From Piedraia hortae CBS 480.64 (Eukaryota), in the NCBI GenBank assembly GCA_010093745.1, contig MU006026.1, forward strand, positions 1-64,000: a stretch of 64,000 nucleotides of DNA. Reading direction: 5' to 3'. Position numbers and translations under genes: made by a program. This document shows positions 1-64,000 of the stretch, piece after piece (position 1 is the stretch's first letter; the number at the start of each line of letters is the position of its first letter). The notes under the pieces were generated by a model that made no database searches, had not been told where the DNA came from, and saw nothing but the letters and a program-made list of their open reading frames with translations.

Positions 1-192
1 AGAGATTTGTATGCAGGTACACATCTGCTCACAATTATAATAGACGGACGGGCCGACGTGCGCACCTCTACAGCCAGCATATTCCCTTAATCAGCCATCA
101 GTTCACAGCAAAGACAGTCACAGCTACGACTAGTACACCCCTTAAAACTCATACTCTGGTTCCTACACCCCTAAATTTTTGCTCGACTAAAT

Positions 193-1209
193 ATGGGATC
201 AACAGATGATGAGGGCTCGCGAACAGTGTTGCGTAGATCTCATCGAGCCGTGAAGCCAACCCAGAGGGCTCTCAACGCAGACCCCCCTCTCAGAAGGCGA
301 AGAAAGCCTCGTGTGAATAAGTATGCATCGGAGGCTGCGGCTATAAGCATGTCCCCTGAAGGCTTTAGTGAGAAATATACCAGTCCACTTCAAAGTGCTA
401 CTTTGATGGAATCTCGTGACGCACAGAACGAGCGTGATGCTTATAAAAGTACAACGCCAGCCAAACGCTCGACACATTCGGTCGATGAGGGACGCTCCCA
501 GACGACGAAGTCCTCCTCATCTTACAGAAGCATTAACCTGGAGCCAGTTGCAAAACGCCAAAAATTGCAACAAACTGACGACTATGCATCGGAATCAGAT
601 GATGGCTCACCGATCTTGCATTTCTTAGTCAAGCCCACACGCACGCCGACGAGTCCTGCACAGCCAGCCTTCGCTCCACCTGAGCCGTCCCCTTCTCCCG
701 CCGAGCGAACTCAGGTTACCGACGGAACAATGCCATCTCTTCCTGATTTGGCTGTCGCTCATGTCAAACGTGCTGTCTTCCCTACTGCTAGTCCGGCTTC
801 CGCTCTCGCTGAACAAGTGGTTTACTCTACTGCTGGTCGAGTTCCTGCTCCTGCTGCAGTCCCTACTGCTAATCCAACTCCCGCTCCCGTTGGGCGAGCG
901 ATCTTTCCTGCTGTCGGTGCGGCTTCCTCTCCCGCTGAAAAATGGGCCGTCCTTGCTGATGATACGGCTTCCGCTCCCGTTGAGCAAGCAATCCTCTCCA
1001 CTACCAATATGGCTCCTCTATCTCCCGAGTCGACGCTTCCCTCGGATGTGATGCCGTTTGCGGGCTACAATGATCAGAGAGCTGATGTCGCAGTCGTGGA
1101 AAAGGTCTTGCCGCCTGTTTGCCCCTTTTTTATGGCCTCTCAAGGAAGGTATATGTCCACTGCCTGGAAGCATGCAAGGAAGGGCGAGCTTACCGAAGAT
1201 ATGTTTTGA
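193..1209 (+). CDS. Hypothetical low-complexity Pro/Ala/Ser-rich protein with basic NLS-like stretches and internal degenerate repeats
   Basis: 338-aa ATG ORF. It has RRRRKPR and AKRQK basic clusters and repeated (R/Q)A(V/I)FP..S.AE segments. No recognisable domain; it may be lineage-specific or decaying. Confidence 0.45.
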   Translation: MGSTDDEGSRTVLRRSHRAVKPTQRALNADPPLRRRRKPRVNKYASEAAAISMSPEGFSEKYTSPLQSATLMESRDAQNERDAYKSTTPAKRSTHSVDEGRSQTTKSSSSYRSINLEPVAKRQKLQQTDDYASESDDGSPILHFLVKPTRTPTSPAQPAFAPPEPSPSPAERTQVTDGTMPSLPDLAVAHVKRAVFPTASPASALAEQVVYSTAGRVPAPAAVPTANPTPAPVGRAIFPAVGAASSPAEKWAVLADDTASAPVEQAILSTTNMAPLSPESTLPSDVMPFAGYNDQRADVAVVEKVLPPVCPFFMASQGRYMSTAWKHARKGELTEDMF

Positions 1210-4200
1210 CTTCTACAAGGCGGGAAGGATCCACCTTTAAGGCTTGTCGTTCATTGCTCAAATTAGACTGTCGATGTGCGATTGTGAATTATGGCTTCTC
1301 AGGCGGATGAATGTGAGAGATGATCAAGGGTTTTGGAAACTGGTTCTTCGAATTGTGCAGGACTTTATGTAGCCAGTGGTAGTGTACAAGGAAGATTCCA
1401 AACAACAGTTCAACTCTCAGTGTGATAATGTCCGTAACTATGCAGGGAAAGTCGTTCGTGAGCATAAGCTAAAGCGTTACTTGATCATGAGTTGTGCGCT
1501 CCCTTCCTTGTGATCCTGCTCAACGACGGAAGCTATGCACTATGTGTCGGTAATCTTGCGTGGCGCACACAATCCATGCCTGGGATTCACTTTGCATGCA
1601 ATATTCACACCAAGCAAGAAGATTGCAACTTAGCTTCAATTGAGTACCTTGATCGTGCGCTGACCAGCCTTGGCCTGGTTTATGCCATACATCCATTTCG
1701 AGTTTGACAAAACAAAAATCGTTTACCCAGGATGGTGGGTGTATATGAGGTCCGATGAAGAAAACTTAAAGGCCATGAGAATCACCCAGTGTGACTAGAT
1801 GATCACCCTTGATCTCTGCAATGTGACCTTGTTGAGCTCCATCAGATGCTCAAGAGACGATGTCGGGTGATGAGGCGAAAAGATGAATGGGGAGAGGATG
1901 ATGTAGACTGCTCACAACCTATATTCTCCCAAATGGTAGGACTCCCTCTATATCCTACAAGACCTTTGTCTAGGGCCTGAGACCCAAGAGAAAAGAACGC
2001 CGCAGATATAACCTACACTGTGCTTGCGAACAAACCATCGAAGCCCTTAACATGCCAAGCACATATGCATGGCAAGCACATAACTCACATCAGAGGGCTT
2101 GTTCCAATATCTCAGGGACCATCGAGAGTAGCTCACTTAGTGAATCGAGCAGAGAAGGTCAAAGGCTTAAACTTCGTAACAGGCATGAAGTTCAGGGCAA
2201 TCTGTCGTCCAGTTGGACGACCTGTCAGCCTATATAGGGTCGGCTGCAGGGACAAAAATGCTGGCAGTTGGCGCAGGCCCGGTTTTGAGCAAGGTTTCAT
2301 CTTCTATGGAAGCTGTGGATGGCCGCATGGTGTAAGCTGCATTTGCTTTTACACCGAAACGCCTCACAAGTATAGCGCGCGCGATAGACCAAATTCATGG
2401 AACAGCAATGAAACGATTACTAGCTCTTGACACCAGGCTTCCGCAACAATAATCAGGGCATTCTGAATTATTCACATGGACAGAAGACATTTACATCAGT
2501 AACGGCGAGTCATCAAAATTGAGAGAACGGACCTTTTTCACGTCTCAGTACGGTCTGTCGAGTTGATTGACTGAGGAATAACTCAGCGCTGGGCTCAGTC
2601 TCGAAATAAGTGAAGTTTTGTGCGTCATATTTAGGGCCGTCAGAGGTGGAGGAAAGGACTCAAACCTCAGTAAAAAGCAAAGTGAATATTCCAAGATCAA
2701 ACCCCCCTACTAAATACATGTGACGGCATTGTTCTCAACTCCTTTCACGTCTTCATTATTCGGAGATGGATCCGGTCTCAACAATCTTTCCGCAAGCTGC
2801 TAACTTCTGACAAGGGCGCACGATTGATCTTGACAAGATATACATCACCAGAAATTGAGAGGGTATAAGTACCCCAATTCGGTTCATTTCATCATTAATT
2901 CGTTGAGCTCTCAGGAGACTTGAATAATGTGCTTAATCAATACTATCAGCCTTTGATGAGACTCTCTCTTGTCCTAGATTCTTGCGGACAATCAGCAGGT
3001 TCATCAGAGACGGAGATCTCACTACGAATTTGCCTACTAAATCTGCTAGGGTCATTCCCACGTGTCGTTATTGTCAGCGTTGCATGATATCAGTCATTAA
3101 AATAGTCTTTGAGGCTAGAGGCAACGTCCAACTCACGGGGTTCGTCGTTTCCAAGCGGCAAGCAGCAGCCAGAGCTTGTTGAAATCTGGCTAGCAGACCA
3201 CCCCACGCAGTTGTCCTATCCCGGCGCTCGGGAAATGGTAGTTTGGGGAGCTGCACATAAGTGACTGAGATATGCTCGTCATGAACACTGCATCACTGCA
3301 GTTGCATCAATTATCCATTGCTGTGCCATATCGCGGCGTCAAGCCATAAACCTATAATTGCTGGCTGGGGACACGGGCTACGTCGCTACGAGAGTGTCCC
3401 CATGATCATTCTGCCAATGGGACTCAAGTAGTTGATTTACATGGATGCGTAGATGTTGTTAGGTAAATGGGTGAAGCTTCTGTGCAACTGCATGATTTGT
3501 AGCAATTAACTAACAGCCAGAGAGTTTTAACAATTAATCAACTGCTTCTTCTTCTTTTTCAATCGCCTGGTTCGCCGAGATTTGTATCTATCCAAAATTG
3601 ACGATGCCATACACGGTAATTAAGTTGCATAGTTATATGCTGGGAGGAGCTCATTGTCGCTTTGCTAAGAGTTTCAGGGCGTCTTCCTAGGCTCACGTAT
3701 GTATAAGCCTCATCCAGGGGCTGTGAAGCCTTTTGAACACCCAATGGGACGGTATCATTCGAGAGAAACAGCGAGATCATCACTACCCAATTTACACATC
3801 GTCGACTCACCACGACGTTCCGTCATCTGTTCACCTGGATAACACCAGGCTGTACCTTAACAGAGATATGCTACGCATGCTCTCACTCCCCCAAAGCACG
3901 GTTGTAAAGTAGTTTGGTTTCGTCTTCAAGATATGTACGGCGGGACGGGCCGAACCTACGGGAATTCCGCCTTCTCACAGAAACATCATTCGTGCAACAA
4001 CCATTGCACCGTGAATTGTACGTCTTGAAGCCACTGTAAAACAGACATTTGTCTCAAACAAAAGCGTAACTGCTGTGCCGCCTTCGAGCTAATGCGCGGG
4101 AAAGGTATTGCCGTCTGCAGAAATATACCTCTCGACACCACAAGATGTTCCCAAATGATCGGGGAGTGTGCGATCAAACATGAGCGAGCGAAGGAAACTA

Positions 4201-4416
4201 AGCAGAGATACCGCAAGGGTAATGCCTTGAATCGTTACCCATATTCCCGTTCAATCAAGCACGATCACAAAAATACAGAGCGTTATCATAATCACTTGGT
4301 TCGTATGTTGGGAGTGTGGCTATTCCAAACATCCTACCTCCCCCTCCTTGGTTAAGCATACCAGTGGCCATTAAGATCTTGACAATCGGTATTACACCTG
4401 TATATCGATTTGACAG

Positions 4417-4920
4417 TTGGAAATCTCGGATCTTGGTCAACACTACTCTGTCCGTTGCATTCATTGGTTGAAAAAATTGGACGCTATAAGCGCAGAAAAC
4501 GACCAATCGTCAATCCATCACAGGATGTCAGAAGTTACGGTCTCGACACTGAGCATCGAAAGCTCTATGGGACGAGACATATCGCGCCTGGAAAGTCCAA
4601 AGATCATCGCTCTTGCGCAGCAAGAAGCTTCCCGGCTACCATACAGCCCAGATGGGATAGCAAGCCAATACGCGATTTTCGAAGATTGGGTAAACTGTCA
4701 ATAGAATGGCAAGGATCTATCAGACTTTAGCCAGACATTTCATTCATAGTCACAGCGAGGGAAGGCGACGAGGAAATCGCGCTCAAAGGTGGCGAGCCTC
4801 ACAGCAGCAATCAACGCCCCGAGGGCAAGACACGCCACAGGCATCCACGTCTTCCCCGACGACGTATACATCGCCAGCCTGCTGAATAGTGGGCGGCATG
4901 CCCCATATAGACACTCTATG
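4417..4920 (+). mobile_element. Degenerate retrotransposon gag-like fragment
   Basis: Read-through translation SQYAIFEDWVNCQ*NGKDLSDFSQTF, then FPDDVYIASLLNS, resembles the helical region of fungal copia Gag. It is interrupted by stops. Confidence 0.3.
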
Positions 4921-5663
4921 ACCTCGCCAGCACATGGTCCAGAGCGCCCGGTGTCCGCCCCCGCTCCCCCGTGCAAGTAAACTGGGGGCTGGGGCATTTC
5001 GACGTGCGGGACATTGAAGAGGCAGACCAGTTTCCTAAAGCTAGTTGCTCGGGACACGGCTCCGATATCCGCCTCTCCCCAGCATCGCTTAAGCGGCGGG
5101 ACCAAGTGCAGCTGAGGGCATTCTCACGCGCCGACGACCTGCGCCGGCTTAGCATTTGTGCCCACACCAAGACTAGCCGGAAAAGGAAGCACGCTCTGAT
5201 CCGCAGGACACTCGGTTGGCTCATCGCCGAGAGGACAAGCCATGAGGACTTTAGGGCATACCATGAGCGATTCAACCACAAGACCCCGTGATGAAGTGCA
5301 TCTGTAATGAAGACAGGTCGCCGGTGCACTTATTCTCCTGCCATCTGGCACGTAAGCGGTGGAAATCTCGGTAGAAGAGAAAGGGGTGGTTCCAGCGTGC
5401 GGACAACCGTCGACCGGGTGCTGTCAACATCAGAAGGGGCTGTCGAGTTCAGCTGATGCTGACCCTGAGCTCTTGCATGAACAGCTTCCAATGGTACCAG
5501 GTGCATTCACGCAAAATCTTTCATTGATGAGGAGGATTCAGCGTAGGAATGGAAAACTATGGACGAAAGAAACTCCGAGGACGATGATCTCGACACCTTC
5601 CTTTGTTTAAAACACTTTATTTTTCTCTGAGTTTGTCCCAACCGCAGAGGGTAGGACAACCAC

Positions 5664-6226
5664 AACCTGAGTGCGGCCGAAGCAAAGAAGGAAATCTGAG
5701 AGATGGACGCAAAGGCTCGACGGCGGATTGTTTGACACTTTTCTGAATACGACCTGGAACTTCTGGAGGACGAAAAATCAGCATGAGCGACGTAGCTGTA
5801 ATTGTGTAAGAAGTATGAACGGAAAACCACGGCTCAGAACCACCAAGCCATGGTTGACTATGCATACTTCGAAATGACTTTGGGGATGAGAGTAGACGAA
5901 GGCTGAGCAACTCTTCGCGCGTTAGTCAAAGACGCCGAGGGTATGGAGGGTTTCACGCAGTTGCTTCAAGGGCTTGTCGCCTTATAGACGCGCTTCCGAC
6001 AGAGAATAACGCAATGAAAGATGTGATGCGTGCCAGTATCTACGGCGCAAATGTTCTTCTGGAGAAAGTCGAGAGAGATGAGGCAACTCCCAGGTTTCGA
6101 GCGAGAAAGCACTTGCTGCTCGAGTGTTGCATAGCAAAGCAAAACAGAAGTTTGAACCCCGTCGGCGTGGACGAGCTAAACCTGCCAAACAGCGGAACAA
6201 CACAAATGTTTCGTGTCTCTTGTGTA
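5664..6226 (+). mobile_element. Ty1/copia gag (UBN2-like) relic
   Basis: One frame reads EI*EMDAKARRRIV*HFSEYDLELLEDEKSA*AT*L*LCKKYERKT...FEMTLGMRVDEG*ATLR. After a frameshift it reads RLIDALPTENNAMKDVM...LLEKVERDE, and it ends in a truncated CxxC knuckle (VSCLLC). Stops fall where W/Q/R are expected. Confidence 0.65.
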
Positions 6227-6239
6227 CTACCACTTTATA

Positions 6240-6600
6240 CGGGATAACTTCTGCCTTACGCCTACCTTCAGTTTTCAGCAAACAACAACGCCACAAGGAT
6301 CTTACCGCTCAGCTTGAGCAACTCAGCAAGCGGCCCGTAACACAAGATTTTATTGATTGGAGCCAGAAATGGCTGCTATTCGAGATCTACTTGGCCCAAG
6401 CTGCCCATTCATTGACCCCTGAACTTTCTGAAATCTTTTGTGAAGCGGTGCGCGCCCATAATTCGGCAATATACTCGAGCAACTAATGGAGTTTGGCACT
6501 CAAACTCTGTAGAAATTATCAATGCGAGCCTCATGTTTTCCGCAATTGCGAATACCTCTCTCTCGCCAAAGATCTGGTTGCCGAACACGTTGCAGGTGGA
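6240..6600 (+). mobile_element. Second, different gag-like fragment
   Basis: LRLPSVFSKQQRHKDLTAQLEQLSKRPVTQDFIDWSQKW...IFCEAV resembles the L..P....L...L.K.P..Q...W...W...FL.AV pattern of fungal copia-type Gags. Pattern recognition only. Confidence 0.35.
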
Positions 6601-7459
6601 AAAGCTTGCAAAATCAAGACATTGCGAGCGTTCGTTGCGCGCTCGGACGATGAGGAGCCAGGAACTGCACACATCACGAAAGAAGACATTCGTATGGTCC
6701 ATTCCAATGGATGGATCGCAGATATTCACAGTCTTCCTATATTAAAGCAATCACCACATCCCTTGGCTCCTCCTCGAACGAAAGCCACATTCAACCCCTC
6801 TTCTGTCCACACTCGATCTCTCCAAGAGCAAAGCAACCGACGCATCCATTCGATCTTATCTCTGAGAGATAGGCCACATGCTGTATGTGTCATGTGTCAG
6901 TCGACCAGGTACGTTATCTCAGATGTGATGCATGCGCCCTGTAAAACGACGCCAAATCGTTGGGTGCCAACGGTGGAAAGTTCCCAACCTTGGTGTGAAT
7001 TGATCTCGAGGATGGCAAGGATCTATCTGACCGTTGCTAGCATCATCAGTTGTCGCTTCGTCAATTGCAAAAAGTCTAGTTAGCAGCCGATAAGATAATC
7101 AAGTTGGTATGTGATGGATCCTCACAAGAGTACTGTACTGCCATCAGTCGATGCTGTCATGAGGTATCCTCTGTGTGAGCGTAAGGCGCAGGCTAGGCAT
7201 CGCATCGGCAAATCTTGCACAGGAATCGGGAACAGCACCACATTGAGAGCCATGGCCAAACAGACCGAGGGCGTCGACGGCTTCACTCACACGGTGGCAA
7301 CACGAGCTAAGCACTTCATTGAAGCGCTCCCATCGCAGTTTAATGCTTTAAAGGATGTCCTGAGAACCACCGTATTTGGCGCTGATGTTATAATTGCAGA
7401 ATGTCAAAGAGAAAGCGGCCGCGTTGAAGGCGCCAGCCGAGAATGCACTGTTAGCGCGG

Positions 7460-7690
7460 GAGTCCCGCGGTGGAGGTACTGGAAAGAACAAGAGAGAGAA
7501 ATCACGTTCGCAACAAGTAAAATGTAAAAGTGGCACCACGTACGCTCCAGTGCAGATTGTCTGAATGGGGTTTGAGAACAGACAATCATGACACCGTATC
7601 GCACCTATGCGCAGTCTATAACTTGGAAGTCTCCCAACACACCCTTAGGCGTGAACTCGCACAATGGAGTATGCAAACCAGTTCAGCATC
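7460..7690 (+). mobile_element. Relic of tandem Clr5-like/transposase HTH motifs
   Basis: Two repeats of the V(A/S)xxTLxxxLxxW motif (VAPRTLQCRLSEWG; LEVSQHTLRRELAQW), typical of fungal Clr5-domain/integrase-core element N-termini. An in-frame stop lies upstream. Confidence 0.35.
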
Positions 7691-8748
7691 CACAAACAAA
7701 ATATCTTTTTGTAGCGTACTCACACGCAAACAATAACCATGGCAAGCGAGGGAGTCTCAACGCACTCGGAAGGAGACCGCTTCGACAACGCGGGTTTCGT
7801 CGCCGTGCTAGCCGATGACAATCTAACGAGAAACCCGGAACTTAGAAACCAACGCGTGAGTGAATCGTCTTACGGCAAAGCTAGATAAAAATGTTATTGA
7901 GAAGTATCCGTGCCATACCTCGGCCTGATAACAAAGGCCATACAAAGAAAAGTCCTGTATAGCAAAATGCTCAAAGAGCATAATAAAAAGAACAGAGGGG
8001 CAATGGAGTGATATTTGAAACTGTCTGAACAAAGGAGCTACTTGTATATGAGCTCGCTGCTGAACATCAGACGATATAACTTTGCAAAAACTCAATCTTC
8101 AGAACGATTACGCTACGCAACAACTATCTTCCAACAGAAAATTTTACAAAGTATACTGGCAGCATGGCGCAAGCTCAGCAAGCGCTGGACGAACAACGTG
8201 ACACTATCAAAACGCGGTCTCGCAATTTTGGAAGGGTCGGACATACAATATAAGTTCCAGGTAGCTAGCACGCCTGAAACCAAAGTTGACGACCCCCGTA
8301 CGAGGGCAGAGAACGCGCCAAGCCGACTTCTCCTCATTGGTCAGCGAGTTCGACAAGAGAACGGTAAACAGCTAGTCGCAATTACACGACTATGTTAGGA
8401 GGGAAAACCAGAAAGGCAGAGTGTGAAATATTTTTGGTTGGCAAGGAGGCACCGTGTGCACGATGACCAAGCTTTATGTCGTCGGGTCTGGGGCTCACTT
8501 GTTTGCAAACCTAACGGTTTAACAGATTCTCTTGGCACGTTCTCCTGGCGTGATGTATGGGCCCAGTTTAATGCAAGATCAAGTGAGATTTCATGTTCTT
8601 GTCACAGATAAAGCCCCTGAAACGTCCAGAGTCACATACACCATTTACCAGAGTAAAATCCCCAAACCATGAGTCAATCATAACATCTCCTATCAAATCA
8701 AACTTTTCCTACCCGCATAACCTTTTACCAATTCATCCCCAAGGTACC

Positions 8749-11700
8749 TCACTCCCACGACGACGCAAACACACACTCCTCAAGCAATTCCTGCGCAATC
8801 TGCTCTTTTGTCTTCTTCGTCGTGACAATCTTCTTCGGAGACTTCATCAAGACACCATCACTCCTAGCCTTCTTCTTCACTGGACTTTCCCCCGTTGTCA
8901 TGGGTGAGGACTTCCTCTTCCCCTCTATCGTAGGCGATGCATGCCCCCCGATTCTAGCCGCAAGCTGACTTCCCGAATGAGCACCCTTATTGCGAGGCGA
9001 TGATGCGGGCGTCCGAACCCCATCGCCGTTCCTTGGTGTCGCCGCAGGCGACCCTCCCCCCAACCCCCCAACAATTTCAGGTTTCAAATCCCTAACCCAC
9101 CCCTTCCCATCCACGAAGCTGATCAACTTGCCCAGCAATTCGTTATGCGCAAGCGTCTCTCTACTACCAATGATGATCAGTTTGGCTTTCGCCCTCGTAA
9201 GCGCCACGTTGACCCGTCTCTTATCGTTGAGTAGGTCACCCACAATCCCCGCCTCATTGCTGCGGACGCAGGAGATTAAGAGGACGGGTTTATCCCTCCC
9301 TTGATACCGGTCCGCCGAGTCGATTTCGACTTCCGGGGGGATGGGGGAGGCGCGGAGGAGGGAGAGTTGGGCGCGGTAGAGGGTTAGGATTCCGATTGAT
9401 GTTGGCGGGACGCCGGTTGAGAGGAGGGAGGTTACGAGATGGGTTATGAGGTGGGATTCAAGGGGATTGGTGATGTTGCGGGAGGGGGTGGATATGGTTT
9501 CGTGCGATTTGGGGGTTAGGGGGTCGGTATTTAGGAAGAGGACGTGGGAGGCTGGGTTGAGGGTGGATGTTATCCAGCAGGTGGTGCGGGTGCCGCCGCA
9601 GTGGGGGTCGTGGGTGTGGGCGGAGGAGAGGTTGGGAATATGGAGGGTTTGGGAGGCGACTGAGTCGCTACCACAGCAGAGTTGGCCGTTGTAGATGAGG
9701 TGGTTTGAAAGGCTCATGATGTCTTCGCACATGCGGTATTGTTTTTTGAGGTTGGCGACTGCTTCCGGATGTGAGTCGTTGAGTTGTTTGAAAAGGGATG
9801 ATTCCAGGCCGCCGCTTCGCGCCGTGCGGTTCTGGACGAGAGGGGGGAGTTGGTGGTGGTCGCCTACGAGGACGAACTTGTGGGCTCGGAGAAGAGGGCT
9901 GAGGATGGTGGGTAATGTGATTTGGCTTGCTTCGTCGACGATGCAGATGTCAAAGAAGCGGCGTTTGAAGATGGGGTGGTTTGTACCAAGACATGTTGTT
10001 GCAACGATTCTGCTGTGAGAATATATCTTTTCAATGTCGTCAATGCTGTCTTTCGGCGTGCTGGCCATTTGGCAAAATTTTCGCACTGCGGGATTCACTT
10101 TGACGGGTGTCCCAAGGCGGAGGATGCTCTTTGGCGGTGCGATATCGCGGATTTTGAGGAGGATATTATCGACTGCCGTATGAGTAAATGCGGTGAGTAG
10201 TATAGTCTGATCAGTGGCGAGTAGCGCCCGAATAATGAGTGCAATGGTGGTGGTCTTCCCTGTGCCAGGCATGCCAAGTATGAGGGCATAGTCTTTAGCA
10301 CTGAGGACTTTGCTGACGGCAGCTTCTTGATCCTCGTTCATGTCTCCGAGCTGCGAGGCAGGAAGCTCGGGAATGGAAGACGGATTGAAGCTTGGCTCGG
10401 AATTGAATACGATTTGATCTCGCAACTTATTGCTAACCGGGTGCGAGGACATGAGCATGACGAGGTTATTGCGAATAAGCGCCAATCCATTAGAAAACTC
10501 GTCCTTGTCAACGCGATATCGCACCGGCTCCACATGGTCTGTCTGTTTCTCATTGGGGATGAGAGACATGATGCCGCGAAAGGCGTGGTTCGTAGCATCG
10601 TTGAACCCGCCCATTTTCTCTCGCGAGTCGCCCAGTTCTCGGTCAACCGCCACGGTGATCCGGCGTCTACTGACCGACAACACGTAGCCCGTTGCGAGTG
10701 CCCATTGCCCTCTTTCGGAGGAAACCACCGCAGGTTCCCCTACCACGAGCTGCGAGCCTAGTGTGAAGGGTGTACACCCTTGCTCAGCACGTTTGAACGT
10801 GTACATGAACCTTTGCATCTTCCCTTCCAAAGGAGTGCTCGGTGGAGCAGATGAGGAAAGGTCCGATGCCAGCACAAGATCTCCAAAACACCTTCCCGCC
10901 GCCTCCCGCTGTGAGGATGACATGGTCCAAAGCTCTCTACGGTACCTGTTGAGCTCACTCTCTTCAAACGTCAGTAGCCTGTCCCACTTTGAGAACCAAG
11001 TTTTCAAGACGGCGGCCTTTCCAGCGTCGGTATCCAATGGTAGTTGTCCAAGAACTTCTTTCCAAACCATGCTGTATTTTGTCTTTGAATCATCGACCAT
11101 GCCAGCGGACTCTGCCGTCCCGTTCTCGGCGAGTGCGTGATATGTAAAGCACGAATGTTTTGCATAGCACCGGCTACACTTGTAAGCGTTCTTCAACGGC
11201 GAAGGCAAACCCGACACTTCTGTCAGCTGCGTTGAGGGGACCGCTTTCTCCTTGGCTCCGTCCTCTGGGTGCCTAGCCTTATGGATATACGTCGCCAAGC
11301 GGTTCCGTTGTTGAATCATCTGTCTAATTTCATTGACAGGAGGTGCGATTCGGAACGTGTCTGAACTCTCCATGTAATAAAGCAAGCCAGATTTGACGCT
11401 GACATTGTAGCGGTCGGACAGCAGTAACGTGTACAATGCCGTCTGTGCCTTGTGCGCTGTACTCTGCGTCGTCCTGCCCGTTTTGACTTCCAAAGGCGCC
11501 ACCCATCTTTGAGGTCCTTCCGTTGACGGGTCAGCCACAGCGTTCTGAACGGTAGCATCGATATTCCCCTTTAACCCAAACCGGGGCGACCAGATATGCT
11601 CCTCAATGGCAATCAGCTTGCTGATGCTAACGCAGGTCTTTTGCCCATTTCGATCCTTGACCGTGGCTTTAGATGAAGGGTTCTCGGCGATAAAGGTGCT

Positions 11701-13916
11701 GGCCCAGCCGCTTAGCTGCCCCATTTTAGCTGTGATGTCTTCGACTGCCCGCGAAGAGTCTCGCATACCCAGCTCCCACAAGCCTTCAAGGTGGTCCGCC
11801 ACCACCTTCAAGACCAGATCGTTTAGATACTTTGCGTTCCATCGATTGACAGACATGGCTCGCTGGAATATCTCATGAAGGATTTGACCATAGACCGTCG
11901 CCATGGACGTTTCACCGGTTGCTTTGATTCGGTCCTGCAAGACTGCCTTGCGGAAACAATCGAAAGAATCAGCAACGATAGTGGCCGAGAGCATATGATC
12001 TGGATGTACGATCAGGAAAGGGCTGGAGTCATCATCGGTAATGACGATTCGCAGATCAGTGCTGCTGAAAGTGCCGTTGTAGGCATGTGCGACATGGACG
12101 ATATTTCCATCAGTCACGTTCGTTTGCGCCCAAGAGCCTTGCAGAAGGATTGTCACCTTCTTTTGCGTGGGCTCCTCTATGGCCAAAAGTTCTCGCTGGG
12201 ACCTGCTTCGGCCTTCTGCAGCGATATAGAAGCCGTCGCTGACTTGTTTCACTTGAAAACGGCGCAGTCGGAGGGCTTGTTCGGGGCAAGGTATCTATAG
12301 AACTATGAGCTACATATACCAGACACACGTTGTGAACTTGCCCTGTACGCTTCGATGGCCTTGGACTCCGCTTGCACCCAAGCGTCTTCATCAATGTCAG
12401 AATCACCAAACTCTTCGTCGTTGTCATGATCCGTGGCAGTCCCAATCGATGTCTGTATGGGAGCAACGCCTTGGGTTGGAACTGCTGGTGTTTTTTCCTG
12501 GACTTGGAGATCATTCCCGTCCAAATCGAGATCACCATACTCGGTATCATTGCTATTCATGGACGGTTGAGGGTCTCGTTGCCCCACAGACTGCTGGGCT
12601 GCCTGATCAGTCACTGGCTCCTGCTTCTTTTGGGTCTGCAACGCCAACGGCTCAAGGTCTTCTACAGCAAAATCAAAGTCGTCCAACTCATCAGGGTCTT
12701 CACATGGTGCAGGGTCTGGTGGGTCCTGTTTGACAGGCCCAGACTCATTTACGCTTTTGAACGTTGCTGGACGCTTGTAGGCGGGCATAGGCACCTTGTT
12801 TTGGAGCTGGAATGGAGCCGATGCTGTCCACTGCACTTGCTGGAGTTCTGGCTGAGTGTTAGTCTCTAATGTTTCTTCAGCCTCCGTGTGCAGTGCTTCA
12901 GTCTTCGCCTTGAACAGGCCTATTTGTGGGAGGCTAGCGCTGTTGGCCCCACGCAGCGGCAGCGGGTTTGAGCTCGAAGGTGCGTTGAACTTCACCGTCG
13001 GTTCTGGCACCGTCCTCTGGCTGGCTAGAGATTTTTGAATCTTTTCAACCATGCCGGCTAGTTTGCTTTCCCGCCCGGGCTCGCTGCATCTGCCGCTTAG
13101 CATTGGGCGTTTGCTGCTGGAGGGCCAGTCGTTCCCAGCACTCGCCCACCTGCGAAACCCCGTACCCTTAAGGGGCGTTTCTATCGGTTTGGGCGAGTCT
13201 CCCTGTAGATTTGCGATATTAACACCGTCAGCGCCATAACTTTTCCACAGCCTCGCAGTTGGATCAGCGTCAGGAGTCTTTTTCTCGTTGGGAGGCGCCT
13301 CCTGCCACTGAGATAAGCTGGGTGGACACAGCGGCGACGAGCTTTTGGCCCGTTTGCGTTTTCTACTGGGAGTCAAGGCAGCCGATGAGCTCTGCGGGAT
13401 CCATCCGACCTGCTCTTCGGGGGTGCATTTTGTGCGCGGTTCTTGAGTTTGTGGCTCATCAAATTCACCAATCAGATCCTCAAGAGGCAGCTTGGCGCTT
13501 GGCGTACAAGGAAAGGCGTGTGAATGAGTTAGTTTTGGGGTTTTGTTGCTCCTGGGCTGGAGGACGGGTTTGACTGGTGTTCTCAGGATAAGCTTGTCTG
13601 CATCGTCCTGAACGCTCTGGACGAGAGCCTTCTCGTTGCTAGGGGCGTCCTTCTGTTGCATGTTGGCTGGCGCCGACCCAAATCGAAAAGCCTTTAGTTT
13701 CGATATTGCCTGGGAAGTGGCGGGAATCGGGGCGAATGACGATGAAGTGTTGGGATTCAATTCGGCCAGAGGTGTAGAACTGACATTGGTTGGTCGCCTC
13801 CATGATATCGGCCGTTGCTGATTGATTCGTTAGCGGGCTGAATGCGTCTTCGTCGAGTGATGTCTTACCTTTGCGCTGTGGTCCTGATCAAAGAAACTCT
13901 TGGTGCGGTTTGCCAT
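8749..13916 (-). CDS. DNA2: DNA replication/repair helicase-nuclease Dna2 (3 exons: 13916-13869, 13817-12342, 12294-8749)
   Basis: Nuclease motifs IEEHIWSPRFGLKGNIDAT and PLEVKTG, Fe-S cysteines (CSRC...C), Walker A GMPGTGKTT, DEASQ, VLVGDHHQLPP, QYRM, RRVNVALTRAK. Intron 1 is GTAAGA..CTAAC..CAG (13868-13818); intron 2 is GC-AG (12341-12295). Both are phase 0. Confidence 0.95.
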
Positions 13917-14006
13917 TCCAGCCAATATATTCCAAGAAACCCCAAGAGCGTCTTCCTCCACAGCGTAGCAATCCAATGATGCGTCAATGAAGGTGTTGAT
14001 TGACAG

Positions 14007-14031
14007 GCGCGTCGCGACTCGCGCGCGCGTT
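14007..14031. promoter_or_regulatory. CGCG/ACGCG cluster (MCB-like, MBF/SBF-type sites) upstream of DNA2
   Basis: GCGCGTCGCGACTCGCGCGCGCGTT lies about 90-115 nt upstream of the DNA2 ATG. Such sites are typical of G1/S replication genes. Confidence 0.4.
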
Positions 14032-14442
14032 TAGCGCCATGCCAGGATCGGCAAGCGTACATGCGGAACCGGTCCGTTGGGAGCGCGCGGGGTAAGCAGT
14101 CGGTTGGCGCCGATGGTTTGCATTAGCGGTCGATCAGCACTTCCGATTAGCCAATCGGAAGACGGATCACAATGTTCACTGCGACTTCAGCTGAACCTCC
14201 AAGCTGCCATAGATAAGGAATTTGGCTCAAATTCTCCAAAATAGCTCGTCTTATAGTTCCTAGGTTGAACCCATTCACATATCTCTCATCAGAAGAATCG
14301 CTATACCGACCAGCTGCACAACATGCAGGAGGTCAGCGGAATGCACGGTGTGTTTCAGGCTAAATACATCCAATCAGACGACCAAGTTTCGCGCCTGGGC
14401 ATTTTCTCTTCCTCTTCCTCTTTTTCTTGATCACCGACCACC

Positions 14443-16485
14443 ATGAAGTCGTTGGTTGCATTCGTGGTAGCCGCGGTCTCTTTAGTTACGGCCGCCGTTG
14501 TGCCTGATGCTCACGTGGTTCATGAGACCCGCGAGGGCCATTCTGCAAGATGGAACAAGCTGGGCCGCGTTCGTTCGACCGCCGTGTTGCCCATGCGCAT
14601 CGGATTGGTCCAGAGCAACCTTGATAAGTCCCATGAGTACCTTATGGACGTATCTCATCCAGACTCCCCCAACTTTGGCAAACACTGGACCTCTCAAGAG
14701 GTTATTGATGCTTTCAAGCCCGCAGACGACACCATTGACACTGTACGTCAATGGCTGGTAGAGCACGGCATCAAGAATCCGACCCTATCAGACAACAAGG
14801 CCTGGTTCGCCTTCCATGCGACTGCTGATCAGGCTGAATCTCTACTCCATACAGAGTATTTCGAGTACGAGGACAGTCTAACGGGCGGCATCCTCCCTTC
14901 ATGCGAGAGCTACAATGTCCCCAAGCGAGTGCAGCCTCACATTGACTACATCACGCCAGGAGTGAAGCTTTTTGCGCCTCATGGCGAACTGCCTGGAGAT
15001 GGAAGTCTATCCAAAAGATCCACTTATGCGAAAACCAGATCACGTCCGATGCCGGAGTCGTATATGCCTTTGAATCCGACGTCATCCAACTCAACGGGCC
15101 TGAAGAATTGTGACAAAATCATCACTCCCGCTTGCATTGCGGCGTTGTATGAGATACCTCCGGGCCATCTCAAGAGCCCAAACAACAGCCTTGGTATTTT
15201 TGAGGCTGAGCTCCAACTTTGGGACCAGCTTGACCTTGACAAGTTCTTTGCCAACCTCACAGACGGCCGCATTCCCAATGGTACCCACCCCAAGAATATT
15301 CTTGTTGATGGTGCGCGAGCTCAAACCAACTTCACCAACGAAGCGGGCGAGGAGGCTTTGTTAGATCTGGACATTGCCTATCCAATCACTTACCCTCAGA
15401 CAGTGACGGTGTGGAGCGTTGACGATGTCCGCTACCAGATGATGCCGAACAACACCTATACCTGGGGCTTCAATTCGCTCTTGGACGCCATGGATGGATC
15501 ATATTGTACGTATTCTGCATTTGGCGAGAAGGGCGATGCTCCAGGCATCGATCCCTCCTATCCTGATCCGGGCGTTCTTGGGTACGACGGAAAGCTGATG
15601 TGCGGTGTCTTCTCGCCGCCCAATGTGATGAGCGTGTCGTACGGGGGCCAGGAAGTTGATTTGCCAATCGCCTATCAAAAGCGCCAATGCAACGAGTTCC
15701 TCAAGCTGGGACTTCAGGGCGTCTCGTTCATCTATGCATCTGGGGATGCCGGTGTAGCCAATTACCCTGAGCCCAGGGGCGACAATGGCCCGACGGGCTG
15801 TCTAGGTCCCAAGGGCAACGTTTTCAACCCGACCTGGCCCAATACCTGTCCATATCTCACCAATGTGGGTGCGACCAAGATTCTGCCAAACTACACTGCC
15901 TCGGCTCCCGAGACGGCTGTGAACGACCCTGCCGGGCACCCGTACCAATACCCCTACAGCTCTGGTGGGGGATTCAGCAATGTCTATCGCATTCCCGACT
16001 ATCAAAAGGAGGCTATCGAAGAATATTTCACCCATCACGATCCTGGATACCCTCATTACAGCGGCCTGGCATCTGATGCTAGGAATCCCGTCAAGCCAAA
16101 CGTCACACGACTTGCTGGCACGACAAGTGGCGTTTACAACCGCATGGGCCGTGGTGTGCCTGATGTCGCAGCTATAGGCGACAACATTGCCGTCTACTCG
16201 TCAGGGAAGTTTAAACTCACTGGCGGGACATCTGCCAGCGCCCCCGTCTTTGCTGCCATCATCAATCGGATCAACGAAGAGCGTATTGCGACTGGAAAGG
16301 GTCCACTGGGATTTCTGAATCCGACATTGTACAAAAACCCGGAAATGTTTAATGATATCACGAGCGGCTCCAACCCTGGATGTGGAACAGACGGTTTCAA
16401 GGCTGTAAAGGGTTGGGATCCGGTCACTGGCTTGGGAACGCCAAACTATCCACGCATGCTAGAGGTGTTTATGGGGCTACCGTGA
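14443..16485 (+). CDS. Secreted sedolisin (peptidase S53, aorsin/tripeptidyl-peptidase-like)
   Basis: Signal peptide, pro-kumamolisin prodomain (DVSHPDSPNFGKHWT), catalytic EALLD, SGDAG and GGTSASAP, and C-terminal Ca-binding GWDPVTGLGTPNY. Intronless, 680 aa. Confidence 0.93.
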   Translation: MKSLVAFVVAAVSLVTAAVVPDAHVVHETREGHSARWNKLGRVRSTAVLPMRIGLVQSNLDKSHEYLMDVSHPDSPNFGKHWTSQEVIDAFKPADDTIDTVRQWLVEHGIKNPTLSDNKAWFAFHATADQAESLLHTEYFEYEDSLTGGILPSCESYNVPKRVQPHIDYITPGVKLFAPHGELPGDGSLSKRSTYAKTRSRPMPESYMPLNPTSSNSTGLKNCDKIITPACIAALYEIPPGHLKSPNNSLGIFEAELQLWDQLDLDKFFANLTDGRIPNGTHPKNILVDGARAQTNFTNEAGEEALLDLDIAYPITYPQTVTVWSVDDVRYQMMPNNTYTWGFNSLLDAMDGSYCTYSAFGEKGDAPGIDPSYPDPGVLGYDGKLMCGVFSPPNVMSVSYGGQEVDLPIAYQKRQCNEFLKLGLQGVSFIYASGDAGVANYPEPRGDNGPTGCLGPKGNVFNPTWPNTCPYLTNVGATKILPNYTASAPETAVNDPAGHPYQYPYSSGGGFSNVYRIPDYQKEAIEEYFTHHDPGYPHYSGLASDARNPVKPNVTRLAGTTSGVYNRMGRGVPDVAAIGDNIAVYSSGKFKLTGGTSASAPVFAAIINRINEERIATGKGPLGFLNPTLYKNPEMFNDITSGSNPGCGTDGFKAVKGWDPVTGLGTPNYPRMLEVFMGLP

Positions 16486-16688
16486 GCAATGTAAATGATG
16501 AGCGGGTAATACCTTAGATACCTAATTGTAATGGCTTTTCACTTTTTCCCGAGTTGTCTCGCACATTACGGTCACTTACATGTGCTAGCCCCACATATAC
16601 ATTCCCGAGTTTCGCGCTAAGCCGGGGTTTGACTGCAGGATTTCGGAGAGCGCGCGACGTCGGCCACCTTATCTTTTAGCACTCCGCC

Positions 16689-17693
16689 ATGGCGACCGAC
16701 AAACCTCTGCCCTTCGTTTACCAATTCGCCGCCGGCGCGGTGGCCGGCGTCTCCGAGATCCTCGTTATGTACCCGCTGGACGTCATCAAGACCAGAGTGC
16801 AGCTTCAAGGCAAAGTCCCGGTGCCTGGCCAAGACCATTACACTGGCATGCTAGACTGCTTCAAGAAGATTTTGAAGAATGAAGGGTGAGTTCGGTGTGT
16901 TCACATACCACGAGATGCTGACCAGAGACCAGGCCTTCCCGCTTTTATCGTGGGATTGGAGCTCCGATTCTCATGGAAGCGCCCAAGCGCGCAACGAAGT
17001 TTGCAGCCAATGATGAATTTGGCAAGCTTTATAAAAACCTATTCAATGTCCCGAACATGACCCAGGGCTTGTCAATCTTGACTGGGGCTTCGGCTGGCGT
17101 TACGGAGTCGTTCGTCGTTGTTCCGTTCGAACTCGTTAAAATTCGCCTGCAAGGTAGGCTTTATCCAGAGTTGATTGAATCTGTGCTAACATTGTCCAGA
17201 CAAGGCACAGGCGGCGAAATATAACGGCATTGTCGACTGCGTGTCCAAGGTCGTCAAGCAGGAAGGCGTTCTCGCCCTTTATCAGGGCCTCGAATCCACA
17301 ATGTGGCGCCACGCTTTGTGGAACAGCGGCTACTTTGGCTGCATCTTCCAGGTCCGCGCCTTACTTCCAGCCAACCCAACCAAGGATAAGTCAACGCAAA
17401 TGCGCAACGATCTCATTTCGGGCTCCATCGGAGGCACCGTCGGCACCATTCTCAACTGCCCCATGGACGTCGTAAAGACGCGCATTCAGAATTCCTCTGC
17501 ATCCATCGATGGTCTAAGGAAGTACGGCTGGGCGTGGCCGGCACTGGGGACTGTCTTGCGCGAAGAAGGATTTGGCGCGTTGTATAAAGGGTTCCTACCC
17601 AAAGTCCTCCGGCTGGGACCCGGCGGGGGCATTCTTTTGGTTGTTTTTACTGGAGTCATGGACTTTTTTAGGTCAATGAAGGGGCACGTGTAG
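16689..17693 (+). CDS. ODC1: Mitochondrial 2-oxodicarboxylate carrier (introns 16886-16932, 17154-17199)
   Basis: Three Px(D/E)xxKxR carrier signatures (YPLDVIKTR, VPFELVKIR, CPMDVVKTR), MEAPKRATKFAAND and PKVLRLGPGGGILL. Canonical GT-AG introns restore the frame. Confidence 0.92.
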
Positions 17694-17772
17694 TGTAATA
17701 GACTAGCACTGGCAGAGCCAATCAGATACCACCGGAGTTTTAATTCAGAAGCCAAAACATAATTCCGAAGAC

Positions 17773-19314
17773 ATGGTCGGAAACGAATCTGATGCTCTAC
17801 TTGCCATTCTACTTCTTATCCGTGGCAAGTCTGGGCCTCGGCTCGTCTACCATTACCCCGCAGAGCCACAGTTAGCAAAAATAGTCAACCCTCACGGTTC
17901 GAATGGAGCAGCCAAAAAGCCCGAAAATGAAGCCCAACTCAGCTCTAGTGCAGACGACGACTCTTTGAAGCACAAATTTGACAAATTCAATGCCTCTTAC
18001 GAATATCTCCTGGGATACAGCGTCGATACGCTTGAAACCATTCTTTCCCCGGTGGCCTCAAAAACCGATAAGAAGTTCGAACTCAATATCAACGGCATTA
18101 CATTTGTTGGCCACCCTGTGCACGTCCACGAAGATGCTGCAAGAACCAGCAGCATTCCGACACTCGCGGTCTCATCATCGCCACCATCCGGCGAAGCCTC
18201 CATTCTAGCCACATCAGCCGCGACCAGCACATCCACAGGGTCCGTAACGCTCCTTGACGAGCTCTCCATGTTTCACGTCGTCTTTGTCCTCTCAACAAAG
18301 CATCGGTCTCTCGCCTCAAAAGTGTACACCGACCTTGCAAAGCGACTCTCCCGAGCCCTAAACTACTGCCAAGAAACGAGCGGATACATGTCCAGCGAAT
18401 CGCGTAAGCTCCTCGCCCTCCGCAGCAGCGGCAAAGCAACCAACACCCCCATCACCACGCTCACCGCACAACTCACCGAAACCAGCGAGCTTGCATGGGC
18501 ATTCAAAGAAATTCTCACCAAAACTAACCTCAACGAAGTCTCCTCCGGCCTCCGATTCAGCGGCATGGAAATGTCACTAACCCTCACTCCCCCAACAATC
18601 TCCCCACCTGACCCACACTGCGCCCTCCTTCTCCTCACCGAAAAACCCACCCTCCTCTCCCTCCTAACCTCTACCCCCGACCTTGCAGCCTTCATAAAAG
18701 CCCACACACCTACCAAATCCCTCGCGAAACTCTCCGTAAAACTCTCAATTTCCCTCCCCACAATCCAGCAATACGCCACGCACTTGGTAACATGGCGCAA
18801 AGCCGTTCTAATCCCCTCCCCCCTCCACCCGCGAAGCATCTATACCCTCTCCCCGACCGCAACGTGGGAGGGATGCTTCGCCAAAGAGTATGCGAACCGC
18901 TTCCCCGCCCTCCCCTCGCTCCCGCATGTGCTGAAGATGTTGAGTGGGGGGGTGGAGTTTGGGAAGGTTATCCCCTCGAGGGATCATAGGGATGTTTATC
19001 TTGATTTGTTGGGTTTTTTGGTTGGGAAGGGGTTGGTCGTGCAGGTTAGGGTTTTTGGGTGGGTGAAGATTCCGCATGGAGAGGTGGTGAGGGATCCGCT
19101 GGGGTTGGGGAAGGAGGTTTTAGCGAATCTGGCGAGGGAGACGGTGCTGGATGAGGAAGTTCGAAAGAAATTGGGGAGGTTGGTGAGGTATTTTGATGGG
19201 GGACATCCACTGGATGAGATGGCGGCAAGGGAGGGGTTGAAGAAGAGGGCTGTGGAGGAGTGGGTTAGGAATGCCGAGGGTAAGGGGTGGGTTGTGCTGT
19301 TTAGGGCGTTGTGA
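17773..19314 (+). CDS. NPR3: Nitrogen permease regulator 3 (SEACIT/GATOR1 subunit)
   Basis: N-terminal AILLLIRGKSGPRLVYHYP, KKFELNINGITFVGHPVH, MFHVVFVL, YCQETSGYMSSES, HLVTWRKA..PLHPRSIY and a C-terminal FDG.H..DEMA.REGLKK. Confidence 0.88.
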   Translation: MVGNESDALLAILLLIRGKSGPRLVYHYPAEPQLAKIVNPHGSNGAAKKPENEAQLSSSADDDSLKHKFDKFNASYEYLLGYSVDTLETILSPVASKTDKKFELNINGITFVGHPVHVHEDAARTSSIPTLAVSSSPPSGEASILATSAATSTSTGSVTLLDELSMFHVVFVLSTKHRSLASKVYTDLAKRLSRALNYCQETSGYMSSESRKLLALRSSGKATNTPITTLTAQLTETSELAWAFKEILTKTNLNEVSSGLRFSGMEMSLTLTPPTISPPDPHCALLLLTEKPTLLSLLTSTPDLAAFIKAHTPTKSLAKLSVKLSISLPTIQQYATHLVTWRKAVLIPSPLHPRSIYTLSPTATWEGCFAKEYANRFPALPSLPHVLKMLSGGVEFGKVIPSRDHRDVYLDLLGFLVGKGLVVQVRVFGWVKIPHGEVVRDPLGLGKEVLANLARETVLDEEVRKKLGRLVRYFDGGHPLDEMAAREGLKKRAVEEWVRNAEGKGWVVLFRAL

Positions 19315-19725
19315 ACTCTCATCGGGTGAGGGGTGAGTGGTGAGTGGTTCCGTGATGTTGAGATGATTGTAATCGCAAATTAGGTCATGGTATGATTGTT
19401 CTTTGATGCAAATGCTATACTTGGTCATGATTGGTTCTCTAGACTGACCACTGTACGGTGGGTCCTAGCGTTTCACGCCAAGCTGCCCCGCTTTTTTTAG
19501 CACAAATGTCACGAAATTTTCCTGCGCTCACACTCCCTACCATCATCATGATTTTCTGAGATCGTTTCCAGAGCCAAATCTTCATGGAGCTGCCAATGGC
19601 TACATCATGCAGATGTCAATGCTGCAGTTTGATTTTTTGACGCCGGAAATATCTGCTAAGAGTCAGTATGTGCGAAGGTCATGCTCAGCTCTATGATACA
19701 TCGAGCATGACCTCCTGCTATTCGG

Positions 19726-20150
19726 CCGCATTCGCCAAGACCACGCCACGGTGCATTTTCGCTCCGGAAAAAAATCCTCTACCATGTTTCCCCTAGGCAA
19801 GCCTGATGCTCTACCCAGCCACACATTGCATGCTGAGCTCCACCCTCCGACAACTTGAACTACCCAATCTTCAATCTGACTGCATTTGCCAAGACCAAGC
19901 GACAGCGTGAATTTGTCCAGGAACTATCCTCTAGCCCCTCTTGGCACGCCTGATGCTCTACTCAGCCACACGCTGCATGCCAACATCTAGCGTTTGACAC
20001 CTCAAGCTGCCCAACCACCGATCCGACCGCACTCACCAAGGCCACGCCACAGAACGAAGTTGCCCAAGGGGAAAAAATCTCCTAACACTTGTTGGCCAGC
20101 CTGATGCTCTACCTAGCAGCACACTGCATGCAAACGTCTTACGTCTGATT
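19726..20150. repeat. Three diverged tandem copies of a ~150-bp unit
   Basis: Each unit has (c/t)GCA(t/c)T..CCAAG.CCA.GC.AC and GCCTGATGCTCTAC...C AC.(c/t)TGCATGC. Units start at about 19726, 19879 and 20027; related copies lie at about 21535 and 23028. Confidence 0.8.
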
Positions 20151-20959
20151 CCTGGTGGAGGGGTTGCTTGTTCATTGATATCAAGCCAATAGTCTAACGG
20201 ATTGAAGTGAGCTCTATGAGCAGCTCGATTTGAAACCGCGTCCGTGCCCGTCGTCAACCGTGACTCAGGTGACAGTCTGGTTGGCATTGCTCCCAAGCTC
20301 TCACGCTTCACGGAATGCACCGCGCCCCCTGGGACACCTACGACACTACTGACCTTTCCGCCCTTCCCCCCCACCCCCTCTCCCTCCACCCCCAAACCCA
20401 AAAAAAAAGGGTTTCGTCTGCCAGTGTCGCCACCCCTATTCAATACGCCGTTATGTAGGTATATGCGGGCAATAAGGGTGCAAGGATTTCTATCTGAATC
20501 TCGCGCTACGCAAGATTGAAGGCAAGGTTGGGGGCAACTGTGGAAGAGCAAACAGTCTGCTTTGAAAAGGCATCCGCTATATTCGGTGTCTTGTGGGGGC
20601 AGCGAGCAAGCTAAACACCACTCGTTTCGTCCATCGGTGATGTTTAGCTGTTTGCAATAGATGGGACATCAAGAGTCACGGCGAACAAAAGAATGAAGGA
20701 GTCTAAAACAGAAGGTAATTGGGATACCAGGAGAAAGGCACAAGGGCAGTGACAGACTCTGAGGAGTACACTCACCAATGGTCAAAGCCCAGTGACTTGA
20801 CACTCCACGCTTCTCAATTTGCAGCGCTTCTTCAGGCCATGGAAGTATGGGATATGGCATGGAATGAAGATTTCACACTAATTGAGGATATGATAAGAAA
20901 ATCCGTACGGACTTGAATAGTGTGCTTTCTTTCGTTTATCCATGCTATCAACGATAATG

Positions 20960-21130
20960 GGGTCCGACAATGTTGAATAGATTGAATCGGGCTGCGTATC
21001 GTAGTGTTTGGTAAATAATCATGTGTTTCATACCCCAGCGGCGAGCGAGGGGTTTATGGAACAGGTGGATGAGGCGTGGGTCGTGAATGCGGTCGAGTTG
21101 AGGTGGGTGGTTGTGTTTAGGCCGGTGAAA
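20960..21130 (+). pseudogene. Degenerate copy of the NPR3 3' end (start of an old tandem duplication extending to ~23590)
   Basis: VNNHVFHTPAASEGFMEQVDEAWVVNAVELRWVVVFRPV aligns with NPR3 DGGHPLDEMAAREGLKKRAVEEWVRNAEGKGWVVLFRAL. Downstream non-coding blocks also match (19458 GTGGGTCCTAGCGTTTCACGCCAAGCTGCCCC vs 21273 GTGGGTCTTAATGCTTGACGTCAAGTTGCCCC). Confidence 0.75.
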
Positions 21131-21675
21131 GGATTTGGTACCCTTTGTGAGGGTAGTGGGTGGTTGGGGGGGGATTTGCTATTTGCTTACTCAAGTCATG
21201 GTATAGCTATTCATTGATTAATGCAAAGCGTATCATTAATCATGAATGGATCTCTAAACGAATCCCAGTGGAGTGGGTCTTAATGCTTGACGTCAAGTTG
21301 CCCCACCCCATTTCGCACAAATGCCACAAAACTTTACACGCACGCACATTCTCTACCACCACCATCACCATAAATTGTCTCCAGAGCCAAAGCCCCATGA
21401 GGCTGCCATCGGCTCGGTGATGCCAATGTTAATACTGACACCAATCTGCTGACGCCAGACATATCTATCATGAGTCAGAATGTGCGAAGGTTATGGACGG
21501 CTCTATTTTCAAGCCAGCCTACCCTGCAATCCATCCGCATTTAACAAAACCACGTCACAGCGCAATCTTGCTTCAAGGGGGAACATCTTCTATGGTAGGC
21601 GAGCATGTTGCTCCATCGTGTCAGGATGTGCACTTTCGTTGCGGCGATTATAGATCAAGATGATGGTCAGCTCTA

Positions 21676-23009
21676 CACAGCCAAACTTTGTGTCAGTGAC
21701 GGTGTTGCGAATATGCGGTATATTACGCGCATTATTAGTAATCGGCGCTCGGCTCTCGACTCGACGCGTCAACAATTCTTCTGCACACACTTGTATGCAT
21801 ACTGGTACACGTCTACTCACAATCATAACAGGCGGTCACTGGCATAAGGTGCGCAATGCGTTCGCGCGCCTCTGATTGGTTGAACGATTAACAGTCCCAC
21901 GAGTCTTATACCACAGGCTATTTCATAATCTGTCTTAAGGCTTTTTGGAGCGGTTTACGTCACAATATGGCCGACAGCATGCCTATTTGAAGCACTTGCT
22001 TCGCCTGTTGTATGCACAACATGTTATACTTTTCATACGCCATCACATTAGACGCAAATAGAACTTGTTCTTGTATGGCTGAAAGCCGAGGTCCCTCCAG
22101 CATATCTTTTAGCGTCGTACAGTCCATCGTGGGACTCCTAAAGCGTCTGCTTGAGAGCGAAAGGCTGCTATGTGCAGCTTTCCGCCATCAGGCTTACCGC
22201 TTGCGAAGCTCATCGGGAGGTGCCTACAGAATTCACTCCTGGTTTGTAGACGAATCGACCTTGTTACGGTGCTCAGAGGAAAAAGTTCAATAAGTCCCAA
22301 CAACGAGGACAATCCGAACTGCTATCTACTGGGAAGCTAGGATACTAGAAACCAATCCAGAAGCGCCCTCCATTCGCGCGTGGTAGCAAGCGTAGCTATG
22401 AATAACTAGCAGGGCGCGTCGGTGTATCAAATTCCCTGTGCTCTTAGGCGACGCGGGTTATCCCGCGCACACACAGCCTCGCCGCAACATAGGCTCCCCT
22501 TATCACGCGGTCATAGGCATGTTGGCTTAATGGTTCCCCTCCCTCCTCAGCGCATACTCAGTCGACTCAAAGCCTTGGTAGAATAATTAAAAATGATCTA
22601 AAAAATTTTCGTAACAAGCGCGCCCTTAATAGGAGATACGTTATGTAGAGCTTTTCGTCATTCGAATGAGAATTTAGATGAAAATGAAAAACATGGCTCC
22701 CAGCGGGGTGCAAGATGATATGGAGATTAGCCAGTCAGCGCGATTCCTTTCTTTTTTTCTTATTGTTTGACCTCCAAATAGCACGATACATGTGGTAAGG
22801 CGTATATCGCAGCGTATGGGGCCTATGTGGCAGGTGGCTGGCTGAGCAGTTACAGGAGGTGACGAGAAGTGACAGTCACTGGGAATGTCACTGGTTGTCA
22901 CTGGCACAGACGAATAACAGAAAGTGACGGTCACCAATTTGAGAGGGTGACGGGGAAGTGCCGGTCACTCTATTTTTCACTGTATGTCACTGACACAAAG
23001 TTGGGTGTG
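21676..23009. mobile_element. Non-autonomous TIR DNA transposon, CAC...GTG termini, TA target duplication
   Basis: Left end TA|CACAGCCAAACTTTGTGTCAGTGAC; right end GTCACTGACACAAAGTTGGGTGTG|TA (near-perfect ~25-bp inverted repeat). About ten GTCAC/GTGAC subterminal motifs at 22858-22991. It interrupts the duplicated repeat unit. Confidence 0.75.
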
Positions 23010-25077
23010 TACCACGCAATTAGATCCGACCGTATTTGCCAAGACCAAGCCACAGCGCAAACTTGCCTCAGGGGAAACATCCTCTGTGACGGGCAAGCCA
23101 GATGTTTTACTCAGTCACGCACGGCATGCCAACGTCTGGCATCTGACACCCGGGACATCGAGAGTTTGGCCTGGATGATGGGACTGATCCAAGCATTGAT
23201 TGAATTGAACCGAGCTCCATGAAACGTTTGTTTGGGGTTGTCATTGAGCGTGGCCCCGACGACCGACTGAATGACAATGCTCCGAAAATCCAACGTTCTA
23301 CGTACCGCACTGACCCCTGTGAGACTAACAAATATGGGCCCACCTCGTCTTTCAGTGCCGCTACCCCTACAGGCTGCACCGCTATAGAGGTGTATAAGGA
23401 CGATGGAGTTATCTTTGCAGAGGACTCTATCTGAATATCGCTCTGATGAAGAAAGAATTCGAGCTTGAGGACAATTGCGGGAGTACAAACAGTCCGCTTT
23501 GAAGAGTCCTTCTGGCCAGTGAGCAAGCGGAACACCACTCCCTTGACCTATCGTCGATATTTAGCCTTTTGCAAGAGATGGGACAGCAAGCCCCTCATTA
23601 CAATATCTGCCCCAGGAGGACCCACTGCCGAGGAGCGCGTCTTCATGACACTTACCTGACTCTTCTTTGAGAAGACTCTGGATGTACGTATACTACTCCA
23701 TCTTCCCGTATCTCCAACTCGCTAACAACGATAGCGTAACGTCAGGATGGGCTCTGCACAGTATGGAAAGCCAAGTGCATATTTTGCTTCTTGTAGGGTG
23801 TTGTGGGCCTGACAAGCACAAATCCAAGCAACATCTGTCAGAAGGATGTGGCACCCACCATGACCAGAACCTTAGAAGTCGAAACTTCCCAGGGTTTTTA
23901 CCTCTATAGGGGAAGTTTACCCTGAGACGGGTAATTGTATCGTTCATGCTTAAGGGCATGGTTCGCTGACGTTGTCCTGGAAAATGCGGTTAGACTGAGG
24001 TAGTGTGGAGAAGGTTTCGAACCTCACCTTACATAGGCATAGACATCTACATTCACCTTTTGGTCAAAGTTGAGTGCACACATTTGTCGTTGACATACGT
24101 TCCACTTTAGTCCTCGAAGGTTCACCCCTCCGACAACATCGAACAATGATTCAGGACAAATCATCCATGCTCCCAACCGAGTGTGTGAGTTCAGTGAGTA
24201 TTGCTGACATCGTCCTACCACTATGAGCGATGGACCTTACAAATGCGGCTAATTCGTTTTAGTACCATTCAGATAAGATGAACCAGGACGATCAAATCAA
24301 CAAATATTAATGTATCTCCAAAAGGAACGATGTAGATGCGAAATCCTAGGTCACCACCAACGGCAACTGAAACCGTCGTCGACAAAGGTGATGTACGATA
24401 TTTTGAATAGTTCCGCAATTTTGATGTCATAAACAGGCGAAAGCTCTCGTCAGGTCTCCGCTTTATATCACTGCACTGCATATCGTCCGAGCTGCAGACG
24501 ACCTAGGCAGCTATCAAGTCGATAAAACCGCGCATTCTCTCTCTGTAACCTCTCATGTCAATTTTTTCTTGCCTGATCTGTAACTAAAGCCATCTCTCCG
24601 GCAATCGCTGCCAAACGAGAATAAGCTCCATAAGGTTAATTTTGGAGATGGAAAATTGGGATTCTTTTTCCCAGGCACTTGGGACAAAGCTTACTGTCTC
24701 CAGAAACTCATGTTAGGATCATTGCTAACCTTATCGGGCTGCCGCTTTGAATCGAAGGGATTAACCGGTTCAGAATTTTACTGAGGATAAGAGCATCTTT
24801 GCCATCAAGAGATGGGCAGCATTGGTGGAAATCCTGAGATGAGTCGCACGCAAAACGAGCAATATGTGAGGTGCTTTACAGAGCTCGATTCCATTTGATT
24901 TTGCAGTTTTTACATCCAGTTACCTACATTTGTTTCCAATATCCAACAGTCTGGCCAGACGGGTTGTTGATGACGGGCAGGTCCAAAGTTTTAGTATTTA
25001 CCATCCTGGTGGAAATACCTCCATGCAACAGCTATAGTGGCATGTAGCCCTTTCGACAATGTGAGTTCCGCTTTTGT

Positions 25078-26877
25078 TCACCCCGTTCCACTCTCAAACT
25101 CATTGGCAAAGGCCTCCAAAAAAGTCGCAAGTGCCATAGCCCCAGGGTCTGGAACATCTTCTTTTGCCGAGCCAGCCACGTACGCCGCTAGACACACCGC
25201 AGTCAGCGTTTTCCCACTTCCCCAAAGGGTTTCGGAACACCTACCTCTTCCAAAACTCCCCGCCTCAGCTTTCGTTCCCTGAGCCCCCTGCATCGCACTC
25301 TTTGCCGCCTTATGCAGTCCACCCTGTTCAAACTCGTCACAAAACGGTTCCAGCGCCGAGACAACAGTTTTATTCCCCTTTCGTGCATTTGTATACTTGA
25401 ACAACGTCTCCAGTGCTCCTTTCAGCGAAGCACCAACATTTCCGGGCGATTCCCCGAGCAGTCGCGTAAAAGCCGTAAGGAATATTGCAACCAGCGCAGC
25501 TAGCGTTCCACCGACTTCTGAGATGACGTCTTCGATAGCTGTAAGGAGGGGGAGCTCTGTCGTGAGGTTTTCGTCGAGGACGCGCAAAATGCCGTTGCAA
25601 ATAAGCGATACAGCCTCACCGCAATCGCCGTCGCCCAGGAAGGAGTCCCATTTTGTGATCTGTGGCTCCAGCGCCAGAGTTGCCTTGCATCCGGCGCGAA
25701 GGCTTGAAAGGAGCTTTAGCGGGACAACTTTCGCCAGGTGGTCAGTGTCGCCTGCGGCGGAGCGCGGTGTAGACTGGGGCTCTGCAAGAGGAGAGTTTTC
25801 TACAGACGCCGCGTGTGTGTAGCCGCAACGCGGCCACGCCGGAGCGGTGGTGTCTGCATCGAGCATTGTGAGGAGGTCCTCTTCTGAGATTCGGCACTGA
25901 CGTGTCACGCCGCTGACATTGAGTATGGTTATTGACCAGCCTGGTGCATTGAGGGAGGTTTCGAACGATTGGACATACACCCTTTTGGACTCCAGGTGCC
26001 ACTCCGTGGCGAGCATTTTCTTCGTCACGCTGGTCAGAGCTTCAAGCTCAAAGTTGGATATGCCGCCGAAGTTGTTGATGAGCAGCACAGTTGTGTCGTT
26101 GGAGTTGAAGGGGACAAATGACCGATCTGGGTCGGATGGATCCAGAGCGTATTTCAACATCTCTTTGACCACGTCTTGTGCGCTTGGAATGGGTGTGACC
26201 TCGCGGAGGCCAGGCTCGTTGTGGATTCCCATGCCTAGGAAGATAGTATTTTTGGGAATGTCTTTGTCCGATGCTTTGCCAGGGATACGGCAGTGGTCGA
26301 GCGATGCGCCAACGGTGACCAGATTGGAGTTGGTCGCTTCGCCTAGGCGAATACATGTATCGAACGACTCCTCTTGGGACGCTGCGTGTCCCACAAGTTT
26401 CAAAACGAGGACGTTTCCCGCCAGGCCCCGCCGGCCCGTGTTTGTGCTTTGTGATCTGCCGAGCGCTGCGTCGTCGGTCAGTCTGAGAATTTCCACTTTC
26501 TGGCCCCCTGCGTGAGCTTTTTCCTTGGCGAGGCCAAAATGGAGATTGTCTCCGGTGTAGTTCGTTATGGCTAGTATGATGCCTTTGTCTGATGGCACAT
26601 GCTTCATTGCCGCCAAGACTTGTGAAGTTGCTGGAGACGAAAACACTTCGCCGCTCACGGAGGCTGATAGCATTCCATTGCCAACGTAGCCAGACCATGC
26701 AGGCTCATGGCCGCTACCTCCGCCAGAGATTAGGGCAACATTGCTACGGGAATGGAGCTTGTTAAAAACAACTTTATGGGCGGCGTCTAGAGACAAGTGG
26801 GAGTTCCTGGAGACGAGAGATTCTAAACCGAGAATTACGACACCCTCAGTTGATGGAAAGAAATGTTTTGTGCTCAT
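25078..26877 (-). CDS. DAK1: Dihydroxyacetone kinase (Dak1/Dak2 domains; intron 25244-25188)
   Basis: ISGGGSGHEPA, NYTGDNLHFGLA, GRRGLAG, GMGIHNEPG, GDGDCG and PDPGA. Splicing the 57-nt GTAGGT..GCTGAC..TAG intron restores FGRAAYV. Confidence 0.93.
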   Translation of the reverse strand: MSTKHFFPSTEGVVILGLESLVSRNSHLSLDAAHKVVFNKLHSRSNVALISGGGSGHEPAWSGYVGNGMLSASVSGEVFSSPATSQVLAAMKHVPSDKGIILAITNYTGDNLHFGLAKEKAHAGGQKVEILRLTDDAALGRSQSTNTGRRGLAGNVLVLKLVGHAASQEESFDTCIRLGEATNSNLVTVGASLDHCRIPGKASDKDIPKNTIFLGMGIHNEPGLREVTPIPSAQDVVKEMLKYALDPSDPDRSFVPFNSNDTTVLLINNFGGISNFELEALTSVTKKMLATEWHLESKRVYVQSFETSLNAPGWSITILNVSGVTRQCRISEEDLLTMLDADTTAPAWPRCGYTHAASVENSPLAEPQSTPRSAAGDTDHLAKVVPLKLLSSLRAGCKATLALEPQITKWDSFLGDGDCGEAVSLICNGILRVLDENLTTELPLLTAIEDVISEVGGTLAALVAIFLTAFTRLLGESPGNVGASLKGALETLFKYTNARKGNKTVVSALEPFCDEFEQGGLHKAAKSAMQGAQGTKAEAGSFGRGRCSETLWGSGKTLTAVCLAAYVAGSAKEDVPDPGAMALATFLEAFANEFESGTG

Positions 26878-27104
26878 AATTCGACATCTGTCTGCTATGG
26901 GAATATTGTTTGTCAGTCGGCAGGTGAACCCCGCATTTACATCATCGTGCATCAGTCAAGCTCCACCGGATCGCCATAAGCTCCATTGTCAGTAACGCCC
27001 AGCTCATCGGTCGAGACAAAGTCTATTTTATCGCGGTGCTGACGATTTTGAGCTTTCCCAAGCGTTGACTCTGCGCACTTCAACATATACGGGTTGCTGC
27101 TGTT

Positions 27105-27377
27105 CTACGGTGACCAGCGCCTCAAGACCGTGTCCACCTGATGAGAAGTATTCTTCCTAGCCTCGAACTTGTTAACTCCCTGTTTCAAGAGAGACTCGTA
27201 GTTGGTATGCGCATGCCTACCATGGGCAATCGCAAAACTGTTCAATCTTTTCGAGTTCCAAGACTTGGATCGAGACAAGTCGTAAGCAAATGGCTTGATT
27301 ACGCAAAAGTCTAGAACGCGTTCAAGGTCGTCCGCCGGGATCTGTGGGAACAAATCCTTTAGGGCCCACGATTCCAT
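27105..27377 (-). CDS. DUF2293-domain protein (5' exon structure unresolved)
   Basis: LKDLFPQIP...AIAHGRHAHTNYESLLKQG....ARK.....VDTVLRRW matches the DUF2293 pattern. An upstream CTAAC suggests an additional exon. Confidence 0.7.
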   Translation of the reverse strand: MESWALKDLFPQIPADDLERVLDFCVIKPFAYDLSRSKSWNSKRLNSFAIAHGRHAHTNYESLLKQGVNKFEARKNTSHQVDTVLRRWSP

Positions 27378-28369
27378 TCCCGCTTGCGCTCGAGGCTTAT
27401 GGTGTTGAAAATACTGTTAGACATGGTGGCAGGCCTGCCTGTGTGGCATGGGTTATACCAGTGGGGTTTTGCTGGGGTGGAGGGGAAGTTATTGAGCGAA
27501 CGCGTTCAACCTTGAGCCAGGCAGGTGCGATCATCACCGTCTGTAAACTACGTGGAAGGCGCCGTTGAATGAACCTACGCACAAAATGAGCGAAGAAGGT
27601 CTAGACTACTGAACTGCAAAAGGTCATTGAGTGGGTGAAATTTTGTGTTTGATGAGCGGAACACCACCACGAAAGGTAGTAGACAGCGAAAGCGGCCCAC
27701 AACGCTAACAAGCGCGAGCGATGCGGGCCGCTAGCGCTACGCACCCTTAGGTGAATTTGCTCTAAAGTAACACGCTTCGGCCTTGAGTGAATTCCCCTCG
27801 CGATATGTCTTGTACTGTAGCCATGGGAACTTTCCGACCTAGGCCATCAGTGTAATAGCGACTTGGGGTCATGCAGGTGTAGGCACGCCTTTTGAGCGAA
27901 TCAGGGGTAGTTCATGGTGGCCAAATGTCCCTCCTTGATGGCCTCCCAACACCCACCCGTTTTCAAGTCTTCATTCACAGTATCACATCTGACTCCAGCT
28001 TGAACCCATCACTAATCCTCGATGAGAAATTTTCGCGGATGGAAGATGTCAGCCCTTAGAAGAGTAGGATCCTTCCAGAACCTAGCCAGTGATTGGGTGT
28101 CTCTTTGTCACATCCCGCCAGTTGTATTGCTCCACACATGGCGAAAGAGCGATATTCGTTGGATGTGCCATCAAGTTGGCTTAAAATGGAACCATCGATC
28201 GGGCCAACGGGCATGTGCTCTGCGTTGAAATCAAAGACGGTTATCCCGGCCTTGAGGTAAAATTGCCAACATCCTTGTTTTGACCGAGTAATGGCTCAAG
28301 TGCGTGTAAAGATGCACCAAGTTGGCCACGAAAGCTTAGAAGGGAAGATAAAGCTCGCTGGAACACCTC

Positions 28370-28860
28370 GCACTGCATTGAACCTCGCTTTTGTAACATT
28401 GACAATGGATAAATCAGGCGAACTTCCATCAGTCTGCACATCACTCTGATTCGGCAGGCCTTAAGACAGAAAGCGAGACAACACTCCGTGCCATTAAGGA
28501 CGCCTCACGCGCACAGCAAGGTACATTGGCATTTTAATCCCGAACGGAAGGCTACACGCATCACCCGCGGAGGGCTTAAGTAGATTGATGCAGATAATCC
28601 AGCCGCGTCTGAAGCTCAGTCCCATCAGTGGACGTCTGTCTGGAACTACCGTGTGTGCCTGATGTTTATCAGGCACACGAACGATGTTTGGATGATGTGT
28701 GGCCAGCTCGAAAGGCTCAAGAAATCAGACGGCTAGCTCAGTCTGGAGACCAAAGCGACAAAAAGTCCTTACCGTTCCACCTCTCGGAATTTGATCTGCA
28801 TAAGGCCTGCCCATACAAGATCCTGCACTGCACTTTGCTTGGGTCAATGAAATACATAGG
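28370..28860 (+). mobile_element. Relic of a CACTA/EnSpm-type fungal transposase
   Basis: Ordered motifs across frameshifts: DKSG, QGTLAF, DADNPAASEAQSHQ..YRVC (28587 on) and FDLHKACPYKILHCTLLGSMKY. These resemble the DDxSG / aDNP..SE..H..CRxC / D.H..P.EILH..LLG.KY motifs of this family. Confidence 0.55.
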
Positions 28861-29074
28861 GGTGGAGCGGTACAACAATGCAATAAAGATCAAAAGAAAC
28901 TCCTCAATTATGAGTGGAGATTGTCACGCTATGAAGTAGGTGTGAAATATGTATCATATCTAAGTTCGAAATCGTCTGCCACAGTGATATCCTGTCACAC
29001 ACTTCAATAGATTGGGGATTTGTTCTAGTCGAAAATAAGGGCAGCGTAATCTAGGTAGCTCCAGCCATGCTGTC

Positions 29075-30593
29075 ATGTCAGTCTTAGTGGCGCCTTTTGA
29101 TCCCAGTTACCTTCGCATCGGGGACGACGATTCTCTGACTCCCGTTGACATCATGCCACTCATTGAATTGCCTCCAGATGTCTTGTTTCGAATCATTGAT
29201 GAGCTCGCTGACACCGAGGACGTGGCTTACTTTCGCGCTCCGCCACACTGGAGAGGAAAGAGTCTCAGGAGAAAAAGTAATGACCTCATTGCTTGCAGGC
29301 TTGTTTGCAAAGCCGGGACCACAGTTGCCCTTAGCGTCCTCTGGTGCAATGCGCCTTTGTATGCGCTCGTTAACATTCCCAACACTTCTCACAGGCAAGA
29401 GTATGCTTCGCGTATCCAAGAACTTGTGCTGAGCGATGTGGAACGCAGTGTCCTGGAGGATGTATAAGAGCTGTCATTTCAACGCCTTAAATGCCTTACT
29501 ATTCACTATTACGTGAATAGATGCTGGGAGCGAAGAGGTTTGATTGCACATCTGTTCCAGCCCAGCTCGACCACATTGCAAACAGGCAATGGGTTCGTTA
29601 TGGAACATCTGATGGTTCACCATTCTAATAGAATATCCCGTCACAGGAGTAATATCTTACCCATACATTCCCATCGAGTGGTCAATGGACCACATGTCCG
29701 AGATATTGTATTGCAATCCCCATCTGGAGCGCTGGAAAATTGGCTAGTGTGGGATCGAAGTACCCAAAGGTACTCTGTTCCTCAACTTCAGCGTGGTAGG
29801 AGCCTGTGAGCTTGCAAGCGATTCCCGATTGAAAGAACTTGAACTGCTTGTGGATCATACGCAAGTACCGCTTTTGTCTCAAATGCGAAATAAGCCAAGT
29901 GCTCTTGTTGTTCACGTTATAAAGCCCTCGCCAGATTTGCTCGATACCATTTGCCAATTTGAACATTTGGGGAAACTAGAAATAAGACTTTCCCCCTTTA
30001 GCGCTACGCTGAGTCGACGGGAGATCATAAACATTTTGAACTTGAGCAAGCTGCATTATCTGAAGTTAAGCGGGCACTTCAGTTTGCCACATGCCGAGGA
30101 CGCATACGTCACCCTTTTTTCCGATCTGAGCAGACTACATGTACTTGAGTTTGGCCCAGACACGCTCTTAGACAGAGAAGATCATCCGGCCGAAACCCTT
30201 TGTTCACAAATGTTTTGATCACACTGGGAAGAAGCTGTCCTGAACTAAAGGCATGCCTCCTTCGTAGACCGTTTGAATTACTAGACCTCCAAGATGAGCC
30301 TGGCGTGCTCTTTCCTAGACTGGAGTATCTTCAGCTTGGCAATGTAATTCTTGGGGAGCCGCCAGATGAGTTGGTTGCCCAGCTTACCCATTACATATTT
30401 GCTCCCAAACGGTGATATCTTTAGTAGTCCTGCAATGATTCAAGAGACGGCAAACAGGATAAAAGCAATACCTGAAATTCATGCGCCCTCCCTCGAGACG
30501 TTTGATGTGACAGGACGCGATGATCTTACAGATCTTGTCAGCACTGCTCCGCCTGAACCAAACCAACGTGAAATAGATGGTACGTGCAAGTGA
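29075..30593 (+). pseudogene. F-box / RNI-like LRR gene, disrupted (copy A)
   Basis: F-box-like MPLIELPPDVLFRIIDEL...ACRLVCK..VLW, then LRR-like ELSFQRLKCLTI, LSKLHYLKLSG and TLGRSCPELKAC. In-frame TAA at 29465 and several frameshifts; 3' intron near 30370. Confidence 0.75.
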
Positions 30594-31243
30594 GAACGAT
30601 GGATGGAGAGTAGAGGTATGTGTATGAGTGAATACAAGTGTATCTACGAGGGGACATCACATAATATAATATGGGCCGGTAGGCCAGTGCGTGGCCTCTT
30701 ATGAAGAATCATCAACCGTATGACCATAACCAAGTGATCATACACGCAGTAAGACCGGCAGCATGCAGTCTTACTCCATGACTCACCTCAAACATTAGCA
30801 GGGCGCATTCACCATGTCGCATGCGACATGGCCCCTGGGGGAAACCTCTGTGAGGACAAAACCTAGGGTGCAGCTGCTGGCGTAAAAGGTGTCGCGCAGT
30901 GGCATAGTACACTCATAGAAACGAGACTTCATTCCAACACAATGCCGAGGCCAAGGCTAATGCCAGGGGAGATCAGCCGTATAACAAATCAATGAAAATC
31001 AATGAAACATCCTCGAATACTATTCCAAACCATGTCAGCAACGAAGTATATAAGATGAACAATAAGTAAACCTCACCTCACCCACGGCAGTGGTATCTCC
31101 CCACACATTCCAATCAGTTGGGGTTCCCGACCTCACCAGAATAGAAGCATGGCTTTTAACGAGGAAGAGAAAAAGGACAAAAGACAGCAGTGGTCCAATA
31201 TTGTCAGCCGATAGTTACTTATCTCTACTATCTACAGCCCCTG

Positions 31244-32344
31244 TTACGTAAACTTCCCAATATCGTCCTTTATGACCTGCACAGCGGGCTTATCCGATCC
31301 ATCGACTCGACGAAGGCCATAATGATTTTCGGGATCCACCTTCCCATCCTTGTCTTGGCTATCATGCACCTCATAGGCGAACAGCGGGCCCAACCAAGGT
31401 GTCTTTGCATACTCCTCAGCCCCACTCTGATATGTCCGCGCCTGCCAGTTTTCATCCCTCAACAGGCCACTCTGATCTTCCGGGTATTGGTAATAATCCG
31501 TCGTGGTTCCAAACTCAGTAACCCAAACAAACTTGTACGAGTCGCCATTATCTTCCATAATTTTGCGCGTTTCGCGCATCATCTCCCATCCCTCCCACGG
31601 ACTGGTTGAGCTGGATGGGTCATGGACGGGATAGGCGTGGAAGCCGAGCGAGGCAAACTTGTCCTTGAAGCCGCCGGCATAGAGACCGTTGAGGAACTCC
31701 TGAGGCCTCCACGTTTCGTTGGGTTTGGGCGTGTCGTTGTAGATGGTGGCTAAGCCTGCGCTGACGACGTTGTACGACTCGTCGATGGACCAAAGAGCAT
31801 TTGCGCCGGCTGCCAGCAGATTACCGTACTCGGTAGGGTTGACACCAGTCTGCCAAAAGCGTTGCATATTGGGCTCGTTCCAGATTTCGAAATCTTTCAC
31901 GTTCCAGCCCTTTTCAAGACAGTGTTGGGCGACTCTTGTTGCAAAAGTGGCAAAGTAATTGTTGTCGGTGGGCGGATAGTACATCCCTTCATCACCGTAC
32001 GGCGCGCCCGCGGGCTTGGCAAAATCTGGCGTAGAGGTAAGGAGTACCAGGATGTTCTTGCCGTGGTTGTGGGCAGCTTGCATGGTAAGGTCAAAGCCAG
32101 TCCAGTCGAAACTGTCCTTTCCGCCAGCTTGGATCTGCTTCCACCATGCCGGAATGCGCTGCCAGGTTGCACCAATGTCGTCGGCAAGCTTCAAGTCCTC
32201 TTCAATGAGATCAGATCCACCCCATTCATTGAGCCATTGAAGTCCAAAGCCTCGCTGGTTGATTACAGCTCGTCTTTCGATGGGCGATGCTGCAGCCCAG
32301 CCCGCAAATGAAAGGGCGAAGATACCGTATAGTTGTGACTTCAT
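31244..32344 (-). CDS. Secreted clan GH-A glycoside hydrolase (GH5/GH39-like, bacterial-type)
   Basis: Signal peptide plus ERR Kex2-like site; acid/base FEIWNEPN, nucleophile VWVTEFG, GFHAY and C-terminal HYGLRRVDGSDKPA. Intronless, 366 aa. Confidence 0.88.
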   Translation of the reverse strand: MKSQLYGIFALSFAGWAAASPIERRAVINQRGFGLQWLNEWGGSDLIEEDLKLADDIGATWQRIPAWWKQIQAGGKDSFDWTGFDLTMQAAHNHGKNILVLLTSTPDFAKPAGAPYGDEGMYYPPTDNNYFATFATRVAQHCLEKGWNVKDFEIWNEPNMQRFWQTGVNPTEYGNLLAAGANALWSIDESYNVVSAGLATIYNDTPKPNETWRPQEFLNGLYAGGFKDKFASLGFHAYPVHDPSSSTSPWEGWEMMRETRKIMEDNGDSYKFVWVTEFGTTTDYYQYPEDQSGLLRDENWQARTYQSGAEEYAKTPWLGPLFAYEVHDSQDKDGKVDPENHYGLRRVDGSDKPAVQVIKDDIGKFT

Positions 32345-34744
32345 CTTGCGATGCTCTTGGTAGCACAGCTGAAGGCTTTATACTGGAAAGATTGAGAGGC
32401 CGCCCGCGATCTGCCGCCTGCAAGGCTGAACCTACGAACCCTCGTGGCCAAGAATATGGGTCAAAGTTTGGTCCGTCATTATGTGCCGAAGCCAGATTGC
32501 TTGTTGTAAGCTATGATGGGGCACGAGCAAATCCCAGCAAATGGCGTAGCGATTGAATGTGATGGAGGATCTTTCGTGATTCGAATGATCCAAGATCCTT
32601 GGTGATGGGTTTTGATGGAACACAGGCCAAAGCCAGTATTATAACTGCGTGGCTATCGAATTGGTAGAAACGTTGTGCCATGATAACCGACTGCCTGATT
32701 TCTCTCCACCATGAGGACAGTTGTTTAACAGTTTAGAGCAAGCTACCCAAATCACTCAAGCAGTTGTTGTCGTCTGTTGGCAGGATGAGGCTTAGAAACG
32801 CCACGCCTCCGCAAGGCTCGTTAGGCTTGAAGTTTGATACTAATGAGGAATGGTGCTTGCCAAATATTACCAATGAACAAAGGGATGCAACTGATCTCGT
32901 TTTACCAGAGTACTTTGAATTTGGAACAGAAGGACGGGAAAAGGCAGTTATTCGATGGGCAAGCAGCAAGCCAAATTCTGGGACGATTGCAGCAGAAAGA
33001 CAGGTCGGCGTGGCGATTTCAGTCAATGCTTCATTTCAGCCTTGGTGGTGGCTTGGACCATGGATCTGCTCAGCGTGGTCGAAAATCCTCAAAAGCACTT
33101 CAGATTTACGTTCATTCTCGAATAACCTCCAGATATTATGTTGCGTTGATGAGCTCGCTGGGACTGAGTATGTAGTTTACTCTCAAGGTTCCAGAGAGAC
33201 AAAACCTTCATGAGAAAACGCCGTCGCCTTGTTGCTGACCAATTTCTTTGCAAAGCCTGGACCGCAGTCACTGTTAATGCCTCTCTGGCAAGAGTACGCT
33301 GTGCTCATCCAGAAGCTGGCACCAAGCCATACGTGACGCGATGTTTTAAAGGATGCATGGGTGCCTTTATTCTCACGACTTCGGTGCTTGACAATTTATC
33401 GCGTCTTGAAGAAGTACTAGGGGATAAACGATGCCCCTGCACATTTTCTCGCCACTGCAGGGGTTTTTTTTTCGAGCATCTGTTGGTTCATTTGTACATG
33501 TCAAGCAGTCAAAGCTCAGGGTGAAATCATGCAACCTGTCCAATAAGTGGTACGTGTTGTGATCTTGAAACGTGTCTGGAACGTGTTGGCACCATGACAA
33601 AATCATGGGACGTATCTGGTGCGTGTTTACACCATATCAAAAACGCAGAACGTGTTCAAAATGCTTGTGTCTGGGGCGTGTCAGGACCATATTTGATGGT
33701 AGAGTTTTATGTTTGTTTGGTTCAAAAACGGGATTCCGGGATAGAGTACGCAAATCTGTAAACAATTCTTGCCTGTGGGATTGCTTCCAACGTCGTTTGA
33801 TTGTCAAGATTGGCTGGGGTGTGTACATGTCTAGACGCAGCTATGCCCTTTCCTCATGATATGGTTGGAAGGAGAGGATTGGGAACCTATAAATGTCATA
33901 ATTGTCTTCTGCTTGGATTCCCATGACTCTCATCGGGCTGCTTTCTCTGCAGACAACGTGTCACAACCCCGAAGACCATCTGGGAACAATATCATGACCT
34001 CGTAGGATATTCGACGGTCTCTCATCAAAAAGAAAACAACACACGAAACATAATGAGACCCATCTGAGGACTGTGACATACGCAACGTGAACAAGACATG
34101 AGAAGCCAATCGACGTCAGTTTGTGAAACAGATACTTTACAGTCTATGTAGCGATCGTATGGTCTTCTACAACGAAGCGATTGCATCGCAGCAATAGGAA
34201 GGTCTCCCATGATCTACGCCCCCGACGCACCTCTACCTACGACACCCAAGAAGGACCGCCAGGCCCTAACACAAACAAAATCAGACACGAGTGTTTTGCT
34301 CCCTGCCAGAAACAACGACGATCACATGGAACCCTGGAACGTACTGCACATCTTTGGTTCAAAAGTGACTTTGTCTCCTTTGATGCTTTCGACCGTAATG
34401 TAGCATGTGCCTTCAATACAAGCCTCTTGCTCCATTGGTACTTTCAGGATTATGCGCTCTGCTTGAATCCGGCCTGGGTATAGTCGTTGATGATATGGCA
34501 CTCTGAGCCATTATTGTAAAGCCAGCTTGAATGCTATTGGATCCGAGGCGACGAAAGACGTTATGTGCGTGATGATAGCAGTGGATACTGTCTTCGCACA
34601 CCGGCGGATGGCGTATGGAGAGCGTGTTCGCAGGTTATCAACCTATTCGTCCTCTAAGACATGAAGTCAGGGTACAAAAGGTGTGTGTAACTGTTTACGT
34701 CTCTACGTGCTAAGAGCTAACGCAACGTTTTCCACAGACCCGCA

Positions 34745-35075
34745 CTTGGCCGGCGTTTACGGGCATCTTCCAGCTCCCCGAAGGTGCGCTGGAGGGCTTC
34801 CTCCAGAACCCCCCATTGTTGTAGGAGGTGAGGGTTGGTTGGCAGCGTGCGCACAAATCAGTCACGAGCGGGATCCCTGAGCTGGTTGGCCGCATACGCG
34901 CACTTGATCCGGTGATTCTTTAGATCACTATACAATAGCTCCTTCAGCTGTACATGAGTGAGGAAAGCCGAGAGATCCTTGGCCCTTCCACTGAAGGTCT
35001 GCCCCGTCGAGGAGTCCACAGTGTAATCGTAGTCCTTAGAGTCCAGTTCCATTTTGGTGCCCATACTTGCGAACC
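34745..35075 (-). mobile_element. Ty3/gypsy gag (Retrotrans_gag) relic
   Basis: TFSGRAKDLSAFL...KCAYAANQLRDPARD*FVRTLPTNPHLLQQWGVLEEALQRTFGE matches the F.G...FL...K..YA...L...A..W...W...L...FG capsid pattern. The conserved W is a TGA stop. No pol follows. Confidence 0.7.
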
Positions 35076-36472
35076 CGGGATGGTCGTCGCCGGAGTCAGA
35101 GTCCTCTTCGTCCGATGGTTGAGTGTTGGGCCAAAATCCGGCTGCCGCGCGCTCCTCCAATGGTGTGTGAGGAGAGTGCACCTCGGAGCGCAAGTGGATG
35201 CCAGATGGGGGTGTAGTACGCGAGGGGCGAGCGGTATCCTGTGGGTCCAGACCGCATTTGCCGAGACCACGCGATGACGTGATCTCATCACAGGGGAAAA
35301 CTCCTCTACGAGGCAGAAAACCCTGCGAAGCCTCGGGCGTTCTAACTTCACCGATTTGATTCATCTGACGCAGGGCTCACCGTGCTATCCTTCCCATCTC
35401 GTGCTGTCCACGGGATAGCTATCCACGCCTCGAATGAGCAGAGCTCCCTGTTGGTCGGGGTGCTGCGGTGCGAGACATATTCTGCGAGACGTATTCTGCG
35501 GGGACTTTGGGCGATTATTCCCCGTAAGTTCGAAGAGGCTGGCTGCGATCTTTGTGAACCCGGACACAAAGTGTCGCAAATAGCCTGCATCATGGAGGAA
35601 ACTGCGCACGCAACTCGGTGACTGTTGTGGGGTCTGGTCATTGCATTAATAAATTTGTTGATCGAAGATATTGCTGCGGCCTCGTTCAAAGTGACGTCTG
35701 CTCGTCCCAAGATCGGGAAAGTCTGTCGTCTTTCGTCATGTGTCTTGGTGGGCAGCGGTGATGGGTGGGCACTCGGCAGAATGTTCCCTGTACTGCTGGA
35801 AAGTTGGCTTTTGTAGCTTGACCGTTGTGGTATGCTCATGATAACCCTATCAATTCCTGCCTTAGCTTCTACCAGGGGAATTGCATATTTTTGGCTTAGA
35901 TGGCGAAAGCTTCGAATGTTCGTGTGTTCTTTCCATCTTGTCGTCGGATCCAATCGGTTCGACATTTTGAACCTGGCCCCTTAGCACGAGGGCATTTGAC
36001 GAGCTGGCCGTAGAATTTTGACCACGCTCAGGGTTGTGTCTGGCACAGCAGCGCATCCAAACAGAATCATCAAAGATAATTCTACACAACCCAGGGTTTC
36101 CCAGACTTTCTGAATTCCTCTCCATAAGTATGGCCGCCTCGCCTTCTCTGCCATGGGAGTTATAGTGAGAGTGATAATGCCCACTCTCGTTAGTTATGTT
36201 GTGTTCTGCATGGTAAAGCAGTGCATGCTCGACCCAGGTTACAGTCGGACGCAGGCATTCACTGGAAAATCAGACGTGCCATGACACCTAAGATACATTG
36301 CACCAGAAGCCGTCAGCCAGGGTGGTTACCCAGTTCAAAGGTAGCGAGAAGTGGGCGCGAAGAAAACGAAATTGCGCGGAGAAATACCATAGCTGGGTGT
36401 GTCTTGGCACATGCCTGAGGCACACCACAACCTCACCTCAACTCTCCCAACCCTCCACACAGCCCAACAAGA

Positions 36473-37753
36473 ATGTCCAACAAAGGCCCCTTCCCAACAG
36501 AACCTGAACTCTTCCCCTCAGACCCCCGAATCTGCTACTCGGCCGAAACATCAACGTACAAACTCCGCGCAGCGGACGGGAGCGAATGGGAATGGGTGCC
36601 GAAAGCGGGTAAATGGATGCCAACGGTATGATTGCGAACAACCAACTGCGGAGATGAGCCGAGAGTGGAGAGTTTCATAAAACGGGCTCCTAACTTTGTT
36701 TTCTGCAAAAGACGGATGAGGCCGAAATTGAGAGACAGCGGTCGGTTTACAAGGTTGAGGGCGTGGATGATGATGAGGCGCCCGCGGGGAGAAAGCGGAA
36801 AGCTGTTTCTGTGGGTTTTTATACCGTTCTTGTGTGGGGGAGGGGAGAACGCTAATGTAGGACAGGCTGAAGAGAATGACGGCGAGGCCAAGAAGCCAAA
36901 GGCTGCAGAAAGGGAAAAGGTGAATAAAGCTATCTATGTGACGGGTCTGCCAGACGATGTGGACGCCAATGAGGTGTTTGAGGAGTTTTCCAAGAGTGGC
37001 CTCATTGCTCGCAGCCTGGATACGGACGAACCGCGCATCAAGCTCTACTATGACGACGAGGGACGGTTCAAAGGCGAGGCTTTGATTGGTGAGTCGGCTC
37101 TATCACACTGGGTTGAGCTAACGAGAAAAGTCTTCTTCCGCCCAGAGTCGATCCCACTGGCGATTCAGCGGTTCGACGATACGGATTTCCGTCTGGGACA
37201 GCCGGCGGCCAAGGGTAAGATGAGAGTCACGATGGCCGACCAGAGCTACAAGGCTCACAAAGATCCGGCGGCGGACGTTAAGACAGCACCCGTCAAGCGC
37301 TCCAAGGACAAGCAGCGTGTGATTGACAAGACAAAGGAGATGAACAGCCGTCTCGCAGACTGGAGCGACGAGGACGATAACCCGTCTGCCATGCCCACGT
37401 CATCACGGTGGGATAAGGTCGTCGTGCTGCGACACATGTTCACGCTCGAGGAAATGGAGCAGGACGCAGAGTTCCTGTCGGAGCTCAAGGAAGATCTAAT
37501 GGAGGAGTGCGGGAAGCTGGGCAAGGTTGCCAACGTCACGGTCTTTGACAAGGAGGAGGACGGCGTTGTAACGGTCAGGTTCAGCAAGGCCGAGGCGGCG
37601 CAGGCGTGTGTCGAGCTCATGCATGGCCGGTGGTATGATAAGAGGCAGATCCAGGCGACCATCGCCGACGGAACGGAAAGGTTCCAGAAGACGTGGAAGG
37701 ACAAGGGGAGCGCGGATGAGCGGCTGGAAGCGTTCACACGGGGGTTGGAGTAA
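36473..37753 (+). CDS. CUS2: U2 snRNP-associated RRM/UHM protein Cus2/Tat-SF1 (introns from 36626, ~36810 and 37089-37130)
   Basis: RRM1 AIYVTGLP...PRIKLY...FKGEALIVF, LADWSD, and UHM KVVVLRHMFTLEE...ECGKLG...GVVTVRF...MHGRWYD. GT-AG introns with CTAAC/CTAAT branch sites join the N-terminal exons. Confidence 0.88.
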
Positions 37754-37852
37754 AATGCGGGGTATGCAGGGTCCATAGCAACGGAACGATTCCGCATAAG
37801 CGTAAGCGTTCGCCGGTACCAGAAAGTGATTTCACCAACTGTAGAACATACA

Positions 37853-39829
37853 ATGAACGGACCGCCACGAGTGAGGAACAAGGCGCCGGCGCCGGTGCAA
37901 ATCAGCGCGGAGCAGCTGCTGCGCGAGGCGGTAGACCGCCAGGAACCGGCCTTAACCGCCCCGGCGCAGCGGTTTGCGGATCTCGAGGAGCTGCACGAGT
38001 ACCAAGCACGGAAGCGCAAAGAGTTTGAGAGCCATGTCTGTCGCAACCGGGTGAACATCGGCAACTGGACACGTTATGCGACGTGGGAATGGGAGCAGAA
38101 GAACTTCGCGCACGCCCGCAGCGTTTTTGAGCGCGCGCTGGACGTGGACGGCGCAAATGTCTCGCTCTGGCTGCGGTACATCGATACGGAGCTCAAGGGC
38201 GGCAACATCCAGCATGCGCGCAACCTCCTGGATCGCGCGACTACCATCCTCCCACGCGTGGACAAGTTGTGGTACAAATACGTTTATGTGCAGGAGATGC
38301 TGGGCGAGGTTGCGGCGGCGCGGGAGGTGTTTGAGCGATGGATGGGCTGGGAGCCGGATGAGGCCGCCTGGGCGGCGTATATCAAGATGGAGAAGCGGTA
38401 CGGCGAGCTGGACCGCGCGCGCAACATCTTCGAGAGGTTCACCGTAGTCCATCCTGAGGCGAGGAACTGGATCAAATGGGCGCGGTTTGAAGAAGAAAAC
38501 GGGACGGCAGACGCCGTACGTGAGGTGTTCGGCGCTGGCATCGCAACATTAGGCGAGGAATTCATGGACGAGAAACTCTTCATCGCATACGCCGCGTTCG
38601 AAGCGCGACTATACGAGTACGAGCGGGCACGAGAAATCTACAAATTCGCACTCAACCGCATGCCGCGGAGCAAGAGCACCCTGCTACACACCCAATACAC
38701 CAAATTCGAGAAACAATTCGGCGACGAGGCGGGCGTGGAAGATGTAGTCCTCGCGAAACGACGTCTCCTCTACGAAGACGAAGTCTCCTCTAACCCCGAA
38801 AACTACGACGCCTGGTTCGATTTAGCCAAGCTAGAAGAGGCCTCCCCATCGTCGACCGAAACCCAAGTCCGAGAAGTGTACGAACGCGCGGTAGCAAATG
38901 TACCCAAAACCAACGAAAAGCGACACTGGAGACGGTACATCTACCTCTGGCTCTTCTATGCGATATGGGAAGAACTCACCTGCAACAATCCCACACGTGC
39001 CCTAAAAATCTACACAACCGCCCTCTCCCAGCTTCCCAAAACGTTCACCTCAACAAAACTCCTCACCCTCAAATCGCACTGCCACGCGCGTCAGCACGAC
39101 CCTACCTCCGCGCGAGCGACCCTCTCGGAGGCTATATCCTCCTTCCCCGAAAAGACCTCCCTCCGCCGGGCTTTAATCACCCTCGAACGCAAACTCTTCG
39201 AATACACCCACTGCCGGGAGGCATTCACAAACTGGCTAACCCACACCCCCACAAACTCCACAGCATACGCCTCCTTCGCGGAGCTAGAAGCCCAGCTCGG
39301 CGAAGTCGACCGTGCGCGGGCGATTTACGAAATCGGGATTTCCATTCCTGACCTAGATATGCCGGAGGTGCTGTGGAAGAGGTATATTGACTTCGAATGC
39401 GAGGTTTCGTTACCCACCCATCCGGAGCGGGCGAGGGGGCTGTACACCCGTCTTCTGGAGAAGACGCATCATCCGAAGGTTTGGATTGCGTTTGCGATGT
39501 TTGAGGTTTCGGTTGGGGAGGTTGATGCTGCGCGGGGGGTTTTTGGGAGGGGGAAGGAGAGGTTAGAGAGGGATGGGGAGGTGGACGAGAGGGTTATGCT
39601 TCTTCAGGCATGGCTGGAGTTTGAGAACGTGCATGGAAGTGAGGAGGAGAAGGGAAAAGTGGAGAGGGAACAGCCGGTTAGGGTTAAGAAGAGGAGGAGG
39701 TTGGAGGATGGGTCGTTTGAGGAGTATATGGATTGGGCGTTCCCCGAGGCGGAGGGGAAGGAGAAGAAGGGCCTGAGTAAACTGTTGGCGTTGACGGAAA
39801 AGTGGAAGAGGGGGGAGAGTGATCCGTAA
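37853..39829 (+). CDS. CLF1: Pre-mRNA splicing factor Clf1/Syf3 (crooked neck, HAT repeats)
   Basis: [72 protein letters not shown] and [12 protein letters not shown]. Confidence 0.96.
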
Positions 39830-39887
39830 GTGTGGTTGTATCTGTGTACGCATAACTGCATGAACCTCCCATTGTTAGAGCGTGGAT

Positions 39888-40496
39888 TTATTTGAATTTA
39901 GGCAACCCCTTCCTCCTCCTCCTCCCCCCCTCCTCCTTATCCTTATCCCTCTCCTTCTCCTTCTTCTCCCCAAACGGAAACTTCCCCACCCTCTTATCCA
40001 TCCCTGTCCTCTTCGAAACATGACCCTTATCCCACCCAAACAGCAGAATCCAAACCCCAAACGCGAAGCAACAAGCATTAAGCACCAACCCCATCGTAAA
40101 CCCAAAATTCATTCTCGCGACGAATTGCATGTACAAGTAAAACGTACTTGAAAAGAAGTACGCCGTCGTCAGGAGAGCGGTAGGGTAGCTGATTCCGTTG
40201 CCTCCGGTGGTGCGGGGAGGGGTCCCTACATCAGTTGCTGCAACGGATTGAGAAGTCCGCACGGGTGGTTGGTCCCCTTGGTCAGTTAGGATCCCGGAGA
40301 CGATGATGCTCATTCCTGCGAGGGCGGCGAGGGTTAGACCTAGACTGCGGGAGAGGTAGACTTCGAGGTCCGTGGAGCGGCGCGGTTCCAGGGCTAAGAG
40401 GGTTGTGATCAACCGAGGGGTTATGAGCGTGGGGAGGGATTGGAGGGTCAGCCATGCTGCGGTTGTGAGGTGGTAGATTTGGGGTGCGGTGGGCAT
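39888..40496 (-). CDS. Conserved-type fungal membrane protein (about 4 TM segments)
   Basis: 202-aa ORF with four hydrophobic segments and a charged tail (HVSKRTGMDKRVGKFPF). Convergent with CLF1. Confidence 0.75.
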   Translation of the reverse strand: MPTAPQIYHLTTAAWLTLQSLPTLITPRLITTLLALEPRRSTDLEVYLSRSLGLTLAALAGMSIIVSGILTDQGDQPPVRTSQSVAATDVGTPPRTTGGNGISYPTALLTTAYFFSSTFYLYMQFVARMNFGFTMGLVLNACCFAFGVWILLFGWDKGHVSKRTGMDKRVGKFPFGEKKEKERDKDKEEGGRRRRKGLPKFK

Positions 40497-40648
40497 GTTT
40501 GGTGAGTTGGAGGGATGTTGTTTGCGGAGGCGGATGAAAGGGTTACGTCATGGAGCTGTCAATGCCAAGAAGGACACGGGATAGAGTTTGCGAATAGCTT
40601 GGATAATGCTTCTTGTCATCGATCAACTCTGTATTACTCCTACACGCT

Positions 40649-41898
40649 TCAATTCCCCTGAGCCATCTCCTTCTTCTTCGCCAACTCCCTTTCAGCCCTC
40701 AACCGCTCAAACGTCGCCATCTGCGCATCGACGAGATTGTCGTACGGATCCATTTCTCCGTCGACAGCCATGCCCTTAGTTGGCTCCGGCGGCGAGGACG
40801 CGACCCTTGGAGGACTAACGGGCGGCGGACGCGGCGGTTTGATCCGGCACTTTTGCGCCTTTTTAGGCACCTCTTCGTCCTTTGTCTGCTGCGAAATCAT
40901 GGCGTCTAGGAGGATTTCCTTTTCGAGCCATTCCTGTCGCTTCTCGTGCTCGAGCAGATCGATCTGCTGCTTCAATCGTTCGTGTTCCGTCTGAGCATAG
41001 TGTAGCTGCCGCTCGAGAACCTGGAGGAGGATATGTGCAGGGAGGTTCGACTCGCGCGGTTCGAACTTGATATCAGGCGGATAGTGGATCATGAATCCAG
41101 CCTGCTGGGTTACGGGATGACGGGCAGGGACATATGTTATATTGTCGTTGGCCGGTGAAGGCGTAACTGGGTTGCCGTCCTCGTCCTCGGTTGGGCCCAG
41201 AGCAGCGTCCGGCACCGAGTTCTTGAGCTGCAGCTTGGCGCCCTTCTTAGGCGGCGACGCTGCCCCTCCACGCGGCTGCTCCGGCTCATGCACGGTGCGC
41301 ATGTGCTTGGAGAGGGCGTCGCTGCGGGTGAATGACCTGTCGCATTCTGGGCGATCAGCCTCTACGCTTGCTTAAGGGATGGACTAAACTCACCAGGCAA
41401 ATCGCAGTAATATGGCTTTTCCTTGGTATGACTCCTCATGTGCGCCTTCAGGGCGTAGCCGCTGGGATGGACGGCGTTCTTCTTCTGGCACTCGCCCCAT
41501 TCGCAGAGAAACTTGGCCTTTTTAACTCCGTTGGCAGCACAGTGGGTCGACTGAACGTGCTTGACAAGCTCGTCGTTGTTATCGGCCTCGCCAAACGGAC
41601 AGTCGCGCCAGAGGCAGCGCGTCTGAGCTTCGTCGCGCAGAGCCCATTCGTCGGGCGCGTTGGCCTCGTCAGGTCCATCTGACCAGCCATCTTCAGTCGG
41701 CGCGTCGCCTTCGTCAGCTGGCTGCGACGACGGCGGCCGTTCGACGGAAAAGGCCAGCGATGATGGCCCCGTCTTGCGCTTCTTGGCCGGCGGCGCGTGG
41801 CCGTCGCGGGGCTTGGGAACCATCAAGTGCCCGTCGTGTTCGTGCTCGGAGTCTGAAGGCGGTTCGCTCAGGTCGGAAATGTCCGAAGATTCTGCCAT
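40649..41898 (-). CDS. IEC1: GLI-like C2H2 zinc-finger protein, INO80 subunit Iec1-like (intron 41393-41347)
   Basis: Three fingers: CLWRDC..HVQSTH, CEWGEC..HPSGYALKAHMRSHTKEKPYYC, and, after splicing, LPECDRSFTRSDALSKHMRTVH. C-terminal coiled coil W.EKEILLD. Confidence 0.82.
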
Positions 41899-41982
41899 TT
41901 TGGGCGGCTGATAGAGCTGTGAATGGCCCTGGGTGTGCTGTTCTGTGCCAACCAGATGTGGTTGCATGTGGGCCGACGGCAC

Positions 41983-42018
41983 GTCACGTCCGTCACATCC
42001 GTCACATCCGTCACATCC
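41983..42018. repeat. 4 x 9-bp tandem GTCACATCC in the divergent promoter (Homol-D-like CCGTCACA)
   Basis: GTCACGTCC GTCACATCC GTCACATCC GTCACATCC lies between the IEC1 ATG and the snoRNA host intron. Confidence 0.8.
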
Positions 42019-42086
42019 AACGACAGCTCCAACATCACCCCACACATCACCAACACACATCATCCCTCGCTTTCCAGCCCGATGCC

Positions 42087-42252
42087 GTAAGTCTCCCCCT
42101 ACCAACCCTCTGAAAGATGAACAAGAGAATTCTGCAATGCCAACCGTCCATTGGTGGACTGAATGCGGATGAATTAACCAAAACTACACTTGATCTGACA
42201 CCTTACATTAACAACAAGCCATTCATATCGGGAACTGTGCTGACTTTGGCAG
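42087..42252 (+). other. Spliceosomal intron of a non-coding snoRNA host transcript
   Basis: Perfect GTAAGT donor at 42087, GCTGAC branch at 42239 and CAG acceptor at 42252. It is 166 nt, about three times the local intron size. No coding exon flanks it. Confidence 0.75.
42111..42200 (+). ncRNA. Box C/D guide RNA, predicted targets U2 snRNA A30-equivalent and 5.8S rRNA G75-equivalent
   Basis: Box C aaGATGA (42114-20), D' CCAA (42140-43), C' cgGATGA (42166-72) and D CTGA (42195-98). ACTACACTTGAT (42183-94) is the exact complement of U2 AUCAAGUGUAGU. GAATTCTGCAAT (42127-38) is the exact complement of fungal 5.8S AUUGCAGAAUUC. The D+5 rule hits known methylation positions in both. Confidence 0.88.
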
Positions 42253-42283
42253 CCTTGTAGAACGCTGGAAATGCTTGGTGCTC

Positions 42284-42718
42284 TATTGCAATCTGAAAAA
42301 CGACAAATGAGCCACTAGCGATTCTTGTGCTGTACAGCAATGACTATCTGCCATCCGCCCATGAACGTCCTCGGCGCGTAGCGTTTTGGGTGCGAAACTG
42401 TTATCGACGCCCCGTTGGCCAGGTCGTTGCATCTGCCTGACCTGTCGAAGTGTGACTCGAGGCGTGCACTGTCGTTGAGGCCACTCTACGGTTGTTCTGG
42501 CACGTCCTCGAATTCACCCCGTAGACAACTATCCTTAAGACCCCTCAAATCTAGGCGGGAGTCAAGGGCCCCCCCTCCCCTAGACTTCCTCGTTTCGTTC
42601 GAGCTGTCTCGTTGTCGCTTCCGCCTTTGCTGATGGCTGAGGTTCGTTCTGCACTTGCGGATGCGGGATCATGGACATCGTAGTCCCTATGGCAGCGTTT
42701 TACCGCCCTTTTCCTCTC

Positions 42719-42749
<31 letters not shown>

Positions 42750-43276
42750 AGGGGGAGTCGCCACCCCGTTGGTAGAGACGTAGTGATTTTGTCTCGGGAA
42801 GGATGAAGGAAGTTATGTCGAGCCCGGCCTCAACCTTACCATAAATGCTTCGAAACCTGGCATCAGCCAACAGCTATGACACAGCAATTAGCTGCATTGT
42901 GTCGGTATAAAGTTGTTTCGTAGCATAGCCTATGGTCCCTACGAGCAGTATCTTGGCCTCCCGCACCATTGACACCCAACCGGAAATTCCTGCCTCTGGT
43001 CTCCAATCTGAAGGAGTACTGTAGCTGAGCAATCGGGCCGAAGAAATGTCGTTCTGGCGGTGGAATTCATCATTGTGTGCGGTCAGTCACTAGACCTCTG
43101 TGGCCACAGATTTACATATCAGAGGATTGTTGAGTGGAAGAGGCTTGTAGACAGGATTGTAGACAGGAACAACAATCTTTCGTCTTAAGTGTACGACAAC
43201 GGCTAGGCGCAATGTAGAATATCTGGTTAGGAAGGCGCGGCGGAGCCAACCCTGGTCGGTCGCTCCTTCCACAAAT
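42284..43276 (+). ncRNA. Candidate ~1-kb structured ncRNA with H/ACA-like 3' end
   Basis: No credible ORF. Nested long-range stems include 42329-43/43070-83, 42351-67/43050-63, 42477-83/42954-60 and 42584-603/42793-813. H-box AGAATA at 43216-21, terminal hairpin 43230-70, ACA at 43271. Confidence 0.5.
42721..42749 (+). repeat. Poly-G tract (29 nt)
   Basis: Uninterrupted G run flanked by CTTTTCCTCTCCC and AGGGGGAG. Confidence 0.9.
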
Positions 43277-43368
43277 CCCATAAAATGTCAATAGCAGCAA
43301 TACGCTCCTCTATCAGTTGGACTAACGAACAAGGAACCAGCCTACCATTAAACCCCCATTAAACCCAC

Positions 43369-46300
43369 TCAAACATAGCTCGTCCTCCTCCCTGTATCAA
43401 GTCAGCTTTCCACCCAGAGTTATCAACCACATCACTCACCAGCCCTCTCCTTAGTAGCACCCCCCTTCCCCTTCTCATTGAATTCCCTCTCCTCCCTCCT
43501 CAACCTCCTCCTCTCCGCCCTCCTCTCCTCCTCCTCTTTCGCAGAGCGTCTCGCCTCCTTCTCCGCCCGTTCCGCCCGTTCCGCCCTCCTAGCTCTCCGT
43601 TCCTGCCTCTCCCTTTCCTCCGCAGCAGCAAGTTCCGCCGCTTTACGCGCCCTTCTCTCCGCGCGTCTCGCTTCCCTAGCCTCGGGAGTCTCGACCGTCT
43701 CCGCAAGAGGCGAAGTTAACTTCCTCTCCTCCCTCCTAAGTCTCTTTCCCTCATCATCCCTCCTAACACGGTTCTCACTCTCATGCCGAGAGGGCGCCGG
43801 TCTTCCAAACCCAAAAATAGTAGACATCAACCCTCCCCCTCTCTTCGCAGAAGAGGTCGTAGACCTCCGCTGGAGAGCAGGCCGGAGGTCGAATTCGAGG
43901 TTGGGGGGTTCCTGGGGTGGTGATTTTAGCGCGCCGTGCATTTTTGCGCTTGGACGCTTGTTTCGGCGAGGGTGGTCGACGAATACGAGGTCGTCGTCTT
44001 CTGTTTCTGGAGGGGGTGCCTTTTCCCGTCGGGATTTGGTAGGGATTCCGGCGAGTTTTGCCGCTTTTTCGGGGATATCTCCCGTTGGAGGGACGACAGT
44101 GGAGTGTCTTCGTGACGGTCTTTCGCGCTCGCGCGTGGATTTTGAACGTGAGGGTGTTCCACCGCCGATTCCGAAGAAAGAAAAGCCCATCCCGCGTGTT
44201 GTGCTTCCTGCCCGACCGTATCGTTCAGAGCCAGAGGAAACGTCGTTTGCTCTGCGTGAGGATTTGCTTCGGGTTAGACTTGGTCGGGCTTCCCTAGCGG
44301 GGGACGTTACGGGTGGTGCTTCTTTGACGCGTGATTCACGTCGGCTGCTGCTGCTACCACCACCTGTCTTTGGGGGAGGGGAGGTTGCACCCCAAAATGC
44401 CCATGAGCTGGACCCGGGCTCGCGAACTACCTTTGGGCGTTCTTTTTTCTTTTCTTTAGGTAGAGGTGCAGCCTCGACGGGTTTGGATCGCTCGCGTTTT
44501 TTCTCTTTGGGAGGAGCTTCGACTTCGGCGACTTTGGAGGCTCTTTTGGAGCTTGATTTGTGTTTTTCGGACCTTTTAGATGGCTTAGAAGCCTCGTCTA
44601 CGACGGCTGCAACCCCGGGGGTTGGTGGCGGTGCCGCCTCTTCCAAGGGAAACTCGCCTGGTAGGGGTGAGCGTGGAGGTGCCGGTGGAGGTGGAGGTTC
44701 TGCTGCCTCGACTACCTTTTTGGACTTGGACTTTTTCTCCACCACTGGCTCCATTGGAGTTGAGGGTGCGGAAGCAGCTTCGGCGGCTTTTTTGGCCTTT
44801 TTCTCCTCTTCCTTGCTTTTGGTCTTCTTGTCCTCTTCTTTGATCTTGACTTTCTTCTCCCCTTCATTTATTTTCACCTTCTTGTCTTCCTTCTTTTCCT
44901 CCTCCTTCATTTTCACCTTCTTGTCGTCCTCTTTGCTCTTGGCTTTCTTGTCATCCTCTTTGGATTTGGCCTTCTTCTCCTCTTCTTTAGGCTTGACATT
45001 AATCGCCTCGATGTTAGCAGGTGCAGAAAAGTCCAACATATCCTCCTCGGCCTGAACGCCAGCAAGAATATCAGGTACCACCTCTTCCTTTGGCGTAGCT
45101 GTCTTGGACCCACGGCCCAAAAAGCCCCATCCTGCAGATTCAGTCTTTTTAGCTGGCTCTGTAACGGACTTGGTCTTGGTTTCCTTGGTACCGGCCTTCT
45201 TGATGGTGGTCTTTTTCTTCGCTGCGGAAGTACCCACACCTAGGAAGTCAGTGTGGCTTTCGTCCAGAGCTGCGCCAAAGGCGTCTTCGTCGGCCTTTTG
45301 CTTGTCGGCTGCTTCTTTTGCTGCCTTTTCCGCGGCTTCTTTTTCGGCTTTTTCTTTCTCTGCCTTCTCGGCCGCCTCTTTCTCTACCTTTTCAGCGGCT
45401 TCCTTCTCTGCCTTTTCCGCTGCTTCCTTGTCAGCCGCATCTTTCGCTGCCTTCTTGGCTGCTTCCTTTTCCTTTTTCTCCGCCGCTCTGCTCTTGGTCT
45501 TGTCAGCGGATTTGCCAACGCCAAGGCTGCTCCACATGCTGGACATTATTCCCGACGAGGTCGGTTCTTCCTTGACCGGCTCAGCAGATGTGGGGTCGTC
45601 TATCAGACTTTCAACAGTCCATTCTTCTTCCTCGCCGATCGCCTTTTTGCCTATTATCCTCTCCTTCTTACCCACTGTGCCAAACTTGTTCCTAGGAATA
45701 GTCAGCAGAGCTTGTATTTACCCTAAGTACGCACCAGGTGGTGTTGTTGTCCTGGTCTTGGACCAAGGCCGGCTGCACCGATGCCTCTGCATCGCCACCG
45801 AGGACCTCGATAATGCCTCTGGACTTCTTGTTGTCCTTTGGCCGCGTGCCAGTTTCCCATGCCGACCCATCGTCCATCGAGGCGGGGTTGATTGCTAGCT
45901 TTTCTTCCGATTTTGACGGAAGCAGTGCGGGTTCGTCTCTACTCTTGCCTTTTTTGCCCTTGCCGTTGGCTTTCTTGCCCCTGTACCCTGGTTAGCTGTC
46001 TTTGCGGACTGTTTGAAGAGCATACCAAGTTTCGTTCGGCCAGTTATTATCGTCTGCAGAAGTGCCTGCGGCTGTGTTATCAAGTGGATTGGCATCACCC
46101 CAGGAAAAGCTGCTTTTGTTAGTTTTCGACTTTGAAGCCTCGGTCAGACTTGCCTGCCTGCTCCAAACTCTCCTCCCATGCCGCCCAGACCGGGAAGTAT
46201 TCCCTTTGCATCCTTGCCAGTTTTGTCCTTGCCCCTGCGTAGATGTCAGTATAATTGTCTATATTGGCCGGGCACGCTTACAACGTTTTGGCAAAGTCTT

Positions 46301-47343
46301 CGCCAATGGGGTCTGCACCGCCTATATTGAAACCGAAGCCATCGCCAGCCGTGGAACCAAAGTTAAAGTTGTTGCTTGCTTGGGTCTCGTTGTTTTCGCC
46401 TGAACCCCATCCGCTGCCGAGATTGTCATGATCGAAGTTGAACGAATCTAAAGTTTCTCCTGCATTTGTGCCTGTGCCGCCCGGTGGTGCCTTGTCGTTG
46501 GGCTTGCTGTCTAAGTGGTCGACTGGGTGGGATGTCGGGGCGGGATCATTCTGGCGAATGTCAGTTTGGCAGTGCTCTCTATGATTACTCGACCGACCTT
46601 GTTCTTTCTCTTCTTTTTCTTGCCTGTGGCTGTATCGAATTAGGCTGAGAAACCTTGAACGAACACAATTAAACTTACCACCTAGTCCCAAGAATGCATC
46701 GTCCTCGGGCTGATTAGTCGGCTCGGTTGTGCTTACATCCTACCGATTGTCAGTACACACACATCAAACCGACCAAGATTGAAATTACATTTTCCGCCTC
46801 GGCAGTTTCGTTCTCGTCCCAATTCGCAAGAGGATCAAACTCCTCATCTTTTTTCTCATCATCATCGGGGTCCCACTGAGCTTTCTTCGACTTCTTCTTC
46901 TTTTTTGCCCCACCAGCATTCGGCGGGGGAGAGGGGTCATTCCCTCCACCGCCGGGCGGATCCCCCGCACCCCCAGCAGCATCGCCTCCTCCAGTGCCCT
47001 TTTCTCCCTCGCCGTCATCACCTCTATCGTCGTTTTTCTTCTTGTTCCCCCCTCCTCCATTTCCCTGATTTTGCCCGCCTCTTTTAGCCTTCCCACCTCC
47101 CTTACCTTTTCGTTCCCTAACCCTCACATCCTCCCAGTCGATCTTCGGATCATAAGGCGGGGGCGCATCATCGCAGACGAGTCCATAAGCCGGAGGCGCA
47201 TCATCGCAACACTCATACCCTCCGTCATAATTCCCCCGCGACACCTCGCCGACGACATCGGACTTAGCACGGCGGTCGAAACTGAGCCCTCCTCCTCCTC
47301 TCAAACCACCCCCCGCACCCCAAAGGCTCGTAAGAATCGCCAT
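43369..47343 (-). CDS. Large multi-exon Lys/Glu/Pro/Arg-rich low-complexity protein (start codon uncertain)
   Basis: A 747-aa ORF (43432-45675) plus upstream exons joined by short GT-AG introns with CTGAC/CTAAT branch sites (46.2-46.8 kb). The last intron, 43439-43392, gives ...ERAGRRTSYV*. Contains KEAAEKAE and KEEEKK repeats and a SWAFWGA motif. Confidence 0.7.
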
Positions 47344-48370
47344 TGTGTCGTAGAGCAAATGGCAAAAGAGTCATTTGTTTTTGAAAAGCGCACGGGTGCG
47401 GAAAACGGTTGCGCGTGGGGTCTTGGCTGTGGCGTTGTGGCGCAGGCGAGAAGTTGCCGAGGGTAGCACCTTGGGCTTACCTTTTAGTTCAGTCTTTGGG
47501 GAATTTTTTTTTCGATGGAGGGTTTGTGGAGCTAATTTTTTTTTGGGCTTCACCGCCTATAATGTGGGTTTGGGATACGCACGATGCAGGAGGGTATGTA
47601 TGTATGGTGTGCAGGGTTATGTAAGGGTGGGGGAATTTCTTTGGGGTCTTGCTTGGTTGGTTTGAGGGCTTGGGTAATGGGTGGGAGGTGATTTTGGTTT
47701 AGATCGAGGCGTGGGACACTGGTTGGGGAGAGATTTTCTTGCCTGTTTCACACCTGATTTTTGCGGTCTTGTTAATTGACCTACTCGGGAGTTTTACCAG
47801 TTTTCTGGAAGACTCGAAACCAAATTTCTCAGTTATTCGGAGAAAATACTTCTGTGAATAATCTATGCAATTGCAATGGTGACATGCTTAGGGGAAGTAC
47901 TCTCCTTCCACCATGCCGAACTCACACCCAGCCTCTACACTCCCAATATAGCTTCCCTCGCCACAAGTCCCTCAACATCTGACAGTGGCCAAACGAGATA
48001 TCACAAGGGTAACCCCCACTCCACCGACGCCATTTACGCCTTCTGCAGCCTGACTGGGGCCGACCTCAACATGACTAATATGGTAGCCCCTAGCGGACAG
48101 ACGGACGACTTCGGGGAAGAAGTGTGTTCACATTCACATTCGCAGAATGCCAGCAGTTCATTCAGGACGCTTAATACAGACAATTCTACCCTGGTGCCCG
48201 GGGTGGAGAAGTTGGACGAGCTGAGTCGTGATATGGTCATAGGCAGGTGTAAGGTGGGTAGGTTAACCACTGACAAGAAACCTACTCGTTGCCTACAGAG
48301 TTGTGATTGTTGCCGTCCAATAACCCCACGTGACAGCGCGCTGGTGATGAAAATTTCCGAAACGCCCCCG

Positions 48371-48386
48371 TCGCGTCATCGCGTCA
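48371..48386. promoter_or_regulatory. Tandem TCGCGTCA (MCB/SCB-like) upstream of RAD51
   Basis: TCGCGTCA TCGCGTCA lies 30-45 nt before the RAD51 ATG. RAD51 is an MBF target in yeasts. Confidence 0.45.
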
Positions 48387-48414
48387 TGTAGAAGCCTTTG
48401 CCACTCTACCAACA

Positions 48415-49509
48415 ATGAGCGCAGAAGACACCACCGCGCAGACGTCTTATGAGGATGAATCTGCTGCCGGGCCCGGTGCCCCGACGCCGTTGTCGGCGCT
48501 TGAAGGCATGTCCGGCCTCACCAAGCGCGACATTGAGCTGTTTGTCGGCGCTGGGTACAATACCGTAGAATCGGTGGCCTACACGTTCGTCTAATCATTA
48601 CCTACATGGAATTTTACTGATCTTAGCAGGCCCAAGAAGATTTTGGAGCAGATCAAGGGCGTGTCCGAGCAAAAGGCGACGAAGATTCTAACGGAGGCGT
48701 CCAAAATGGTCCCCATGGGCTTCACTACGGCCACGGAGATGCATGCCCGCCGCAGCGAGTTGATCACAATCACGACAGGATCCAAGCAGCTGGATACGCT
48801 GCTAGCTGGTGGCATTGAAACTGGCAGCATCACTGAAGTTTTTGGCGAGTTTCGAACGGGAAAGAGTCAGCTCTGTCACACTCTGGCCGTCACCAGCCAG
48901 CTGCCATTCGACTTGGGAGGCGGCGAGGGCAAGTGCTTATATATCGATACAGAAGGCACCTTTAGGCCAGTACGACTGCTGGCCGTGGCCAACCGGTTCG
49001 GGCTCAACGGGGAAGAAGTGCTGGACAACATTGCCTACGCGCGAGCTTACAACTCCGACCACCAGCTACAGCTGCTCAACCAAGCGGCTACTATGATGAC
49101 GGAGACGCGGTTTTCAATGTTGATTGTCGATTCAGCCACGTCACTCTACCGTACCGACTTCATGGGACGCGGCGAGCTGTCCTCCCGCCAGACGCATCTT
49201 GCCAAGTTCATGCGGACGTTGCAGAGACTGGCGGACGAATTTGGCATCGCCGTCGTCATCACCAATCAGGTTGTGGCTCAAGTTGATGGTGGACCCAGCG
49301 CCATGTTTAATCCAGACCCGAAGAAGCCAATTGGAGGCAATATCATCGCTCACGCGTCAACCACACGTTTATCGCTGAAGAAGGGGCGCGGTGAGACAAG
49401 AATATGCAAGATTTACGATTCGCCCTGTTTACCAGAGTCCGACTGCATGTTTGCCATCACCGAAGGCGGCATTGGCGATCCCAGCCCCAAAGATCTTGAG
49501 AAGGAGTGA
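48415..49509 (+). CDS. RAD51: DNA recombinase Rad51 (intron 48585-48629)
   Basis: [14 protein letters not shown]-terminus, PMGFTTA, Walker [35 protein letters not shown] and [16 protein letters not shown]. Confidence 0.98.
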
Positions 49510-49652
49510 TAGATTAGTCATGTGTAAGTTTTGTAACAATGTAATGATTAACGCACGACCTAATTGGGTAAGCGGCGTTCCCGTCGACGCGACGTCGCCG
49601 ACAGCTGCCCACCGCTCTCTGTCCTGTCACCGCACACTGCACTGCCACCGAC

Positions 49653-52600
49653 ATGGCAGCCCCGGGCAATCCGCCCGTTTTGTTCCGCGAAACCTGTCTG
49701 CCTTCGCCAGACTCGGCCAATCCCATGCTTTACATCGATGCTGGCGGCGGAAAGTCGCGTTTTTCGCCATTCCGACGCGCCGGCGACAAGCGAAGCTTTG
49801 AAGAGATTAGCGAATGCGATGAGGATGGCTATGCGCGCGCGCGGCTGGGGAGCAACGGCGGTGTTTTCTTCCGCGCCGCTGACCGCACGCCACGGAGCTT
49901 TGCCTGGCGCGTGCTGGAAGATGGAAAGGTGCTGGAGCTTCAACCGGTTGATCTCATGGTGCACAAGAAACCAGATGGCCGGCGACTGACATTCCGCATT
50001 GATTTTGGCCAGACGATCCTGAACGACGGTGTCGCGTTTGCCGATCCCGAAGCCCACGACGCGCTCGAGGTTTTCGTGCTAACAGCCAAGCGTGAAGTCT
50101 GCACCGTGACGCTGCGCAAAGATGTTCTGACCCGCACCTCCGTCCCTGCCGATTTCAATTCACAGTCTTGCGTTAAACGGTTCGGCGGCAGCTTCCTCAG
50201 CATGCGCCAGCCGTTTCGCTTCCGCGCCGCCAGCAACGTTGAACTCATGGCCAGCTCTGCTGACGGTGGTCTTGTTCTGATGCACCGCGACCGCAACGAG
50301 AGCGGCGCGCAGTGGCAGGAGACGTACTTCAACGAACGCGGCTGGAGCGGTGCGTTGACGCTGAAGAAACTAAACTTCTTCGCCACTCAGGTGACAGTCC
50401 GCTGGGGAGGTGTGGATCTAGATCCCAATGCCATAGCGGACATGGTGCGCAGCCCGGATGCGAACTACATTTGGACGCTTAGCGTCGATTATTATCTGCG
50501 GGCATGGAACACGCAGACGGGGAAGGTTGATAAACGGCTGGACATTGCCTATGACGACCAGGATCGAGTTCTTGATAGCATTTTGATGGTGGCTGAACAG
50601 GATCAGCTGCTGCAGCTGATTCCCCGTTCGGAAACTGAATACCTTTTGGTGGTGCACCTGCCCCGAGAAAGGTGCTTCAAAGCGTATCGTGTTTTGAAGC
50701 AATTTACCTCCGTGGATGCAACGGACCTGCGAATTGAACTGGTTCGGATCAGGACACCCTATCTACCGGCTGCTGATAAACTCGTCAATGGCAACGTTTG
50801 GCAGGTGGAAAAGTTCCATCTAGATATGGCTGATCTGGGGAATTCGCGGCTCTGGGTGCGTGCGAGGAGCGGCCCGATATGCCATACGTTTACGATTAAT
50901 CTTGATATGAGGGATTTAACCGCCGTTGCGTGTCACAGGGATTCGGGCTGGACGCGGGTTCACTCTGGTTTCCTGACTCCGGAAGAGTTGAAGGCCATGG
51001 CTGATTTTCCCGGTGACCTTGATCCGGTGGATGATTCTGCTCTTACGCCGACTGAGAGTTGGTTGTCGTTTTTGTTCTACCCCGGCAGGTTTTCTACGGC
51101 TGGTATCATGGCGGCCTTGCACATGTACCGCAAGGGGCGGGGGCTGTCTGTGGCTTCTCTGCGTCCTGGAGAGCCGCTGCAAGAGCAGGTAGTGGCTGCT
51201 ATCACGGCGAAACAGTCTGTTCGCCGAATGTCCAACGATTGGCCTGATTATATGCAGCACAAACTGGACCTCCAGACGCAGTGGACCACGTTTTACAGTC
51301 TGCTCTCTCATCTCCATTCGCGTAGACACGAGTCGTTGGGTTTTGCCTATGACGATGTTGAAGGGTTGGCATGGACCGTGTATGCAGACTGCGTTGCACC
51401 CGTCAGAGCCTGCAGCGAGCTGGAGATGTGTTGTTTCAACACGCATCTGCTGGAAGCTGAGACGGGTAACCCGTCTTGGGCCTTTAGCCGCAAGATATAT
51501 TCGTCCCCCGGAAGCGTGGAAGTGTCCCGCATCATCGATGCAGCCAGAGAGTTGCGGCTGTCGTTCTCTTACACGGCTCGCAGCAAGTTGGATGAAATCG
51601 TCGCCAGAGATGCGCTTGACGTCCCGGAAAATGGAGAGACTTTGACTGCGGACATCGCAGCGGCGTGCGATTTGAGACGTGATGTCAGCGATGAGGACAT
51701 TGATGAATTGGTTGCCAGGTTCAGTCCCCTCGGCGGTGTTGGTGCTCTGAACGATGAGATGGTGCTCAATGTGTTGGAATGGTTAGAGAACGAATGGCAG
51801 ACGGCTGGTCCCGGTAAGGACGTCCATCTCACCCGTCCGGGGATCGATGCAACCGTCGAAATTGCCCGCGAGACACTGCAGCGGGCGAAAGCTGTGCTTT
51901 TGGACATTTGTGCTCTCTTGGCGTGTGTGGTGGGAATTTTCGAGCTCCAAGATCTCGATCCAAGCTTTAATGCGGATAGGATGTATTTATCCGCCTTGGA
52001 CCATTCGAAGCGGGTTGATATCCTGCTTTGGCTGGTTGATAACACCGTGGCGGGAGGGATTACATTGCTGGAGACTATATTCCTCAACGAATGGCAATGT
52101 CGCTCAGAGTCGTCGATGCCATGGCAGTTGACTCTCTCCAGCAAATCCTGGCTCGGGGATGCTGCCTTTCGCGAGTCTGGCTGGGAGGGATTCACCGCAC
52201 ATATCCTTTCCCATTTGTTGAAACACCAAGAACTTGATCTAGCCGTCGATTTCCTGAAATTCACCCCCGAAGAACCCACCACACCCTGGCTCCTCTACCT
52301 CCAGGGACGGCTCTATCTATCCCAAGGCTCCTACAACGAAGCAGCCGCCCTCTTCACCGAAGCCGCACCAGACCTCAGCACACCCACAGCCCACAGTCCC
52401 GATACCTCCCACCTCCTCTCCGCCTCAGAATCAATCCATTTCTTCTCCGGCCTCGCCCAATACTACCAACACATCTCGACCCTCTACGAATCTCTCTCCC
52501 TCTACAGCTACGTCGCAACCTTCTCAACCCTCGCCCTAAGCCATACTGACCCCCTCCCCCCCAACTTCTCCGCCTCCATGTCCGCCCTCGACAGGACAAA

Positions 52601-53201
52601 AGCAAGCACCACTTCCCCCCTCCGCACCAAACTCGACGCCGTCGAAACCGAAATGCGCCTGCTCCGCATAAAAGAAGAACGCACCGAGATTCTCTCCCGC
52701 CTCTACAACGCCTACAAACAAACACACCGCTTCTCCGAAGCGCTCGCATCCCTCTCCCAAATCGAAGACCTACCCATAAAAAAATCTGCCCTGAAGCAGT
52801 TGGTCGAAGTCGTACTAAAAACCTCGCCTTCTCTGCTTCTGGAGTTGGGCTTTGGAGATGCGGGGGTAGAAGATGATGTTGATGGGATTTTGTCGGGATT
52901 GAGTAGCCCAGGGGTGAGGAAACTTGTGTATGCGTATAGGGTAAAAGTGGGAAGGTTCCGGGATGCGGCAGAGGCGCTTTGGGAGGAGACTGTTGCGCTG
53001 ACGCGCGAGGGGGATCTGGAGGAGTTGATTGGAGTTTATACCCTGCTTATTAATACGCTTGTTTGTTGCCAGGAAGCGTGGTTCTTAGTTAGGGAGAATG
53101 GGCGGAGGAGGTTGGTGGAGGTGGGGGATTTGAGGAGGGAGCTTGGCGCGTTGTTGGATAGGAGGGAGGATGGGGTTAGAGGAAGGGTGGGGTTTTGGTA
53201 G
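49653..53201 (+). CDS. NUP120: Nucleoporin Nup120/Nup160
   Basis: 1182 aa. GGVFFR..RTPRSFAWRVLE.GKVLEL propeller start, DGGLVL, LRAWN..TG, W.SFLFYPGRFS and a helical C-terminus (YLQGRLYL, GLAQYYQHI). Confidence 0.85.
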   Translation: MAAPGNPPVLFRETCLPSPDSANPMLYIDAGGGKSRFSPFRRAGDKRSFEEISECDEDGYARARLGSNGGVFFRAADRTPRSFAWRVLEDGKVLELQPVDLMVHKKPDGRRLTFRIDFGQTILNDGVAFADPEAHDALEVFVLTAKREVCTVTLRKDVLTRTSVPADFNSQSCVKRFGGSFLSMRQPFRFRAASNVELMASSADGGLVLMHRDRNESGAQWQETYFNERGWSGALTLKKLNFFATQVTVRWGGVDLDPNAIADMVRSPDANYIWTLSVDYYLRAWNTQTGKVDKRLDIAYDDQDRVLDSILMVAEQDQLLQLIPRSETEYLLVVHLPRERCFKAYRVLKQFTSVDATDLRIELVRIRTPYLPAADKLVNGNVWQVEKFHLDMADLGNSRLWVRARSGPICHTFTINLDMRDLTAVACHRDSGWTRVHSGFLTPEELKAMADFPGDLDPVDDSALTPTESWLSFLFYPGRFSTAGIMAALHMYRKGRGLSVASLRPGEPLQEQVVAAITAKQSVRRMSNDWPDYMQHKLDLQTQWTTFYSLLSHLHSRRHESLGFAYDDVEGLAWTVYADCVAPVRACSELEMCCFNTHLLEAETGNPSWAFSRKIYSSPGSVEVSRIIDAARELRLSFSYTARSKLDEIVARDALDVPENGETLTADIAAACDLRRDVSDEDIDELVARFSPLGGVGALNDEMVLNVLEWLENEWQTAGPGKDVHLTRPGIDATVEIARETLQRAKAVLLDICALLACVVGIFELQDLDPSFNADRMYLSALDHSKRVDILLWLVDNTVAGGITLLETIFLNEWQCRSESSMPWQLTLSSKSWLGDAAFRESGWEGFTAHILSHLLKHQELDLAVDFLKFTPEEPTTPWLLYLQGRLYLSQGSYNEAAALFTEAAPDLSTPTAHSPDTSHLLSASESIHFFSGLAQYYQHISTLYESLSLYSYVATFSTLALSHTDPLPPNFSASMSALDRTKASTTSPLRTKLDAVETEMRLLRIKEERTEILSRLYNAYKQTHRFSEALASLSQIEDLPIKKSALKQLVEVVLKTSPSLLLELGFGDAGVEDDVDGILSGLSSPGVRKLVYAYRVKVGRFRDAAEALWEETVALTREGDLEELIGVYTLLINTLVCCQEAWFLVRENGRRRLVEVGDLRRELGALLDRREDGVRGRVGFW

Positions 53202-55499
53202 GCTATCATGGGATTTAGGAGGCGGAAAGTGTCTTTATGAGGGCAATGGTGTGTTGTACTCCACGCATCTCGCTTCCGGCTGGGAACTATTCGCGGCTTT
53301 GGATGGTGTTTTCACTTTTCCTCGGTCATGTCTCTGCAGTGGGAGTGGCTGAGCGGATTGGATGGGTTGCTGAGCTGCTATCAATGTTCTTCTCAAGACG
53401 AGGATATGTGTGAAGGGGATGGCGTAAGAAAATGGAAGTCTTCCAACAATGTATCTCTACTCTGAATTGATGAGACGGATCATTAAACTGCTCTGAATGT
53501 TAACAATGTTCTCCGCTGATTCTGCAGGCCCTTCATCCCTTCCTCCTGGGCCATGAGCTGCTCATGAAACTCTGCTGCAGAACCTGCCTAATCTGGCCAC
53601 CAAGAGACAGCCCACCAAGGTCGATCCAAGTTGCACCCTTGACAGCACGTCTCAAACGGTGACAGGCCAGGATGTTGTCACGTCGAATGTCATCATATGG
53701 AGCGAGATAGATTCCTAGCGGGTGGTACAGTGCAACGGCATTATAATTGCATCGTCCACCCACGGGGATTCCTCCCTACACATCCTTCACACATCTCTCA
53801 CAGTGACTTTGAACCGAAGCACACGCTCAGTACGCCACTCATTTATGATGAAGCCACAAAAAGAAGCGCTCTTCGAGCTATGCGGGAATTTCCTCAGTTG
53901 GTTTTCGCTGTGGTATTTTAATGCCTATGTCAAGGCTGGTGTTGGACTAATTGAGAATGCAGAGGAGCAAAATGTCAGCCAACCGGTCCTGGAAGGCGGT
54001 GATAGGAGAGAAGAACTAGTGGAGTCCCGCGCCCTAGCCAACACCAAGACCAACCACGGCTTTGCGACCGCGCAGATGAAGTGGTCTAAGAAGTGTGACA
54101 CCTGGCCGGCGGGTATCACCTTTGAGGACGCCTTTGGAAAGTGGTACTGTCATGGGGGCTCATGCGATGAGCCGTCGCCACGGTGGTACAAAGTCATGAA
54201 GGCCATCGGCTGCTCTTATAGGCCGCCGAGCTGCACTGTCCTCTCTGGCCACGAGCTGGCATGCACCAATATCAAGGATGGCATCATGACACTGCCACCG
54301 AGGCTGGCTCGAGGTGCTCCATCGAGGGCTGCGGCTTTGCGAGCTCACCCACGGCAGGGCAACCGATCAAGCGATTGCGGGACCATACCCGCGACGTCCA
54401 CGAATGACAGGCGAAGACCTGCGAACTCAGACGCGAGGATGGTGCCGTGTTTGCCTGGAAGGTCCAATGGATGTATCACGTCAAGATGAAGCATCCAGCA
54501 GGGGCAGCTGTGCCGACTCGGTGCTCTTTTCCACAGCGTCAGCACCCCACCGCATCCCACTGCCTTTGCCTCGCGGTCAGGACTCTATGCATCATCTGAA
54601 AAGAAGTCACCAGCTGGGGAGCGACGATCTAGATTTATACCTTCCACCGCGGAAAAAGGCAAAGACGGGCGAGCACCGTCAAGCAGGCCTGTGAACACCC
54701 TGTATTGGCCTGGGTAATCAGCTGGATTTGTCATGAGCAATGGATAGGTCGTTCCGTACATACCGTTCCTATCTAGACCGTACAAATGTTAAACGTGCAT
54801 ATTGCGTAGTTAGGTCAGCCACTATGTAGTCAAATGGGAAATTGAAACTTTTCCGATGAGACTTACTCCCCACCATAAACACTTCTCAGCCCGAATTGCC
54901 CATCTCATCGCCGTCGTACACACAACTAGAACTAATGCAGAAATCCAACATCTTCAGCACCCAGCAAAACAGTGCCAGAATTTTGATCACGGCCAAAAAA
55001 GGGATCAGAATAATTACTACCTAGAACTCGGTACCAGATTGGTAACAGAGATCTCCCGAGGTTCTGTGCTAGAAGAAGACTTTTCTCCAATGCCATGCAA
55101 AGCGAGACGGAACGCAACGGTCCCACAATAGGAAAAATAAGTGCGGCCGGAAGGTCGCCAATGTGTCAATTCTCAACTTGTCTTTGGTCCATGACATAAC
55201 GTGATAGCTTGGGAGACGGTCTAAATCCCACAAAAGAGAAGAGATTCACCGTTCGTCAGAGTCTAGGGACCTGACACCCTAAATATCTCATTCTCACGGA
55301 GTCATATCAACCTTGGGATTTTTGCCTCTAACGCAAGAATAGAAATTGTAAAGCAAGGCTGTGTCACGGCTTGCATGCGCCTACCAAGTCAACAATGGAG
55401 TGAAATTAAGGCCACACACTTTTCAAGGTTGACATCTGTCTACGATCATCAAGGATGCGAGCCGTGATAAAAAATCTGTATTACATGCCTTTCAGACCG

Positions 55500-56865
55500 A
55501 AATATCTTTGATGACCATTTGAAATTTTGAAGCACAAGACTTTCCAGCTTAGGTGCTTGGCTGCGGACAATACTGTACAAGTCCCTACCGGAACTTCGGC
55601 ATTCAAGAGGCACCGGAGGACCATTTTCGACACTGCATTCCCCGTTAGCCGAGCTAGCGCCTAGGAAGAACCTGTAAACTTAGCGTTTGTCTTTAGGCGT
55701 TATATCAAGTCGAAGCAAACTTGGGACAAGCAAGTGCTCTTTCTCCAGTATTCGGAGGTTAAAGCACCCAACTATAGAGCAGGAGGTCAACAAGGGACAA
55801 GACTTTCCCAGCTGTACCAGTGCGGTGGCGGTCAACCGATTTTGTACAGCCAGTGTCAGGTCTTGTAGGGCACGTAAGTTTGCGAACGTTTCCATGAAGG
55901 CCTCATACTCCCTTTCGGCGGCGATGGTATGTTGGGCACCACCCTCGTCAAACCCCAATTGTATATTTCAATATGGCATAACTTGTCTAGTTTACTGATG
56001 TTCATGATGTCCTGGCCCCGTATTTGAGTCCCTATAAAACCTAGCGTTAGCTCTTGAAGATAGCTCATGGTACTGAGTGTCCGAAAGACGGTAGCCAATA
56101 TTGATCCTTCCAGTTTTAATCTCGGGATTTGCAAGCTGGTCCCGAAGACAAGATCCAGGTTTGAGATTGGATCAAAGCATTCGTCCAATTCAGCAAGGTT
56201 TGCAAATGCTGCTGGAGAAAGTTGCAGAAAGAGTCGAATTTTAACGGGGGTAGAAGACGAAGACGTCGGATGCTGCATTTCTGTACCAAGAGGACCAGGA
56301 TGTTATTATAGACAGGCCTCCTAGCATAAATAGAACAACGAATGTCCAGGTTTCCAAGTAGGTCAATTGGGCCAGAAAGTTCAACAAGTGGCCGTCGTCC
56401 CACGACTTATCACATAAAACAAGGAGAGGTCCTTGTTCATGCAACATTGATCAGAAATCGATCGCAACAGAGATAACAAAAACTTCCTTCCCTTCAGGGT
56501 CAATTTTTCCACGCTTTATTGGAGGTGATTGCCAGGCATCGTTAGCGAGGCATTCCAGGAACCAAATTTAAGTGTTAGCTGCTTTAGACGAGGAAATAAA
56601 AACTCTAAAGTTCTTTAAAGTTGAAAGTGTTGCACCCGGCCGCAATTAACGGACGCTGGATTTTCTTGGCGTAAAATTAATATCTCTCGGGCGAGGCTTG
56701 CACAAGCGTATAAGTGTCAGCACTATTCCATAAGAACTTCGTCCCTTTATCTGCACACCCTCTACTGACCTGTATAACAGTGCGCAGCCAATTTCATTCT
56801 AGCGAAATGCTCGGATTATCATGAAGTAAAGCTCGACGGTTATTCGAGGTAGAGAGAAATGTTCA
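55500..56865 (-). pseudogene. F-box / LRR paralogue, disrupted (copy B)
   Basis: Across frameshifts it reads LPRITVELYFMII, GTKFLWNSADTYTLV..FYAKKIQ, LQELTL and ALVQLGKSCPLLTSC, collinear with copy A. Confidence 0.65.
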
Positions 56866-57269
56866 GACACTGTGGTTGTCAAAGCGCAATCCAATGTATT
56901 CATATTCTGTACTCCTTGGCGCGGGATGAGTTGTGGCGTGTGATAAGATCAGGGGGGTGCTTGGAGTGGCGTGGGGGCCGAGGCTGTTTGAAGATTTGCG
57001 CTGTGGCGTTAGTAAGTTTTGTTGCTCGAGGGGATGGATGGATGGTGAGGTGTCAGTAGTTGGAAAGGCAATGTTGTTGGATGCAAAGGAGGAGGAATGG
57101 GAAGAGGGACGCGACTTGACCTACTAGTGCCGCAAGTGAGGGTGAGACTTCACCAGCTAGCGGATATATATTCAAGTCCGTGAATACTTCTCCTGGTTTA
57201 ATAGTTCTACTTAGTGCACAATGAATAACTCCTTCAAGTTCTAAATGTATCCTTATGTCTGAACGGTAG

Positions 57270-57690
57270 TTATCCAGAGACTGGTACTAACGCCCACGCA
57301 ACGCAATGTATTGGAGTATGCAGAAGAGCTTTCATTTCCGCGCCTTTGATGTTTGACAATTCGCTTCACCTTGGACCAATACTGGAAATTGAAAGGTACG
57401 GCTGCACATTTCCTTCGACCTAGTTTGACAACATTACACATACACGATGGGCTTGTCTTCCAACGTGTGATGAGTCACTTGCCAGCAAAATTCCCGGCTC
57501 TGAGACGGCCATCAGTCCGATATACTCCCGTGAAGTGGACAGCGGATCGATTGTACGAGGTACTGGATCGCAATCCTCATCTGCTATGCTTGACTCTTGG
57601 TTCATCTGGGAAAGAAGACAGCGGCAGACAGTCGAGTCTCTCCTTCAGTATGGTTTTGGGGTCTCGTGCAATCTGGAATCATTTGTGGTA
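57270..57690 (+). pseudogene. Internal fragment of the same F-box/LRR family (copy C)
   Basis: LVLTPTQRNVLEYAEELSFPRL*CLTIRF...AHFLRPSLTTLHIHDGLVF aligns with copy A LVLSDVERSVLEDV*ELSFQRLKCLTIH...AHLFQPSSTTLQTGNGFV. Confidence 0.7.
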
Positions 57691-58078
57691 ACAAGGAACG
57701 GTCATCTTGAAGGTCTTGTGGGCATTGTTACGTTTGATCCAGAAGCAGTGAAATTAGGATAGATCTTTATGTAGCTATGGAATGTCATCGCGGGGACCAT
57801 GTTAATCCGATTTGATGCATCCTATCTTGTTGTGCAAGCCGTCGCCGAGCGGTGTGACTTTCGGAGGTGAATTCACGCACAATCGTATTTAGACTCCCTC
57901 TATAACGGCCTTCCGGGGTTTAAGGCCCAGCAGCATGTGGTGCAGTTGTCAGCACAGTGTAAAATCAATTTCACGTCCGCTATATCCAGATTTGGTTCGC
58001 GTGCAATCGATCAAACGTTGTAACTACAGCTTCGCAGTATACTGGAGGTTCCCATGCCGCGTGATCAAAGACGCTTAA

Positions 58079-59570
58079 TTAATATTCTTCACTATCGCAA
58101 TATGCATTCTCCTGCACAGGTGGAGCAAGGCTGACCAAATCTGCAAGGTCACTGCCCTTTGTCACAATAAGGAATTTGAGTGACGACGTATGAGCATCCA
58201 TTATAGGTGTTATCTTGTTTGCCGTATGACGAATCGTCGCAGAACTGCTTAAGATATGAGCATTTGGGAACAAGTATTGAAGACAACTTACTTATCTGGC
58301 GGCTCTTCAAGAAAAACATTGCTTAGCCAGAGATTCTCAAGTTAGAAAAGATCACGCCGGGCTCAGCTTGCGGTTCGAGCAGTTCAAATGGTCCGCGAAG
58401 GCGACAACTTTTCAAGCCGGGACAATGTCTCCCCAGCATAGTCAACACATTTGTGGTCGAAGGGTTCTCGTTTAAGTAATCTTCTTCGCCGGTGACAACG
58501 TCTGAATTAAACTCAAGCGCCTGAGATCTGTTCATATTGGAGAAAAGAGTGGCATACGCGCCGTCGGCCTTAGCTAATTCGTAATTCCCACTCAACTTTA
58601 GACAACGCAGCATGCGTAGACTTGAGTTATTGATGGTGTCTTGTTGACTCAGCTTGACGCGAAAGTAGGAAAAAGTGATATTTAGGTCCTCCAAATGCTC
58701 ACATTGACTGATGGCATTGAGCAAAGCTGGCGAAGAGTATTTGATTCAAAGAACCAGGTCCCTTAATTGTTTCCCAATTTCCGAAAATACCGGCCCTAGT
58801 GAAGGGTCCACACATATCTCTAGCTTGTTCAAACCAACATCTCCTGCAGTTACACGAGTTCCTAAAGCCATACAGAAGCTGGGCATCCAACCTCTGATAT
58901 TGCCCTTAGGTTCTCCTATCCCAAGCGAACCGATTTTCAAGCGGTTAATTAAAGGATTGCTATCCAGTAGCTCGTACACTTGATCCGTTGTCCATCCCAA
59001 GGGAATTTCACAGGCTAATAGCCGCCTTAAAGTCGGACATTTGGTGGGAAGGTGTGTCAACAGAAGTTCCAAAACAAACCCATCATATACGTGCAATGTC
59101 CGTCAAACTGGGCCGAAGGAATTGCGCAGTCGTATCTTTCATTGTACTGAATGGTCAAACGTCGAAGGAGCGGAAATTAAATCTCTTCTACGCCTTTCAT
59201 GTCATTGCAATCCGCGTGGCTTAGTACTAACTTTCGGATAAGCGCTGCGTACTTTTGCCTCCGAGAAGTGCTGGGGATGCTGATAAGGCCGTACAGAGGC
59301 GCCTTGCACCCGATGATACGACTGGCGACTTTGGTCCATGTTTTGCAAACAAGTGTGTAAGGGACACTCCAGTTCCACTTCTCTACCTTCTGTAATCGAC
59401 GTTGCGTAATGCTAGCGTAAACCTCACCTCAGATCTCGGCAGGTTCTTGAAAATTTTGCGACAAGATCTCTGAAGGAAGTTTGAGGATAGACATGATGTT
59501 GATGGCAATCAGAGGATCGTTTGCTCCGTTGCGCAGGTAGCTGGGTTCGAAAGCCGCCACCAAAGGCTGA
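58079..59570 (-). pseudogene. F-box / LRR paralogue, disrupted (copy D, closest to copy A)
   Basis: LVAAFEPSYLRNGANDPLIAINIMSILKLPSEIL matches copy A LVAPFDPSYLRIGDDDSLTPVDIMPLIELPPDVL. It also has NVLTMLGRHCPGLKSCRLRGPFELL and shares the 3' intron position. Frameshifts throughout. Confidence 0.75.
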
Positions 59571-60623
59571 GATGACGGAACGTGGCATTTCGAAGTGAAT
59601 TCACGAACGGCAGCGTTAGATCACCTGTATCACGACCTTCCGAAGATCTACGGGTAAATGACGAAGGTGCGGTGTGAAATTGAGGTATTGTCTAAGGTAT
59701 TTCTATCTTTTGCGGTCGAGCGACGAGGAGCCGCTGTTAAACCTTTGTACTACATCACCTCTTCCAAGACACAGGAATGGCTGAAGCCATGATGCCTCAC
59801 TGGATACAGCGGAGTGCTCTCTAACAGCTACCGTGAGTCTTGCTAGCGCTGTGACTATACAGTGATTTTTTCCAGAATCATTACATTACGATAGAAACTG
59901 ATAGCCACGCTGATCAAGCGCTGTTTCAAACACGAACTTCCCCCATGGTACTCTAACGTAAACCCTCAAAGTCCTCATAACCAGACAGTTATGATACTAT
60001 AGAGCGCTTCCTTTATAGACTTAATTCCCGGAATACGACTAAGCTGAGCTGTGAGTTTGCCTTTGAGAGACAGCTTTACGGATATACAAGACCATGATCT
60101 CGAACGCCAAAGAAGACAGAACATCAGGGAATGTCCGAATGCATGGCAGTCCGAGATTATAGCAATTTTTGCCATGTGCGCCAAGCAGCGGCCTGTGCCC
60201 CCTCTAGACCCCATCTTTATCCAGGCCCCTTGAGCTTGTTCGGGATTAGCGTTGGTCTTCGGCTCAAGTCGTCATTGCGATCCCAGCGTGAATCTTTACC
60301 CTCGGAGGCCTGGAAGCTCGTCGTCATCTCACAGTTGTGGCAAAACGAACGTCCAGCCGGGTTGCCATCCCGGATTTAGAAATGCACTAATGCGTCCATC
60401 CGTCCCCACAATGGGACGAGCCGGGCCGCCCCCGCTTTCCGACGTCATGTTCACGCCAGATCGGAGGGAATTGCGCGCGTCGTTGTGTAGCTTGATGCTA
60501 CGCGCGGAGGGAAGTTTGGGAACTCTGAACGGACGTGTCTGTGGACCTTAACCCGAAAACTCAACTGTGCAACAACAACCGTTGCAGTTTCAACTTCAGC
60601 CGTAGCATGCGCAACCGTTCTGG

Positions 60624-63600
60624 ATGCCACTCAACCCACTTCTCCAGACTTTCTTCCGGAGCGCGCTGCCCGGCCAGTGTTCGCCCATCAACCACCATGT
60701 GATCCTTGTCCCGACGACCGACGTTATTCTCCATTCGCGCGATCGCGAGAGCAACACGAGCTATGCAGACTTGGCGGCCACCGAGGAGTTTCTGGCCAGT
60801 CATGTCTTGCGGGTTCCCGGAGGCACTGCATTGGGGAGTAGCGCAAAAGATGGAAGTAATATACGGGAAAACAAAAGCAAGGCAAAGCAATACTCGACTG
60901 TTAATGGGCGGACGGTCGTCATCAAGGACTCGTATGTCTACAGCAACAAGGGTTTCAAGAATCTGAACCAGGCGCAAATTCTGCAGGATGCCATTTACTA
61001 TCCGAATGTGGCCGACGGACAGCAGTGGCTCATATACTACATCTCGAAGCCACTGGTCGGCTCTTTCCTAGCCACTCCGGTCATCCCGGCGGTTCTTGAG
61101 GCGAAGCCGGAGATTGAGGCTCAGGAAGCAACCACTAATGAAGTAAATGCACTTGTTCTGGGGCGAAAGAAGGAGATCAAAACCTTTGGCGACTTGCTAT
61201 ATCAGTATCCCATGATCTTTCGGCAAATGCAAACGGGGCTGGATCAGGTTGTTAAGAATTTCCTGACAGTCCATGGCCAACCTCTGCAGGAGCGACGGTC
61301 TCGGCCGTCTTCAATCACCTCTCGCAAGACTAACCGTTCAGCGAGCAGTTCTAGAAGCTCTTTGGCGTCTTCAACGTCAGGAAATGGTCCAGTGTTCGCC
61401 ACGTCACTGGAACTGGAGCCAGAGGAAGAGGCAATGCGAAGTTCCTTGGAGCATGCCGTTTCCGCAGCTATTGCGTTGTTTCAGGGCGTTGACAAACGGC
61501 AGCTGTCACTCCTGAGCACGCACTCGGAGCTGACGGGCACAGCCGTAGAGCGTATGATTGAGCGCTACATTGTCGAGCAAGTGCATGACCAGGCGCCCTT
61601 TCCCCAAATATGTGCCGTTCACAAGGATGAAGACTCCGATCTCGATGCCAAACTGCACAAAATGCGGGCTGTTGACGTTGCACAAATCGGCATTCCAGTA
61701 GAAAACGGCATGAGGGGCAAGAGAGAGCTGGTGGCACGGTTAGCTAACGGAGTCGAAGTATTCAAGAAGATGACAGAGGCACGTAGTCCCGGCGCGATGC
61801 TAGACATCCTACTGGCAACGCAAAAAACCATCTCAGAGCAACCCACAGACTCGGGCTCATCAGATCAGTCTACACTTGCCGTAGCCGTCAATGCTGATGT
61901 CTTGGTATCAATGCTACTCGCTGTCGTGATAAGAAGCGGCGTGCGACATTTGCATTCACGCGAGGTGTATATGCGGTGCTTTGCTTTTACTGACGATGTG
62001 GAAACAGGCGAGCAGGGCTACGCCCTTGCAACTTTTGAAGCCGTGCTGGTCCATCTGGCACATGGCTCCTCTGCACTGCGGAAAGCCAGTCAGCGTAATA
62101 GGCTGCTATGGCAAGCTGCTAAGACGGGAGACATTCATGGCTTGCAAGCCGTGCTCCAACCCACGGTACAGCCTTCGGGAGAAGATTCCATTGCGGAGGC
62201 ACCATCGGGTGTGAATTTTTCTGATGAAGAGGCTGATCAGTCCCCAGACACTGTGCAGCCGGACCAGGGCGGGCCAGAGTTTGCCGCCGTTAACGGATCG
62301 CTGAACCACGTCTTTCCGTTCCAAAGACCACCAACTCCACCGCCAGATTGTAGGAGAAAATCCAAGAAGAGGGTTTCTCTGGCTGTGCTACCCAGAAGTC
62401 AATCTACTTCGTCAGTCGGTTCTTCTCGGTCACATTCACGCTCCAAGAGCATTGATTCAGCCGTCAGTAACAGCACGGGAGCCGGTGCAGGTGGCGATCT
62501 TTCAGCTGAAAAGCTTGCACAGACCCAAGATGCGAATGGAAGTTCTGTGCTCATGATGGCCGTGGATGGCGGTCATGCAAAAGCGCTCAAGTTCCTTCTA
62601 AGCCTCCCTGCGAAATTCCGTCTTGAATTTGTCCTAGACGACGTCAACAATGATGGGATTACGCTGCTAAGTGCGGCAGTTCAATCGGGTAACCGTGCAG
62701 TCACCTCAAAGCTGATCAACTATCTACAGACCAATGCATCAGAGGAGCAGCTTCAGCAATATCTTCGTATCCAGGATAATCAAGGTCGCTGCGTTGCACA
62801 CTACCTCTTCCACCAACCATGCCTGATACAACTCTTTGGCAAGAAGCTTCCTTGGAGGCTGAAAGATAAAAATGGGCAGACGCCGCTCTTTGCCCTGTGT
62901 CGGTCATACGACCACGGAGAGTACCAGACTATGGTCGAGACGGCCATGGCTCTGGCAGCTGAAGCTCAAGGTGACAATGAACCGCTACACCTCGACGAGC
63001 ATGTAGATGCAAAAGGGAATACACTGCTGCACATTGTGCATGACACAGCTCTGGTGCTTCGACTGTTGCGCGAGAGTGATGCAGATGTCAATGCGGCCAA
63101 TGATAGAGGGTTCACACCGCTGATGGTGGGCAGCAAGTATGGTCGAACCGACGTCGTGCAAGTGCTGTTTGGCGATCCCCGTGTGGACGTTACGCTGAAG
63201 GATGTCCGTGGGTTGTCAGCTGTTGACCTGGCGAAGGACGACGATGTACGCAACCGCATCGACGACCTTGTCTTGCTATCAACGCCAGGAAACAAAGACG
63301 GACGCACTACCACAATCGTGCGCTCATTCTTCGTTGAAGACGGCACTATCCGGTTGGTGATCAAGTCGGGAGCTCCGAACGAAAAAGGGAGAATCACGGT
63401 GTCGACCTGTAGACGCTCCGTTGCCGACTTTGAGAACCTGGCGTTGTGGTTATCAACTGAATGCCCGGCATCGTGGTTGCCTTCCAATTTTGCCTTCCAA
63501 TCCCCATTTCTGATCCCGTCTAAGCCATCGCGGGCGGTGATGCGCGATATTCAGATGCGATTAGACCGCTTCTTGAACCAATTGTTGTCCCATGGGACCT

Positions 63601-64000
63601 TTTCGACCCACGAGCTTGTGTGGGAGTTCTTCCTAGTGCCGGAGCTAGACCCTTCGATGTTGACCGAACGCACCAAAAGGAAAGCTGAGGTCCGCATTGA
63701 GAACCTTGCAGACGATTACGATCCGGTTTCGTTGGATGAAACAGCAGAGATTCAGAATTTTGTTGCCTATGCCAAGGATCAGGTGAAAGGAGTGGTTTGG
63801 GCTACCAAAAAGACAATTCGGACTGTAAACAGGCTCAGGATGCTGAACAATGACCTGTTCGAGGCACAGGAACTGGCCGCCAGCGCTATTGGAGACCTCC
63901 AATTCCTTCCGTCCAATTATCCTGTGGCTGTAATGCGCTACGGCAAGACGCTAATGCCGAGCGAGGCGTCGTCGAATACCACACTGTACTACGCACTACA
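60624..64000 (+). CDS. VRL1: VPS9-ankyrin-PX domain protein (Vrl1/UPF0507 family), 3'-truncated by window
   Basis: Open frame from ATG 60624: PLNPLLQTFFRS..HHVILVPTT, NGRTVVIKDSYVYSNKGFK, VPS9 NADVLVSMLL...GEQGYALATFEA, ankyrin repeats (GITLLSAA, GQTPLFALC, GNTLLH, GFTPLMV) and PX-like CRRSVADFENL..PASWLP. Confidence 0.9.
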   Translation, partial: MPLNPLLQTFFRSALPGQCSPINHHVILVPTTDVILHSRDRESNTSYADLAATEEFLASHVLRVPGGTALGSSAKDGSNIRENKSKAKQYSTVNGRTVVIKDSYVYSNKGFKNLNQAQILQDAIYYPNVADGQQWLIYYISKPLVGSFLATPVIPAVLEAKPEIEAQEATTNEVNALVLGRKKEIKTFGDLLYQYPMIFRQMQTGLDQVVKNFLTVHGQPLQERRSRPSSITSRKTNRSASSSRSSLASSTSGNGPVFATSLELEPEEEAMRSSLEHAVSAAIALFQGVDKRQLSLLSTHSELTGTAVERMIERYIVEQVHDQAPFPQICAVHKDEDSDLDAKLHKMRAVDVAQIGIPVENGMRGKRELVARLANGVEVFKKMTEARSPGAMLDILLATQKTISEQPTDSGSSDQSTLAVAVNADVLVSMLLAVVIRSGVRHLHSREVYMRCFAFTDDVETGEQGYALATFEAVLVHLAHGSSALRKASQRNRLLWQAAKTGDIHGLQAVLQPTVQPSGEDSIAEAPSGVNFSDEEADQSPDTVQPDQGGPEFAAVNGSLNHVFPFQRPPTPPPDCRRKSKKRVSLAVLPRSQSTSSVGSSRSHSRSKSIDSAVSNSTGAGAGGDLSAEKLAQTQDANGSSVLMMAVDGGHAKALKFLLSLPAKFRLEFVLDDVNNDGITLLSAAVQSGNRAVTSKLINYLQTNASEEQLQQYLRIQDNQGRCVAHYLFHQPCLIQLFGKKLPWRLKDKNGQTPLFALCRSYDHGEYQTMVETAMALAAEAQGDNEPLHLDEHVDAKGNTLLHIVHDTALVLRLLRESDADVNAANDRGFTPLMVGSKYGRTDVVQVLFGDPRVDVTLKDVRGLSAVDLAKDDDVRNRIDDLVLLSTPGNKDGRTTTIVRSFFVEDGTIRLVIKSGAPNEKGRITVSTCRRSVADFENLALWLSTECPASWLPSNFAFQSPFLIPSKPSRAVMRDIQMRLDRFLNQLLSHGTFSTHELVWEFFLVPELDPSMLTERTKRKAEVRIENLADDYDPVSLDETAEIQNFVAYAKDQVKGVVWATKKTIRTVNRLRMLNNDLFEAQELAASAIGDLQFLPSNYPVAVMRYGKTLMPSEASSNTTLYYAL

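What the first reader, a model, noticed from the sequence alone, without database searches (positions are those of the whole stretch)
18400..19340. Recurrent sharp C/A-rich to G/T-rich strand-skew switches inside genes
Seen: on the + strand, several hundred bases of extreme C/A bias flip within tens of bases to extreme G/T bias. Switches occur at about 9300 (DNA2), 18925 (NPR3), 36560 (CUS2 5'), 39350 (CLF1), 40170 (membrane gene), 43880 and 47370 (large gene) and 52835 (NUP120). Polarity is always C then G regardless of gene strand, and it reshapes both synonymous codons and amino acids (T/P/L/S then G/V/E/R). Six switches sit about 300-550 nt before a stop codon. Four are in the gene bordering a decayed accessory block. 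Sedolisin, ODC1, DAK1 and RAD51 lack it. Established: this polarity is what leading-strand G+T enrichment gives at a replication origin. Inference: these are either fossil marks of fixed origins or boundary elements, or selected mRNA fold-back/R-loop terminator modules embedded in coding sequence.
Basis: partly seen in the sequence, partly recalled or inferred. Interest (0 to 1): 0.75.

Follow-up and report, generated by a model that had tools for sequence, protein, structure and literature searches.

The report
Gene-end strand-skew islands in a fungus
In this compact fungal genome the last kilobase of many ordinary genes is written first almost without G and then almost without C, an unusually sharp and strong form of a known but unexplained fungal gene-end bias and not a mark of replication origins.

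Summary
The window has 8 C-to-G skew flips (change in GC skew 0.64-1.20 over +-300 nt; the largest in 100 shuffles was 0.51). The skew is strongest at fourfold-degenerate sites, so it is not a protein-composition effect.

Three claims need correction:
- "Same polarity on either gene strand" is trivial, because a C-then-G pattern is its own reverse complement.
- Equally sharp G-to-C flips (11) exist, mostly at gene ends.
- DAK1 has a milder island.

Six flips lie 318-588 nt before a stop. Two lie at 5' ends (CUS2, and the start codon of the large gene). The G/T-rich arm runs about 120-170 nt past the stop of three genes. The two arms have mirror-image composition.

- Origin marks: not supported.
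- Selected RNA fold-back: not supported.
- Fossil marks: argued against by polymorphism in a related fungus.
- R-loop terminator: still open.

The same gene-end rise occurs more weakly in 86 ORFs of other fungi. I read it as an extreme variant of the fungal 5'-C/3'-G gene skew (McLean & Tirosh 2011), probably a transcription-linked one-strand mutation bias; the mechanism is unproven. This scan flagged the same thing before, on other pieces of this genome and in another fungus.

The parts
17773..19314 (+). NPR3 coding sequence (513 aa), intron-free here; it contains the island of the finding
   Evidence: Pfam NPR3 1.4e-67 and HTH_NPRL3 1.8e-08; translation; an identical 513-aa protein is in the collection
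18100..18923 (+). C/A-rich arm of the NPR3 island, strengthening towards the flip
   Evidence: GC skew falls from -0.30 to -0.66 in 200-nt windows. 4-fold sites: A21 C58 G8 T9
18924..19436 (+). G/T-rich arm of the NPR3 island: the last 390 nt of the CDS plus about 120 nt of 3' flank
   Evidence: GC skew +0.39 to +0.71. 4-fold sites: A5 C3 G36 T13. 3' flank, 120 nt: GC skew +0.46. Outer G->C flip at 19436
8601..9255 (-). DNA2 G/T-rich arm (sense = minus strand): last ~500-590 nt of the CDS plus ~150 nt of 3' flank
   Evidence: 3' flank GC skew +0.62
9256..10000 (-). DNA2 C/A-rich arm (sense)
   Evidence: 4-fold GC skew -0.92 over 450 nt
38800..39277 (+). CLF1 C/A-rich arm
39278..39835 (+). CLF1 G/T-rich arm, ending where the G arm of the convergent gene begins
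   Evidence: 4-fold GC skew +0.65. G->C flip of -1.24 at 39835; the two stops are 59 nt apart
39836..40116 (-). G/T-rich arm (sense) of the small minus-strand gene convergent with CLF1
40117..40608 (-). C/A-rich arm (sense) of the same small gene
43304..43846 (-). G-rich arm (sense) at the 3' end of the large, intron-rich minus-strand gene; includes the intron at 43391-43438, which is itself G-skewed
   Evidence: Introns from RNA contigs. This intron has GC skew +0.55, against -0.09 to +0.11 in five mid-gene introns
43847..44250 (-). C-rich arm (sense) of the large gene's 3' island
52192..52839 (+). NUP120 C/A-rich arm
   Evidence: 4-fold GC skew -0.83; outer flip at 52192
52840..53369 (+). 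NUP120 G/T-rich arm: last 362 nt of the CDS plus ~170 nt of flank
   Evidence: 4-fold GC skew +0.76
36266..36866 (+). 5'-end flip at CUS2: G-poor promoter/5'UTR, then a G-rich start of the gene; not intragenic
   Evidence: Flip refined to 36566; first intron at 36625-36710 from RNA contigs
47021..47644 (-). Flip at the start codon of the large minus-strand gene, in the region shared with divergent RAD51; not intragenic
   Evidence: Flip refined to 47321; introns show the minus strand

Best explanation
These are gene-end-anchored strand-composition islands. They are an extreme, sharply bounded form of the known tendency of fungal genes to be C-biased upstream and G-biased at the 3' end on the coding strand.

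Anatomy. In the sense direction each island reads as follows:
- about 450-900 nt that are C/A-rich;
- a flip within 60-120 nt;
- then G/T-rich sequence through the stop codon, ending about 120-170 nt beyond it, presumably at the transcript end.

Proposed mechanism (inferred, not shown). The cause acts on DNA, not on the protein or on translation. The same one-strand process acts on opposite strands on the two sides of the flip, and the G-rich strand keeps losing C. I propose it is coupled to transcription of the gene's last kilobase. Sense transcription near its termination zone exposes the sense strand. Antisense transcription entering from downstream exposes the other strand further in. G-rich RNA favours R-loops, so each arm reinforces itself and the border stays sharp.

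Shown: the anatomy, the silent-site signal, the mirror symmetry, the gene-end anchoring, and the recurrence in other fungi. Inferred: the link to transcription, the role of R-loops, and antisense transcription.
For: 1. Silent and non-coding sites carry the skew.
- Pooled 4-fold sites of 6 genes: C arm A.21 C.59 G.10 T.10 (n=480); G arm A.10 C.11 G.55 T.24 (n=378); background A.19 C.31 G.30 T.20.
- 3' flanks of 120 nt have GC skew +0.46 (NPR3), +0.62 (DNA2) and +0.20 (NUP120). One intron inside a G arm has +0.55.

2. Mirror symmetry. The G arm matches the complemented C arm (chi-square p=0.61).

3. Gene-end anchoring.
- Six of 8 flips lie 318-588 nt before a stop.
- Over the 12 window ORFs of at least 300 codons, GC3 skew is +0.52, +0.54, +0.36 and +0.27 in the last 400 nt, then -0.19 to -0.39. 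The rise is positive in 11 of 12 and above 0.8 in 6 of 12.
- G->C flips sit at 19436, 53369, 8601, 39835 and 43304, just past gene ends.

4. The same trend occurs in other fungi, more weakly.
- 86 ORFs from metagenome loci: GC3 skew +0.36 and +0.12 in the last 200 nt; positive in 64 of 86; above 0.8 in 4 of 86.
- In 27 of 28 distinct NPR3 loci the strongest flip lies 128-239 nt before the stop, but 383-805 nt from the orthologous codon.
- Flips of at least 0.8 occur at 5.3 up and 5.0 down per 64 kb in 360 kb of such loci.

5. The skew is maintained, not decaying. In 7 haplotypes of another fungus (96-98.5% identical), derived changes per site on the G-rich strand were C 20/189 against G 37/799 (p=0.003). 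Changes raising and lowering the skew were 48 and 52.

6. The lineage shows a directional push on amino acids in the G arm. Of the 27 places where this protein departs from the consensus of 20 orthologues, 18 raise G-C and 6 lower it; L>V occurs 7 times.

7. McLean & Tirosh 2011 (PMC3315797; parts 1-3 of 4 read) describe the averaged pattern in about 60 fungi, with 4-fold sites and UTRs included.
Against: - No direct evidence for R-loops or antisense RNA. The only RNA data are unstranded contigs.
- A full-length sense mRNA is transcribed equally along the gene, yet the 5' 2-3 kb of DNA2 and NUP120 are unskewed. Transcription alone does not explain why only the last kilobase is affected.
- The polymorphism test comes from another fungus, rests on about 100 changes polarised by the minor allele, and weakens once CpG sites are removed (10/116 vs 33/724, p=0.07).
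- The test cannot separate mutation bias from selection or biased gene conversion.
- In the C arm the amino-acid push is no stronger than in the rest of the protein (13 raising, 17 lowering).
- Part of the NPR3 signal in other fungi is protein composition: all 20 orthologues have the same sign at the amino-acid level.
- Unlike the published pattern, the T/A skew flips here as well.
Confidence: 0.6

Rival explanations
1. Fixed replication origins, or their fossil marks: leading-strand G+T enrichment diverging from an origin inside the gene.
For: The polarity (C then G) is what a bidirectional origin would give (established knowledge). The two arms have mirror-image composition.
Against: - The arms span only 300-900 nt, not a replicon.
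- There are 8 flips in 64 kb.
- Six of 8 are tied to stop codons, and 27 of 28 NPR3 loci have the flip 128-239 nt before the stop.
- G arms end just past stops.
- Sharp flips of the opposite sign are as common (11 in the window; 28 vs 30 in other loci).
- Fluxes are balanced, so the marks are not fossil.
Confidence: 0.03
2. A selected mRNA (or single-strand DNA) fold-back in which the C/A-rich arm pairs with the G/U-rich arm.
For: Complementary arm composition. NPR3 alone folds better than arm-wise shuffles (z=-2.65).
Against: - Six of 7 islands are within -1.4 to +0.8 SD of arm-wise shuffles, and most are no more stable than whole-sequence shuffles.
- No inverted-repeat or blastn similarity between the islands.
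- The skew continues into the 3' flank and an intron.
Confidence: 0.04
3. Selection on the transcript or on transcription itself: C-avoidance or G-rich pause/terminator sequence at 3' ends (the adaptive hypothesis of McLean & Tirosh; GC-skewed R-loop terminators as in human genes). The C arm would serve as a terminator for antisense or read-through transcription.
For: - G arms end near transcript ends.
- Islands are strong where the downstream neighbour is convergent or far: DNA2, NPR3, CLF1, the small gene, NUP120 and the large gene.
- Islands are absent in the 4 genes followed within 80-235 nt by a co-directional start codon: sedolisin, ODC1, CUS2 and RAD51. This is a post hoc split of 10 genes.
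- Balanced fluxes fit maintenance.
Against: - G-runs are exactly as expected from composition (235 vs 235.2). Canonical G-quadruplex motifs are fewer than expected (3 vs 14.3).
- No shared motif at the flips.
- The exact mirror symmetry of silent-site composition is more simply explained by a single strand-blind process.
- Function is untested.
Confidence: 0.17
4. Cryptic divergent transcription starts at the flip point inside the gene, each arm being the G+T-enriched non-template strand of a short transcript.
For: - The same polarity occurs at the window's two divergent 5' regions, 36566 and 47321.
- The centre is sharp, the C arm fades outward in NPR3, DNA2 and CLF1, and the G arm stops at the gene end.
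Against: - RNA contig depth does not rise downstream of the flips in CLF1 or NUP120 (contig depth is a poor measure).
- No promoter-like motif at the flips.
- Promoters of the close tandem genes (NPR3, CLF1, NUP120) show no such flip.
Confidence: 0.1
5. GRINS-like elements: skewed tracts created or spread by gene conversion or recombination.
For: Correlated GC and TA skews, abrupt sign changes, the strongest signal at third codon positions and altered amino-acid use all match the description of GRINS (PMC8256042, section 5). The authors mention their presence in eukaryotes (section 11).
Against: - No island resembles any other sequence in the window (blastn, E<=1e-3, no non-self hit), so the defining repeat criterion is not met within 64 kb.
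- The islands are anchored to gene ends in single-copy housekeeping genes.
Confidence: 0.06

Closest known systems
Opposite GC skews at the 5' and 3' ends of fungal genes (McLean & Tirosh 2011, BMC Genomics, PMC3315797; parts 1-3 of 4 read)
   Same: - The coding strand is C-biased upstream and G-biased at the 3' end.
- 4-fold sites and UTRs are affected and amino-acid use is altered.
- It is seen in most fungi, and the cause is unknown.
[quoted passage not shown]
   Different: - They describe a genome-averaged, gradual ramp of modest size with a flat A/T skew.
- Here individual genes flip by about 1.0 in GC skew within 60-120 nt.
- The T/A skew flips too.
- The C-rich part is a local arm next to the flip and not the whole upstream gene.
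- The G arm is 320-590 nt long, against about 100-200 nt in the other fungi sampled here.
[quoted passage not shown] 2021, PNAS, PMC8256042; abstract and sections 5, 10, 11 read)
   Same: Intense, correlated GC and TA skews that change sign abruptly inside working genes, are strongest at third codon positions, and shift Gly/Val/Trp against Pro/Thr/His/Gln.
   Different: GRINS are defined as duplicated regions (over 500 bp and over 80% identical) in bacterial gene clusters, and are linked to gene conversion. These islands are single-copy within the window and anchored to gene 3' ends.
GC-skewed, R-loop-prone 3' ends of human genes (Ginno et al. 2013, Genome Res, PMC3787257; only the search listing and the start of the abstract seen)
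   Same: Positive GC skew of the non-template strand at gene 3' ends, linked there to R-loops and termination.
   Different: Here the skew lies mostly inside the coding sequence and is preceded by a mirror-image C-rich arm. R-loops were not tested.
Replication-origin skew jumps (bacterial oriC; GC-skew flips at yeast centromeres cited by McLean & Tirosh as Koren et al. 2010, not read)
   Same: C-to-G polarity on a given strand.
   Different: Those run at replicon scale and are independent of gene ends. These are sub-kilobase and tied to stop codons.

Membership tests
Fungal gene-anchored GC skew (McLean & Tirosh 2011) | Coding strand C-biased upstream and G-biased towards the stop | tested here: met
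   11 of 12 window ORFs of at least 300 codons; GC3 skew +0.52 to +0.27 in the last 400 nt and -0.19 to -0.39 before that
Fungal gene-anchored GC skew (McLean & Tirosh 2011) | Present at fourfold-degenerate sites and reaching into the 3' UTR | tested here: met
   3' flanks +0.46, +0.62 and +0.20
Fungal gene-anchored GC skew (McLean & Tirosh 2011) | A/T skew roughly uniform along the gene | tested here: not met
   TA3 skew is +0.34/+0.14/+0.36/+0.34 in the last 400 nt and -0.23 to +0.04 upstream
Fungal gene-anchored GC skew (McLean & Tirosh 2011) | Gradual (linear) ramp of modest amplitude | tested here: not met
   Flips of 0.87-1.20 complete within 60-120 nt
GRINS | Region over 500 bp with intense, correlated GC and TA skews, strongest at codon position 3 | tested here: met
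GRINS | Duplicated: over 80% identical to another region of the same locus or genome | tested here: not met
   No non-self blastn hit for any of the 8 islands against the 64-kb window. The rest of the genome could not be searched
Replication-origin skew switch | C-to-G polarity on the given strand | tested here: met
   Uninformative about gene strand, because the pattern is its own reverse complement
Replication-origin skew switch | Skew persists over the replicon and is independent of gene boundaries | tested here: not met
   Arms are 300-900 nt; 6 of 8 flips lie 318-588 nt before stops; G arms end 120-170 nt past stops
Replication-origin skew switch | Initiation of DNA synthesis at the site | not testable with these tools
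   Needs ORC/MCM ChIP or Okazaki-fragment sequencing
R-loop-prone GC-skewed terminator | G-rich non-template strand at the 3' end of the transcription unit | tested here: met
R-loop-prone GC-skewed terminator | RNA:DNA hybrid formation and an effect on termination | not testable with these tools
   Needs DRIP-type mapping and read-through assays. G-runs are not enriched beyond composition

The most novel reading that the evidence does not exclude
The islands are self-reinforcing, transcription-coupled mutation domains. In the last kilobase of a gene, sense and incoming antisense transcription each strip C from their own non-template strand. G-rich RNA forms R-loops, which expose that strand further, so two opposite domains grow and meet at a sharp wall. 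As a by-product they act as back-to-back termination zones for sense and antisense RNA in a very compact genome. They fail to form where a co-directional gene starts within about 250 nt of the stop.
Probability: 0.2. Interest if true: 0.75.

Novelty: new variant of a known kind. Interest (0 to 1): 0.55.

Why it matters
The cause of the widespread 5'-C/3'-G skew of fungal genes has been open since 2011, with mutation and selection both still possible. This fungus shows the effect far more strongly:
- silent sites reach 55-59% of a single base;
- the borders are sharp;
- conserved proteins are measurably pushed towards Gly/Val.

That strength makes it a natural system in which a few experiments could decide the question: stranded RNA, TSS and 3'-end mapping, hybrid mapping, and mutation-accumulation lines.

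It also has practical uses. Skew flips in fungal DNA should not be read as origins. Such islands open spurious reading frames on the opposite strand, which can mislead gene finders.

Tried and rejected
- Whole genome: none is held for this window, so no genome-wide statistics were possible.
A smaller version gave no consistent stabilisation.
- Repeats between islands: none.
- Shared motif at the flip points: none seen.
- G-quadruplex selection: G-runs equal the expectation and canonical motifs fall below it.
- Sequencing runs: two holders were listed, and none is on record as RNA ('no RNA holder listed'). One of them (X2) nevertheless carries spliced contigs and a poly(A) tail. Being unstranded contigs, it shows neither transcript starts, nor strand, nor antisense RNA. 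No sequence differences between X1 and X2 were listed, so this organism gave no polymorphism data.
- Meiotic double-strand-break model (3' tails exposed by resection): considered and rejected on polarity. It predicts G-then-C around the break, and the C arms of NUP120, NPR3, DNA2 and CLF1 have no matching G arm on their outer side. This is inference.
- Look-alike stretches in other scanned genomes: none.
- Literature: five searches found no paper on sharp two-armed intragenic skew islands in fungal nuclear genes within the held library. PMC13075793 was checked by term search and is irrelevant.
- The 'decayed accessory block' association was not evaluated.
Full report
WHAT IS THERE

The window is fungal. 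Pfam identifies DNA2, a sedolisin, a mitochondrial carrier, NPR3, DAK1, an RRM protein, CLF1, RAD51, NUP120 and a VPS9-ankyrin protein. The nearest NPR3 proteins are 34-40% identical and come from Dothideomycetes.

At the finding's coordinates the plus strand has GC skew -0.42 to -0.66 from 18400 to 18900, and +0.39 to +0.71 from 18900 to 19400. The flip falls at 18923-18925.

In 100 shuffles of the window the largest flip was 0.51. DNA contigs of one run and spliced RNA contigs of another span the flips with no differences listed, so these are not assembly artefacts, and the skewed sequence is in mature RNA.

IT IS NOT A PROTEIN-COMPOSITION EFFECT

In all six intragenic cases the skew is strongest at codon position 3 and at 4-fold sites. 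Pooled over the six genes, 4-fold sites give:

| Region | A | C | G | T | n |
|---|---|---|---|---|---|
| C arm | .21 | .59 | .10 | .10 | 480 |
| G arm | .10 | .11 | .55 | .24 | 378 |
| Unskewed coding sequence | .19 | .31 | .30 | .20 | 2424 |

The G arm is statistically the complement of the C arm (p=0.61).

The skew continues into the 3' flank: +0.46 for NPR3, +0.62 for DNA2 and +0.20 for NUP120 over 120 nt. It also appears in the one intron that lies in a G arm (+0.55, against -0.09 to +0.11 for five mid-gene introns of the same gene).

CORRECTIONS TO THE OBSERVATION

1. A C-then-G pattern is its own reverse complement. 'Same polarity whatever the gene strand' follows automatically and says nothing about strand independence.
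2. There are 11 G-to-C flips of at least 0.6, several as sharp as the C-to-G ones. Most sit just past gene ends: 19436, 53369, 8601, 43304, and 39835 between two convergent stops only 59 nt apart.
3. RNA contigs show that the 'large gene' runs on the minus strand with eight introns. The flips at 36573 and 47344 lie at 5' ends: about 20 nt before the CUS2 start codon, and at the start codon of the large gene.
4. DAK1 has a milder island. Sedolisin and the carrier have only a trace, and RAD51 has none.
5. ORF 12303-13829 is probably the first exon of DNA2.

ANCHORING TO GENE ENDS

Six flips lie 318-588 nt before an in-frame stop. For the four long ORFs this is the last 10-26% of the reading frame, with a joint chance of about 0.001 (my arithmetic).

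Over the 12 window ORFs of at least 300 codons, GC3 skew counted back from the stop in 100-nt bins is +0.52, +0.54, +0.36 and +0.27, then -0.19, -0.26, -0.39 and -0.31. The T/A skew flips with it. The rise is positive in 11 of 12 ORFs and exceeds 0.8 in 6.

OTHER FUNGI

A scan of metagenome contigs with an NPR3 alignment returned 76 loci.
- At the codon orthologous to the flip, the change in GC skew is positive in 65 of 65 loci, but its mean is only 0.27 and it exceeds 0.6 in one.
- In 27 of 28 distinct loci with a complete 3' end, the strongest flip lies 128-239 nt before the stop, while its distance to the orthologous codon ranges from 383 to 805 nt.
- Part of this is protein composition, because the C-terminal domain is rich in Gly, Glu and Arg. 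All 20 aligned orthologues have the same sign at the amino-acid level. Even so, 4-fold sites after the flip are G-skewed in 16 of 20 loci.
- In 86 long ORFs of these loci, GC3 skew is +0.36 and +0.12 in the last 200 nt and near zero before that. It is positive in 64 of 86 and above 0.8 in 4 of 86.
- Flips of at least 0.8 occur at 5.3 (up) and 5.0 (down) per 64 kb, in loci chosen around NPR3.

So the phenomenon is general, and this genome is at its extreme. At the amino-acid level this NPR3 is the most skewed of 21 in both arms. In the G arm, 18 of its 27 departures from the orthologue consensus raise G-C and 6 lower it. In the C arm the push (13 raising, 17 lowering) is no stronger than in the rest of the protein.

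IS IT A FOSSIL?

Seven haplotypes of one metagenome fungus (96-98.5% identical) carry islands of the same kind (flip 1.25-1.27). One lies in a gene convergent with NPR3, 262 nt before its stop. I took minor alleles as derived and expressed everything on the G-rich strand of the skewed domains.
- Changes per site were C 20/189 against G 37/799 (p=0.003). With a stricter domain cut-off they were 14/92 against 29/597 (p=0.0006).
- C>T was the main class.
- Changes raising and lowering the skew were balanced (48 vs 52). If per-site rates were equal, only 33% of amino/keto changes should go towards the skew; 38 of 83 did (p=0.012).
- Without CpG sites the contrast weakens: 10/116 against 33/724, p=0.07.

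The skew is therefore being maintained, by mutation bias or by selection. This comes from another fungus and rests on few events.

- Origins. The scale, density, gene-end anchoring and the equally frequent opposite flips all speak against them.
- Fold-back. Against shuffles that keep each arm's composition, folding energies gave z = +0.78, -2.65, -1.40, -0.25, -0.60, -0.89 and +0.70. Only NPR3 stands out.
- G-quadruplex or G-cluster selection. G-runs match expectation (235 vs 235.2), and canonical motifs are fewer than expected (3 vs 14.3).
- No motif marks the flips, and no island resembles another.
- The R-loop terminator idea is neither shown nor excluded.

A POST HOC REGULARITY

- The six strong islands belong to genes whose downstream neighbour is either convergent (NPR3, CLF1, the small gene) or, on a less complete reading of the flanks, lacks a nearby co-directional start (DNA2, NUP120, the large gene).
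- The four genes without an island (sedolisin, the carrier, CUS2, RAD51) are each followed by a co-directional start codon 80-235 nt after their stop.
- That is ten genes, split after looking at the data. It needs a genome-wide test.

MOST LIKELY MECHANISM

Mirror symmetry at silent sites points to one strand-blind DNA process acting on opposite strands either side of the flip. The outer end of the G arm tracks the end of the transcription unit. The G-rich strand loses C faster. The classical source of G+T enrichment is exposure of the non-template strand.

I therefore favour a transcription-coupled, self-reinforcing one-strand mutation bias. Sense transcription would act on the G arm, and antisense transcription entering from downstream would act on the C arm. 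I hold the overall reading with confidence 0.6, and the specific R-loop feedback version with about 0.2. Everything beyond the anatomy is inference.

The main unexplained point is why the upstream two thirds of long genes, which are transcribed equally, stay unskewed.

RELATION TO WHAT IS KNOWN

The averaged C-to-G trend along fungal genes, including 4-fold sites, UTRs and amino-acid effects, was described by McLean & Tirosh (PMC3315797). They left mutation and selection both open. The present case differs in four ways:
- sharp per-gene borders;
- amplitude;
- a local C arm;
- a flipping T/A skew.

GRINS (PMC8256042) share the composition signature but are defined as repeats, which these are not.

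Earlier notes of this scan reported the same islands on other pieces of this genome (e1-7586333, e1-7586335) and gene-end-anchored flips in another fungus (e1-7555460). My tests agree with them, and add:
- the reverse-complement argument;
- the mirror-composition test;
- the arm-wise fold control;
- the metagene comparison;
- the flux test;
- the neighbour rule.

VERDICT

This is a real and strong feature. It is not an origin mark. It is a new variant of a known, unexplained kind.

Noticed in passing
window 17693-17773; 37753-37853; 49509-49650; 39829-39888: Extremely tight gene spacing. There are 80, 100 and 141 nt between a stop and the next co-directional start codon, and 59 nt between two convergent stops. 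Promoters and 3' UTRs must therefore lie inside neighbouring coding sequence. A poly(A) tail is seen 46 nt after the CUS2 stop, at 37799.
   Followed up: partly
window 12240-12360: ORF 12303-13829 (minus strand, 508 aa, no Pfam hit) is probably the first exon of DNA2, joined across a short intron near 12295-12303. That would give a DNA2 of about 1690 aa.
   Followed up: partly
window 46110-46153: One of the eight introns of the large minus-strand gene has GC..AG ends instead of GT..AG (RNA contig joint listed as CT..GC on the plus strand).
   Followed up: no
window 53850-53891, 39901-39972, 42709-42763: Short stretches where both DNA and RNA contigs break or continue into other sequence (loose ends on both sides, and 'skipped repeats'). 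This suggests small dispersed repeats, one of them transcribed.
   Followed up: no
window 18363-18839 (-), 52375-53046 (-), 38794-39351 (+): Long spurious ORFs open on the opposite strand or in other frames inside the skewed arms, because stop codons become rare there. This is a trap for gene finders.
   Followed up: no
L016/L012/L015/L031/L032/L034/L035, unskewed columns: Outside the skew domains the seven haplotypes still show more C>T (89) than G>A (50) on the plus strand, which is the sense strand of NPR3. This is a weaker strand asymmetry that I did not analyse by gene orientation.
   Followed up: no
window 43300-47340: The large minus-strand gene has by far the highest RNA contig depth in the laid stretch (1200-4000, against 200-460 for its neighbours). 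Its sense strand is purine-rich and it encodes Lys/Glu/Arg-rich low-complexity protein. No Pfam family matched.
   Followed up: no

Follow-up and report, generated by a model that had tools for sequence, protein, structure and literature searches.

Does the oversized and apparently non-coding intron at positions 42087-42252 on contig MU006026.1 of Piedraia hortae CBS 480.64 (assembly GCA_010093745.1) give rise to one box C/D RNA that guides the modification of both a spliceosomal and a ribosomal RNA, and would such an RNA be new? To address this question we examined the locus within the window, by which we mean the whole stretch of 64,000 nucleotides analysed here, and compared it with relatives, family models and published snoRNAs. 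We consider it highly likely that positions 42109-42200 on the plus strand hold the functional local orthologue of the snoRNA known as Afu-191, AM921920 or CD_35, and that it is processed from an intron. The elements of the locus are as follows, with A1 denoting the alignment of the window copy and its relatives described below.

42087..42252, plus strand: predicted GT-AG intron hosting the snoRNA, 166 nt, from consensus signals in the sequence and a layout common to the relatives
42087-42092, plus strand: 5' splice site GTAAGT, from the sequence
42109..42200, plus strand: box C/D snoRNA, very probable Afu-191 orthologue (Rfam RF01499; CD_35), from Rfam and our own model R1, the ends being those of the Rfam model match
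42114..42120, plus strand: box C region AAGATGA (AAGAUGA in RNA), from the sequence, with A replacing the usual U before GAUGA
42127..42138, plus strand: D' antisense element GAATTCTGCAAT against 5.8S nt 71-82, from exact 12-nt complementarity
42140..42143, plus strand: degenerate D' box CCAA, from the sequence, a single base separating it from the 5.8S guide
42144-42150 with 42155-42161, plus strand: hairpin between D' and C', with loop UUGG and one C.U mismatch
42164..42172, plus strand: C' box region (A1 columns 79-87), UGCGGA by homology (42164-42169), with an overlapping GGAUGA (42167-42172) in this copy only
42183..42194, plus strand: D antisense element ACTACACTTGAT against U2 nt 26-37, from exact 12-nt complementarity, directly adjoined by box D
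42195..42198, plus strand: box D CTGA (CUGA), from the sequence
42240-42244, plus strand: branch-point-like CTGAC, from the sequence
42250-42252, plus strand: 3' CAG, from the sequence

The window copy is therefore read in the order box C, 5.8S guide, D', hairpin, C', U2 guide and D. A sequence-only reading of this locus had proposed two perfect 12-nt antisense elements in register with D-type boxes, nt 42190 facing U2 A30 and nt 42135 facing 5.8S G75, and our comparison with reference RNAs bears out the elements, their positions and their register. Positions 42183-42194 are the exact reverse complement of U2 nt 26-37 (L055, a U2 gene by Rfam at 143.5 bits) and also match the Rfam U2 consensus, and positions 42127-42138 are the exact reverse complement of 5.8S nt 71-82 (L106:272-425, a 5.8S gene by Rfam at 169.5 bits), the reference sequences being those of other eukaryotes and not of Piedraia hortae itself. 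The U2 references came from the metagenome pattern scan described below, as genes on the opposite strand (Rfam U2 in four of four tested, 129-143 bits), and the 5.8S references from a scan with the ITS3 primer, which found eukaryotic rDNA contaminating bacterial assemblies (Rfam 5.8S in four of four tested, 155-175 bits). The fifth nucleotide upstream of CTGA, nt 42190, lies opposite U2 A30, and the fifth upstream of D', nt 42135, lies opposite G74 of 5.8S in a numbering that starts from AAC, which is the G of AAUUGCAG and corresponds to Gm75 in the human and A. fumigatus records. The locus thus shows, for U2 and 5.8S alike, what defines a guide of this class, namely an antisense stretch of at least 10 nt that adjoins D or D' and whose fifth nucleotide faces a known modification site, and it has a box D of CUGA near the 3' end. 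The U2 guide duplex, at nt 26-37, includes part of the branch-point-binding GUAGUA, and it had been suggested that the RNA might shield this region of U2; we found no support for such a role. Pairing in this region is required of every guide for A30, SCARNA9 among them, and nothing in the sequence sets shielding apart from it.

A lone antisense 12-mer carries little weight, because 12-mers antisense to the two RNAs occur at four places on both strands of the 64-kb window, where 2.5 single 12-mers are expected by chance. At the remaining two, 11304 and 46966, no D-type box comes next. The two guides of the snoRNA are on one strand at a distance of 45 nt, a D-type box follows each of them in register, and a box C lies upstream. 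Judged from the sequence, this arrangement of paired guides in register with boxes is beyond chance, and the relatives remove the doubt.

These relatives were obtained from a metagenome scan whose pattern consisted of GATGA, a gap of 50-80 nt and a 15-nt U2 guide with box D, and which did not ask for the 5.8S guide. The scan returned 96 loci with 75 distinct cores. In 35 of the 96 loci (28 distinct) the 5.8S G75 guide was found in the place equivalent to that in the window, the constancy of U2 guide, box D and GATGA among these relatives being by construction and the filter having also demanded 9 nt of the 5.8S guide. Alignment A1 comprises the window and the 28 distinct relatives. Within it, the 5.8S guide reads GAATTCTGCAAT in 16 sequences, GAGTTCTGCAAT in 11 and a single variant in each of the other two, so that all 28 relatives carry the 12-mer or a G.U-compatible variant, and the A/G variation faces a U and preserves pairing. 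Model R1, built from the 28 relatives with the window left out, matched the window at 42108-42204 with 68.5 bits (E 8.4e-15). Applied to all 96 loci, it gave 63.7-94.1 bits for the 35 family loci and at most 31.8 bits for the other 61, with nothing in between, and among these 96 pattern loci there was no family backbone lacking the 5.8S guide. A second R1 match in the window (1790-1852, 12.8 bits, E 0.36) was attributed to chance, and the 64-kb window held no second credible R1 copy.

The loci outside the family are of several kinds. Fourteen of the 96 are U2 genes on the other strand (by eye, with Rfam confirming four of four tested), and in L001, L011, L018 and L055 the U2 genes are at most a few hundred bases away from genes for 5S rRNA, U4, U5 or U3-like RNAs, in small-RNA gene clusters of some non-fungal eukaryote, the U2 of which reads GGCUCAGAUC. 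Two others (L050, at 395-494, and L074) are of the Neurospora crassa CD29 type, with the same U2 A30 guide and a D' guide that forms a 17-bp duplex, with one G.U pair, with 5.8S nt 39-55 and places A42 at the fifth position. Seven more (L033, L044, L052, L073, L002, L030 and L029) have a CD29-like motif after D' and a D' guide that, by eye, is decayed or different. The remaining pattern hits look by eye like chance occurrences in unrelated, mostly coding-looking contigs. One GC-rich locus, L007:393-490, is window-like in its 3' half, from C' to box D, and has no 5.8S guide in its 5' half; it scored only 28 bits with R1 and may be a relative that lost this guide. As by-products, the scan provides a 28-sequence environmental alignment in which the D' box is usually not CUGA and the guide is nonetheless retained, as well as the presence of the CD29 type with an intact 5.8S A42 guide in environmental fungal contigs.

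At gathering thresholds Rfam gave no match anywhere in the 64-kb window. With permissive thresholds, positions 1-93 of the Afu_191 model (RF01499) aligned to 42109-42200 with 41.4 bits (E 5e-05), which is below the gathering score of 60 bits, an operational cut-off rather than a biological feature. Both guides equal the model consensus in this alignment and the spacers diverge; the seed is presumably Aspergillus-centred, as we take from the name of the family and the 2008 paper. The combination that marks the Afu_191/CD_35 family, a 5.8S G75 guide and a U2 A30/32 guide in one RNA, is present in the window. Table 1 of Jöchl et al. (2008, PMC2377427) lists Afu-191 with 11 cDNA clones, a 92-nt cDNA and a 90-nt northern band, and the entry gives as putative targets 'Gm75 in 5.8S and Am32 in U2 snRNA' (accession AM921920). 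Canzler et al. (2018, PMC5824354) describe AM921920, as CD_35, among the eight C/D families in which two target regions are conserved, and place it in Pezizomycotina. The proposal that one RNA serves as double guide for an snRNA and an rRNA is hence upheld by the exact pairing and by the annotation of Afu-191 with the same targets. The suspicion, voiced at the same time, that a homologue might already be catalogued in filamentous fungi was correct as well, as RF01499 and the 2008 and 2018 descriptions attest, and with a homologue already catalogued, the claimed novelty is mostly gone. A weak Rfam match to plant snoR31 (42160-42226, plus strand, 22.4 bits, E 0.52) covers the half of the RNA with the U2 guide; the snoR31 consensus has ACACUUGAUCUGA in common with this guide, a hint of a possibly related guide in the plant RNA.

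Given the degenerate D' box, it had to be considered whether the RNA is made and only the U2 guide at box D works, the 5.8S guide being idle since a D' of CCAA and its C' would be too degenerate to hold a second set of core proteins. The letters of the window are in keeping with such a view, D' being CCAA and C' being UGCGGA by homology, and the cognates of CD29 in other fungi are described as retaining the U2 guide alone (Liu et al. 2009, PMC2780460). However, the D' box in the 29 sequences of A1 reads CGGA in 11, CCAA in 7 including the window, CTGA in 6, CCGA in 2, and CAGA, CTGC and CGTA in one each; judged from these sequences, CCAA is one of the normal states of the family and the canonical CUGA is a minority state (6/29). 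All seven CCAA copies retain the 12-nt duplex with 5.8S, the sole variation of the guide is the pairing-neutral A/G exchange opposite U, and no backbone-only copy was met among the pattern hits, with the R1 scores parted at 63.7 and 31.8 bits. In addition, compensatory change maintains the hairpin between D' and C'. We therefore regard an idle 5.8S guide as unlikely, and the earlier caveat that the CCAA box might be inactive is largely answered, as CCAA occurs in 6 of the 28 relatives and CUGA in only 6, and all of them keep the guide.

The hairpin itself is well defined and can be formed by all members. In columns 43-48 and 70-75 of A1, 90.8% of the cells are paired, and a shift of the partner by 1-3 columns lowers this to 25-59%. 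Changes on both sides were seen in six of six pairs, the covariation score was reached by none of 500 shuffles, and RNAalifold independently gave the same D'-C' helix. The window copy has five of the six aligned pairs and one extra, with GUCC/GGAC in place of the common GUUU/GAAC. Both arms are altered, and these compensated letters argue for a window copy that is still under selection. No terminal stem joining boxes C and D was found, either as flank complementarity in A1 or with RNAalifold, and the fold of the single sequence was no better than that of shuffles (z 0.14). A missing terminal stem is common for intronic fungal snoRNAs, and an unremarkable single-sequence fold is normal for guide RNAs, in which the antisense elements have to remain unpaired.

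The intronic origin of the RNA rests on signals that are shared across the family. A GTRNGN motif lies 27-47 nt upstream of box C in 29 of 29 A1 sequences, and CTRAY followed by YAG lies downstream in 27 of 29, mostly 51-62 nt past box D, one of the two exceptions having too short a flank; both intron signals occur together in 6.7% of shuffled flanks. For comparison we used X1, a run labelled 'RNA?', which we consider RNA-like because its contigs skip introns of the neighbours; these contigs are unstranded and keep the commoner path. Two minus-strand GT..AG introns, 41347-41393 and 43391-43438, are spliced in X1 and measure 47 and 48 nt. The 166-nt interval is about 3.5 times larger, and the excess is about the length of the snoRNA. 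In the contigs of this one RNA-like run there is no joint of 42086 to 42253, and a contig of 2073 nt skips 41347-41393 yet is continuous across 42087-42252. This contig shows that an unspliced form exists. Failure of splicing does not follow from it, and here lies the main gap in the evidence. The oversized GT-AG intron of the sequence-only reading thus stands as regards its signals, its conserved layout and its size relative to the neighbours, and lacks the spliced joint in X1.

The unbroken contig would also suit an RNA that is not derived from an intron and is instead cut from an unspliced or independently transcribed precursor, like many yeast snoRNAs, and the entry of Afu-191 in A. fumigatus as intergenic, between Afu1g10270 and Afu1g10280 (PMC2377427), points in the same direction. 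On the other hand, 27-29 of the 29 members have the splice layout, its spacing varying little, compared with 6.7% of shuffles, and in N. crassa CD29 is intronic and most C/D snoRNAs are described as intron-encoded (PMC2780460). The term intergenic of 2008 may merely reflect a non-coding host that was unannotated. Taking these points together, an origin outside an intron seems quite improbable to us, and we continue with the RNA as intron-derived.

The host looks non-coding, because the plus strand has no ORF of at least 60 aa between 42172 and 45203 and because Rfam, at E up to 1, gave no further credible snoRNA in 42200-43500; an archaeal sR30 look-alike on the minus strand of the latter interval (17.6 bits, E 0.11) was put down to chance. 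Several features of the neighbourhood may be recorded here. A divergent zinc-finger gene has its ATG near 41898 on the minus strand, and between it and the snoRNA host, at 41990-42016, there are three perfect tandem copies of CCGTCACAT after a degenerate copy, which may be promoter elements. The presumed host transcript contains a run of 29 G at 42721-42749, where the X1 contigs break. The intron at 43391-43438 covers the stop codon of a 704-aa ORF (43432-45546), and that gene therefore extends into a further exon. About 2.3 kb upstream of the snoRNA, an ORF of 658 aa (37853-39829, plus strand) encodes HAT repeats of the Syf1/CRNKL1 (Clf1/crooked-neck) type of pre-mRNA splicing factor; its proximity to a U2 guide is probably coincidence.

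The 5' part of the RNA holds a feature that the earlier reading had overlooked, an off-consensus box C. Near the 5' end, where RUGAUGA is expected, the GAUGA core is in place and the preceding U is A, which gives AGAUGA in the window versus UGAUGA in 28 of 28 relatives in A1, at a position that the scan pattern had left free. The X1 contig is identical to the window at box C, with no other letters, and the A is hence not an assembly slip in the window alone. In K-turn structures, the U before GAUGA is a flipped-out base held by Snu13/15.5K, and by analogy the altered box may weaken snoRNP assembly. We also observed that the copy with the altered box C has gained GGAUGA over the homologous C' (UGCGGA).

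One could conclude from the deviating box C, together with X1 contigs that show the unspliced form only, that the window copy is decaying or poorly functional, its assembly weakened and its intron retained, while another locus is active. Yet both guides, box D, the GA dinucleotides of box C, the compensated hairpin and all three intron signals are intact, and the 64-kb window offers no second copy to take over. The missing splice junction weighs little in this respect, because rare variants are lost from contigs and the host RNAs of snoRNA genes, once spliced, tend to be unstable. Decay of the window copy appears highly improbable to us, and we retain the reading of a functional snoRNA.

Here we propose how such an RNA might be made and act. 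A short host transcript with no ORF of at least 60 aa, whose strand and start we infer, would arise from a promoter region common to it and the divergent zinc-finger gene; the host region is represented in run X1. The 166-nt intron 42087-42252 would then be spliced out, as its consensus signals and conserved layout suggest, and, following general box C/D biology, the lariat would be opened by debranching and trimmed down to about 90 nt, the RNA being protected by Snu13, Nop56, Nop58 and the methyltransferase Nop1/fibrillarin. On 5.8S nt 71-82, the D' guide is predicted by its pairing and register to direct 2'-O-methylation to the G of AAUUGCAG, and on U2 nt 26-37 the D guide would likewise direct it to A30. 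The hairpin, which is established by covariation, might serve to join the degenerate D' and C' boxes. That both the U2 and the 5.8S sites are methylated by this snoRNA in Piedraia hortae is, from sequence considerations, probable.

In terms of significance, little goes past annotation. Positions 42109-42200, which Rfam leaves unannotated at its gathering threshold, can be labelled a CD_35/Afu-191 snoRNA, and 42087-42252 an intron that carries this snoRNA within a non-coding host gene. The family offers a clean example from nature of a single guide RNA for rRNA and a spliceosomal RNA, but the family, both of its targets and its occurrence across Pezizomycotina are already known from the published descriptions, and the point of an rRNA/snRNA double guide has been printed three times (2008, 2009 and 2018). 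The altered box C and the additional GGAUGA at C' could together mean that particle assembly has changed in this lineage specifically. CD_35 and CD_29 have one architecture, and both combine a U2 A30 guide with a guide for 5.8S, directed at G75 in the former and at A42 in the latter. It might further be asked whether this repeated coupling is a real link and not history. 5.8S makes up only an estimated 3% or so of the rRNA length, and if CD_35 or CD_29 arose from the other, the D' guide has moved within 5.8S. Such a shift would, if true, be a hint that one particle ties the modification of U2 to that of 5.8S, functionally or spatially; we regard a real link as distinctly doubtful. We know of no scaRNAs described in the organisms of the Afu-191/CD_35 family.

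Compared with known systems, the human parallels that had been drawn for this locus are sound. Human SCARNA9 (mgU2-19/30), likened here by description only, resembles the window RNA in directing 2'-O-methylation to the corresponding adenosine of U2. It differs in belonging to the Cajal-body RNAs and in being reported to have U2 as its sole substrate and no rRNA guide. Human SNORD96A/B share with the window RNA the predicted guide for 5.8S Gm75, which sits in AAUUGmCAG and is listed as 92% methylated, and differ from it in being a 72-nt RNA from an intron of GNB2L1; the Rfam SNORD96 model did not match the window at gathering or permissive thresholds. N. crassa CD29 comes closer, being an intronic C/D RNA whose D guide addresses that same adenosine of U2 (Am31 there, 16 bp) and whose D' guide addresses 5.8S (Am42, 14 bp), and both methylations are described as visible as primer-extension stops in N. 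crassa; its U2 element is given as homologous to that of human SCARNA9, its functional counterpart (PMC2780460). Unlike CD29, which is 101 nt long and whose D' guide addresses 5.8S A42 and not G75, the window RNA pairs through its D' element with 5.8S nt 71-82 and not with nt 39-55. The closest system is Afu-191 itself, from which the window copy differs in its D' box (CCAA, not CUGA), in its AGAUGA box C, in diverged hairpin and spacer sequences and in lying inside a clear GT-AG intron, whereas Afu-191 was given as intergenic, and with which it agrees in the order of elements, in the sequences of both guides, in the predicted targets (5.8S Gm75 and U2 Am30/32) and in a length of about 90 nt.
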